Positions 1-64,000 of a DNA stretch of 64,000 nt are shown here, in pieces. The position numbers and the translations under genes were made by a program. Numbering within the stretch: position 1 is the stretch's first letter; each line of letters opens with the position of its first letter. The stretch spans positions 992,001-1,056,000 of the forward strand of contig CM068778.1 of the NCBI GenBank assembly GCA_035084275.1, in the 5' to 3' direction. The DNA is from Hydrolagus colliei. Its lineage: Eukaryota. Below the pieces are notes generated by a model. That model had not been told where the DNA came from and ran no database searches. It saw nothing but the letters and a program-made list of their open reading frames with translations.

Positions 1-216
1 ACATAATAATTACAACTAATAATTCTAACCAATTAAGGACTTTGAGACATCAGTAAGATGTGAAAAGCATTATATCAAATGCAAGGATTCTTTATTATTA
101 ATAATACTAACTACCTTTCAATGTTCATATGTGGTACATACTTGTATATGTGTCATATTGAAAGCAGTGATAACACCATATTAGATTCGAAGTAAAAATA
201 TTACAAAACTTCAACA

Positions 217-666
217 AGCTATGAGGAGAGGCTAGATAGGCTAGGGTTATTCTCTCTGGAGCAGAGAAGATTGAGGGGAGACCTAATAGAGGTTTATAAG
301 ATCATGAGGGGTTTCGACAGGGCAAATAGAGAAAAACTATTTCCACTCGTGGGTGAATCTGTGACTCGTGGTCACAGATTTAAAATAGTTTCAAGGCGAA
401 GTAGAGGGGAGCTGAGGAGAAATTTTTTCACTCAGCGAGTTGTTCGAATCTGGAATGCATTGCCTGAAAAGGTGGTGGAGGCTGATTCGATAATAACTTT
501 TAAAAGGGAATTAGATCTTTATTTAGGGAGAACGGGTCTATTAGGCTATGGGGAGCGGGCAGGGCAGTGGGATTGAATCGCTCTTTTCAAAGAGCCGGCA
601 CAGACTAGATGGGCCGAATGGCCTCCTTTTGTGCCGTAAAATTCTATGATTCTATGATTCTATGAT
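217..666 (+). mobile_element. CR1-like LINE, 5'-truncated 3' end (family A, (ATTCTATG)n tail)
   Basis: ORF 271..576 is a CR1 ORF2 C-terminus (RGDLIEVYKIM...RNFFTQRVV); the 3' UTR ends in ttctatgattctatgattctatgat; nearly identical to 61808-62254. Confidence 0.92.
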
Positions 667-745
667 TAAGACATTAACGTGAAGAAACAATCATTTGTGT
701 CCACAACAAGGTCTGAGGCCACGTGATCACTGTATGTGAGGAGAA

Positions 746-779
746 TGGCGCCCCCTGTCCTGCCCTAGTGTCAGTGCAG
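746..779 (-). promoter_or_regulatory. Putative CTCF site (core plus upstream motif)
   Basis: Minus strand reads CTGCACTGAC-actag-GGCAGGACAGGGGGCGCCA, resembling the CTCF core CAGGGGGCGC with a TGCA-type upstream motif; conserved in the duplicate at 22575-22608. Confidence 0.5.
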
Positions 780-1498
780 CCTTTTCATACCATTCGGAAA
801 AGCGCCAAACTCACTCGCACAAAGAGAGGAGACAATGCAAACCCTTTTCAGGTGAATATTGACTGCGACTCACCACAGATCCCATTTCGTGTATAATTCT
901 TAGTTTAATCTGTAGCATTAATCACCATTGATACTTTTTCACCCACAAATCTAGTCAATTCACTTCACAGTACAGTGCACTGTGTATTCTGTGAAGTGCT
1001 TTGAGACGTTGATAAGATGGGAAAAGCGCTACATCAAATGCAAGGATTATGATTATTATTACATATGAAAATATTCCAAATCCCCTGAAAATCGGTTTAC
1101 ATTTGGAGCCTGATCTACATTAAATTGCTGATTTCGCAAGTTGCCCAGAAGTTATTTTTAGATAAACACTCGACCCACACATCAAAACCATTTATCCCAC
1201 TGATCAGCCTCTTTCAAATATTATTGATGATACAGCAAAAGGCAGCAGTAACCCAAGTGATATTTTGTACTGGCATGACTACTGATTGCTTTAGCGTCTC
1301 AACAACGCATTAGCATTGAAGGAGGAGAGAAGATTAGACATTGATCCAAACTTAAAGTCATCTCTAGCAGAAGAACAAATGACAATCGTACAGTGGATTT
1401 CCAGTGGAGAGAACGACCCCAGCCAGGACTTGAATATTGTTAGTGCACAGACATGTCTAACAGCAGTTTGTTACAGCTCAGTCAGGGAAGTGGTGTGT

Positions 1499-1514
1499 GG
1501 CTCTGAAAAGAGCC
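1499..1514 (-). promoter_or_regulatory. Histone 3' stem-loop (H2B)
   Basis: Reverse complement GGCTCTTTTCAGAGCC is the canonical SLBP hairpin; HDE-like CTGAGCTGT lies downstream. Confidence 0.95.
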
Positions 1515-1532
1515 TTTGTGTGTATCTGGAGC

Positions 1533-1660
1533 NNNNNNNNNNNNNNNNNNNNNNNNNNNNNNNNNNNNNNNNNNNNNNNNNNNNNNNNNNNNNNNNNNNN
1601 NNNNNNNNNNNNNNNNNNNNNNNNNNNNNNNNNNNNNNNNNNNNNNNNNNNNNNNNNNNN
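1533..1660. other. Assembly gap (128 N)
   Basis: Run of N. Confidence 1.
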
Positions 1661-1949
1661 TCGACCGCTTGTTGTACTGAGCCAGGCGGGAAGCCTCGGA
1701 GGCGATGCGCTCGAAGATGTCATTGACAAAAGAGTTCATGATGCTCATGGCCTTGGAGGAGATGCCGGTGTCCGGGTGAACCTGCTTCATCACTTTGTAC
1801 ACGTAGATGGAGTAACTCTCCTTCCTCGATTTCCTGCGCTTCTTGCCCGCAGTCTGCGGTTTGCGAATGGCTTTCTTGCTGCCTTTCTTGGGCGCTCCTT
1901 TGCCCTCAGCTTTGGCTCCTTTGCCCTCGGATTTCGATTCTCCTGCCAT
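1545..1949 (-). CDS. H2B: Histone H2B with divergent N-terminal tail; C-terminus falls in an assembly gap (3' coordinate inferred)
   Basis: ATG at 1949; [54 protein letters not shown] is H2B core; the 128-N gap can hold the 38 remaining canonical codons plus stop. Confidence 0.9.
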
Positions 1950-2305
1950 TTTGTCTGAATATAATAAAATAGGACAATGTAAGGCAGTGCTCGCAAGGTT
2001 TCCTTATATCATAACGCCATCCAATCACAGCACAGTATTCTGTTCATCCTTGCTTAGCATAAAGAGTTGTTACCCAACGGGAACCCAGGGATGTGTGTGA
2101 ACCAATCCGATTGATGCTCCCACCGCACCAAACACGAGCCTGACAGTCAGAGGCAAATGAGGGATTGAAAAGATGCTTTGCTGTGTTTGGCTGAGAGTCA
2201 CATGTTGATGTGCTGGGGATTTGGTTGGACAGAGGACGGGAGCCTAACTGAGGGGCTGAGATGATTTAAGCGGCGGCTTTGGTTCGTGTTGTAAACTGAG
2301 TAAAA
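1950..2305. promoter_or_regulatory. Divergent H2B/H2A promoter
   Basis: TATAAG on the minus strand near 2004-2009, CCAATC at ~2021 and ~2102, octamer-like ATTTGCCT (minus, ~2152-2159), TTTAAG near 2265. Confidence 0.7.
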
Positions 2306-2692
<387 letters not shown>

Positions 2693-2720
2693 ACCATCCA
2701 CATGTTCCTGTCAAACCCAA

Positions 2721-2736
2721 GGCTCTTTTAAGAGCC
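2721..2736 (+). promoter_or_regulatory. Histone 3' stem-loop (H2A)
   Basis: GGCTCTTTTAAGAGCC followed by purine-rich HDE TGAAAGAGCC at ~2751-2760. Confidence 0.95.
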
Positions 2737-3237
2737 ACTCACCGTGTCTATGAAAGAGCCGTTGACCGTTTCAGCCTCTGGAACTCCAGTGTCTGAGGCT
2801 TGTTTGCTCCAAACACAGCGACCGCAGTGCATGGCGCCAAACCATCGCTCTTTATCGCATTCAATTGTGTTGCTGCAAATATATACCGTCAATTCACTGT
2901 AATTACTACTCTAATCTCTGATTCGTTTGTATGGATGGGGAACGGATTGGCCCCAGGTCTGTATATATTCAAACTTCACTGGAAGCGGTTCCCAGTTGCT
3001 CTCAATTTACTGTGTACAATGCGGCGGAGGCGTGAGGGAAACTTAATGCATGTTGAGTCTTGATTGTAATGGCGAGATGGCCTGGGAGAGATGTTAGGCC
3101 ACACAGCTTATTCCTCGTTGTATCATTGGCTGTTACTGTATGTAGATAAAGTGACGGTAGTCTTTTGCTGACGAGAGAGTGTAAAGTGTGCGGGGTGGGA
3201 GAGAAAGGTCGCCGCTCTGTTCACTGGACCATTTGGT

Positions 3238-3253
3238 GGCTCTTAAAAGAGCC
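3238..3253 (-). promoter_or_regulatory. Histone 3' stem-loop (H3)
   Basis: Reverse complement GGCTCTTTTAAGAGCC, 33 nt after the stop. Confidence 0.95.
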
Positions 3254-3286
3254 TTTGTGGTGACAGATGATGTGGTGATGGCCAGG

Positions 3287-3865
<579 letters not shown>

Positions 3866-3984
3866 TCACCTTCAGAAATTCCGTTTCAAATAAATACTGA
3901 TCAGAAGAATTGTATAAAATATCATTAATCTTTGTTTTTTAACAAGAAAGGCTCATTGATGGAAATGCTAAGTTACTTTCGATC

Positions 3985-4195
3985 AAAAACAGAAATGGCT
4001 GAGAACACTCAGCAGGTCAGGCAGCATCTTTGGAGAAAGCGGACGTTTCGAGTCCGCAATCCTTCGTCAGAACGGGGGCAAGTTGGGAGGAAAATGCTGT
4101 TTACAGCGAACCGAGGGAGTGAGACGAATGAGAAAATGGAGTGGAGAACAGGGGATAATGGGTTAAAGAGGTTTAAAGAGGACACTTCCCGGTGA
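3985..4195 (-). mobile_element. Penelope-like retroelement terminal fragment with degenerate minimal hammerhead motif
   Basis: Minus strand ...GTTCTGACGAAGGATTGCGGACTCGAAACGTC...AGATGCTGCCTGACCTGCTGAG, recognised as a common chondrichthyan Penelope-type end; second copy at 63807-63945. Confidence 0.65.
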
Positions 4196-5558
4196 GTTTG
4201 ATTCTGATGGGGCGTTTGCTGTAAGAATAAAACTGTCGAGTGTTTTTGCAGTTGGTTATTTGTGAGAATACTGATTTGCATGAATTTCAGTGAATCTGTG
4301 ATTCCCTAAACAAACATGGAACCAATAATCCGTGTTCATGTCTGTCCGTGTCCATCACATTGTTACTATCTCAACGTGTAATTGATACTGTTGTGGGTGT
4401 ATGTTTGCATCTATAAACGCTTGTGTTTTGCTGCTCCTTGCAGATTATGTTTTGATGGACAGTGAAGATCACTATTTTGCTAAAAGTGAATTTATAGCAT
4501 TAAACACCTGTGCTTGACAGCCTGTGTGATTATTGCTGTTTGTGAGACTGGCAGTAGGAAAATTACATTTTTGTTCAAGCGCCTTTCACGCGGGGAGGAT
4601 GTCGCAAGGCTCTGGAAACATATTCGCACTTGGTAATGAACATACATTCATAGAATTTTACGGCACAAAAGGAGGCCATTCGGCCCTTCTAGTCTGTGCC
4701 GGCTCTTTGAAAACAGCGATTCAATCCCACTGCCACTGCCACTCAGCGCTTTGGGGCGTCCTCCCGACGTCACAGGCGCTCTAGAAATGCAATTCTGTTG
4801 TTGTATTTTTGTTGTTGTTGTTGCTGTATCTTTGGCACTGACTCTCTTCCCGCCTTGTTACTGTGTCGATCATTGGTTGGCACTGTGACTCACAGCAAAT
4901 TCAAAAAGCCCGCCAATTTCACGATGAAAACTAACTTCTCCCCGCTATCAATAGATGGACCAGGTCCCTGAGCACAGAATAGCTACAGCAGGTGAACGGC
5001 AAACACACCATTCATCATTCTGCCAAAAATAAAAACAAACTGACAAGTGGATGTGCTGGAGTTTGTGTCTAAAATCTCACACCGACACACACTGAACCTC
5101 TGATTGTCTGAGCCTCATTTTATACCTTAAACAGTCTCATATTCCACAGCTGGACCTACAACATGCAGTGAATTCAGGATTATTTGGGCTATAATGGGAG
5201 GAGGAGGAACATTAATAGTTAATAGTAACTTATTCTGGGGAGTGAAGTTAATGCTACTTCCCGCTCATTCTGGCTGGAGCTGCTTTAGCATCACTGATTG
5301 ATGGAGAACCACGGCTTTTAGCGTTTCACAAGTCAATTTGAATTGGGGTTAAACTGCCTGAACAATTGTCATCTGAGTGAACCTGCGGGCGGAGCTGAGC
5401 TGCGGCAGCTGTTGCCTGTGACTGTGTGAGTGTGTTACAGTGACTGTCTCCTCCCCTCGCCAGCTCTGCCGTCGTCAGCCAGGTCGGGGCGCCCTCTACA
5501 CAAACAGACAGCCCTCGCTGGTTGGGCCATTCGACTGTTTGTTGAGAACAGCAAGTGA

Positions 5559-5876
<318 letters not shown>

Positions 5877-5907
5877 ACGTCTCCCAGGTCAACACAAAAA
5901 CAACAAA

Positions 5908-5923
5908 GGCTCTTCTAAGAGCC
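5908..5923 (+). promoter_or_regulatory. Histone 3' stem-loop (H4)
   Basis: GGCTCTTCTAAGAGCC; HDE-like CAAAGGCTGT at ~5940. Confidence 0.93.
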
Positions 5924-6142
5924 GCCCAACCGCTCGTATCAAAGGCTGTAACCTCACAACTAAACTAACCTTGGCTGTGAGGGCTTTGTCCTGGATGACA
6001 GGATGAAGGAGACGTCGTATAAAGGTTGGTTTAAATGTATCACCTGCTATGATGTAAACACCGACAAATGATGTAGATAATCATATAGTCACATATATAA
6101 TGAAAACGGGTCAGAGGGATCTCTCTCTCTCTCTGTCTCTGC

Positions 6143-6522
6143 CTCCTGTCAATCACTGGGTACCAGGGAGACAGTGGGCGTGTTTCCCCGCCTCTCCTGT
6201 CAATCACTGGGTACCAGGGAGACAGTGGGCGTGTTTCCCCGCCTCTGCTGTCAATCACTGGGTACCAGGGAGACAGTGGGCGTGTTTCCCCGCCTCTCCT
6301 GTCAATCACTGGGTACCAGGGAGACAGTGGGCGTGTTTCCCCGCCTCTGCTGTCAATCACTGGGTACCAGGGAGACAGTGGGCGTGTTTCCCCGCCTCTG
6401 CTGTCAATCACTGGGTACCAGGGAGACAGTGGGCGTGTTTCCCCGCCTCTGCTGTCAATCACTGGTTACCAGGGAGACAGTGGGCGTGTTTCCCCGCCTC
6501 TCCTGTCAATCACTGGTTACCA
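6143..6522 (+). repeat. 51-bp minisatellite, 7 full units plus a partial
   Basis: Unit CT(C/G)CTGTCAATCACTGG(G/T)TACCAGGGAGACAGTGGGCGTGTTTCCCCGCCT; gives the 17-aa periodic ORFs in the track. Confidence 0.97.
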
Positions 6523-7019
6523 CTAAGATGTTCTGACCTCACCGAAGGACCGGATGCAGGAGAGGGTAGCAGTGCTGACGGTACTTGAGTGAGTAGGAGG
6601 GAGCTGGAGACGTCATGTAAGATGCACTCCCAGACAGAGGTGAGGTGAGAGAGAGATCTGTGTATAACAACAACAACAAATTGTGTGTCAGTGTCTGTGA
6701 GTGAGTGTCAGTGTGTGTGTCTCTGACCTACCTGTGTGTCTATGTGTGTGTCAGTGTATGTGAATGTATGTGTATGTGTGTGTCTGTCTGTGTGTGTGTG
6801 TCTCTGTCCTACCTGTGTATCAAGGTTAGCGTCTCTGCCCCCCTCACTGGAACCTGAGGGTGAGGTGGGAGACGCAAGGGGGAAATGTACCGCCTCCTCG
6901 TCCTCACTGGCACTAACCTCCCCCCTCCCTCGCTCTGTAACAGAGAGAGAGAGAGAGAGGGAGGTGGGAGGGAGAGACGGAGGGACGGGGGGGAGGGAGG
7001 GATGCTGAGTTCTTGAACC

Positions 7020-7196
7020 TATTCAAGACTGAGATTCATAGATTTTTTTGTCGATAAAGGGATTAACGGATATGGGGATAAGATGTGTAGGTGGAGTTAG
7101 AATAGATCAGCCATGATCTTATTGAATGGCGGGGCAGGCTCGAGGGGCCGAATGGCCTACTCCTGTTCCTAATTCTTATTGTCTTATGTTCTTATA
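7020..7196 (+). mobile_element. CR1-like LINE 3' end (family B, (TTCTTATG)n tail)
   Basis: ...GGCCGAATGGCCTACTCCTGTTCCTAATTCTTATTGTCTTATGTTCTTAT; same 3' UTR as the 45117 copy. Confidence 0.85.
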
Positions 7197-7616
7197 TATT
7201 TTAAAAAGTCATTTCAATCTATGACTGTTTGTGGGCCACTGCTGTGCGCAATTGGCTGCTGTGTTTTGCCCACATAGATACACATATAGTCAATTCACTT
7301 TACAGTATATTCTGTGAAGCGCTTTGAAAGTCCAGAAGATGTGAAAAGTGCAATATCAAACACGATTATTATTGTTAGTAGTATTATTATTACCCTACAA
7401 AATTGCCACATATCTCTTAAAACCATAACCTAATACAGTACAGTATATCCAGTACAATGAAATATCATGCTCCACTGTTGTTTCATACAGGGCTAACAGT
7501 AATATAATACAGAAATGTAATAGAGTAAAAATAGTATCATGAGAAGATAATAACAGTAATAAAGACAAAAATAATATTAACATTGAAACAATACTAAACA
7601 ACAACCAGCTCACATA

Positions 7617-7910
7617 CAACAACAACTTTGATTTATACAGCGCCCTCCACGCCGGACAGCGTCTCAGAGCGCTTCACAGTAGCGGACCCCGGGGACCGAG
7701 CCAGGGGCAGGAAGGTGACCAAAGGCGCGATCGAAGAGAAAGATCTTCAGCTGGGGGGGGGAGGGGGGGGGAGGGGGGGGAGTGAGGGAGGGAGTTCCTG
7801 AGCCTCGGGGTGTAGTGACTGAAGGCCTGGCTGCCGAGGGTGGAGCGGAGGATTCGGGGGGACATGGAGGAGGCCAGACCCGGGGGAGCGAAGGCAACGG
7901 GAGCTGGGGT
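7617..7910 (-). mobile_element. L2-like LINE 3' fragment
   Basis: Minus strand ends ...GAAGCGCTCTGAG...GAGGGCGCTGTATAAATCAAAGTTGTTGT; absent from the paralogous right-arm site (~53830). Confidence 0.75.
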
Positions 7911-8029
7911 GAGGAGAGAGGAGGCCAGAGAGGTTGGGGGGGGGGGGGGGGGGGGGCAGAGGGTACATCACCCTCCACACAGGATTACTGTATATCAGTG
8001 ATTAACATGGGGAGGGCGTGTGGGTGGGT

Positions 8030-8230
8030 CTCCCTCTCCTGTCAATCACTGGTAACCAGGGATACGTGGGTGTCTCACTCTCCTGTCAATCATTGGTTAC
8101 CATGGAGACAATGTGCGCGTAGGCAATGCGCGTCATCAAGCTGCGTCAACTAGTCACGTGATCAGTGTCTCCAATGGCGGCGAGAGGGTCACCGAGAAGA
8201 CAGGGTGATGGCTGTCTCTGTGCAGCTTGA
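8030..8230 (+). promoter_or_regulatory. CpG-rich promoter and probable non-coding exon 1 of the left ZNF gene
   Basis: Two CTGTCAATCA + X-box units (8036-8065, 8080-8109), NRF1-like TGCGCGTAGGCA, E-box TCACGTGA, YY1/initiator-like CCAATGGCGGCG, then GAG|GT and GA/GT microsatellites; paralog at 53545-53800. Confidence 0.65.
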
Positions 8231-8334
8231 GGTGCAGGGAGAGAGAGAGAGAAGGTGAGAGACAAAGGGAGAGAAGGTGAGAGAGAGCTAGAGAGAAGCT
8301 GGGGAAGTGAGAGAGAGAGTCTGTGTGTGTCTCC

Positions 8335-8365
<31 letters not shown>

Positions 8366-8444
8366 GCCTTCCCTGCAGGCGGTCCTGGTGTGAGGGTGAA
8401 TGTGGCTGTGTGAGAGTGTGTATGTCTATGTGTGTGTGTGTGTG

Positions 8445-8745
8445 AATCACCTTCAAGGCCATTCACAGCCTTGCCCCCACCTATCTCTCCGACCTGCTGT
8501 CTCGCCCGTCCCCTCCTTCTCTACGTCCACCGCCCTAAACCCCACCATCGGCGGCCGGGCTGTCACCCTCTCTGCTCCCACACTGAGGAACTCCATCCCG
8601 CAATCCCTTCGCCTCACTTCCTCCTTCAAGGCCGGTCTCAAGACCTTCCTCTTCGACCGTAGCATCTGCTCCCCTCCTAACTCTTCCCCCTCTCCTCTAT
8701 AAAGGTGCTCTATAAATGTAATTTTGTTGTTTTTGTTGTTGTTCT
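8445..8745 (+). mobile_element. L2-like LINE 3' fragment
   Basis: TCACCTTCAAGGCCATTCAC...CTGTCACCCTCTCTGCTCCC...AAAGGTGCTCTATAAATGTAATTTTGTTG; paralog at 49316-49480. Confidence 0.75.
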
Positions 8746-9639
8746 TAAGTGGCTGTGTGTGTGGCTGTGTGTGCATCTCCCTGACGCTCCCCTCTTGACT
8801 CCCTATAGGAGGTCCTGGTGTGAGGGTGACTATGGCTATGTGTGTGTCCGTAACCCCCCTTGCCTCCCAGTAGGGGGTCCCTATGTGAGGGTTAGTGTGG
8901 CTACTGTGTATGTGTGTGAGTGCGTGTGTGTGTGTCAAAATGAGTGTGAGAGTGAGTGTGCTTGTGTGTGTGTCTTCCTGAACCCCCACCCCTTGTCTCC
9001 CTATCAGACATCCTGGTGTGACGGTGAATGTGTCTGTGTCTCTGTGTCTGTGTGTGTCTCCCTGACCCCCCCATTGTCTCCCTGTAGGGGCTGCATTTGA
9101 CCATATGTTTGGCTGGTAACACATCAGGTATAAGTTTGTGCTGCTAACACAAGGCAGTAGAGAATGTCTGAGGAAACCCAAGCCAGCAACATGGAATGTG
9201 CGATTACCCCAGAGAAAGGTAACCACTCAATGTATCTGCACCTTACTGTATTTGCTTATTACTTAAATGTGCAGGCTGTGTTTATTTATAACTTGCCCAT
9301 GCATTGCTTGCATTTCGCCCACAATTATACAGTCAATTCACTTTACAGTATATTTTGTGAAGCACTTTGACACATCAATATGATGTGAAATGCGTTATAT
9401 CAAATGCAAGGATTATATAATTTGATATTTCCCTTTCACATCTTCTAGATGTCTCAAAACACTTCACAGGATCTACTGTAAAGCAAATTGACTGTATATT
9501 TGTGGACAAAACTCAGCAGCAAATCGTGCATAGCAGTGTCCCAGAATCAGCAGTGGAACAAAATGATCAATTTTTTTTTTTTTTAGCAATTATTGTAAGT
9601 AAATCTTCGAAGGAAGTAAGTAAACCTTTGTATGTGGCA

Positions 9640-10150
9640 GGGCAGTGAGATAAGGCTGTTTAAAAAAAAGCATACAGGATACTACGCTTTATAAATAGTG
9701 GCATTGAGTACAAAGGCCAGGAAGCTTTAATTAACCTGTATAATACTTGGTTTAGGCCTCAGTGCTGTGTTTTGATTCTGGGCACCACACTTTAGGAAGG
9801 ATGTTAAGGCCTTGGAAAGGATGCAGAGGAAATTCACTGGGAGGTTAGCAGGATTGAGGGACTTTGGTTATGAGAAAAGTCTACAAAGTCCAGGATTAAT
9901 TCTCATTGGAGCAGAGAACGTTACGAGGAGACCTGATAGAGGGTTTTTTCATGCAGCAAGTTGTTCGAATCTGGAATGAATTGCCTGAAAGGGTGTTGGA
10001 GGCTGATTTGATAACAACAAGTGGTGGGTAGTTATTTGGGGAGGAAAGGTTTTGTGGGGTTATTGGAAAAAATCCAGGGAGTTGGATTGACATTGAATAG
10101 TTCTTTTCAAAAAGCCAGCACAGACTCGATGTGCCAATATGCCTCACTTT
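9640..10150 (+). mobile_element. Degraded CR1 family A fragment (paralog 44935-47620, split by a family B insertion)
   Basis: Decayed ORF2 C-terminus (AGGCCTCAG...GGGCACCACACTTTAGGAAGGATG...GGAGACCTGATAGAGG). Confidence 0.75.
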
Positions 10151-10906
10151 AGCTGTAAAATCTATCAACCAGGTTCATACTTACTGCTCTGCAAACAGTG
10201 GCCTGTGGAGCGAGGAAACTTGTCTAAGGTTTTCCCTACCTGGGAATCAAGCCTGTGTTCTCTTGTGCAAGGTGCTAACCAATTTGATTAGGAACAATTT
10301 TATTTACTGTCTACAAAACTCAAACGTCTCTCAGCCTAAAGCTGTTAGTGTTTTCAGTTCTCTGTGTACATCACGTTTTTGAATTCTGTTCTTGTTATCG
10401 ATTTACTCCCTAGGTCCCTGCACTGCAAAGGGTTTGAGCTCCACACAGAATCAATTGACTGGAGGAGAGGCCGGGAGCAACAGATACGATTTCAGAAAGA
10501 GGGAGAGAAGAATTTATACTGAGGAAAAGGATCTTCGTGACGATGATTACCTGTGTGAGTGATAAATCAATCAGAGTTTCTGAACATAAATTGGCCCAGA
10601 ACAGAATTGGGCAGATGCTATTCTAGCACTTTGACCTCTCAAGTCAGGACGTGGTGGATTCAAGACCCTGCCCCCTCTAGCCCCACATTGTGAACAGTGT
10701 ATTTATAGGACAGTTGGCTGACATTGTCTATCCCCGTTGTTCTGGCTTCAATAGAGTGTCCGGTACAGAGGCAGCAGTGCAGGGAGTCAACATCTGGTTA
10801 TGGGAACATGGTTCTTCATTGGAAAGACAATTATGGCGTAATTTAAGAGAGTTTATAGGAATTAGAGATAGACAGACAGGAGAATCGGGAGATTCTCATT
10901 TGGAAA

Positions 10907-13404
10907 ATGCTGAGTAAAGATTTATTTGGTGAGTTTGGAAAATGGCGCTGGAAAGAGAGCATCGCACAGTGGATTTTGACCATTGGTTAGTTCAGGTGAG
11001 AAGTTTCAAAATGGCCACCGCTGTAGGGAGCTCCTCCCCTGTCCCACCCACTCCCAGCCATGACTCGGCACTTGGCTGGCGCTGACCGTCTGCTCTGGTC
11101 TGACCGATGTCCAGCACGGTTCTGAGACACGGGTTTCTGTGGATCAAACGCAAACAATAGTTATAGGAGTTTGAGAATTGACCAGATTAGCTTTATATTA
11201 AACACAAGTGTTTATTATTGTTCTTGATAAGGTTGCAGTTTCACAAGTTGAGGTTCACCCCATCCAGGGAGGTTACTTTGCTTTTAAATGTTTGTCACTT
11301 TTATTAGATGTGGATTTGATTCCTCAAAATGGACATTATAAATGTTCAGAGTAATAGCCTGGATCAGTTCAGCTGTATCACCGCCTTCAGGATATAGATT
11401 GTATTATAAGGCAGATGCCGCAGTCCAGCTACTGTGCTGGGGGGTGTGGTGGGGGGGGATCTTTAATGTCCACCTGAACAGACATGGCTGGGGAACTTGG
11501 CTGAACATTTCGTCAGAAGTGCGGCAACTCAGACAATGGAAAGCATTCCCCACGTGAATATAAATTTCTACAGTTTCCTGGCCAGGCATCCACTTCACTA
11601 AATATTCAGGCACCTGGTGGCTGTTTGTGAGAAGCTTCTTCCAAAAACTGACACAGTCATATACTGACCTGTATGAAATGTGCTATATAAATGCAATCTA
11701 CAGTAGAGGCCCGTTTATCCGTGACCTGATCTACCACATTGCTCGGCCCCGTCCCGGGGCAATTCCCTATTCCAGCAATCGCGAGTATGTTCACAGTGCG
11801 CATGCGCGCTTATTAAACTTATAAACTTAGAGGTTTTTACCAATTGGTTAAAAAATGCTTTTTACAGAGTGTGCTGGAATCTTTATTGATATGTAGCCAC
11901 ACAATATCCTGTTACTATTTAGTATATTATTAACATAGTATGTTTTAATATAAATATTTTTTTTGTGCTGGGTTTTCGGCAACTTGCCGCCTGTTTATCC
12001 GGCACAGTCAATTAGTCAACACCCCCACCCCCCCAAGCGTGCCGGATAAACAGGCTGTTACTATATTATTGACCCACATTTGACAGTAATTACAGTAAAG
12101 CATTGTTTTTGTCAGGTATTCGACAAATGCAAGGAATTATTGATTAAACAGCGATTGCTAAAGAATACACTCACATGTCTGTCTTTTATACAGATCTTTC
12201 TTGTTTCCCATTAGCAGCCAAACTAGATGATTCTGAGGCTATCCCTTGGCCTCAGTATAACACTGCGTTTACTCGAGCTGAGTTTCATCAGAAACACAGC
12301 AGAAGACATCCCGAGCCCCGAAGAGGCACATCGGCCACACAACCAGATTGTACGGTAAATCTTTTTTCACAGCCAGACACAGGTCATGGATCCATCAGAT
12401 GTATTGTTGAAGAAAAGGGGGTCTCGCAAACAAGATCTTCGCGGGATCATCTGCCATCGATCTCAAAAGAGAGACTGTATGACTGTTCCCAATGTGGGAA
12501 GAGCTTCACACATTCAGGATCCCTCCACAGACACCAGCGATCACACACAGGAGAGAGACCATATAAATCTGTTGAATGTGGAGAGACATTCACAATACCA
12601 GGAAGCCTCCACATCCACCGTCGATCACACACAGGAGAGAGACCATATAAATGTGCTGAATGTGGAAAGAGTTTCACAAGGTCATACACTCTCAATGTAC
12701 ACTATCGATCACACACAGGAGAGACACCATATAAATGTGCTGAATGTGGAAAGAGTTTTACAGGGTCGGGATATCTCCGGGTACACTATCGATCACACAC
12801 AGGAGAGAGACCGTATAAATGTTCTGAATGTGGAAAGAGTTACTCAACATTGGGGAGTCTCCAGGTACACTATCGATCACACACGGGAGAGAGACCATAT
12901 CCATGTGCTGAGTGTGGAAAGAGTTTCAAAACATCAAACGATATGAACGTACACCATCGATCACATACGGGAGAGAAACCGTATAAATGTGCTGAATGTG
13001 GAAAGAGTTTCACATCGTCGGGGTATCTCCGGGTACACTATCGATCACACACAGGAGAGAGACCATATAAATGTTCTGAATGTGGACTGAGTTTCTCAAC
13101 TTTGGGGCATCTTCAGGTACACTATCTATTACACACAGGAGAGAGACCATATACATGTGCTGAGTGTGGAAAGAGTTTCAAAACAGCAGGGGAAATGAAA
13201 ATACACCATCGATTACATTCAGGAGAGAGACCATACACATGTGCTGAATGTGGAAAGAGTTTCAAAACATCAGGGGATATGAAATCACACCATCGATCAC
13301 ACACGGGAGAGAAACCATATAAATGTGTTGAATGTGGAGTTAGATTCACAAGGAAACAGCACCTCCAGAGTCACCAGGGAATACACACACGAGAGACTGT
13401 ATAA
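10907..13404 (+). CDS. C2H2 zinc-finger protein, 11 fingers (finger 2 has C>S); model: exon 10907-10928 (MLSKDLF) spliced to 12215/12218-13404
   Basis: Tandem CxxC-12-HxxxH repeats with TGE(R/K)PY linkers in ORF 12175..13404; phase-1 donor TTTG|GTGAGT and phase-1 acceptor TTTCCCATTAG|CAG are conserved in both paralogs. An unspliced start at ATG 12175 remains possible. No KRAB domain seen. Confidence 0.9.
11701..12063. mobile_element. Tc1/mariner (pogo/Tigger-like) MITE
   Basis: TIRs CAGTAGAGGCCCGTTTATCCG / CGGATAAACAGGCTGTTACTA, TA duplication on both sides, empty site (AATCTA^TTATTGAC) in the right arm near 42640. Confidence 0.85.
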
Positions 13405-14249
13405 CTGGGCAGATTGATCCAACACCATTGACTCACAGTTACGTCACCGATACGACAGTTTCTCCTCTTCTATCCTGAACTTGGGTTGTCCACAGATCCT
13501 TGCACACAACTGGCTGTTGTGCATCTGTCAGGTTAGCACCTGCTGGAGAGATTAACAGAATGGTTCAGTGAGATGTGAGAGCCAGTGTGTCCCACTGACA
13601 CTGGGTGTGATTCCATTACCATAGCTCATATCACTTCATTATCAATAGTAGGTCAAAAGGCACCTCTCCCAGTTGATTGCCAGCAGAATGGGGTGTTTGT
13701 GCTGGCTTCTTACCAACCAGTTTACCAGCTTAATATCAATCAGCATTTTTTGTTTTTAACGGTAAAGTTGGATGGTGGATGGGGTGTGATTGTTGCGGGA
13801 GGGGAATGTATGTGCTTGTGGGAAGAGGTGGGGGTGTTGGTGAGGGATGTTCATGTGTATTTCAGGGGAAAGGGGGTTTGTCGTGTGTGGCGGAGGGATA
13901 TTAAAATGTGGGAAGGGATAATAATTTGTGTGTTGGTGGTAAGAGCTGAAGTGAGTAGTTAAATGGTGGGAGGGTATATTAATCTGTATGATGCTTTTAA
14001 CCATATTGATAAGGCACTGTCAATGCTTACTGTATGGGACATCCTCCCGACGTGAAATCCGCTAAACAAATGTAATTTTTTTGTTGTTGTAATGTTTCCA
14101 TGACTAATATTAAAGCCATCGACATGGAATACCGAGGGCTGGATTCCCTATTTAGAAGATGTCCACAGGCCGCATAAGGAATGTGTTTTGCTTCCAAAAC
14201 CATGACAACATTGACACAACACCGTTTTTACGTCAGTTCTCAAACTGCT

Positions 14250-14620
14250 CAACACTGCCAGCTGAACTCCCGAGCTGGGGAGGGAACAGCAGAAGGTGGG
14301 ATGGTTAAAGGGTTACCAGAAGCACAGACAAACAGTCGAAAGAGTTGATGTGCTTTAAATGAGGGTTGGGATGGAAATTGAGTGGAGCAAAATGCTCATG
14401 TTGTGGCAAATGGGGTTGGGGTACATGAAGAAAGCCAGTGTTTCCTCCTTCAAGTCCTGCCTCAAGACCCTCCTCTTCGATGACCCCATTGGCCACTCCA
14501 AATCCCTTTTGCTTCAACCTCCCTGTCCCCAGCTCACGTCTGAAATAATGACTCTCCAATGCCTTGTGACGTCCTCTGAGTGAAAGGCGCTATACAAGTG
14601 TAATTGTGTTGTTGTTTCCG
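14250..14620 (+). mobile_element. L2-related 3' fragment (paralog ~39460-39830)
   Basis: TCCTCCTTCAAGTCCTGCCTCAAGACCCTCCTCTTCGA...GAAAGGCGCTATACAAGTG(T)n-like tail. Confidence 0.65.
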
Positions 14621-14734
14621 GGTGAAGGGAGGGGCCAGGTAGGGAGCTCGCTGAGGTGCGGTGGGAATGGGCAAAATGATGATCTCACTCAAATAATTAC
14701 TTCAAATAATCACCAAAAAGTGATTATTTGAAGG

Positions 14735-16160
14735 TGGCAGGACAGGTAGACAAGGCTGTTTTTTTTTTTAAAAGCGTACGGGATACAAGGGATAAATAGG
14801 GGCATAGAGTACAAACGTCAAGAAGGTCTGACTAACCTCTATAATACTTTGGTTAAGCCTCAGCTAAAGTACTCTGTTCAATTCTGGTCACCACACTTTA
14901 GGAAGGATTGGAAAAGCATTGGAAAGGGTGCAGAGGAGATTTACCAGGATGGTACCAGGAATGAGGGATTTCAGTTATGAGGAAAGGCTAGCGAGGCCAG
15001 GTTTATTCTCGTTCGAGCAGGGAAGGTTATGAGGAGACCTAATAGAGGTTTTCAAGATCAAGATTGTTATTGCTTTTGTTGTTTCTTGTTGTTGTTTGAT
15101 TCCCCACACCCTTGCCCCCCCAGCCTCCCACCCCCCTCTTTTTCCCTCATTCCCTTTTCCCCCTTTCTTTTCCCCTTCCCTCCCTGTTCCCCCTTATCCC
15201 CTTTCTCCCTGATTTTAACCCCCAACCACCTTTCCCTCCCTCTCTCCCCTTAGCCCCCCTTCCCCTTCCTGATTTTACCCCACCTTTGCCTCCCTCTCCC
15301 CTCTTTTCCCCCTTTCTCCCCTGGCCCCACTTCCGTGACTGTTTGTAGGACACTGCTGCTGCATTTCAGCCACAAATATAGCGTCAGCTTTTCTGCTCTC
15401 CTTCCCCTTACCCCAGCCCCTCCCATTATCCTCTTTTCCCCAAACCCCACTTCCACGACTGTTTGTGGAACACTGTTGGACGCAATTTGGCTGCCGCGTT
15501 TCTTCCACAAATATACAGTCAATTTCCCCCCCCCCCCGCTCCGGTCGCAACCTTGGGACGTTGTTGTATTCTGTGAAGCGCTTTGAGACGTTGATAAGAC
15601 GTGGAAAGTGTTATATCAATGTAAGGATTTTTTATTGTATTTATTATATTATTATGATGGTATTCTACAGAGTAAACAGGAAAAACAGGATCTCCCTGGT
15701 GGGTGTATCAGTGACTTGTGGCCACAGATTTCAAATACAGTAGTTTCAAAAAGAAGCAGAGGGGAGGTGAGCAGAAATTTTTTCAACCAGTGAGTTGTTC
15801 AATCAATTAATCAAGCAATCAATGAATGAATCAATGAATGAATCAGTCCAAACTTACATTTATATAACGCCTTTCACATCGAGAAGACGTCCCAAGGTGT
15901 TGTACAGTTAGGTTGGGACAAGAGCAGGGGTCGGGGCAGGACAAGGAAGAGTTGAAAAATTGACTATATTGTTCAAATCTGGAATGCATCTCCTGAAAAG
16001 GTTGTGGAGACTTTTAAAAGAGAGGTAGACATTTATTTGGGGTGGACCGGTTTGCAAGGTTATGGGAGAGATCTGGGGAGTGGGATTGAATGGCTCTTTT
16101 CAAAGAGACGGCACAGACACGATGGGTCTAATGGCTTCCTTTTGTGCCATAAGATTCTAT
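14735..16160 (+). mobile_element. Degraded CR1 family A 3' part, interrupted by C-rich/SINE insertions (paralog 38688-39360)
   Basis: GCAGGACAGGTAGACAAGGCTG...GGAGACCTAATAGAGG (14735-15058), AAAAACAGG...CCACAGATTT (15680-15795) and 3' UTR ...GCCATAAGATTCTATG (15965-16160). Confidence 0.7.
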
Positions 16161-16230
16161 GAAAACAGCACCATTTGCCTTTGCTCATCCGTGTCCTCGA
16201 AATCCTTTGCTTCACCATCAGTGTCCGTGC

Positions 16231-16681
16231 TAGGGTCCATCGATATGGAAATTTTCCGATTGAGATATATCGATGGGCTCACATCGAGATACACTGAAAT
16301 ATCGATATTTTCTGGGTTTTCGTACTGCACATGCACACGCGTCGCGAGGTGTGCGCGCATTCAGGGCTTATCTCCTCAGGAGGTAAATATCTCTCTCTCT
16401 CTGTGTCTCTCACATTCACTCTCTCCATCTCTGTGTTTTTCTGTCTGTGTCTCTGTGTCTCTCTCTCTCACATCCCCATCTCTATCTATCTATCTGTATA
16501 TTATCACATCCACCCCGTCTCCCCACCCACCCCCGTCTGTCCTCCCGCCGCCGTCCGTCTCCGATTTTTTTCGATATATCAACTTTTTGGATACATCGGC
16601 ATTTCGAAAATACTGTACCGACATATCGATATAAGAATTATATCGGATATAACCGATATATTGATATATCGCTGGACCCTA
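16231..16681. mobile_element. hAT-family MITE with perfect 8-bp target-site duplication
   Basis: TIRs TAGGGTCCATCGATAT / ATATATCGCTGGACCCTA; GTCCGTGC at 16223-16230 and 16682-16689; absent from the paralogous L2 in the right arm (~38585). Confidence 0.93.
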
Positions 16682-16689
16682 GTCCGTGC

Positions 16690-16905
16690 CTGCAGCCACT
16701 ACGCCCCGAAGTTCCGAACTCCCTGCCTCGCTCCCTTCACCGAGCCACTCTTTTCATAGTTTCAGGTCTCGGCTGAAGAACTTTCTTTTTGACCGCGCCT
16801 TCAGTCACCTTTTCCCCCCCTGCCCGTGGCTCGGTCCCTTGATCCGTTATTTGAAGAGTTCTGAGATGCTGTCCAGCGTGGAGGGCGCTATATAAATTTA
16901 ACTTG
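16690..16905 (+). mobile_element. L2-like 3' fragment (host of the hAT MITE; begins ~16165; paralog 38340-38680)
   Basis: CAGCCACTACGCCCCGAAG...GAGGGCGCTATATAAATTTAACTTGTTG. Confidence 0.7.
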
Positions 16906-18524
16906 TTGTTGTTTACCCCCTCTCTTGCCTTCTTCAAGTCTCTTCTAAAGACTGTCCATTTCAACCTTGTGTGAGCTGGGGGCATCGAATCAATAAAGAT
17001 CAGGGCGCGGGGCGCAAAATAGGCCAGTGCCCGCCATGTGGAGGAACAGCTTTGAGTTAAGACATGAAGTCCGCACACACTAACAGCAGCTTTGTATTTC
17101 AGGATGGCCGTGTGGCCTTCCTTGACCTGGTGCTTGTGTGGGCTGAACAGGAAGAGGAGAGTCAAGCCAACCTGGTGAGTTTCAGACCCAGAGACTCAGT
17201 GAGCTACTGCACAGCCGGGTGTGGAGACTTGACATTCTCCAGCCCAATCCTATCATGTCTTCAGACAGAAGTGGTCGCCAGGGCCATGCCAGCGGCTATC
17301 ACACCTTCGAGATGACTCAAAGCTCTTCACAGACTATACAGTATAATGTAAATTTAATTGCCTGTAGATTTTGTGGGCGAAATTGAGAGCACTGAGCAGA
17401 ACTCACAAGGCCCAGGACATCTGCCGATCCATTAAATGCAACAACCCAAATAGTTTGCTTCACAAGCACAGCATTGGGAAGATTGACAAGCGTCTGTTGG
17501 TTTACACACAGCAAAATCCCCTTTTCAAAGGTATTTTTAAAATTAAAATAACTTTATATCAGCCTTGATTTTTATTTTATTTATAGTAGGATATGAGGCC
17601 CGACAGCTTTTGAACTTTTTATGGCTAATCCTCGACTTTGTGTCTGCTGCAGGTCAAGCGTATCTCAGCTAAGAGGGAGGAGGAGAAAAGCAGGTAAAGG
17701 TTTTAAAATGCCCCGATCTCCGCAAACCCAAATCCTTGTGTCTCCAATTGTATGTTTCTACTCTCAGCTTTCAAACACTGCTCAGAAACACTTTGTCCTC
17801 ATACCATGGCTGTCCCATGCTCAGTGCTCCCAGTATCTGTGTAAAACTTTTTGTGTCTAATATTGACATCTAATATTAACAAAATAATCCTTGCATTTGA
17901 TATAGCACTTTTCACATCTTATCGACATCTTAAAGCGCTTCACAGACTATACTGTAAAGTGAATTGACTGTATATTTGTGGGCGAAATGCCACAGTCAAT
18001 TGCGCACAGCAATATGTTGATAACGGAACAGAATTCCCCCCCTAAAAAGCAGGGCCAGTCACTGTGTTACTGACGGTCGGAGGGAGCCGGCAATGTACAG
18101 AGCAGTGTAGGCAGTGGTGGCCGGTAACATCTCAGCCACGTCCAACACAAAACCATGTCTCACTCATACACTCCCTGTCATCTGTCATCTCGCTGCTGGG
18201 AGTCTGGATTATAATACTTATGATATTAATCCTTCCATATGATGCAGCGCCTTATCATGTCATTTCAGACTTCTCAAAGCGCCATTAACCCAAATTATTC
18301 TCACTCACCTTCTGTGCGTTTGGAATTCCTCCCGACGTGAAAGGCGATACACAAATGTCATTTGTTGTTATTGTTGTCTGCTGGGTGTTGGAGGGCCGTG
18401 TGTCTGACCCCCTGACTGGGAGCCAGGCTGAATGACAATCCATTCCTCTCTCAGGAAGAAGAAACAATAATAATTATAATAATAATCCTTGCATTTGGTA
18501 TAACGCTTTTCACATCTTCTAATC

Positions 18525-18848
18525 CTGTCATTCACAACCTTGGGTCCCAACCCAAATCAGGGTCACAAGGATCCTCAGTAGGTTCGCGAAGGGTCATCAG
18601 AAATGTTGTCCTTTTTTTCCTTTTTTTTATGTTGAAAATGCTGTTTAATGCTGAGCAGTGGCCCAGGCGTCACCGCCCACCAATTTGAATGAAAGATCGT
18701 ACCAGCGAGTTGCGCTGAGGCCACAAAAGAGAAGGAGATATCATCTTGGCTGAACTTCGCTTGAGTCACGTCCTCGCCCCCTAAGGGTTGGGGGGACTTG
18801 TCGGTGGCCAATCTAGGGTCGCAGCAAAAAAAAGTTTTGGAACCACTG
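18525..18848. mobile_element. hAT/Charlie-like MITE
   Basis: Right end ...AAGTTTTGGAACCACTG (CAGTGGTTCC TIR), degenerate left end, flanks TTCTAATC/TTCTAGGG resembling the NTCTAGAN target; partial copy at ~36550-36735. Confidence 0.55.
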
Positions 18849-19081
18849 TTCTAGGGTCTCAAAGCGCTTCACAGAATGTACTGTAAAGTGAGTAGATTGT
18901 ATAGTTGTGTTGCGAAAGGCTGTGTCGCCACATTGTTAAAAACAACTTATTGCCGCCAAGCCGTAGTTTATAGATAAGACACTAACTTACTTCAAAATGT
19001 TAATTACTGTAACAATGTTAAACGGGTGCAAATAAAGGAATGTGCAACATAGTATCAGGTGAACCGCTGTTCTACACTACT

Positions 19082-19369
19082 GTGTCTCAAAGCGCTTCAC
19101 AGAATATAGTGTAAAATTAATTGACAGTATATTTGTGGGCAAAACGCGGCAGCCAATTGCACACAGCAGTGTCCCACAAACAGATATGGATTAAAATGAC
19201 CAATTTTATTATTGTGTGTTTTCAGGACAGATTTTTATTAGGCATATCTGTGTCTGTGTGCGCATGGAGTAAGGAAACTTACCCAATGTTTCACCCTGAC
19301 CTGCCTGAATTCGAAACACGGGTCTCACACTTACAAGCCGAGTGCTCTAACTACTGAGCTACAGGACTC
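19082..19369 (-). mobile_element. tRNA-derived SINE with L2-like tail
   Basis: Minus strand GAGTCCTGTAGCTCAGTAGTTAGAGCAC (A box)...GTTTCGAATTC (B box)...TGTGAAGCGCTTTGAG. Confidence 0.85.
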
Positions 19370-20109
19370 AGCTACATGTGAAAATTGCTATATGTAATGA
19401 AATGATGATTGTTATTATTATTATAATCTTCTGAAGAACATTGAAACTTCCCAAACAGTTTATAAGGCAATATACCAAACAAGAGAATAGTACTATTTTT
19501 ATTACGAATATTATGCTGATAAGTTTTAAGCGATCGCACTAATGGCAGAAAAAGAATGGCCACAACAAAATACTTATTTAATATCAACGATAGCATTTAA
19601 TATCATCTATCCTTATCAGATCACTAAAGTGTCACAAAGTGCCTTACAGTTATTACTGTAGACTGTGTGAATCGGTACAGAATCAAACATAAACACAGGG
19701 AGAATGCGAGTCCCTTTGGAATATATTAGGTGGTTGATGAACCATAAATTATCTTTGCTTAGTAGATCAGCAATTCTAAAAATATGCTTGGATTTGATAA
19801 AGTGACCTATCACATTGTACTGGTGTCTCTAAGCGCTTCACGGAATATATTGTAAATCCCGTGACTGTGTGTTTTTGTGGGGGGAAAAGCTGGCAGCCCA
19901 TTCGCACATCACTGTTCCACATACAATTTGTGGATTGAGAGACTGTTATTATTACTATTTTTTGAATATTTGGACAGATATTTTACCCCAGCAAAACTGA
20001 TCTGCCAATTGACTAATAAGCGGACTGTAAGGCGAGTGCTCTAATCACTGCACTATCAAACTCCACAGCCTCTTTTCACCACCCTCCGTGTTATAATTGT
20101 ATAATCAGT

Positions 20110-20490
20110 GAGAGCTCAGGGTATGTGGATGTGTGAACTGTGTGTAAACTGTGTGTGTGTGTATGGCAGAGTGTGAGCTGAGGGTATGTGTGGGTGTGAG
20201 TATGAGCTGGGGGTGTGTATGTGGGTGAGTGTGAGCTGACTGGGTATGGTTGAGTGTGAGCTCAGGGTGTGTGGATGTGTGAACTGTGTGTAAACTGTGT
20301 GAGCTGAGGGTATGTGTGGGGGTGAGCATGTGCTGGGGGTGTGTATGTGGGTGAGTGTGAGCTGTGTGTGTTTGCATGGGTGAGTGTGAGCTAAAGGTGT
20401 GGGTGGGTGAGTGTGTATGCGTGGGAGAGTGTGAGCTAGGTGTGAGTGTGTGCATGTGTATGAGCGTGGGTGAGTGTGAGGCCAGCCTGA
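20110..20490 (+). repeat. GT-rich compound repeat with recurring GTGAGTGTGAGCTG (paralog 35720-36010)
   Basis: Direct inspection; produces low-complexity His/Thr ORFs. Confidence 0.85.
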
Positions 20491-20835
20491 GAGCTAGGAC
20501 AGGACTCTCTGCGATTTTGGATTCCAAAACATGTTCAGCTCTGGTGGGAGGGTAAAGGGCAGTGACTGTGTGTTTGGAGTAAAGTGTAGTGACTGTGTGG
20601 TTGGGGGAGGATAATATGTAGTGACTTTGTGCTGGGGGGGATGGGTAAAATGCACTGAGTGTGTTTGCGTGGAGGATAAAGTGTAGTGACTGTGTGTTTG
20701 GTGTCTCTCTCTCACACGTACACACAGTGGGACAGACTGATGGGAGAGGAATCAAGAATGACATATTTAATAACCAGTCACTACAGTGTACAGAATGTAT
20801 TACATTACACACTGTGTGGACAGTCACGGCCTTGG

Positions 20836-21256
20836 TCACGATCTCACAAACACTCTCAGCCCAGCTCTGAACACCTGCAGTGATTCCAGCTGATTCTTTC
20901 CATCTGAACTGAACTTATTCCCCTCCAGCCTGAAAAAGCAAATAAAGACCTGATCACCATATAAACTGGAAACTGTTCATGGCATTGTTTATTCAATCAA
21001 TCAATAAATAAATGGCCTCAAACTGGTTCCATTCTGACATCCAGCCCTGTTCTCTCGGTGTGTTTATCACATTAAACAATGACACAAACACTCACCAGAT
21101 CCTCTCCAGGTTGGTGTAGGTCAGTATGAGGTGGCGCAGAGTGGGGACACAGGTGTCTGTGAAGGAGCTAGACCCCAGTCCCAGCCTCCTCAGTGAGCGA
21201 CTTGTACTGAGAGCGGAGACCAGATCATCAGTGCAGCCATTGGTCAGCCAGCCAGC
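20836..21256 (-). pseudogene. NLR (NACHT-LRR) gene 3' remnant: last LRR exon (21096-21256, 161 nt, frameshifted) and terminal exon (20836-20929)
   Basis: LTNGCTDDLVSALSTSRSLRRLGLGSSSFTDTCVPTLRHLILTYTNLERIW|GTGAGT and TTTTTCAG|G LEGNKFSSDGKNQLESLQVFRAGLRVFVRS*; no NACHT exon found in the window. Confidence 0.8.
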
Positions 21257-22392
21257 CTGGAGATCAGAGACACAGAGAATGACAGGGATCAGAGTAAACA
21301 CTGTGTTTGTTACTGTTTATTATGCACATCAGAGACACGGAGAAATCAGGGACACAGAGTGTGTGTTGGGGGGAGGGGGTGGGGCAGTGATTGCTGGGGT
21401 ATACCCATCGGGGAATGTGGCGGAGGAAAGATAGTTGAGGGTCGAACAAGACAGTTAGGATCCTGAATGACTTGGTGAGGTCGAGTGAACAACTATGGAG
21501 GTAGTATTTCAACGTACAATATATTCTGAAAGCAAACCGAACCTGGTGATGTGAGTATTGCTATATCAACTGAATATGTTTCTTTTTCAATGATTCACAT
21601 TGATCTGTTTCAAACTAATGTTATATAACTATTATTTATAATGTTATTAGTGAGAGTAGTATTATAACAGTATTATTCACTACCTTTAGAACTTGGAAGA
21701 GCTCAGGTGGATTCAAGTTGACTCTTTCTAGGAATATAGAAACAAGTATCAGAACCTTTCTTCATGAACGTACCTATGTCTGGGGTCATCCATGATAACT
21801 CTGGCCTGATGAGTTCTGTAGAAATGTTACCACTTAATCTTGAATTGTTGCCTCGGCAAATAAAATCTTACAGGCCTTGTTATGGACTGGTAATCGAGAT
21901 TGAAACATTTACACTGTTTGTTCTTTGTTTCACAAAGAGAAGCCGAGTTGAACTTTTACAAAATGAACCCCCCCCCCCCCATTACCCTCTTTTCTCCCTT
22001 TCTCCCACTTCCGCGAATGTTTGTGGGACACTGTTGTGCACAATTTGGCTGCCACGTTATGCCCACAAAAATACAGTCGGTTTTCCTGCTCTCCTTCCCC
22101 CGACCTCAACACCTCCCCACTGCTCTGGTCCATACCTGACTGTTCAGTGCCTTGGGACGTCCTCCCGACATGAAAGGCACAATATAAATGTAATGATTGA
22201 TTTATAACCACACACAGTATCATAGTTTTGCATCATAATTACGAATTCCATAAAGCTATATTTATCTTGTTTTTCAATGTAATGTATCAATCAGTAATTG
22301 TAAACAGAAAAACAAAAATCCTAATTTGCAAGAGAAGTAGATTGGAAATGAAATTTATACTGAATAGGAAAGTTTTCACATAATATTTATAA

Positions 22393-22760
22393 CCGCCTTT
22401 CAATGTTCATATATGGTACATACTTGTAAAAGTGCCATATTGCAAGCAGTGATAAGACCATATTGGATTCCAAATAAAAAATGACAGTACCACATTAAGA
22501 CATTAACGTGAAGAAACAATAATTTGTGTCCACAGCAAGGTCCCAGGCCACTTGTCCACTGTGTGTGAGGATAATGGCGCCCCCTGTTCTACCCCAGTGT
22601 CAGTGCAGCCTGCAGTCACCCGCCTTTTCATACCATTGGAAAAAGCACCAAACTCACTCGGCCAAAGAGAGGAGTAAATATAAACCTTTTTCAGGTGATT
22701 ATTGACTGCGACTCACCATGCAGACCCATTCCATGCATAATTCTTATTTTAATCTGTAGC
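22393..22760 (+). repeat. Direct duplicate of 110-200 + 667-920 (CTCF-like unit), lacking the CR1 insertion
   Basis: Matches TTCAATGTTCATAT...GCAGTGATAA and ATTAAGACATTAACGTGAAGAAACAAT...TTTAATCTGTAGCA. Confidence 0.85.
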
Positions 22761-23694
22761 AGATTTATTATAATCGCTATATTAAATGCAGGGACAATTA
22801 TTAATTTTATGCTTATTTTTATTATTGCTATGTCAGCCACTTGGTAGCGCTCTCTCCTCTGGATCACAACATTGTGTTTCCAATTCCAACTTCAAATGCA
22901 AATTGGTGGATACTGAGTTGTTGTTGCTGGTTTGTCAAACTCAGTTTCCAAAATGCCTTGGACAATTTAGATTTTTGGTTATTTGGGTGACCGACATACA
23001 TCAAATTCAAAATCCTTCCTTAGGAGTATTCAAACCGAGCTGAAAGTCCCATGCATCCAACTTACACATACATATTCCTTTGAATGACTATACTATTGAT
23101 ATAGCACTTTCCGACCTGGAGAGCATCTTAAAGTTTTGATTCTGCTATCTCAGCACACAAGCTGGAGGTGGGTGCCAAATATGGGATTGTGGAAGGGAAA
23201 AATTAATGAAAGCGTGGTCAAAGAGGTATTCAAGTTGCTCTATAAACGAGGGGAGGAGACGATTGAGTTAATGGGGCTCATTAAAGCAGTTCTAGAGAGC
23301 TTGGACCGAATGGCTGAAAGCTTGTCTGCTGAAAGTGAGACAGAATGCACGGTAGACATCATGCAGGCTGCAGCTCACTGCACAATGGGAATGGTCATGT
23401 CAGACACATGTCCCACAAGGACAAAATCTCATTTGAAAGCCTCTTGGATAATATTGGAAACACTAGAATAGAACTGGTGACTACGGGGGTATATGTGGAA
23501 TGCCTCAGTCAGCAAATTGGGGCAGGTGTGGGGTGTGAACAGGTTGAAGAGAAAGGAAGGTGCTCGGCACAACAGTGTCCAACAAAAACTCATGGGTTGA
23601 ATGACCGAATTCTTTATATTGTTAACGTATTCTTACCCTTGGAAAGTGATCTGATGAGTGACTATCAACTGAGTTTCTACATTCTGCTAGGTTA

Positions 23695-23895
23695 ACAACA
23701 ACAACAACAACTTAAACTTATAAAGCGCCTTTCACATCGGGAGGACGTCCCAAGGCACTGCACAGGAGGCGTGTGACCCGAGCTGGGAGGGGAGTGTTCG
23801 GGAAGGGGTGAAACAGGAGCTTGTGGAGTAAGGAAACTTGCCTAAGGTTTTGCCCTGCCCGGGAATCAAACCTTGATCCTCTCACTTGGGAAGTG
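23695..23895 (-). mobile_element. 5'-truncated SINE with alternative L2-type tail
   Basis: B-box-like GGTTTGATTCCC, GGCAAGTTTCCTTACTCCAC core, tail GATGTGAAAGGCGCTTTATAAG(TTG)n. Confidence 0.75.
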
Positions 23896-24009
23896 TGTGC
23901 AAAAGGTAATAAATCACAACATTGAGAATGAGTACCAGTAACTCTGCTATCCAATACAGTTCAGGATTCTTCTGTAACTGATTAGTATGAGTGTAAAGAT
24001 CTTGAAATT

Positions 24010-24079
24010 GATCCATTGTGCCATGGAGACAGTGGATCCATTGTGCCATGGAGACAGTGGATCCATTGTGCCATGGAGA
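24010..24079 (+). repeat. 25-bp tandem repeat, ~2.8 units
   Basis: GATCCATTGTGCCATGGAGACAGTG x2 plus GATCCATTGTGCCATGGAGA. Confidence 0.92.
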
Positions 24080-24510
24080 TATCTGGTTGCTACCTGTCCA
24101 TTTCATGCTGTTGTTAGGGCATCTGTTTATCATCTTATCTGATGAGAAGCAAATCATCGCCTCTGAAAATCCAGCCAACCCTCCCCACCACCATCCACAA
24201 CAAACTGCACTGCACGATCAGCCTGGACTCTGTAATTAAAGTCCCAATGTAAGGATTGAATCCGCACATGTCTGGCTGACGCAATAAACCAAGATGATAA
24301 ATCAATGAATCAATCAGAGTTGTTTTTCTGAGGCTAATACCCATGTTATGAATTAGTTTATTCCCTGATAAATGTTGAACGTGTTTGCTCACTTGCCTGT
24401 ATATAACACCCATTATTGTGCATTGAAAGAGTCCCAGTGGAGGATTACCTTACTATATATAACAGAGTTTCGATCACACCACACATGTTTTTGATGCTGT
24501 CGTGAAGAAC

Positions 24511-27500
24511 ATGGGTTTCCCACCGATAGTACAGATAGGTTTCATTTTTTACCATTTTCTGACAGTGATAGGAATCCCTGGTAAGACAATTTGTAGCTTT
24601 ATAATATTACAACTGTTCTGTCTCAGCTTCTGCTGTTGCTCAACAGGTATGGGTTGGCTGTACGTTCCCCTGCCTCATCTGTCCACCATTAGAGGGTAGA
24701 CCTAATGCTATCTGACACCCTCTGCTCCAGGGTGGGACTGCAGAATGGAATCAGATAGATGGCCACTTCGTTCAAGGTCTGTCTCAAGATTTACCTTATT
24801 GATCAAACATTTGGTTATTTTCCCCTCCCACCGCCCTATCGCCTTCCATAAGCATCTTGGGTGCCAAGTCATGAATGTTTAGTAACTTGGGACTTTCTCC
24901 CAACTTCCTGCTAACACAGAAACTGAGTAAATGTAAAATTGTATTGTATTGTGTTTATTCTCCTGTTCAGTTCCAACAAGTTTTTGTCACAGTTTCTCGA
25001 AATTGGTTTCCAATTGACTTGCATACCTACCTGTTCATTAGACTGTCAATGTACCATCTTTTGGGCTTTGACCTTCTTATCTTACAATACAATATATTTT
25101 ACATTTGTGCAGCATCTTTAACATCAGGAGGGCATCTCAAAGCATTTGACACTGCTGGCTGGGCACCTGATCTTCATGGAGATAGGTGGAAGTCACAGAG
25201 GTGGAGAAAGGCTGTAAATGATGTAGGCTTTGAGACCTATATTGATGTGGGCAAACAAGGAAGAGGTTAAGGGGAAAGCAATTTGGGTGGAGTTCTGGTG
25301 AATGGGTGGAGATTGAATGCTTCAATGTAGCACCATATAAGGTGGGGACATAAGGTAGAGTATTGGTCAGTAAGGCTGCAGGAGATCACATAGTTTGAGA
25401 TGGATATTGAGACCAAAGCTAGTTGACATGAAGGTGAGCATGAGGATCTTGAATTCAACTCTCACCTCTTTGAGTTTGGGTGCTGAATGTGGTAAATTCA
25501 CAACCTAATTCAATTTGGTGCCACCCAACGTGGCCAAGCAAGGCTCAATAGATATCAAGAGATGAAGGGGCTCTGGTCAATTCCAACATCTCTACCCATT
25601 CTAGCCTTCAACTGGAACCATGGCTGAGATCAGCTAAATCAAACTGGGTGAAGTTGGCAAACTTCCAATCTTGATAATAAAAAATAATGATCCTTGCCTG
25701 AAACATTAATATTTCCAAATGCTTCATTAGGATCTACTTTAAAGTGCACTGATTGTGTCGGCTAACCCAGCGGCCAATTGGTGCATAGCCAGGAAGGCAA
25801 TAATAAGTTTACCTTAATGATTGTTTGCCAAGCCAATGGGAGAGAATAAATCTCTTCCCTTTTCCAATAGTATCACAGGATCTTTGACTTCCATCCAAAC
25901 AAGCAGTTGTACCCAGTGTTTGAGGAATGAACAATGATATAATAATCATAATAATAATAATCCTTGCATTTGATATAGCGCTTTCCACATTTTATCAACG
26001 TCCCAAAGCGCTTCACAGAATACATTGTAAAGTGAATTGACTGTATATATTTGTGGGCGAATCGCGGCAGCCAATTGCGCACAGCAGTGTCCCACACACA
26101 GTCGTGGATTGAAATGACCAATTTTATTATTGTGATTTTTTTGGAGGGATTATTATTATTAGGCATGTGGAGTAAGGAAACTTGCCCAAGGTTTCGCCCT
26201 GACCTGCCTGGATTCGAACACAGGTCTCCCCAGCTTGGTCTCCCCAGCTTGTAAGACAAGTGCTCTAACCACTGAGCCACAGGAGCTCCACAAATATAGA
26301 CCAGGCAGATCATTAGTCTTAAGAGAAGCGATTCAAAGGGGCCACTGTGGAGGTATGTAAAAAACATTAATGGTTTAGAAAAGAAAACCGAGATCATACT
26401 TGCAGATATAGCAAGATAGTAGAGCAATTTTGGGGCAGATACCGGAAAGTCTTGTATCTCAGTGCTACAGTGTTTGCCTCACAAGTGAGAAACTTGGGAT
26501 TGATTTTGAACAGTGCAAACACTTGGGCAAGTTTTGCTTATTCTAAAGGCCTGAAAATAATCCCTCATGAAAATAATACTGCTAATAATTTAGTCAATCA
26601 ATATACAACAGTTTGTGGGACACTGCTGTGCAAAGTTGGCTACTGTGTTTTTCCCATTTAAATATAGTCAATTCACTTCACAACATGCTTACTCTACGAA
26701 GTGCTTTAAAGTGTTTTCAAGATGTGATAAAGTGTTATGATAAACGAAAGGATTATTATTATTGATATTGTTATCAGCATGCTTTAAACAATGTTAACAT
26801 TACCTCCTGATGTGAATAGCTGCTGTACCAAATGCAAGAAGGATTATTACATCAATAAAATGATACAAATCCTTCAATTTGAAAGATCTTTCCACATTGA
26901 TAGGACATCCCACAGTACAGATGATTAGTAGGATTATTGAGCCAAAGAGAACTTATACATAAATGTCTATACATAAAGTTTGGTACAATCAATTAGAATC
27001 TTAAATGTTCCTCTCTCTTTCCTATTGTTTGCAGCCAATTTGTTGACAACTGCTATCCTGTGTCAGGGAAGATGTGGACTCTCTCATGGTGTGTCTCTCT
27101 ACCTTTTGGCTATGACAACAGCAGATTTACTGGTACTAATTTTCAATGTTGTGATTTATTACCTTTTGCGTTACTATTTCCCATATTCATTTGTCGAGTA
27201 CACGCCAGTCTGCAGTGTAAATGAAGCCGTGAACTACATTCTAGTTGACAGCTCTGTGTGGCTGACGGTGGCCTTCACTGTGGACCGCTCTGCAGCAATC
27301 TGTTACCCAAAGCTCACAGTCAAATACTGCACACTGAGAACTGCACAGTGGATCACTGCATCCCTGTGTGGACTGAGCTGCCTGAAGAATATAGCCGTTT
27401 ACTTCAAGTTTGAATCTGTCTACCTCATACACCATGTGCCCATTGGTTGCAAGATAAAACCCTCCTACTACACATATACAGGATGGCTAATCTTTGATTG

Positions 27501-27939
27501 GCTTGATACTGTTTTCTGCCCACTTGTCCCCTACTTCATGATAATGATGCTCAATGCTTTGACTGTCAGGCATGTCCTGGCAGCCAACAGGAAACGCAGG
27601 TCTCTGCTGGGACGCAGGGCAGTGGGTAGCAATGATCCCGAGCTGCGGAGTCGGAGAAAATCCATCAATTTGCTCTTCGCAATCTCTGGGAGCTTCGTGT
27701 TACTGTGGATGCCATACGTTGTCTTCTTCCTACACTCCAGAAGCACAAACACTCACTATGTTCCATACGCCTACACTGACCCGCTTCTGATCGCTGAATT
27801 CACTGCGGATATGTTCCAGTTGCTAAGTTCTGGCACGAATACTTGCATTTATGCGTTGGCTCAGACCAGATTTAGACAGCAGTTACTCAATACCATCAAG
27901 CACCCATTTAACCTGATCGTCAACATGTTTAGAAAATAA
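24511..27939 (+). CDS. Class A GPCR, GPR139-like chondrichthyan-expanded type; two exons (24511-24580, 27035-27939), 324 aa
   Basis: Exon 1 MGFPPIVQIGFIFYHFLTVIGIP(G)|GTAAGA joins in phase 1 to TTGCAG|CC AAT giving ANLLTTAILCQGRCGLS..., TM2 YLLAMTTADLL, TM3 AFTVDRS, TM6 FVLLWMP, TM7 NTCIYAL; no stops. Confidence 0.9.
25940..26289 (-). mobile_element. Full-length tRNA-derived SINE with L2-like tail (in the GPCR intron)
   Basis: GGAGCTCCTGTGGCTCAGTGGTTAGAGC A box, GTTCGAATCC B box, internal CTGGGGAGACC duplication, (ATT)n tail. Confidence 0.9.
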
Positions 27940-29095
27940 AACAGCGAACAAGAATTTATCCTCCTTTGTCAGCCTACCGCAGGTAGCCATGCTCTTGGGT
28001 CTTATTTTGAAGGTTCTGGGTCCAAGCCCTAGAATAGTATTCCGAACCAAACATTCTAAGATGACTCCACAATGTTTCATTATCATCAGTACCTTCCTTC
28101 AAATGTTAAACGGCGGTGCCCTGTGCAGCGCATACCAGTAGCATAAAACTTAATTAAAACAGGTTTTGGTCTGCCACCTGGATCAGATGGAATACGAGAC
28201 TATCTTTAAAATATTACTGGTTTACATTATTATATACCTATACAATTGTCCTCATGTAACCTGTCAGCTTTGCAACAAAATACATGAACTAGTCCTAAAG
28301 CTTCATATTCAATTAAATTACATTGATTGTATTGAATTATTTTGCATAAACATGTTTACATCTATTCAAGGGTCAAAAGTGTTTCCTTTTGATGCTGTAA
28401 GTCAAGTGAATCCACCATTACACAAAACCACACTGTTAAAGAGGAGTGTTTTTAGATGGGCTTTGGAGGGGGAAAGGAAGAGTGGGCGAGAGAAAGGGGA
28501 CCGTGGGATGAAATTCCAAAGGGTAGTCAAAGGGTCTGATGGCCCAACCAGCAATGTTGCAGTAGCTGATATAGAGCAGGTGGGAAACCATTGACAGTGA
28601 GTGGACAGGACAATAAATTTACAAATGAACTCCTTCATCATCAGAAGGAGTACTCAACGTGCTGGAGAACCAGTGTTCCTAAACCGAGCTGGGGGTCGGG
28701 TTCAGGGATGTTGGTGGGCAGGGAGTAAAGGAGGGTGATCAAAGGAAAAGTCAAAGAGCGTACAGCCCCACAGGCTTTGGACAGAACCGTGCCATGGAAT
28801 AACTCACAAAGAGATCAAGTTATTCGCGTAAAGCACAAACAGTCATTTACTGTACCAACTGAAGCACTTGATTACCAAATGCAATGACAAGATATGCAAG
28901 CACGGAAGCCTAATCTAGATGAGTACATGTCTTTCTTCTTTGTCCTGTCTGGACAATGTCCTGCAGCTGGGGTTTGCTGATAGCCATGCTGAGCACTGCA
29001 ACTTCTAGGGGAGACAAAGTAACAGCTAACATGGTTTCCACGACACAGACAAACAAAGATATAGACAGAGAGAGAGAGAGAGACACACACGCACA

Positions 29096-29264
29096 NNNNN
29101 NNNNNNNNNNNNNNNNNNNNNNNNNNNNNNNNNNNNNNNNNNNNNNNNNNNNNNNNNNNNNNNNNNNNNNNNNNNNNNNNNNNNNNNNNNNNNNNNNNNN
29201 NNNNNNNNNNNNNNNNNNNNNNNNNNNNNNNNNNNNNNNNNNNNNNNNNNNNNNNNNNNNNNNN
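29096..29264. other. Assembly gap (169 N) within a CA-rich tract
   Basis: Run of N. Confidence 1.
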
Positions 29265-29359
29265 CCACACCCTCCCCTGCAAACCCCCGCCCAAAACACT
29301 CACCTACACACAACACCCCCCACACCCCCACAAACACAGTCCCACCCTGACACAAACGC

Positions 29360-29486
29360 CCTCTCGAGCCACCGCCGCCAACAGTCAACACGCATGTGAC
29401 TCCATGACGCTATGTACTGCGCGCCTGAATGGGGAGTGGGGGGGACCGACCACTGTCTCCCTGGCAACCAGTGATTGACAGGAGAG
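29360..29486 (-). promoter_or_regulatory. Promoter-like segment with one CTGTCAATCA + X-box unit
   Basis: Minus strand CTCCTGTCAATCACTGGTTGCCAGGGAGACAGTGG followed by CpG-rich GGCGCGCA...TTGGCGGCGG. Confidence 0.55.
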
Positions 29487-31080
29487 CGGATTCCTTCACT
29501 GATCCTGTTATCCTGGAGTGTGGCTACAACTACTGTCACTCCTGTATCACTCAGAGCAGGAGACAAATGCCGGAATGTCTGCAGATTGTTGCCGAAGGGA
29601 ACCTCAGGGTGAATCGAGCCCTGGTCAGAATGGTAGAGAAAGCTCAAGAATTCAGCCTGACTCCGCCACAGACAGGAATCAAACCTCACTGTGAGAAACA
29701 CAGCGAGGAACTCAAGCTGTTCTGTGAAACTGATAATAAATTGCTGCGTGTGGTTTGCAGTCATGGGCGAAAACAGAGGTCACAGTTTCCTGCCCATCGA
29801 TGAAGCTGCTGAAATCTACAAGGTAACAATACCCACTTCCCAGGCCATTCATTCATGTCTCTACTTTATATTTTCAATTTTCACACATTTATTCCTTGTG
29901 TTTGTTCCAGGATAAAGTGAAATCCTCCTTAGCCTCTCTCACACAGAGGGAGGAAACTGCTGTACAAGTTCAAGTCAAACAGAGAGAAAAGATCTCACAA
30001 GTGAAGGCAAGTTGTATCGGGGCTGATGTCTGTGCTCTCAGTGTATGTCTCCCTTTACTGTGTGTAGATGGTGTGATGTCTCTGTGTGTCTCCCTTTACT
30101 GTGAGTGCACGGAGTGATGCCTTGTGTCTGTATGTGTATGTGTCTGTACCATGTGATGCCTGATATTCTGTGGGAACAGGTGAACAGTCTCCAGAACCAG
30201 ATCACGGCTGATTTTGCTAAGCTGCGCCAGAGTCTGACTGACAGAGCAGCGGGTGATGGGAGAGCTCAGGCAGCGAGACGGGGAGATTTTACACCAAATG
30301 GAAAGAAATCTGCGAGAGATTCAGGACCACTTACATTCTGTTCAACAAGAACTCTCCGAGTTACAGAAACAGGTGGATTACACTTGTGATAGACACAGCA
30401 TCTCACACCAGGCTGACGTCCCAAGACGCTGGAGACTCACTGTTTCAGATCTGAGCTGGGGAGGGAGGGAGGGAAGCTAAAAGGGGGCATTTGGGGTGAC
30501 TAAGGGGACCGCTGAAGAGGAGGGTGATGGGGTGGGACTTGAAGGAGGTGAGGGACGGGGGGTGGGGGGGGGGGGGGGGGAGGGAGGAAGGCCAGGGAAG
30601 GGGTGAGGTGGAGGGAGGGGGGGAGGCAGAGGGCCAGTGGGATGGAGTTTATATCTCAAGTTTCTAACCATTTGGAGACAATATTGAGTGAGTAACGTTG
30701 CTGTGATAATGAAAGTAAACTTTGTTTTATGGAATTCTATTCTGTGACTGAGTTTACAATGCGGTGTCTCAGTGTCAACTCACATCTCTCTCTCTCTCTC
30801 TCTGTTTGTCTCTCTCTCTCTGTGCTTGATTTCATCAGGAGGAATCTGTGCTGAAGAAAAGGTATGAAATGTTCCTGATTTTAAAAAAATCCCATAATTT
30901 AATACACAAACAAAACACAACAGTGTGTGGTTTCACTTTATGACGTGAATGTGTGTTATTTCAGGATCAGTGATCAGGATTTTACGCTGTCAGTGTGTGA
31001 GGGTGATCTGTCTGTGGGGATATGCAAAGGGCCTGTACACTACACAGCCTGGAGACAGATAATACACGGCATCAGCGAAG
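29487..31080 (+). pseudogene. TRIM (RING-B-box-coiled-coil, TRIM39/69/A33-like) pseudogene lacking its start and PRY/SPRY
   Basis: DSFTDPVILECGYNYCHSCITQ (half RING), CEKHSEELKLFCETD (B-box), exons of 96 nt (29911-30006), a truncated coiled-coil exon (30174-~30372), 23 nt (30839-30861) and 116 nt (30965-31080, KGPVHYTAWRQ); 2-bp frameshifts near 29773 and 30243; GG instead of AG/GT at 30172 and 31081. Confidence 0.88.
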
Positions 31081-31087
31081 GGAGTGA

Positions 31088-31626
<539 letters not shown>

Positions 31627-34600
31627 AGTTTACATCATACTCTACAGCAATTTGAGTTCTCTCAAAGAGGTCAATATATCAAACACACAGACGAGGATGA
31701 TTATTATTGATGTCTACCCGGCAACAAGTCCACACAGTCTCACACTATTTCCTGCTCTGTGTTCCCTAATCGACAGCTTCCCCACCAATCCACACATCTC
31801 GTTGTCGCTGTGTTGCTCAACATCACAATGGGGGAAGCTGAGGTCACACCAATCCATTTAATATAACCGATTTAATCTTAACCCAAACAGGGATTTTACT
31901 CCTTTCTTTTTCTGGGTGAATTTGGCGCCTTTTTGAAAAGCAGGGTTACTACAGGATGGACAGACACTGACAGAGGGAGCCTGTGTGCACACACAGGGAA
32001 CACACGGCCTGAGACATTCTTGTGGACACAAATTATTTATCATTAATTGGCTCAAACATACTCTTTTTTATGATTCGGGTTGCATGTAACCCTATTATGG
32101 CTTGCAGTATGCCAATTTTACATGATCTAAAATTCTGTAAATATGTGAACATTCAAAGGCAGACGACAGTGTTTTGTCTTATTCAATGTTAATTTAATTT
32201 ACAATCTACTGTTGTTACGTATTTTGATTAGTTCATGAGGCTAGAATTAATAACACAGAACATTCAAAATGAAGATAAATATGACTTGATGTGGAAGTTT
32301 TAATGACCCTCTACACCTCTGATATTGTGTTTGATTCTAAAGCTGTAACATCTGATTGTCTGAATCTGTGGGTTATTGATCAATAATGTGAGTAACTATG
32401 TCTTTTTTATTCCTGATTATCATGTTTAGGGGAGTTGAATTCAGATAGGTTTCTCTAAAAAGCCATTTGTTAAAAAATTTAAACATGCTTTTTTTCTTCC
32501 TGGGATTTTCTCTAATACTTCGTACTGGAGAATACCTCTCTGCTGGTGAAATCAAATGTTTTCTATGGAGGTTGATTTTGTATGTTTGAGATTAATAATG
32601 GCTTCCAGGTCTTTAATGTTATATGCGAGTCTATAATTGCTAAACGTATGATCATCTGTATTTGACAAGAGTGAATGACACCTGTGTTCCGTGGCAGGGT
32701 GAAACCTCGGGCAAGTTTCCTTACTCCACATGATAATCTAATGATAATCTCTCAAAAAAAATTGGTAATTTCAATGCACAACTGTTTGTGGGGACACTGT
32801 TGTGCACAATTGGCTGCCACGTTTAGCCCACAAATATACAGTGAATTCATTTTACAGTTTATTCTGTGAAGCGCTTTGAGACGTCTCGAAAATCTGCGAA
32901 GCGCTATATCAAATGCAAGGATTATGTAGTGCAATTGAAAGGGAACCAATAAAAATCCTTAAATTGATGAGTGTATCACCTATTCTTGTTGTTTCGCCGA
33001 CAAATATACAGTCAATTTTTTTTTACTCTCATTCATCCTGCCCTGACCCCTCCCCCACTGCTCTTGTCCCTTTCTGACTGTACAGCGTGTTGGGACGTCC
33101 TCTCGATGTGAAAGGCACTATATAAATGTAAGTTTTGAGTGATTGATTGATTGATTCTAGATGGAAAGAAATTCTTTCCTTTCAGTCAATCGTCAGTTGG
33201 GCTAATAACAACAACAACTACATAATAATAATTGTCTATTGTTAATATATTTCTGAGTGTTTGGTACAATGCTACACTGTACTCTTAATAATGAAACAGA
33301 GAATATACAGAAATCAATAGCGTTCATCTTGATTACCAGTCCAAAATATGGCCTCTCAGATTGTACCTATTGAGGCAATAATTCAAGTTCAAGTAGTTTC
33401 ACTTCATCAAGAAATTTCAGCCACAGTTACCAGGGATGATACCAGTCAAAGTTACATTTCTGAAGATTTGTTCTGATACTTGTTTCTGTATTCTTAGAAT
33501 GAGTCAACCTGAATTCAGCAGAGCAGTTTAAAATAACAAAAATAGCAAAATAACACTCTGCTATTTGATATAATCCTTGGATTACAATCTATATATATAT
33601 ATATAGATATATATAGCATCCACAGCCCTTTGGGGTCTTCTAAATTACCCATAAAAATGGAATCTACAACAGCAGCGAAACCCACAGGTTTGAGAGAATA
33701 CACTGTAAAGTGAATTGATTGTATATGTGTGGGTGTAACTCAGTGACAAGCATTTGAAACAGATTTGTAGGATGCTAAGAAGACAAAACCAAAGTCATTT
33801 GACAAAGAATAGAACAGGGATTGAGTATTCTGCTTTGAGGAAATGTTGTACATTGAAATACAGTTACATATAGTTTTTTTTTAAAAAACGGATCATCAAA
33901 TCAGAATCCATAAACAGCAGCAAAACAGTGACTGACTAAGCTGGGGAGGGTGGGAGAGGGGGAGTATGAACAGTGGAATATCTATCATTATTTTCATTAG
34001 ATAGTGTGTTGCAATGTCTTGGAATGGAATTGGATAGTTGAGGATGAGTTTGCTTATGAGCTTGCCAGTGTACCTGCTACATGTGTGGAGTCTATCATTC
34101 TCTACACACACACACAACCAATATTCTGTTTTCATGTCTGATTAACTATACGTGAGCATTAAACAATTGCATGTTTAAATGAATACTGTTGTGTGTGTAT
34201 CTGGAAAAGCCTGTGTATTTCGCTGCTGTTTGTAGATTCCAAGTTGATGTTTACTGTACATCACTGTTTTCCTATAAGTGTTTGGTTATTGCTGTTTGCA
34301 AAATTGGTCATTGGAACTGAATCAATCGTGTGTATCAATCTTGAGTAGAAAAACAAGCCTAGTCTCCATATAACAGGCCCATATCCTGTGTCTAACAGGC
34401 TGGGCCTGTGTGTAACTGGCCTCACTGTTTAACATAAATTTGACAAGGTGATAAACTAAGAAGGTGAATAATATTGACATATGAAAAGCGATAGATGTTT
34501 TGTTACAAGGCCAAACTCTTTGAAATGTGATATGAAATCTACTACTACTGAGGAGCCGGTCAGTTTTCGGGCCTGTAGTTACACTGGGCTCTGTTTTCCC

Positions 34601-35135
34601 GCCATTTTGAAGATGGTCCAGGTGGGCGGGCGAGGACAAGGAGCGGGTGCTGGACTATTGTTGATTGATTTTGTTGTTAATATTATTGCTTTTGTTGTTT
34701 GTTGCTCTTGTTTGATTCCCTCCTACCCCACCCCTTCTTCTTCCCTTATTCCTTTCCCCCACTTTCTCCCCCCCCCTTTTCCCCGTCTCTCTCTTCCCTC
34801 TTGCCCCCTCTCTCTCTCCCTCCCCCTTTTTCCTATCTGATTGTTCCCCACCTTCGCCGCCCTCTCCCCCTTATCCTCTTTTCCCCTTTCCTCCCCTGGC
34901 CTCACTTCCACGACTGTTTGTGGGACACTGTTGTGCGCAATTTGGCTGCCGCGTTTTGCCCACGAACATACGGTCAATTTTCCTACTTTCCTTCCGCCAA
35001 CCACGACCCCTCCCCCCTGCTCTGGTCCCAACCTTGGGACATTGTTGTATTCTGTGAAGCACTTTGGGACGTCGATAAGATGTGGAAAGTGCGATATAAA
35101 CGTAAGGATTATTATTTATTATATCCGCGAACTCC

Positions 35136-35422
35136 TTACTGACCAGCACCAACCTGGAGAGGATCTGGTGAGTGTTTGTGTCATTGTTTAAGGTGATAAA
35201 CACACCGAGAGAACAGGGCTGGGTGTCAGAATGGAACCAGTTTGAGGCCATTTATTTATTTATTGAATAAACATGCCATGAACAGTTTCCAGTTTATATG
35301 GTGATCAGGTGTTTATTTGCTTTTTCAGGCTGGAGGGGAATAAGTTCAGTTCAGATGGAAAGAATCAGCTGGAATCGCTGCAGGTATTCAGAGCTGGGCT
35401 GAGAGTGTTTGTGAGATCGTGA
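35136..35422 (+). pseudogene. NLR 3' remnant (last ~33 nt of the LRR exon plus terminal exon 35329-35422)
   Basis: CACCAACCTGGAGAGGATCTG|GTGAGT and TTTTTCAG|G LEGNKFSSDGKNQLESLQVFRAGLRVFVRS*. Confidence 0.78.
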
Positions 35423-38400
35423 CCAAGGCTGTGACTGTCCACACAGTGTGTAATGTAATACATTCTGTACACTGTAGTGACTGGTTATTAAATATGTAAT
35501 TCCTGATTCCTCTCCCATCAGTCTGTCCCACTGTGTGTATGTGTGAGAGAGAGACACCAAACACACAGTCTCTAGAATTTAACCCAAACACACAGTCATT
35601 ACACATTACCCCAAACATACAGTCACTACACTTTACCCTCCCTCCATAGCCAGAGCTCAATGTGTTTTATAATCCATACTGGCAGAGTCCTGTCCTAGCT
35701 CTCAGATTGTCCTTACACTCACCCCCATTCACACTCACACTCGCACAGAGCTCACACTCATCCCCCCCCCCACACACACCCAGCTCACACCCTCCCACAC
35801 ATACACACTCACCCACCCACACACACCTTCAGCTCACACTCACCCATGCACACACACATCACATTTATGTCCCCACATACACACTCATCTCACACTCAAC
35901 CACACTCACTGTCAGCTCAGTCACCCACACACACGCCACCCAGCTCACACTCGCCCCACACATACCCTCAGCTCAGTCTCCCACACACACAGTTTACACA
36001 CCCTGAGCTCACACTGGTTACACAATGACTACAGGGAGGGCAGTGTATAGAGGGTGTGTAGTTCTATAGTTCAATGATTAGAACACTCGCCTTCTAGTCC
36101 GCTTACTAATCCATTGGCGGATCGGTTTTGCTGGGGTAAATATCTGTCCAAACATTTTTTAAATAGTAATAATAACGCAGTCTCTCAATCCACAAATTGT
36201 ATGTGTAGCAGTGATGTGCGAATGGGCTGCCAGCTTTTCCCCCCACAAAAACACACAGTCACGGGATTTACAATATATTCCGTGAAGCGCTTAGAGACAC
36301 CAGTACAATGTGATAGGTCACTATATAAAATCCAAGCATATTTTTAGAATTGCTGATCCACTAAGCAAAGATCATTTATGGTTCATCAACCACCTAATAT
36401 ATTCCAAAGGGACTCGCATTCTCCCTGTGTTTATGTTTGATTCAGTACTGATTCACACAGTCTACAGTAATAACTGCAAGGCACTTTGCGACAAGTGACT
36501 TAGTGACTTGATAAGATATGCTGAATAAATATCTGTCCCGATCGTACCAGCAACTCGCTGGTACGATCTTTCATTCAAATTGGTCGGCGGTGACGCCTTG
36601 GCCACTGCTCAGCATTAAACTGAATTTTCAACATTAAAAAAAGGAAAAAAAGAACAACATTTCTGATGACCCTTCGCGAACCTACTGAGGATCCTCGTGA
36701 CCCTGATTTGGGTCGGGGCCCAAGGTTGTGAATGACAGGATTAGAAGATGTGAAAAGCGTTATACCAAATGCAAGGATTATTATTATAATTATTATTGTT
36801 TCTTCTTCCTGAGAGAGGAATGGATTGTCATTCAGTCTGGCTCCCAGTCAGGGGGTCAGACACATGGCCCTCCAACACCCAGCAGACAACAATAACAATA
36901 AATGACATTTGTGTATCGCCTTTCACGTCGGGAGGAATTCCAAACGCACAGAAGGTGAGTGAGAATAATTTGGGTTAATGGCGCTTTGAGAAGTCTGAAA
37001 TGACATGATAAGGCGCTGCATCATATGGAAGGATTAATATCATAAGTATTATAATCCAGACTCCCAGCAGCGAGATGACAGATGACAGGGAGTGTACGAG
37101 TGAGACATGGTTTTGTGTTGGACGTGGCTGAGATGTTACCGGCCACCACTGCCTACACTGCTCTGTACATTGCCGGCTCCCTCCGACCGTCAGTTACACA
37201 GTGACTGGCCCTGCTTTTTTGGGGGGAATTCTGTTCCTTTATCACCATATTGGCTGTGGCATTTCGCCCACAAATATACAATCAATTCACTTTACCGTAT
37301 AGTCTGTGAAGTGCTTTGAGACGTTGATAAGAATATGAAAAGCGCTATATCAAATGCAAGGATTATTTTGTTAATATTAGATGTCAATATTGGACACAAG
37401 TGACTTCACACAGATACTGGGAGCACCGAGTATGGAAACAGACAAAGTGAGCAGTTGCTGAGCAATGTTTGAAGGAGGAAACATACTGTTGGAGACACAG
37501 GGAATTTGGGTTTGCGGAGATCAGGAACATTTCAAAACCTTTACCTGGTTTTCTCCTCCTCCCTCTTAGCTGAGATACGCTTGACCTGCAGCAGACACAA
37601 AGTCGAGGATTAGCCATGTCATTGTACTTTTAAAAAGTTCAAAAGCTGTCGTGCCTCATATCCTAATATAAATAAAACATAAAATCAAGGCTGATATAAA
37701 GTTATTTTCATTTTTAAAATACCTTTGAAAAGGGGATTTTGCTGTGTGTAAACCAACAGACGCTTGTCAATCTTGCCAATGCTGTGCTTGTGAAGCAAAC
37801 TGTTTGGGTTGTTGCATTTAATGGATCGGCAGATGTCCTGGGCCTTGTGAGTTCTGCTCAGTGCTCTCAATTTCGCCCACAAAATCTACAGGCAATTAAA
37901 TTTACATTATACTGTATAGTCTGTGAAGAGCTTTGAGTCATCTCGAAGGTGTGATAGCCGCTGGCATGGCCCTGGCGACCACTTCTGTCTGAAGACATGA
38001 CAGGATTGGGCTGGAGAATGTCAAGTCTCCACACCCGGCTGTGCAGTAGCTCACTGAGTCTCTGGGTCTGACACTCACCAGGTTGGCTTGACTCTCCTCT
38101 TCCTGTTCAGCCCACACAAGCACCAGGTCAAGGAAGGCCACACGGCCATCCTGAAATACAAAGCTGCTGTTAGTGTGTGCGGACTTCATGTCTTAACTCA
38201 AAGCTGTTCCTCCACATGGCGGGCACTGGCCTATTTCGTGCCCCCCACCCTTATCTTTATTGATTCGATGCCCCCAGCTCACGCAAGGTTGAAATGGATA
38301 GTCTTTAGAAGAGACTTGAAGAAGGCAAGAGAGGGGGTAAACAACAAGAAGTTAAATTCATATGGCGCCCTCCACATTGGATAGTGACTCAGAACTCTTC

Positions 38401-40380
38401 AAATAACAGATCCCGAGGCCGAGCCAGGGCAGGGGGGGAAAAGGTGACCAAGGCAAGGAAAAATGGAAAGGAAAGATGTGACCGAGGTTGAAAAGAAAGG
38501 TCTTCAGCTGAGACCTGAAACTAGGAAGAGAGGGAGCAAAGTGAAGGGAGTTAGGAAGGGAGTTCTACAGCTTCGGGGCGTAGTGGCTGAAGGCATGGCT
38601 GCCGACGGTGAAGCGGAGGATTTGGGGGACAAGGAGAAGAGCAAAACTGGAGGAGCGAAGGTGAAGGGTTTTGTTTTCATAGAAGCATAGAATCTTATGG
38701 CACAAAAGGCCATTTGACCCATTGAGTCTGTGCCGTCTCTCTGATAAGAGCCATTCAATCCCACTCCCCAGCTCTCTCCCCATAACCTCGCAAACTCGTC
38801 ATCGCCAAATAAATGTCTACCTCCCTTTTAAAAGTTGTTATTGAATCAGCCTCCACCTTCTTTTCAGGCAATGCATTCCACATTCAAACAACTTGCTGGG
38901 TGAAAAAACTTTCTCACCTCTCCTCTACTTCTATTTGAAACTATTTTAAATCTGTGACCACGAGTCACTGATACGCCCACCAGTGGAAACAGTTTTTCCC
39001 TATCTACTCTGTCGAATCCTGTCATGAACTTGAAAATCTCCATTGGGTCTTCTCGTAACCTTCCCTGCTCAAATGAGAATAAACCTAGCCTCTCTAGCCT
39101 TTCCTCATAACTGAAGTCCCTCATTCCTGTTACCATCCTGGTATATTTCCTCTCCTTTCCAATGCTTCAACATCCTTCCTGAAGTGTGGTGACCAGAATT
39201 GAACACAGTACTCTAGCTGAGGCCTAACCAAAGTTTTATAGAGGTTAGTCAGAAGTTCCTGACTTTTGTACTCTATGTCCCTATTTATAAAGCCTAGTAT
39301 CCCGTACGCTTTTTTTTTAAAAAAAAAAACAGCCTTGTCTACCTGTCCTGCCACCTTCAAAGAATCACTTTTTGAGTAGAGATTACTCTAAGATCATAAT
39401 TTCTCCCATTCCCACCGCACCTCAGCGAGCTCCCTACCTGGTCCTTCCCTTCACCCTGGAAACAACAACAACTATAACAAAGCTACACTTGTATAGCGCC
39501 TTTCACGTCAGGAGGACATCACAAGGCACTGGACAGTCATTGTTTCAGACCCGAGCTGGGGATAGCGAGGTTGGAGGGAAAGGCAGGGATTTGGAGTGGC
39601 CAATGGAGCCATCAAAGAGGAGGGTCTTGAGGCAGAACTTGAAGGAGGAAACACCGGCTTTCTTCATGTACTCCGACCCAATCTCCCACCAAATTATCAT
39701 TTTGCTCCATCCGCAGTTTCCATCCCAACCCTCATTCAAAGCACATCAACTTTTTTGACTGTTTGTCTGTGCCTTTCCCCATCCCACCTTCCGCTGTTCC
39801 CTCCCCAGCTCGGGAGTTCAGCTGGCAGTGTTGAGCAGTTTGAGAATTGACATAAAAACGGTGTTGTGTCAATGTTGTCATGCTTTTGGAAGCGAAACAC
39901 ATTCCTTATGCGGCCTGTGGACATCTCTTAAATAGGGAATCCAGCCCTCGGTATTCCATGTTGATGGCTTTAATATTAGTCATGGAAACATTACAACAAC
40001 AAAAAAATTACATTTGTTTAGCGGATTTCACGTCGGGAGGATGTCCCATACAGTAAGCATTGACAGTGCCTTATCAATATGGTTAAAAGCATCATAAATC
40101 TACAGATCAATATACCCTCCCACCATTTAACTAGTCCCTTCCGTTCCTACCCGCAGCACACAAATTATTATCCCTTCCCACATTTTAATATCCCTCCCCC
40201 ACACATGACAAACCCTCTTTCCCCTGAAATACACATAAACATCCCTCACCAACACCCCACCTCTTCCCACAAGCACATACATTCCCCTCCCGCAACAATC
40301 ACACCCCATCCACCACACAGACCGTCCAACTTCACCATTAAAAACAAAAAATGTTGATTGATATTAAACTTGTAAAACGT

Positions 40381-40726
40381 GGAGCTCCTGTGGCTCAGTG
40401 GTTAGAGCACTTGTCTTGCAAGCTGGGGAGACCAAGCTGGGGAGACCTGTGTTCGAATCCAGGCAGGCCAGCGCGAAACCTTGGGCAAGTTTCCTTACTC
40501 CACACGCCTAATAATAATCCATGAAAAAAAACACTATAATAAAAAAATTGGTCATTTCAATCCACGACTGTGTGTGGGACACTGCTGTGTGCAATTGGCT
40601 GCCGCGATTCGCCCACAAATATATACAGTCAATTCACTTTACAGTATATTCTGTGAAGCGCTTTGGGATGTCACTAAGATGTGGAAAGCGCTATATCAAA
40701 TGCAAAGATTATTATTATTATATTAT
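40381..40726 (+). mobile_element. Full-length tRNA-derived SINE, right-arm specific
   Basis: Same subfamily as 25940-26289 (shares the CTGGGGAGACC duplication); flanked by TAAAAC on both sides; empty site near 13725. Confidence 0.9.
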
Positions 40727-41215
40727 AAAACTGGTTGGTAAGAAGCCAGGACACACCCCATTCTGCTGCCAATCAATGGGGAGAGGTGCCTTTTGACCTA
40801 CTATTTATAATGAAGTGATATGAGCTATGGTAATGGAATCACACCTGGTGTCAGTGGGACACACTGGCTCTCACATCTCACTGAACCATTCTGTTAAGCT
40901 CTCCAGCAGGTGCTATCCTGACAGATGCACAACAGCCAGTTGTGTGCAAGGATCTGTGGACAACCCAAGTTCAGGATAGAAGAGGAGAAACTGTCGTATC
41001 AGTGACTTAACTATGAGTCAATGGTGTTGGATCAAAGGGCTCTCTGCACGGAATGCATCAATCTATTATTGTTATTGTATTCTATTTCCTCAAAGCAGCA
41101 TTTTTGAGCTTCGAAATGTATCTTCTCCTGGAAAGCATTCAAGTAGGAAAGGCACCTTTCAGAGCATTATTTTTCTGCTGATCAGACCACGCAAGTCTTC
41201 CCACAATCCACCCAT

Positions 41216-43766
41216 TCATACAGTCTCTCGTGTGTGTATTTCCTGGTGTCTCTGGAGGTGCTGTTTCCTTGTGAATCTATCTCCACACTCAGCACATTTA
41301 TATGGTCTCTCTCCTGAGTGTGATCGATGGTGTGATTTCATATCCCATGATGTTTTGAAACTCTTTCCACACTCAGCACATGTATATGGTCTCTCTCCTG
41401 AGTGTGATCGTTGGTGTGATTTCATTTCCGCTGATGTTTTGAAACTCTTTCCACACTCAGCACATGTATATGGTCTCTCTCCTGTGTGTAATCGATAGTG
41501 TACCTGGAGATGACCTGACGATGTGAAACTCTTTTCACATTCAGAACATTTATATGGTTTCTCTCCCGCGTGTGATCGACGGTGTACGTTCATATGGCTT
41601 GATGTTTTGAAACTCTTTCCACACTCAGCACATGTATATGGTCTCTCTGCTGTGTGTGATAGATAGTGTACCTGGAGATATCCCAAAGTTGAGAAACTCA
41701 GTCCACATTCAGAACATTTATACGGTCTCTCGCCTGTGTGTGATCGATAGTGTATCCGGAGATACCCCGACCCTGTAAAACTCTTTCCACATTCAGCACA
41801 TTTATATGGTCTCTCTCCTGTGTGTGATCGATAGTGTACATTAAGAGTGTATGACCTTGTGAAACTCTTTCCACATTCAGCACATTCATATGGTCTCTCT
41901 CCTGTGTGTGATCGATGGTGTATCTGAAGGCTTCCTGGTATCGTGAATGTCTCTCCACATTCAGCACATTTATATGGTCTCTCTCCTGTGTGTGATCGAT
42001 AGTGTTCCTTGAGTTGCCCTGATGTTATGAAATTCTTTCCACATTTTCCACATTTATATGGTCTCTCTCCTGTGTGTGATCGATAGTGCACATGGAGACT
42101 CTCTGACCTTGTGAAACCCTTTCCACATTCAGCACACTTATATTGTTTCTCTCCTGTATGTGATCGTTCGTGTCTGTGGAGGGATCCTGAATGTGCGAAA
42201 CTCTTGCCACATTGGGAACAATCATATGGTCCCTCTTCTGAGATCGATGGCAGGTGATCCTGTGGAGATCCTGTTTGCGAGACCCCCTTTTCTTCAACAG
42301 CACATATGATGGATCCATGACACTTTTCCTGCTGTGAAAACAGATTTACCTCACAAGCTGATTGTGTGGCTGATGTGCCTCCACAGAGTTCAGAATGCCT
42401 GCTGTGTTTCTGATGAAAATCGGCTTGAGTAGACACAATGTTGAACTGAGGACAAGCGGGAGCCTCCGAGTCATCTATTTTGGCTGCTGATGGGAAACAA
42501 GAAATAATTGTATAAGCGACATACATGCAAGTGTATTCTTTAGCAATTGCTGTTTGACCAATCTATCCTTGCATTTGTAGAATACCTGACCAAGTCAATG
42601 TTTTATTCTAATTACTGTCAAATGTGGGTCAATAATAGATTGCATTTATATAGCGCACTTCATGGAGGTCAGTATATGATCGTGTCAGTTTTTGTCAGAA
42701 ACTTCTTACAAACAGTCATCAGTTGACTGAATGATGAGTGAAGTGGATGCCTGGCCAGGACACTGGTAGAAATTTATATTGATGTGGGGAATGTTTTCCA
42801 TTGTCTGAATTGCCGCACTTTTGATGAAATGTTCAGCCAAGCTCCCCGGCCATGTCTTTTCCAGTGCCATTTTAAAGATACCATGGAATGATTCCAAAAG
42901 AGTTGCAAGTTTATCTCTCTCGATCTCACCACTGCGTCCTGGTTGTAATTATCCAAGATAAATTTGGTCTGTTACTTCATGGCTGTTTGAGGGACATCGC
43001 TGTGGAATCTGGAATGTCCTCCCAACATGAATAGTGCTACACAATGTTTATGTGTGTTTATTTTGACAACACTTCACAGTAAAATCCTGCAAACTGATTT
43101 AGGATGTCTGGATGACATGATAAGACGCTATCCATTACACCAGTTGCATCTTTATCATCTGCTCTGAAGAGACACAGAGGGACCACAGATACCCTAAAAG
43201 TTCAGGGTATCTGACAAAGCAGCATTGTGTGCCTCACCACTCCACCCCTCCCCCACTACAGTAACTGGACTGCGGCATCTATCTCACTAATACTTTCTTT
43301 ATCCTGAAGGCAGTGATATGGCTGAACTGATCCAGGCTATTACTTGGAACTTTTAAAATGTCCATTTTGAGGAATCAAATGCACAGCTAATAAAAGTGAC
43401 AAACATTTAAAAGCAAAGTAACCTCCCTGGATGGGGTGAAACTCAGCTTGTGAAACTGCAATCTTATCAATAACAATAATAAACACTTGTGTTTAATATA
43501 AAGCTAATCCGGTCAATTCTCAAACTCCTATAACTATTGTTTGCGTTTGATCCACAGAAACCCATGTCTCATAACCTTGCGTTACATCGGTCAGACCAGA
43601 GCAGACACTCAGCGCCAGTCAAGTGCGGAGTCATGGGAGGAGCTCCCTACAGCGGTGGCCATTTTGAAACTTCTCACCTGAACCAACCAATGGTCAAAAT
43701 CCACTGTGCGATGCTCTCTTTCCAGCACCATTTTCCAAACTCACCAAATAAATCTTTACTCAGCAT
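41216..43766 (-). CDS. C2H2 zinc-finger protein, 12 intact fingers; model: exon 43745-43766 (MLSKDLF) spliced to 42486-41216
   Basis: ORF 41216..42526 holds 12 CxxC/HxxxH repeats; donor and acceptor are homologous to those of the left paralog. Confidence 0.9.
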
Positions 43767-43876
43767 TTTCCAAATGAGAATCTCCCGACTCTCCTGTCTG
43801 TCTATCTCTAATTCCTATTAACTCTCTTAAATTACGCCATAATTGTCTTTCCAATGAAGAACCATATTCCCATCAC

Positions 43877-44170
43877 TCGTGCTCACAGATTTAAAATAGT
43901 TTCAAAGCGAAGTAGAGGGGAGCTGAGGAGAAATGTTTTCACTCAGCGAGTTGCTCGAATCTGGAATGCATTGCCTGAAAAGGTGGTGGATGCTGATTCG
44001 ATAACAACTTTTAAAAGGGAATTAGATCTTTGTTTAGGGAGAGCAGGTCTATTAGGCTATGGGGAGCGGGCAGGGCAGTGGGATTGAATCGCTCTTTTCA
44101 AAGAGCCGGCACAGACTAGATGGGCCGAATGGCCTCCTTTTGTGCCGTAAAATTCTATGAATCTATGAAT
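43877..44170 (+). mobile_element. Young CR1 family A 3' end, right-arm specific
   Basis: Near-identical to 362-666; ATCAC on both flanks; empty site at ~10795. Confidence 0.9.
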
Positions 44171-45116
44171 CACCAGATTTTGACTCCCTGCACTGCTCTC
44201 CTCAGCCCCGATCAGTGGGCAGCTGACTAACCCTGTTGACTCTCTGATTACCTACTCCTTGTCTCAACGAGCTTGTTTGGTTGCTGTTGCTGAACAGAGC
44301 TGCCGTCCCCTACCTCTGTACCGGACACTCTATTGAAGCCAGAACAACGGGGATAGACAATGTCAGCCAACTGTCCTATAAATACACTGTTCACAATGTG
44401 GGGCTAGAGGGGGCAGGTCTTGAATCCACTATGTCCTGACTTGAGAGATCAAAGTGCTACAATAGCATCTGCCCAATTCTGCTCTGGGCCAATTTATGTT
44501 TAGAAACTCTGATTGATTTATCACTCACACAGGTAATCATCGTCACGAAGATCCTTTCCCTCAGTATAAATTCTTCTCTCCCTCTTTCTCAAATCGTATC
44601 TGTTGCTCCCGGCCTCTCCTCCAGTCAATTGATTCTGTGTGGAGCTCAAACCCTTTGCAGTGCAGGGACCTAGGGAGTAAATTGATAACAAGAACAGAAT
44701 TAAAAAACGTGATGTACACAGAGAACTCAAAGCACTAACAGCTTTAGGCTGAGAAACTTTAGAGTTTTGTAGACAGTAGATAAAATAGTTCCGAATCAAA
44801 TTGGTTAGCGCCTTGCACAAGAGAACACAGGCTTGATTCCCAGGTGGGGAAAACCTTAGACAAGTTTCCTCGCTCCACAGGCCTCTGTTTGAAGAGCAGT
44901 AATATGAACCTGGTTGATAGATTTTACAGCTATAGTGAGGCATATCGGCACATCAAGTCTGCGCTGGCTTTTTGAAAAGAACTATTCAATGTCAATCTAA
45001 CTCCCTGGATTTCTCCCGATAACCCCGCAAAACCTGTCCCCCCCAAATAACTATCCACATCGTGTTGTTATCAAATCGGCCTCCAATACCCTTTCACGCA
45101 ATTCATTCCAGACTCC

Positions 45117-47271
45117 TAAGAACATAAGAATTAGGAGCAGGAGTAGGCCATTCGAGCCTGCTCCGGCATTCAATAAGATCATGGCTGATCTTCTGACCTA
45201 CTCTAATTACCAGCCCTATCCCCATATCCCCTAATCCCTCTATTTTTCAAAAATGTATCAGTCTCAGCCTTGAAAATGTTCAAGGACTGAGCATCTACAG
45301 CCTTCTGGGGTAGTGAATTACCTAAATTCACTACCCTCTGAGTGAAGAAATGTTTCCTCAACTCTGTTCTAAAAGGCTGATCCTTAATTTTAAGACTGTG
45401 ACCCCTGGTTATAGATTCTCCTACCAGGGGAAACAGTCCCTCAGTGTCTACTTTATCTAGCCCTTTAAGAATCTTATATGTTTCAATAAGATCCCCCCTA
45501 ATTCTTCTGTGCTCTAGAGAATACAGCCCTAGTTTATTTAACCTATCCTCACAGGTCAGTCCCCTCATCCCAGGAACTAACCTAGTGAATCTACGCTGCA
45601 CCCCCTCTAAGGCAAATATTTCCTTTTTTAAATAAGGAGACCAAACCTGCACACAATACTCTAGGTGCGGTCTCACCAGAGCGCTATACAGTTGCAGCAA
45701 GACTTCCCTACTCTTATACTCTAAACCTTTTGAAATGAACGCTAACATGCCGTTCCCCTTCTTAGTTGCTTGCTGCACCTGCAAACCTGCAAGTTTTTGG
45801 GACTGGTGTACAAGGACACCCAAATCCTTTTGAATACTAACCCTATCTAACTTCTCATCCTCTAGAAAATAATCTATTCTTTTATTCTTGCTACCTAGGT
45901 GAATAATTTCACACTTGCTAACATTGAATTCCATCTGCCACCTACTTGCCCACTCCCCTAGCCTATCTATATCTTGTTGCAATCTTTTTAAATCATCCTC
46001 AGAGCTCACTCTGCTACCTAGTTTAGTGTCATCCGCAAGTTTAGACACATTACATTCAATGTTCTCATCTGGATCATTGATGTAAATAGTAGCTAGCTGA
46101 GGCCCAAGCACTGATCCTTGTGGCACTCCACTAGTGACATCCTGCCAATTCGAGAATGATCCATTTATCCCTACTCTCTGCTTTCTACCTGATAGCCACT
46201 CTTCTATCCATGTTAATATTTTTCCATTAATCCCGTGGGCCTTAATCTTGAGTAACAGCCTTTTGAGTGGCACCTTGTCAAATGACTTCCTAAAATCCAA
46301 ATATACCACATCTGCTGGTTCCTCCTTATCCAGCCTATTGGATACATCCTCAAAAAATTCCAAAAGATTAGTCAAACATGACTTCCCTTTTGTAAAGCCA
46401 TGTTGACATCTTTTTACGGTCTTCAAGGTATCCCATAACTACGTCTTTTATTAAGGACTCAAGAATTTTCCCTACAACTGATGTCAGACTAACTGGTCTA
46501 TAGTTTCCCATATTTTCTCTCCCACACTTCTTAAATAGTGGAGTTACGTTTGCAATCTTCCAATCAATGGGGACTTTTCCAGTATCCAGAGAATTTTGGA
46601 ACATTATAGACATGCCATCCATTATCTCAGTAGCCACCTCCTTTAAAACTCTGGGATGCAGGCCATCCGGTCCAGGGGATTTATTGGTTTTAAGACCCGA
46701 CAATTTACCTAGAACCATCTCTTTACTAATGTTAATCTCCCTAAATTGCTCGCTAACATTGTCTTCTTGGTTCTCCTCTATTTTTGGTATGTTTCCAGTG
46801 TCTTCTACGGTGAAGACTGTAGAAAAATACTTGTTTAATGACTCTGCCATGTCTTTGTCCCCTATTGCAGGCAGAGACCATTGCAGGTCTCTGCCTGCAA
46901 TGGACCCACATTCACCCTCGCCAGCCTTTTCCTCTTTATAAAATTGTAAAACCTCTTGCAGTCTGTTTTTATGTTCCTCACTAGTTTGCCCTCATAATCT
47001 ATTTTCTCCCTCTTGATCTATTTTTTGGTCCTCCTCTGTTGTTCCCTAAAGTTCTCCCAATCCTCGGGTTTACTACACATCTTCACTGTTTTATAGGCTT
47101 TTTCTTTTGATTTGATATTTTCCCTAACTGCTCTAGTTAGCCACGGCTGAACCACCTTTCCCGTGGCATCCTTATTCCTCAAAGGATTATGTGTTCGTTG
47201 GGAATTTTGCACTCTCTCCTTGAATGTCTGCCATTGCTGGTCTACTGTCAAATCCTTAAGTCTAGTCTCCC
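45117..47271 (-). mobile_element. CR1 family B LINE, 5'-truncated (~2.15 kb), RT region with frameshifts
   Basis: ORFs 47018..47281, 46368..46850 and 45203..46426 (QHGF...CLTNL, GVPQGSVLGP, ADDTKL); (TTCTTATG)n tail; inserted at GAAT^CTGG of an older CR1. Confidence 0.93.
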
Positions 47272-47841
47272 ATTCAAACAACTCGCTGCATGAAATAACC
47301 TCTATCAGGTCTCCTCATAACCTTCTCTGCTCCATTGAGAATCATCTTAGACTTTCTAGAGTTTTCTCACAACCAAAGTCCGTCAATCCTGCTAACATCC
47401 CAGTGAATTTCCTCTGCACCCTTTTCAAGGCCTTAACATCCTTCCTAAAGTGTGGTGCCCAGAATCGAAACACAGCACTGAGGCCTAAACCAAGTATTAT
47501 ACAGGTTAATTAAAGCTTCCTGGCCTTTGTACTCAATGCCACTATTTATAAAGCCTAGTATCTTGTATGCTTTTTTTTAAACAAACAGCCTTATCTAGCT
47601 GTCCTACCACATACAAAGGTTTACTTACATCCTTCGAAGATTTACTTACAATAATTGCTAAAAAAAAAAAATTTAATTGATCATTTTATGCCACTGTTGT
47701 TTGTGGGACACCGCTAAGCACGATTTGCTGCTGAGTTTTGTCCATAAATACAGTCAATTTGCTTCATAGTATATTCTGTGAAGCATTGTGAGACATCTAG
47801 AAGACGCAAAATATTAAATAATAGTATATATATATATATAT

Positions 47842-48753
47842 TAGGGTCGTCGATATGGAAATTTTCTGATTTAGATATATCAACGGGCTCATATCGAGAT
47901 ATACTGAAATATCGATATTTTCGGGTTTTTCGTACTGCGCATGCGCAGGCAGCGCGCGCATTTAGGGTGCGCGCGCGTTCGGGGGTTATCTCCTCAGGAG
48001 GTAAATATCTTTCTCTCTCTGTGTCTCTCACTCTCTCCATCTCTGTATTTTTCTGTCTGTGTCTCTCTCCTCTAAAACACCCCCCCCATCTCTATCTATC
48101 TGTATATTATCACATCCACCCCGTCTCTCCCCCACCCACTCCCGCCGCCGAACCTCTCTCGCACCCCCCACCCCCGACGTCTATCTCCCCCTCCTTCCCC
48201 CAGCCGTCTCTTTCCCACTCCCCCCCCGCCGTCTCTCTCTCTCTCTCCCTCCCCCCACCCAGCCGTCTCTCTTCCCCCCACCCAGCCGTCTCTCTCCCCC
48301 CCCACCACCAGCCGTCTCTCTCCCCCCCCCACCAGCCGTCTCTCTCCCCCTCCCCCCAGCCGTCTCTCTCCCCCTCCCTCCCCAGCCGTCTCTCTCCCCC
48401 ACCCCCCCCTCAGCCGTCTCTCCCCCACTCCCCCCTCAGCCGTCTCTCTCCCCCCCCACTCCCCAGCCGTCTCTCTCCCCCTCACCCCCACCCCAGCCGT
48501 CTCTCCACCCCCACCCCTTGCATACCTGTATATTGTATTCAAGGACTATGAATACAATATGGCGGCTTTGTACCTCGGTCTGTGCATTGTGTATAGAGAT
48601 GAGCATTCTGGGTCTTGTAGTTCAGTGTGCAGGCATTCCGATTTTTTCCCTCGATATATCGACTTTTCGATATATCGATATTTTTGAAATGCCTATATCG
48701 GCGTATCGATATGAAAATTATATCGGGTTTTAGCGATATATCGCCGGACCCTA
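47842..48753. mobile_element. hAT-family MITE (same family as 16231-16681) with internal C-rich minisatellite
   Basis: TAGGGTCGTCGATATGGAAATTTTC ... GCGATATATCGCCGGACCCTA; inserted in a (TA)n tract; internal CAGCCGTCTCTCTCCCCC repeats at ~48200-48510; absent at the left-arm site ~9415. Confidence 0.9.
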
Positions 48754-49996
48754 TTATATTTATATATATATATATATAATCCTTGCATTTGATATAACGC
48801 TTTTCACATCATATAAACTTGTCGAAGCGTTTTACAAAATATACTGTAAAGTGAATTGACTGTATAATTGTGGGTGAAATGCAAGCAATGCATGGGCAAG
48901 TTATAGATAAACGTAGACTGAACATTTAAACAATAAGCAAATACAGTGAGGTACAGATAAATGGAGTGGTTACCTTTCCCTGGGGTAATCGCACATTCCA
49001 TGTTGCTGGCTTGGGTTTCCTCAGACATTCTCTACTGCCTTGTGTTAGCAGCACAAACTTATACCTGATGTGTTACCAGCCAAACATATGGTCAAACGCA
49101 GCCCCTACAGGGAGACAATGGGGGGGGTCAGGGAGATACACACAGAGACACAGACAGACACACTCACCAGGACCTCCCATAGGGAGACAAGAGGGGGGGA
49201 GGGGAGTCAGGGAGACACGCACACACGCACCCTCACACCAGAATGTCTGATAGGAAGACAAGGGGTGGGGGTCATCAGGAAGACACTCACAGCCACACGG
49301 ATACTCAAGAACAACAACAGGAACAACAAAATTACATTTATACAGCGCCTTGAAGGAGGAAAGGGAGGCAGTGAGCCGAAGGGATTGCAGGATGGAGTTC
49401 CACGGTGTGGGAGCGGAGAGGCTGAAAGCCGACCACCAATGGTGGGGCGGTTAGGGCGGTGGACATGGAGCAGCCAGAGCCTGCTGAGCGGAGCACAGAC
49501 ACAGCCACACTCACCCTCACACCAGGCTCTCTAATAGGGGGCAAAAGGGGGGTCAGGGACACACAGACGCACTCATCCTCACATCAGGAATACAAGGGAA
49601 TACAAGGCGGGGGTGGGGGGCAATGTCAGGGAGACACACAGACACACAGCCACTCAACCTCACACAAGGACGTCTTACAGGGAGACAAGGGATTGGGAGT
49701 GAGGGAGACACACACACACACACACCAGGACCCTGTACAGGGAGACAAGTGGGTGGGGTGGGGGGGTTCACGAAGGCACACACATACTCTCCCGCATACA
49801 AACACACAGCAGCCACACTCACTCTCACACTCGGACCCCCTACAGGGAGACAAGAGGCGTTCAGACACACACACACACAGCAACATACACACATAGTTAC
49901 ACTCACCCTCACACCAGAACAACCTACAGGGAGACACACACTGAGACAGGGATACATACACACAGCAGCCACCGATGCCCTCACAACAGGACCCCC

Positions 49997-51754
49997 TACA
50001 ACAACAAATTACATTTATAGAGCGCCTTTCACGTCGGGAGGACGTCCCAAGGCGCTGCACAGGATGCGTGTGACCCGAGCTGAGTTAAAAGGGAGTGTTT
50101 GGGAAGGGGGGGAGACACGAAGGGGAGGTCGAAAAATTCGGGGTGGAACAACAGGCACGGTCGAAGAGGAAAGTCTTCAAACCGGCCTTGAAAGAGGAAA
50201 GGGAAGAAACGAGACAGAGGGTTTGGAGGATGGTATTCCATAGGGTGGGAGCGGAGAAACTGAAGGCCCGGCCTCCCATGGTGGGGCGGTTCGGGCGGGG
50301 GGCTTGGAGCAGGCCAAGTCCTGTTGAACGGAGGGTCCGGGTGGGCTTGTAGGGGGAAAATAGATTGGTTAAATAGGGCGGGGCAAGGCTGTGTAAGGCC
50401 TTGAAGGTGAGGACGAGGATCTTGAACTCGATCCTCTGGAGAATGGGGAGCGAATGAAGACGGGCGAGGGTGGGGGTTATGTGGTCGCGGAGGCGGGTGC
50501 AGGATAATACACGGGCTGCAGAGTTTCGGATGACCTGCAGCCTGTGAATGGAGGAACTGGGGAGGCCAACGAGGAGTTTCCGTAGTCCAGCCTTGAGGTG
50601 ATGTATGCATGCACGAGTGTTTCGGCAGCGCGGGGGGTAAGATAATTGCGGAGCCTGGCAATGTTGCGCAGGTGGAAATAAGCGGTGCCGGTCAAGGCGC
50701 GGATGTGGGGGAGGAAGGAGAGTTTTTGATCAAATATGATGCCGAGGTTCCTGATTGGCTTTGTGAGGTGGAGAGTACAGCCTTGGATGTTGAGGCTGGC
50801 AGCGCCCGATGTGCGGAGGCGCTGGCTTGAGCCAATCAGGAGGGCCTCGGTCTTACTCACGTTCAATTGCAGGAAGTTGTCCCTCGTCCAGCACTCGATG
50901 TCGGACAGACATGCTGTCAGAACATCGATGGTCTGGGGGTTGAGGGATGAGGCAGAAAGGTACACCTGGGTGTCGTTCGCATACATGTGGAAATTTACCC
51001 CATGTTTGCGGATGACATCGCCCAGAGGCAACGTGTAAAGGGTGAAAAGGAGGGGGCCTAGGACAGAGCCCTGAGGGACACCGTGAGAAACTGTGCTGGG
51101 GTTTGAGGAAAAGCCGTTGGAAGAAACAAAGTGTAAACGGTGGGTCAAGTAGGAATGGAACCAGTCAAGGACTGTGCCTTGAAGGTTGAGGTGGGAGGAA
51201 AGACGTTGGAGGAGGATGGTGTGATCGACTGTGTCGAACGCAGCAGACAGGTCAAGGAGGACGAGGAGGCAGAGGGAGCCCTCGTCACAGGCGGTTAAGA
51301 TGCCATTTGTAACCTTAACCAGGGCAGTTTCTGTGCTGTGAATAGGGCGGAAACTTGATTGGAGCGGTTCAAGGAGTGAGTGAGTTGAAAGGAAAGAGCG
51401 GAGCTGGGAGGCAACCACTCTTTCAAGGACCTTGGATAAAAACAGGAGGTTGGAGATGGGTCGATAGCTTGATGGTTGCGACGCATCAAGGGAGGGTTTC
51501 TTCAGGATAGGGGTGATGGTGGCTGTTTTAAGGGAGGTAGGGATGGTGCCTGAGGAGAGGGAAAGGTTGATGATGTCAGAAATGAACGGGGCCAAAAGGT
51601 GGAGCTGGGTGTGGAGGAGGGGAGTGGGGATTGGGTCCAATGAGCACGTGGTGGGTTTCATGGAGGTGATTATTTTTGTGACTGAAAATGGGGTGGTGGG
51701 GTTGAAAGTGTGAAATGGGGGGTGAGTAGTGGTTGAGGTAACTGATGAGGGCGC
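49997..51754 (-). mobile_element. L2-clade LINE, 5'-truncated, RT domain with inactivating YADD>YAND change
   Basis: ORF 50477..51832: YRPISNL, QSSFR, LLDLSAAFDTVDH, GVPQGSVLGP, FHMYANDTQVY; L2 tail GAAAGGCGCTCTATAAATGTAATTTGTTG. Confidence 0.93.
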
Positions 51755-52448
51755 AGAGAGACAAGGGGGGGTCAGGGACACACACACAGCCACATACACC
51801 CTCTCACACACACAGATACAGCCGGCACTCACACCCAGGCCTTCCTACAGGGGGATAAGAGGGGGGGGGTCAGCGACACACCCACACACACATACACACA
51901 AAGCAGCTACACAGCAGCACACTCATCCTCACACCAGGACAGGGAAGACAGGGGGGGGTGGGGAATTATTAGGGAGATGCACACACACATACAGCCACTC
52001 AACCTCACAATAGGTCATCTTATAGGGAGTCAAGGTATTGGGGATTGAGGGAGACACACACACATACAGACACAAACAGTGATACACATACACTCTCACA
52101 CCAGGACCCCGTACAGGGAGACAAGGGGTTGGGGGTTCAGGAAGACACACACACACACACTCTCACAGAGACACACACACTCATACACACACAGCAGGGA
52201 AACACACAAACAAAAACAAACTCACCCATACATATACCCTCACACACAGAGATACAGCCACACACACACACAGCCTACATAGACACTCACACCAGGGCCC
52301 CGACAGGGAGGCAAGGGTGTCAGGGACACACACACAGCCATATACACGCACAACCAGACTCACCCTCACACCAGCAGACCCTACACGGAAACAAAGGGGG
52401 GTCAGGGCCACACACACACACAGCCGCCACACTCAACACCAGGACCAC

Positions 52449-53138
52449 AAGACCATAAGAATCAGGAGCAGGAGCAGGCCATTCAGCCCCTTGAGCCTGC
52501 CCCGCCATTCAATAAGATCATGGCTAATCTTCTCACCTAACTCTGATTACCTGCTCCATCCCCCAATCCCTCTATTTTTCAAAAATCTCTCAGTCTCAGC
52601 CTTGAAAATGTTGAAGGACTGCGCATCTACAGCTTTCCATAAATTCACTACCCTCTGAGTGAAGAAATGTTTCCTCAACTCTGTTCTAAAAGGCTGATCC
52701 TTAATTTTAAGACTGTGACCTCCTGGTTATAGATTCTCCTTCCAGGGGAAACAGTCCCTCAGTGTCTACTTTATCTAGCCCTTTAAGAATCTTATGTTTC
52801 AATAAGATCTCCCCTAATTCTTCTGTACTCTAGAGAATACAGCCCTAGTTTATTCAACCTATCCTCATAAGTCAGTCCCCTCATCCCAGGAACTAACCTA
52901 GTGAATCTACGCTGCCCCCCCCCCCCCCCCCCCCGCCCCCTCTAAGGCAAGTATGTCCTTTTTTAAATAAGGGTAGACCAAAACTGCACACAATACTCTA
53001 GGTGCGGTCTCACCAGGGCCCTATACAGTTGCAGCAAGACTTCCCTACTCTTATACTCTATAAACCATTTGAAATGAACGCTAGCATGCCGTTCGCCTTC
53101 TTAGTTGCTTGCTGCACCTGCAAACTAACTTTTTGAGA
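52449..53138 (-). mobile_element. CR1 family B 3' fragment
   Basis: Highly similar to 45117-45800. Confidence 0.88.
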
Positions 53139-53544
53139 CTGTGGGACCTCCTGTAGGGGGATAAGACACTCACACCAGGACCTACAGGGAAGTGAGGGGG
53201 GTGGTCAGGGAGACACACACAGACTCTCTCTGTCACTTCCCCCAACTTCTCTCTCTCTCTCTCACCTTCTCTCCCTTTGTCTCTCACCTTCTCTCTCACC
53301 TTCTCTCTCTCACTCTCACCTTCTCTCCCTTTGTCTCTCACCTTCTCTCTCTCTCTCACCTTCTCTCTCTCACTCTCTCTCACCTTCTCTCACCCTCTCT
53401 CTCACTTTCTCTCACTCTCTCTCGCCTTCTCCCACTCTCTCTCTCTCTCTCACTTTCTCTCACTCTCTCTCGCCTTCTCTCACTCTCTCTCTCTCTCACC
53501 TTCTCTCACTCTCTCTCAGCTTCTCTCTCTCTCTCTCCCTGTAC

Positions 53545-53800
53545 CTCAGGCTGCACAGAGACAACTCTCACCTTCCCGTCTCTGTCGCCGCCATCGGGGA
53601 CACTGATCACGTGACCTGTTGACGCAATTTGATGACGCGTCTTGCCTGCGCGCACCGTGTCTCCAATGGTAACCAGTGATTGACAGGAGAGTGGGAAACC
53701 CGCGTTTCCCTGGTAACCAGTGATTGACAGGAGAGAGAAACCCGCGTTTCCCTGGTAACCAGTGATTGACAGGAGACGGAGACCCACCCACACGCCCTCC
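53545..53800 (-). promoter_or_regulatory. Promoter and probable exon 1 of the right ZNF gene, with three decamer/X-box units
   Basis: GGTAACCAGTGATTGACAGGAG at 53668, 53712 and 53754; E-box TCACGTGA; homologous to 8030-8230. Confidence 0.65.
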
Positions 53801-54094
53801 CCATGTTAATCACTGATACAGTCCTGAGTGGAGGGCAATGGGAGCAGGTTGTATTGTTAAGTATTGGTTATCACTGTGAATATTATTTTTGTCTCTATTA
53901 CTGTTATTATCTTATCTCTCTCATATTAGTGTTAAATTATCACATTTGTATATTACATTATTATGTTACTATGTTGTCATTCTATCACATATTGCTATTA
54001 CTAGATTATTATCATTATTACCCACATACACAACAATTGATGTTATGTATCACCCTCCAAGCATGATATTTCATGGTATATACTGTACTGTATT

Positions 54095-54385
54095 CAAAGC
54101 GCTTCACAGAATATACTGTAAAGTGAATTGACAATATATATATATATATAGATGGGCAAAACAAAGCAGCCAATTGCACACAGCATTGTCCTACAAACAG
54201 TCATAGATTGAAATTATTTTTTATAATATATCTTTTAATTGTTATTTATTTATTCCTATTTATTAATGATTATTTCTAAACTAATAACGATTTCAGTGCT
54301 ATTTAATTACTTTTTTTTTGTAGGGGTATTATTATTAGGCATGCGGAGACGGAAATTTGCCCAAGCTTGCAACCTGCCTGGAACT
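54095..54385 (-). mobile_element. tRNA-derived SINE (degraded)
   Basis: Same body (CAATTGGCTGC...TGTGAAGCGCTTTG) and a degenerate B-box region; its 3' part is shared with 7195-7360. Confidence 0.7.
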
Positions 54386-55989
54386 GAACCCAGTTCGCTG
54401 AGGATAATATGTGGTAACTCTGAACTAGTGGGATCCTGGGATGGTGACAAAATTGGAACCTGTTTCTCTCTCTGGCATCTTTTCACACTTTGGGTTTGGC
54501 AACACTATGTGTACTTCAAGCAGGATGTCTGACAAATTTACTCTTTGTAAACATATGAGCCAATCTGTGGATCACATTGTAGGTCGAGATTGGAAGTTGT
54601 TAGGAACAGAGAGGCTGAGGTTTGATGGGGACAGGATGGGGGAGATGTTGGTGGATTAATGTCGACTTAGTTCAGGATTGATACTTGTTTGAGTTTGTTC
54701 AGGGCTGAGAGATGCTTTCTGTCAGGGCTGTTTTGAAGCAGGTGACCCAAAGTCAATTTCCTAGCGACTGGCGTTGTGTAGTTGCCGAGAGTCAGTTTCT
54801 GTCAGCATTGGTTGAGGGCTGAGTTGCTTTAGTTGTTGAGTTGGTTGTGGGCTGAGAGTTGTTTCAGTTGATTGGATTCAGGGCTGAGTTGGTTTAGTCG
54901 TTGGGTTGACTGCTCTTTGTGAGTGAGATGGTACAATTTGTTGTATTTATGGATGAATTTCTCACACACTGTTTCATCATTTTGGGGTTTGATGAGGAAG
55001 CTCCTTTCTGTCAATTGTCGCTTGTCTAGGATCTCCTTGGTTATTCCGAAGTTGACCTGGAGCCCGTCCATGCCTGCGAGCGACCATGTTCACCACTGGG
55101 CTTCACCTCAATCGTCAACCGAAGGTACATGTGAAACTCGCGCCATTTTTCTTTCACTGTGGCTCTAGCACCTCGGGATTCGTGGAACATCAGGTGAGTG
55201 TAATAGTGGAAACGTCACGGTGCCAACTAAAGCTATTACACTCTTTCTCTCTCTTTGGCACCTTTCTGCATTCCAGTGGTTTGGCAAGATTATGTGGACT
55301 CCATGCAGGATGTCCGACGTCCGAACACATATGAGCCAATCTCTGGATCACAACAGCATCACGGAGATTGAGGTGAGGCACTATAGTTACATATTCGCTC
55401 GGACAGTTTCCATCCATGCTTTGTTCACATCCTTCCCTTATTGCTAGGCAGAATAATGATCTCTCTATTGGTACAGTACTGTATATATTTTTAATTGCAC
55501 TTCTGTCATTTGCTAACCGAAACAAAAAACAATCCTTTTTTTAATCCAAGTTCTCAAATTATCTCCCAACTCCATCCTATAATTTCTGTCCAAGTGGAGT
55601 CCTGCAGCTCAATTGCTGGCAAGTGAGAGAACAGGCTTCAATTTTTGGCCGGGCTGAATGTTAGCAAGTTTTCTTAATTCATGGGCTTCTGTTTACCCAC
55701 AGTAAATAGGAACCGTATTGTAATATTGTAGCGGTAATAATCCTTCCAAAAGAATCAATTGAGAAATGTTTGCCCCTCACATCCTCATGTATCTGCCATT
55801 TGTCCACTCGTAATTGAATCAATGGCATGTCAAATCATCTCCCATCTTTTATTGGCAAAATATGTTAAGTTATACGGCATGTTGAAATCACACAGTGATC
55901 TTTTCAAATATATTTTACTTTGAGGTATTCATTATGCTTATAGAATTTTATTAGAAGTAGGATATTTGTTGGTACTTGTTATGTGTGCA

Positions 55990-56410
55990 ACACTAGAACA
56001 ACAACATAATTGCTTGTATAGCGCCTTTCACATCGGGAGGATGTCCCAAAGTGCTGAACAGTCAGGTCGGGACCCGAGCAGGGTGGGAGAGGGTCGGGGT
56101 GGGGGGAAGGAGAGCGGGGAAGAGTTAGTGGGGGGGCCAAAAGCGTGGTCAAAGAGGAAGGTCTTGAGACCGGCCTTGAAAGAGGAAAGCAAGGAAGCGA
56201 GGGGGAGGGGCTGCAGGGATGGAGTTCCACAGTGTGGGAGCAGAGAGGCTGAGAGCCCGGCCACCGATGGTTGGGCGGTTAGGGCGGTGGAAGCGGAGCA
56301 GGCCTGAGTCTGCTGAGTGGAGGGTGCGGGCGGCAGATAGGGAAACAGTAGGTCAGAGAGATAGGCGGGTGCAAGGTCGTGAATGGCCTTGAAAGTGAGG
56401 ACGAGGATCA
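55990..56410 (-). mobile_element. L2-like 3' fragment
   Basis: ILVLTFKAIHDLAPAYLSDLL...SFKAGLKTFLF in ORF 56028..56411, followed by an L2 tail. Confidence 0.85.
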
Positions 56411-57648
56411 TTTACTAATTTACTATTTTAAAGCTACTATTGCTTTTACTATTCACTCCACTTTGTATAACCCTTTCGGGTTTTAACACCACAACTTCCT
56501 TTTTGACCACGCTCACAACTCAACTGCTCTTTTTACATAGATCTGTGTTAATAGCAACAACAACTTAGATTCATATAGCGCCCTCCATGCCGAACGGCAT
56601 CTAAGAGCCAACGTTAAGAGCTGCAGGATTCTATGATTGTGGAGAGAGCTAATGAATGAAATGACTTGTTGCCGGTTTAATTAGACTTGTAATCTAATTA
56701 ATTCTCCAAGAAGGGATTTCATGTGGTTCCAACTTTAGAAATTTCTTAAATCCAGTCTCCGCGGACTGGGCTGCAGAGAACTGGAGAGTCTGTAAGTTGT
56801 ACTCGATACTGTAGCAAATCCCGTGAACACACCTTTGGTGCAGACAACGCCAATATGAGAACTCTGTGGTCCATGTTGGTGATGGCTGCCCAGGAGAGTT
56901 AGCAGTGAAATTATGAAATTATTCCACAACATGTGGAATGTGGCAAGATGAAGCTGAGAAGGTCAAGGCAAGGATGTGGTCAGAGGGTGTGATGTGGTGC
57001 TCACAGGACAGTTGGCAGTCAACCAAGACACGGAATTTCAGTATCAGCTCTGTAAGGTGAATATAGTTTGACACTGCCAGTGCCTGTGTTGATTATGTGA
57101 TGAACAGGAGCCAGAAACTCTGGCCACAATCTTTCAATCTATTGAAGCAGGATAATGTTCAACTGTGGAAAGCTGCAGATCGTTCAGGACTTGTTGACTA
57201 AAAGGGCAGAACACCAGTGGTCAAGGAATCGAGGGTGGACGCAGTGATAGGATTAATAAAAATAATCGTCCTTGCGTTTGATACAGCACTGACCGGTGAG
57301 ATCATATGCATAGAGAAGAGGACATGGAATAAAGGACGCTGTGCCTGATTGCACAGGGTGCTGAGGATAAGAAGTAACATGGATAGGATCGAGTAAGGGA
57401 AGAATGAAATCAGGATGCAAAGACCTATTAAATTGGAACTGAATAGAGACAAACAGATTTTCGACGGTATCGAGAGCAGAAAGCTCGAGGTGAACAAGGA
57501 AGCAGAGAGAGCGCTGGTTGACGATGGACAGAATGCGACTTTATTCATCACAGTCATTGAATTTTCGGCTGGGAGGAAAATTATTTGAAAGAGAAAACGC
57601 AGGGAATGCCGGAAAACAAACAAAATGAAATATGCATTCGGTTGTACA

Positions 57649-57906
57649 GGAGTCCCTGTAGCTCAGTGGTTAGAGCACTCGCCTTACAAGCATGAGACTT
57701 GTGTTCGAATCCAGGCAGGGCAAAACTGTAGGTAAGTGTCCTTGCTTCACATGCCTAATAATAATCCCTCAATTTTTTTTTATTTGTCATTTCAATCCAC
57801 AACTGCTTGTGGGATGCTGCTGTGCGCAATTGGCTGCTGTGTGTCATCCACAAATATACAGTCAATTCCCTTTATAGTATATTCTGTGAAACGTTTTGAG
57901 ACATCT
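57649..57906 (+). mobile_element. tRNA-derived SINE truncating the Ig CH2 exon
   Basis: GGAGTCCCTGTAGCTCAGTGGTTAGAGC, GTTCGAATCC. Confidence 0.88.
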
Positions 57907-58563
57907 CTTTGTCCGGATGGAAACCGGATATTAAGGAGACAGCAGTGGCCTGTTTTTTCAGGGTAATGTCTTCAGGAGAAGTCTGTGTGATGATCACAAC
58001 CGGGGGCTATGGATCCTGGGGTAACTCAACTGCAAGACATTATACAACAGGTTATGGTTTGTTAGATAGTTTTTGTTGTGTACAATTGATATTAATATTG
58101 AAACAGACATTTATCTCAGCCATGACGTGGACAGTTCTGCCTCATTGACTTGTCCATTTTGGTCTTCCCAGTAAAGACCCCCTTTGAGATAGACCCTCTC
58201 CTTCAGTGTTGAATGTTCTCCCCTGAATGATGTGGGAGTGACATGTTCTGTACCTTAAAACACAAAACCAACCTGGCAGAGGGATTTCCACGTCTTGCCA
58301 GTTGCTGCTTTTAACTTTACAATGAATGTTGCTGTTGTCCATCTGAGATGCAGTGATTGTTAACTGGCTGCTCAGAGTGTAGAGACCGTTCATGTTGAGC
58401 ACTGAGGGATAAGCCTTGACTTGGTCAGTGATGGAACGTCCTTTTGACGTCCGGCTAAAAGTGGCCGGCTCGGGGATGTAGTTGGTGGCCAGACACCCGA
58501 AAGTCACTGAGCTTCCAGAAGCGGATGGTAGCAGGGCATAAAGACTGGGAGGACTAGGGACAG
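57907..58563 (-). pseudogene. Immunoglobulin heavy-chain constant region remnant (IgM-like CH1 exon 58273-58563; disrupted CH2 exon 57907-58029)
   Basis: TTTCCAG|CT VPSPPSLYALLPSASGSSVTFGCLATNYIPEPATFSRTSKGRSITDQVKAYPSVLNMNGLYTLSSQLTITASQMDNSNIHCKVKSSNWQDVEIPLP G|GTTGGT (291 nt, phase 1-1); next exon CTTGCAG|TT ELPQDP*PPVVIITQTSPEDITLKKQATAVSLISGFHPD has a stop and C>S. Confidence 0.85.
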
Positions 58564-59129
58564 CTGGAAACTGAGAGCGAAGCTACATTCCAGGTTCTCC
58601 AATTTGGTCAAACACACTGATAAATTGCTATAAACCTGTGACACAAATGAATACAGGTAGGTGTGTATATGCATGTGTGTGTGTGTGTGTGTATGTGTTT
58701 AGTTGTGTAAAAATGAGTATATGTACGTGTGTATCTATGTAGTTAGGCAGGCAGGTAAGTAGGTACATACATATCTATGTATATGTTTGTATGTTTAAGT
58801 GCTCTGAGATGCCATCCGGCGTGGAGGGCGCTATATAAATCAAAGTTGTTGTTTATTAATATGTGTTTGTGTGTAGATATGAATGCGTGTATATGTGTGT
58901 ACACAGCTTGGGTCTGAAACATTGATTGTCCAGTGCCTTGAGATGTGCTCCCAACGAGAAAGGCCAGGAGGACAACCCAAGGCACTGGACATCCCAAGGC
59001 ACTGGACAATCAAAGTTTTCTTACTTCACTCACCTGGTAATAATCCCATAAAGCAAAAATAAATTGGTAATTTCAAACCAATCGTGGGACACTGCAGTAC
59101 GCAATTGGCTGCCACATTTGATAATTTAG

Positions 59130-59960
59130 CTTAATATATTAAATTTGCTGATGACACGAAACTAGGAGGAAACGTTAACACCATGGATGACATTTTTTTT
59201 TAAATGAAGCACGATAGAGATAGGTTAGGTCAATGGGCAGGTAGGTGGCAGATGAAATATAACATAAGGAAGTGCGAAGCCATCCACCTAGGTGGCAAAA
59301 ACAGCAGCATGATTTTTTTTTGAGAGGGGGAGAGATTGGAAAGTGTTACGTCCAGAGGGCCTTGGGTGTCCTTGTACAACAAACGCAGAAAGTTAGTGTG
59401 CAGGTGCCGCAGGCAATTAGGAAGGCTAATGCTTTGTTAGCTTTCATTATGAAAGGATTAGAGTATAAGTGTAGGGACGTCGTCCTGCAGCTGTATAGGG
59501 CTGCAGCTGGAATACTGTGTGCAGTTTTGGTCTCTTTATTCAAGGAAGAATGTACTTGCCTTGGAGGGAGTGCAGCGTAAGTTTACTAGGTTAGTACCTG
59601 GAATGAGGGAGATGAGCTATGATGATAGATTGATTAATTTGAGCCTATAACCTCTGGAATATAGAAGAACTAGAGGGAATCTTATACAAGCCTGTAAGAT
59701 TATTAACGGGCACGACAAAGTAGATAGTGAGAGATTGTTTCCCTTGGCTGGAGAAACTAAAACCAGGGATCACAGTCTGAACGTTAGGGGTCAACCCTTT
59801 CGGACTGAGATGAGAAAAAATTTCTTCACTCAGAAGGTAGTGAATCTATGGAATTCTCTAACCCAAAGGGCTGTGGATGCTCACTCCTTGAACTTATTTA
59901 AGACTGTAGTAATAGATTTCTTATGGATCAAGGGTTTAAGAGATAAGGGAAATGAGGTAG
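59130..59960 (+). mobile_element. Degraded CR1 family B RT C-terminal fragment (probable 3' UTR continuation at 62255-62373)
   Basis: [19 protein letters not shown]-like and RTEMRKNFFTQKVVNLWNSL segments. Confidence 0.8.
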
Positions 59961-62254
59961 GGCAAGTTCAACAGGTTTCTGTAGGTGAGCATCTAGGGAA
60001 TAGTGACCACAATATCGTTAGATTCAGAATAATTATGGAAAGGGATAAGGAACGATCACAGGTGAGGACACTCAACTGGAAAAGAGCTAATTTCAATGAG
60101 TTGAGGTGGGACCTAGCCAAGGTGGATTGGAAAGAAAAATTGGCAGGTAAGACAACTAACGAGCAGTGGGCAGCGTTCAAAGAGGAGATAGTTCAGGCAT
60201 AGGTCAAAAGCATCCCCACAAAGGTGAAATGTAAGGCATCCAAACCTCCCTGGATGACTAAGGAAATCGGGGCCAAAATAAAACAAAAAAAAGAGGCTTA
60301 TGATAAGTGTCAGGCTCAAAATTCAGAAGGGAACCAAGCAGAATATAGGAAGTGTAGGATAGAACTTAAAAGGAAGTTGGAGGGTCAAAGAGACTGCATG
60401 AAAAACAATTAGCGAGTAAGATTAAGGGGAACCCTAAGGTTTTTTAACAACATATTAAGAGTAGAAGGTTGATCAAGCATAGGGTGGGGCCAATTAGGGA
60501 CCGAGGAGGAAATCTCATGGTGGAGGCAGAGGGCATGGCTGATGTACTGAATGAGTACTTCGCCTCTGTCTTCACAAAAGAAAAGGATACAGCCAATGCC
60601 ATGGTATTGGAGGAGAGGGTAGGAGAAATGGATAGAATAATTATAACCAGAGAGGAAGTTCTAAAAAGGTTGACGTCGCTCAAGGTGGATAAGTCACCTG
60701 GTCCGGATGGGATGCACCCTAGGTTACTAAGGGAGGCACGGGAGCAAATAGCAGGGACTCTGGCCACGATCTTTCAATCTTCCTTGGACGCAGGGGTCGT
60801 GCCAGAGGACTGGAGGATAGCTAATGTTACTCCCTTGTACAAAAAGGGGCAGAAGGACAAGCCTGTAACTACAGACCAGTCAGTCTAACGTCGGTAGTGG
60901 GCAAACTTCTAGAGTCCATCATCAGGGACAAGGTAGATCTTCACTTAGAAAGATATAGGCTAATAAAGGACAGTCAACATGGATTTGTTAAAGGCAAATC
61001 TTGCCTTACAAATCTGATAGAATTTTTTGATGAGGTAACGGAATGGGTGGATAATGGTAGCGCAGTTGATGTAGTTTACATGGACTTTCAAAAGGCATTT
61101 GACAAAGTGCCACATGAGAGACTTATTAGGAAATTAAAGGCCCATGGCGTAAAAGGGACAGTGGCAGCGTGGATCCACAACTGGCTGCGAGACAGAAAGC
61201 AGAGAGTTGTAGTGAGCGGCTGTTTTTCAGACTGGAGGGAAGTGAGCAGTGGTGTGCCACAGGGATCAGTTTTGGGACCATTGCTGTTTGTAATCTACAT
61301 CAATGATCTGGACTTGGGTGTACGGAGTACAGTTTCCAAGTTTGCAGATTACACTAAGTTAGGGAGAATAGTAAATAGTGAGGAGGATAGTAGCCATCTG
61401 CAAGAGGATATGGACAAATTGGTAAAGTGGGCAGACACATGGCAGATGAAGTTTAATGCAGAGAAGTGTGAGGTGATGCATTTTGGGAGAAGAAATGAAG
61501 GGAGGCAATATAGGCTAGATAGTACAATTTTAAATGGTGTGAATGAACAGAGAGACCTGGGGACTCGTTGAAGGTGGCAGGACAGGTAGACAAGGCTGTT
61601 AAGAAGGCATATGAGATACTAGGCTTTATAAATAGGGGTATAGAGTACAAAAGTCAGGAAGTGCTGACAAACCTCTATAAGACTTTGGTTAGGCCTCAGC
61701 TGGAATACTGTGTTCAATTCTGGTCACCACACTACAGAAAGGATGTGAAGGCATTGGAAAGGGTACAACGAAGATTTACTAGGATGGTGCCAGGATTGAG
61801 GGACTTCAGCTATGAGGAGAGGCTAGATAGGCTAGGGTTATTCTCTCTGGAGCAGAGAAGATTGAGGGGAGACCTAATAGAGGTTTATAAGATCATGAGG
61901 GGTTTCGACAGGGCAAATAGAGAAAAACTATTTCCACTCGTGGGCGATTCTGTGACTCGTGGTCACAGATTTAAAATAGTTTCAAGGTGAAGTTGAGGGG
62001 AGCTGAGGAGAAATTTTTTCACTCAGCGAGTTGTTCGAATCTGGAATGCATTGCCTGAAAAGGTGGTGGAGGCTGATTCGATAACAACTTTTAAAAGGGA
62101 ATTAGATCTTTATTTAGGGAGAACAGGTCTATTAGGCTATGGGGAGCGGGCAGGGCAGTGGGATTGAATCGCTCTTTTCAAAGAGCCGGCACAGACTAGA
62201 TGGGCCGAATGGCCTCCTTTTGTGCCGTAAAATTCTATGAATCTATGAATCTAT
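59961..62254 (+). mobile_element. CR1 family A LINE, 5'-truncated (~2.3 kb), ORF2 broken by stops and frameshifts
   Basis: EHLGNSDHN (endonuclease end), KSPGPDGMHPR, QHGFVKGKSCLTNL, GVPQGSVLGP, FADYTKL; (AATCTATG)n tail. Confidence 0.95.
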
Positions 62255-62764
62255 ATAGTGATAAACCGGGTAGGTGGAGCTGGAATAGATCAGCCAGAAT
62301 CTTATTGAATAGTAGTACAGGCTCGAGGGTCCGAATGGCCTACTCCTGCTCCTAATTCTTATGTTCTTATGTTCGAACATGCCATGCCTCCAGAGATTTG
62401 GTTAGGTGAACTCAGTCGTATTTTTAAATTTGTATCAATTGGCTTATATTACCTTCAAAAAACAACCTTAGATTTCCTGAAATCTGCCATGCTATCTATC
62501 TTGGCCTCATAGTAACACACAATAGGAACCACATGTCTAATCATGAAAACGTAACCACTTAATGCATCTAAGTACATTTTCATTTTTACTGTCAACGATT
62601 GTCAGTGAATCAGCAGCTGTAGCTTCATTGTAATCTTCAACTACAATAATATATTTGCAGTATATTCTGTGGATCCCATTGACACTTACAGAAGGTGTGA
62701 AAAGCACTTTATTAAATGCAAGGATTATCATAATTTATTATATTGCTCTCCACTCTCACTGATA

Positions 62765-63806
62765 CATTCTTTACAAATGCCGTGTGCATAGAATCCACTG
62801 TGCGACGTCCGAAGGCACTTGGGCGGACATACCAAGGCGCTGAACGATCAGGTCAGCACCCGAGCAGTGGGGGAAGGGTCGGGGTAGGGGGAAGGGGAAG
62901 GAGAGTAAGAGAGGGGGGAGAGTTAGGAGGGCAGCAGAAGAGAAAGTTCTTGAGACCGACGTAGTAGTAGGAAAGTGAGGCAAAGGGATTGCAGGATGGA
63001 GTTCTACGGTGTTGGAGCAGAGAGGCTAAAAGCGCGGCCACCGATGGTGGGGCAGTTAGGTCGGTGAGCGTGGAGCAGGCCAGAGCCTGCTGAGTGGAGA
63101 GGATGGGCAGGCTGATGGGGAGACAGCAGGTCAGAAGGATAGATGGGGACAAGGCTTCGAATGGCCTTGAAGGTGGGGATGAGGATCTTGAATTCGATCC
63201 TCTGGGGAATGGGGAGCCAGTGGAGATGGGTGTGAGTGTGAGTGAAGTGGTCGCAGAATCAAATGCGGGAGAGCACACGAGCTGCAGAGTTCTGAATAAC
63301 CTGTAGCTTGTGAAGGGAGGAGCTGGTAAGGCCGATGAGGAGAGAGTTCCCATAATCCAGCCTAGATATGATGAAGGCATGTTTCAGTGTTTTGGCAGCA
63401 TGGGGGGGTGAGGCAGTTGTGGAGTCTGTCAATGTTATGGAGGTGGCAGAAGGCTGTACCAGTGATGGTGTGGATATGAGGGAGGAAGGACAGTTCGGGT
63501 TCAAACAAGATGCCCAGATTCCTGACTGGCTTCGAGAGGTGGAGAGAGCAGCCTTGAATGTTGATGGTGTCAGCACCTGAGGTGTGGAGGCGCTGAAGCG
63601 ATCTGATCAGGAGGGCCTCCATCTTGTTAATGTTAAGTGGGAGGAAAGTGGACCTCATCTAGGACTCAGTGTCGGACAGACACACAGCCAGTATTACTGG
63701 AATCGAGGGTGGACGCGGAAAGGTACAGTTGGGTGTCATCCGCATAGATGTGGAAATTTACCCCGTGTCTGTGGGTGATGTCACCCAGGGGGAGCATGTA
63801 TCGGGT
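62765..63806 (-). mobile_element. Degraded L2 LINE 3' portion
   Basis: HAFIISRLDYGNSLLIGL...LQVIQNSAARVL and KPVRNLGILF in the minus-strand ORFs. Confidence 0.85.
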
Positions 63807-63945
63807 GAAAAGCAAAATACTGCAGATGCTGGAAATCTGAAACAAAACTAAAAATGTCTGGGAACACTCAGCAGGTCAGGCAGCATCTACGGAGCAAGGA
63901 AAAGTGAGTCAACTTTTCAGGTCTACGACCATTCATCAGAACTGG
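63807..63945 (-). mobile_element. Penelope-like terminal fragment with minimal hammerhead motif
   Basis: Minus strand AGTT-CTGATGA-AT-GGTC-GTA-GACCT-GAAA-AG-TT-GACT...AGATGCTGCCTGACCTGCTGAG...CAGCATCTGCAG. Confidence 0.7.
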
Positions 63946-64000
63946 AGTGAATATTGGGAACTGCGGGAGATTATGTAGCTAAAACCTCAAAGCTGACAAG

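What the first reader, a model, noticed from the sequence alone, without database searches (positions are those of the whole stretch)
6143..6522. 51-bp tandem array that is an amplified transcription-factor module (PBX/PREP decamer + RFX X-box + GC box)
Seen: every unit has CTGTCAATCA (reverse complement TGATTGACAG), CT, then GG(G/T)TACCAGGGAGAC, then GGGCGTGTTTCCCCGCC. The same composite with identical spacing occurs singly or in 2-3 copies at the ZNF promoters and at 29455-29486. Only the last 1.5 units have the better GTTACC half-site. Established: TGATTGACAG is the PBX-PREP/MEIS decamer and GTTRCC..GGAGAC/GGCAAC is an RFX X-box. Inference: a promoter module tuned by tandem copy number (1, 2, 3, ~8), here 220 bp downstream of H4; a possible VNTR-encoded super-promoter, enhancer or factor sink.
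Basis: partly seen in the sequence, partly recalled or inferred. Interest (0 to 1): 0.7.

Follow-up and report, generated by a model that had tools for sequence, protein, structure and literature searches.

The report
Minisatellite built from a promoter module
A 51-base unit carrying a perfect PBX-PREP binding decamer is repeated 7.5 times just after a histone H4 gene; it is a young amplification of one copy of an old module from nearby zinc-finger promoters, and nothing here shows it works as a promoter.

Summary
Window 6143-6522 is a 51-bp x 7.5 tandem array at 98% identity. Each unit has an exact TGATTGACAG decamer (the PBX:PREP "DECA" site) followed 2 bp later by GG(G/T)TACC..GGAGAC. All 14 DECA sites in the window carry this arrangement (0.2 expected).

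The unit belongs to a small local family:
- two and three copies in two paralogous ZNF promoter-like regions (8039/8083; 53772/53730/53686);
- one copy at 29426-29489;
- a DECA-less relative at 24010-24079.

The family is old: units are 50-65% identical outside DECA. DECA is invariant (p about 0.001), so it is probably a working site in those promoters. The array itself is young, and only the module was amplified. It has no shared core promoter and its CpG content is at background.

The "X-box" fails the vertebrate RFX consensus in all 14 copies. Six of the seven full array units carry a T>G change in the better half-site. The GC box is not conserved between lineages. The identical spacing reflects common descent, not independent recurrence.

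The best reading is a promoter-derived minisatellite that probably binds TALE factors. Interest is modest.

The parts
6143..6522 (+). 51-bp x 7.5 tandem array. It has 8 exact DECA decamers (CTGTCAATCA on +) at 6146 + 51n. Units 1-6 have GGGTACC; units 7-8 have GGTTACC. Unit 8 is truncated after GGTTACCA.
8027..8113 (+). P1: two module units (DECA at 8039 and 8083, period 44) of the promoter-like region upstream of ZNF1. The proximal unit has ATTGG (a CCAAT core) made by a C>T change.
8114..8260 (+). P1 core promoter-like stretch: TGCGTCA (CRE-like), CACGTG (E-box), CCAATGGCGGCG (CCAAT / YY1-like), then GA-rich sequence with AAGGTGAG donor-like sites. This part has no counterpart next to the array.
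   Evidence: CpG o/e 0.60
53659..53784 (-). P2: three module units (DECA at 53772, 53730, 53686; period 42), the paralog of P1 in the inverted duplication. The distal unit is duplicated relative to P1.
53540..53658 (-). P2 core promoter-like stretch with the same motif order and distances as P1 (TGCGTCA +60, CACGTG +73, ATGGCGGC +92 from the last DECA).
   Evidence: CpG o/e 0.81
29426..29489 (-). S3: single module unit, the closest relative of the array unit (about 82% over 60 bp, including the spacer). It has GGTTGCC. It abuts a 5'-truncated, frameshifted TRIM RING/B-box exon, and an assembly gap lies about 160 bp downstream.
24010..24079 (+). 25-bp x 2.8 perfect tandem without a DECA. It shares the 14-mer CCATGGAGACAGTG with the 3' half of the module.
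5565..5923 (+). Histone H4 coding sequence (5565-5876) and its 3' stem-loop (5908-5923). This is context: the array starts 220 bp after the stem-loop.
7194..21126 (+). Left arm of the inverted segmental duplication (right arm 54231-35137), carrying P1 and ZNF1. The array lies about 670 bp outside it, so ZNF2 has no array.
   Evidence: ZNF ORFs

Best explanation
The array is a young minisatellite. It was made by tandem amplification (replication slippage or unequal exchange) of one 51-bp copy of an old cis-regulatory module. That module belongs to a local family of zinc-finger-gene promoters in this chimaera-like fish.

Shown:
- The module family has a conserved core, CT.CTGTCAATCA.TGG...CCA.GGA.AC, while the rest has diverged to 50-65% identity.
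- The two-unit structure of the ZNF promoters predates the inverted duplication.
- The array units are 98% alike.
- Only the module was amplified, not the core promoter.

Inferred:
- In the ZNF promoters the decamer is a working PBX:PREP (TALE) site kept by selection.
- The array therefore offers eight high-affinity TALE sites 1.5 kb upstream of the ZNF1 promoter and 220 bp behind H4. It may act as a weak enhancer or a factor-binding platform.
- Its expansion is most simply mutational rather than selected. The amplified variant has a damaged second element, and a DECA-less relative at 24 kb has also expanded in tandem.
For: - Array anatomy.
- Family membership: all 14 DECA sites carry the second element. 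The alignment of 8 lineages has DECA at 10/10 invariant columns against 13/30 for the other module columns, hypergeometric p = 0.00135.
- Orthology: P1a matches P2a/b and P1b matches P2c at 83-85%. Distal and proximal units are only 57-61% alike, and the array unit is 50-65% like all the others. So the module is old and the array is recent.
- Flanks: the array flanks have no homology to the P1, P2 or S3 flanks beyond GT-rich simple sequence. The CRE-like / E-box / YY1-like core is present in P1 and P2 at the same distances and absent after the array.
- CpG o/e: 0.41 in the array against 0.45 for the window, and 0.60-0.81 at P1 and P2.
- DECA is an established Pbx:Prep site, often near TSSs and seen with Sp/Klf and NF-Y motifs (PMC6023610).
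- Recurrent tandem change in the family: 2 versus 3 units in P1 and P2; a 25-bp x 2.8 perfect tandem at 24010-24079 shares the module's 3' 14-mer.
Against: - There are no expression, chromatin or population data, so a function as promoter or enhancer is not excluded.
- The sequence after the array has a CRE-like GACGTCA at +106 and GGTGAG donor-like sites at +136/+141, so a new first exon is conceivable.
- Invariance of DECA could partly reflect gene conversion among copies rather than selection.
- The genome-wide distribution is unknown. Four or five sites in 64 kb could also mean a dispersed repeat.
- The copy number rests on a single assembly.
Confidence: 0.58

Rival explanations
1. One reading: the array is a selected, copy-number-tuned regulatory device. 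It would be an alternative or super-promoter, or a strong enhancer for ZNF1 (or H4), or a TALE/RFX factor sink, with activity scaling with the number of units.
For: - Eight perfect DECA sites.
- Same strand as the ZNF1 promoter-like region P1 and 1.5 kb upstream of it.
- A copy-number series of 1, 2, 3 and 7.5 within one family.
- DECA is constrained in the family.
- DECA sites are associated with active chromatin near TSSs in zebrafish (PMC6023610).
- CRE-like and donor-like motifs lie downstream of the array.
Against: - No core-promoter homology.
- CpG o/e is at background.
- The amplified unit carries T>G in the better half-site of the second element.
- Unit periods of 42, 44 and 51 bp show no conserved helical phasing.
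- The paralog ZNF2 does without an array.
- A DECA-less relative also amplified in tandem, which points to a mutational tendency.
Confidence: 0.2
2. The module is part of a dispersed repeat: a transposon regulatory region or a satellite family. The ZNF promoters would then have captured it or be built from it, and the array would be one locus of that repeat.
For: - There are four to five sites in 64 kb.
- S3 ends exactly at a breakpoint inside a TRIM exon.
- S3 and the array have no obvious gene downstream.
- The region is rich in LINE and SINE fragments.
Against: - No shared flanks beyond the module among the array, S3 and P1/P2.
- No transposon protein or terminal repeat is attached.
- The missing 5' part of the TRIM exon is not found on the other side, so there is no insertion signature.
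- P1 and P2 were copied as part of a 14-kb segmental duplication, not as an element.
Confidence: 0.1
3. The conserved core of about 30 bp is read not by PBX:PREP plus RFX but by one long-footprint factor. That could be a multi-finger ZNF, perhaps one encoded by the neighbouring 10-12-finger genes acting on its own promoter. The array would then be a binding array for that factor.
For: - The conserved columns run past what DECA and an X-box need (CT.CTGTCAATCA.TGG...CCA.GGA.AC, then ARTG).
- The X-box consensus is not met.
- The adjacent genes encode 10-12 C2H2 fingers.
Against: This is conjecture. The decamer is an exact match to a well-established dimer site. No specificity prediction or binding data were obtained.
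Confidence: 0.05
4. The copy number, or the array itself, is an assembly artefact: a mis-expanded or collapsed repeat.
For: Tandem repeats are error-prone in assemblies, the window has two N runs, and reads could not be consulted.
Against: The array has ordered internal variants (C/G at position 3; G/T in the last two units) and unique flanks. That pattern is typical of real sequence spanned by long reads.
Confidence: 0.05

Closest known systems
PBX:PREP (TALE) DECA sites, TGATTGACAG, at promoters and early-embryo regulatory elements (Ladam et al. 2018, PMC6023610; earlier in vitro work by Chang 1997 and Knoepfler & Kamps 1997, cited there)
   Same: An exact 10/10 decamer in every copy. It sits at promoter-like regions (P1, P2). 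A GGGCGTG / GGGTG Sp/Klf-like motif is nearby in some copies, and an ATTGG (CCAAT core) is in the proximal units of P1 and P2. These are the two partner motifs reported at zebrafish DECA peaks.
   Different: Known DECA sites are single, conserved sites. Here the site is embedded in a 42-51-bp unit that repeats in tandem, up to 7.5 times. The array units have no CCAAT. Binding was not tested.
RFX X-box, GTNRCC(0-3N)RGYAAC (consensus as given in PMC5752003)
   Same: The left half GTTACC / GTTGCC / GTAACC fits GTNRCC in 8 of 14 copies. The centre CCA(T/G)GG resembles the CCATGG centre of palindromic X-boxes. One copy (8096-8109) fits the nematode pattern GTHNYYATRRNAAC, which I recalled from memory.
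   Different: The right half is GGAGAC, GGATAC or GGAAAC, scoring 4-5 of 6, so no copy meets the consensus. Units 1-6 of the array also lose the T of the left half. The only consensus met is a loose one that occurs at chance rate here and that its authors call non-predictive on its own (PMC2375033).
Promoter minisatellites / VNTRs that carry transcription-factor sites, such as the MAOA uVNTR and INS VNTR in humans and the unstable promoter repeats of yeast (Vinces et al. 2009). These are cited from my own knowledge.
   Same: Head-to-tail units of tens of bp, high identity, located beside a promoter, each unit containing a factor site, and copy number differing between paralogous loci.
   Different: Polymorphism among individuals and any effect on expression are unknown here. 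The array lies 1.5 kb from the nearest promoter-like region rather than inside it.
MHC S-X-Y promoter module (RFX5 X1 box + CREB X2 box + NF-Y Y box)
   Same: P1 and P2 contain an X-box-like element, a GCGTCATC / TGCGTCA CRE-like element and, in P1, a CCAAT, in that order.
   Different: The distances do not fit. The CRE-like site is about 18-30 bp from the X-box-like element instead of abutting it. There is no S box. The array has none of these but the X-box-like part. I considered this module and rejected it.

Membership tests
Minisatellite / VNTR | Head-to-tail tandem copies of a 10-100-bp unit with high identity | tested here: met
   Period 51, 7.5 copies, 98% matches, no indels.
Minisatellite / VNTR | Copy number varies among individuals | not testable with these tools
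The only indirect sign is that paralogous promoters differ, with 2 versus 3 units.
PBX:PREP DECA site | [quoted passage not shown] | tested here: met
   14 exact matches against 0.22 expected, 8 of them in the array. Definition from PMC6023610.
PBX:PREP DECA site | Occupied by TALE factors in vivo or bound in vitro | not testable with these tools
   No ChIP or EMSA data. The indirect sign is that DECA is invariant in 8 lineages that are 50-65% alike elsewhere, p = 0.00135.
RFX X-box | Match to GTNRCC(0-3N)RGYAAC | tested here: not met
   0 of 14 module copies match. The only 2 matches in the window lie elsewhere. Consensus from PMC5752003.
RFX X-box | Match to a relaxed X-box consensus (GYTRYY N1-3 RRHRAC) beyond chance | tested here: inconclusive
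   6 module copies match, including 1 of the 7 full array units. The consensus is found 11 times in the window against 8.2 expected.
Sp/KLF GC box as a fixed part of the module | GC box conserved at the same place in all module lineages | tested here: not met
   GGGCGTG is in the array only. The same columns read GGGTGT in P1a, GGGTTT in P2a/b and GGTCGG in S3.
RNA polymerase II promoter (of the P1/P2 type) | Core elements downstream of the module (CRE-like, E-box, YY1-like, first-exon donor) | tested here: not met
   Present at matching distances in P1 and P2. After the array there is only one GACGTCA and GGTGAG motifs, and no alignment beyond simple sequence.
RNA polymerase II promoter (of the P1/P2 type) | CpG-island-like composition | tested here: not met
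   Array CpG o/e is 0.41 against 0.45 for the window. P1 is 0.60, P2 0.81, H4 0.77. This is a weak test for a young repeat.
RNA polymerase II promoter (of the P1/P2 type) | Transcription start or open chromatin at the site | not testable with these tools
Transposon-borne or satellite repeat | Copies share flanks or a consensus beyond the unit, or carry TE features | tested here: not met
   Within this window only, there are no shared flanks and no insertion signature. The genome-wide test was not possible.

The most novel reading that the evidence does not exclude
A lineage-specific promoter grammar of chimaera zinc-finger genes: a TALE decamer locked 2 bp from a second, so far unassigned conserved element (TGG...CCA.GGA.AC-ARTG, not a canonical X-box). 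Its dosage would be set by tandem copy number. The 7.5-copy array would be a working, copy-number-variable TALE-dependent enhancer or alternative promoter at the border between a histone cluster and a ZNF cluster.
Probability: 0.15. Interest if true: 0.55.

Novelty: new member of a known kind. Interest (0 to 1): 0.3.

Why it matters
If the array is only a promoter-derived minisatellite, it is a clear but ordinary example of how factor-binding modules get copied in tandem in fast-evolving gene clusters.

It becomes more interesting if the copies are active. Eight perfect PBX:PREP sites next to a ZNF gene, with a paralog (ZNF2) that lacks them, would form a natural experiment on site dosage. The conserved second half of the module would then be a candidate new partner site for TALE factors in an early-branching vertebrate.

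The within-family footprint (DECA invariant while everything around it drifts) is usable evidence that DECA sites work in cartilaginous-fish promoters.

Tried and rejected
- **Reads and RNA evidence.** There is therefore no expression, TSS or copy-number check.
- **Same-genome paralogs and orthologs.** Three protein searches with the ZNF1 exon were swamped by generic C2H2 proteins or found nothing.
- **Callorhinchus milii.** The one homolog (P0040) was fetched as L001. It has no module even at 2 mismatches. Its two DECA strings sit in GA-rich low-complexity sequence.
- **Scyliorhinus.** The homolog was not on record.
- **H4 look-up.** It returned 10 H4 loci from unrelated public assemblies with no module.
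- **Metagenome scan.** A scan for the composite gave one hit on a 2.3-kb contig that looks bacterial, consistent with chance.
- **Scan notebook.** There were no look-alikes by sequence or relatives. One unseen note on "RFX half-site array" exists on another piece of this genome.
- **Literature.** No paper links TGATTGACAG with RFX in a meaningful way. No RFX-PBX or RFX-PKNOX pair appears in the held text or tables of the 2025 CAP-SELEX study, though several tables are cut. The exact 14-mers occur only in a Xenopus Foxm1 regeneration study and its preprint, which I did not open.
- **Coding rival.** ORFs run through the array in several frames only because the unit lacks stops. Only one Pfam hit reaches its cutoff, marginally (a bacterial MvaT silencer domain, 27.3 vs 27 bits, no separate stretch), and I take it as an artefact of the repeated peptide.
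- **RNA-gene rival.** No Rfam family lies on the array.
- **Hairpin-driven structure.** The single-strand fold z-score is only -3.
- **S-X-Y module and CTCF, RUNX, EBF look-alikes.** I considered these by eye and dropped them for wrong spacing or poor matches.
- **Transposon insertion at S3.** The missing TRIM 5' part is not found on the other side.

Full report
**What is there**

Window 6143-6522 (+) is a clean 51-bp tandem array of 7.5 copies with 98% matches and no indels. Each unit reads: DECA decamer on the complementary strand (CTGTCAATCA), CT, GG(G/T)TACCAGGGAGAC, AGT, GGGCGTGTTTCCCCGCC. Only two positions vary:
- C/G at unit position 3;
- G (units 1-6) versus T (units 7-8) in GG(G/T)TACC.

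The last unit stops after GGTTACCA. The array begins 220 bp after the 3' stem-loop of an intact histone H4 gene (ORF 5565-5876, stem-loop 5908-5923). It lies 1.5 kb upstream of a ZNF promoter-like region, on the same strand.

**More than chance, but not independent**

Exact TGATTGACAG occurs 14 times against 0.22 expected. All 14 are followed at 2 bp by GGKWRCC, where 0.00 are expected. One-mismatch decamers are at background.

The sites are not independent, though. A self-comparison shows an inverted segmental duplication, about 7194-21126 against 54231-35137. Each arm carries a C2H2 zinc-finger gene whose last exon encodes 10-12 fingers. Each arm also carries a promoter-like region:
- P1 has DECA at 8039 and 8083, period 44.
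- P2 has DECA at 53772, 53730 and 53686, period 42.

LINE reverse-transcriptase ORFs explain the longer distance from P2 to ZNF2. The single copy at 29426-29489 (S3, minus strand) aligns with the array unit over about 60 bp, spacer included. The "same composite with identical spacing" therefore reflects descent from one ancestral module, not repeated invention.

**An old module with a conserved core**

I aligned eight lineages: array units 1 and 7, P1a, P1b, P2a, P2b, P2c and S3. The invariant core is CT.CTGTCAATCA.TGG...CCA.GGA.AC.

Outside DECA the identities are as follows:

| Comparison | Identity outside DECA |
|---|---|
| P1a vs P2a/b | 83-85% |
| P1b vs P2c | 85% |
| Distal vs proximal promoter units | 57-61% |
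| Array units vs all others | 50-65% |

So the two-unit promoter structure predates the inverted duplication, and the array's progenitor is an old lineage. All ten DECA columns are nevertheless invariant, against 13 of the 30 other module columns (hypergeometric p = 0.00135). This is a within-family footprint. The decamer is very probably under purifying selection in these promoters, although gene conversion could contribute. Independent work establishes the decamer as the Pbx:Prep dimer site. In zebrafish it is often found within 5 kb of TSSs, with Sp/Klf-type and CCAAT motifs nearby (PMC6023610).

**A young array that copied only the module**

Array units are 98% alike, whereas P1 and P2 differ by 12-18% in this region. 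The flanks of the array share nothing with the flanks of P1, P2 or S3 except GT-rich simple sequence and TE fragments.

P1 and P2 continue into the same ordered core: TGCGTCA at +59/+60, CACGTG at +72/+73 and ATGGCGGC at +91/+92 from the last DECA, followed by AAGGTGAG donor-like sites. After the array there is only one GACGTCA (+106) and GGTGAG motifs (+136/+141).

CpG o/e is 0.41 in the array, 0.45 for the window, 0.60 at P1 and 0.81 at P2. The array lies about 670 bp outside the duplicated segment, so ZNF2 has no counterpart. The unit periods of 42, 44 and 51 bp show no conserved helical phasing.

**The second and third elements**

The vertebrate X-box consensus is GTNRCC(0-3N)RGYAAC (PMC5752003). 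No module copy meets it. The left half is good in 8 of 14 copies. The right half is GGAGAC, GGATAC or GGAAAC.

Six copies fit the relaxed fly consensus GYTRYY N1-3 RRHRAC. That pattern occurs 11 times in the window against 8.2 expected, and its authors state that such matches are not predictive alone (PMC2375033). Six of the seven full array units carry G instead of the T of GTNRCC, so the amplified variant is the one with the weaker site. That argues against selection for RFX binding in the array.

Conservation also extends beyond an X-box, into ...GGAGACARTG. A separate perfect tandem at 24010-24079 (25 bp x 2.8) has no DECA but shares the 14-mer CCATGGAGACAGTG (0.15 matches expected). The 3' half may therefore be an element of its own with an unassigned reader. 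Tandem amplification also recurs in this sequence family with or without the decamer.

The GC box GGGCGTG is specific to the array lineage.

I found no published RFX-TALE composite.

**Rivals**

- A selected, copy-number-tuned promoter or enhancer remains possible at about 0.2, but it has no positive evidence beyond the sites themselves.
- A dispersed-repeat origin (about 0.1) is not supported inside the window. It could not be tested genome-wide.
- Coding and RNA-gene readings were rejected.
- An assembly artefact is unlikely given the ordered variants and unique flanks, but it was not checked against reads.

**Limits**

- The collections reachable by DNA pattern do not hold vertebrate genomes. 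The one related chimaera locus I could fetch (C. milii, L001) has no module.
- N runs (1533-1660 and 29096-29264) were left as they are.
- The organism is taken from earlier scan notes ("chimaera-like cartilaginous fish"). I did not verify it.

**Verdict**

This is a real, promoter-derived minisatellite carrying eight perfect TALE decamers.
- Its motif reading is right for DECA, weak for RFX and lineage-specific for the GC box.
- Its "super-promoter" inference is untested and, on the anatomy, less likely than a recent mutational expansion.
- Interest is modest (0.3). It is a new member of a known kind.

Noticed in passing
window 2306-2701 (+) and 31040-31435 (+): The H2A-like gene has an in-frame TGA at codon 3 (MS*RGK...). 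Its 96%-identical copy at 31 kb has a scrambled N-terminus with a stop. Both look like pseudogenes (or sequence errors) beside intact H4 and an H3-like ORF.
   Followed up: partly
window 29487-29820 (+): A TRIM RING + B-box exon is cut off at its 5' end exactly at the edge of module S3, so the first Cys pair of the RING is missing. It is also frameshifted before ...GENRGHSFLPIDEAAEIYK. It looks like a pseudogene fragment joined head-to-head to an orphan promoter copy.
   Followed up: partly
window 8083-8100 (+) and 53659-53686 (-): The TSS-proximal units of P1 and P2 each contain ATTGG (the CCAAT / NF-Y core), made by different mutations: C>T in CAATCATTGG, and a T insertion in CCATTGGAGAC. 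NF-Y is the reported partner of TALE factors at DECA sites, so this may be convergent.
   Followed up: partly
window 24010-24079 (+): A perfect 25-bp x 2.8 tandem (GATCCATTGTGCCATGGAGACAGTG) shares a 14-mer with the 3' half of the module but has no decamer. It sits in an AT-rich, non-promoter-like context.
   Followed up: partly
window 7194-21126 vs 35137-54231: A large inverted segmental duplication (about 80-95% identity) carries the two ZNF genes. The right arm is inflated by LINE insertions with RT ORFs at 45203-46426 and 50477-51832.
   Followed up: partly
window 6000-6100 (+): TATA-like strings (GTATAAAGG at about 6009, TATATAA at about 6094) lie between the H4 3' end and the array. Their meaning is unknown.
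   Followed up: no
window 9072-9085 (-) and 49107-49120 (+): One-mismatch copies of the module's 3' 14-mer (ACAGGGAGACAATG) lie at corresponding positions in the two arms of the inverted duplication, about 1 kb downstream of P1 and, across inserted sequence, about 4.5 kb downstream of P2.
   Followed up: no
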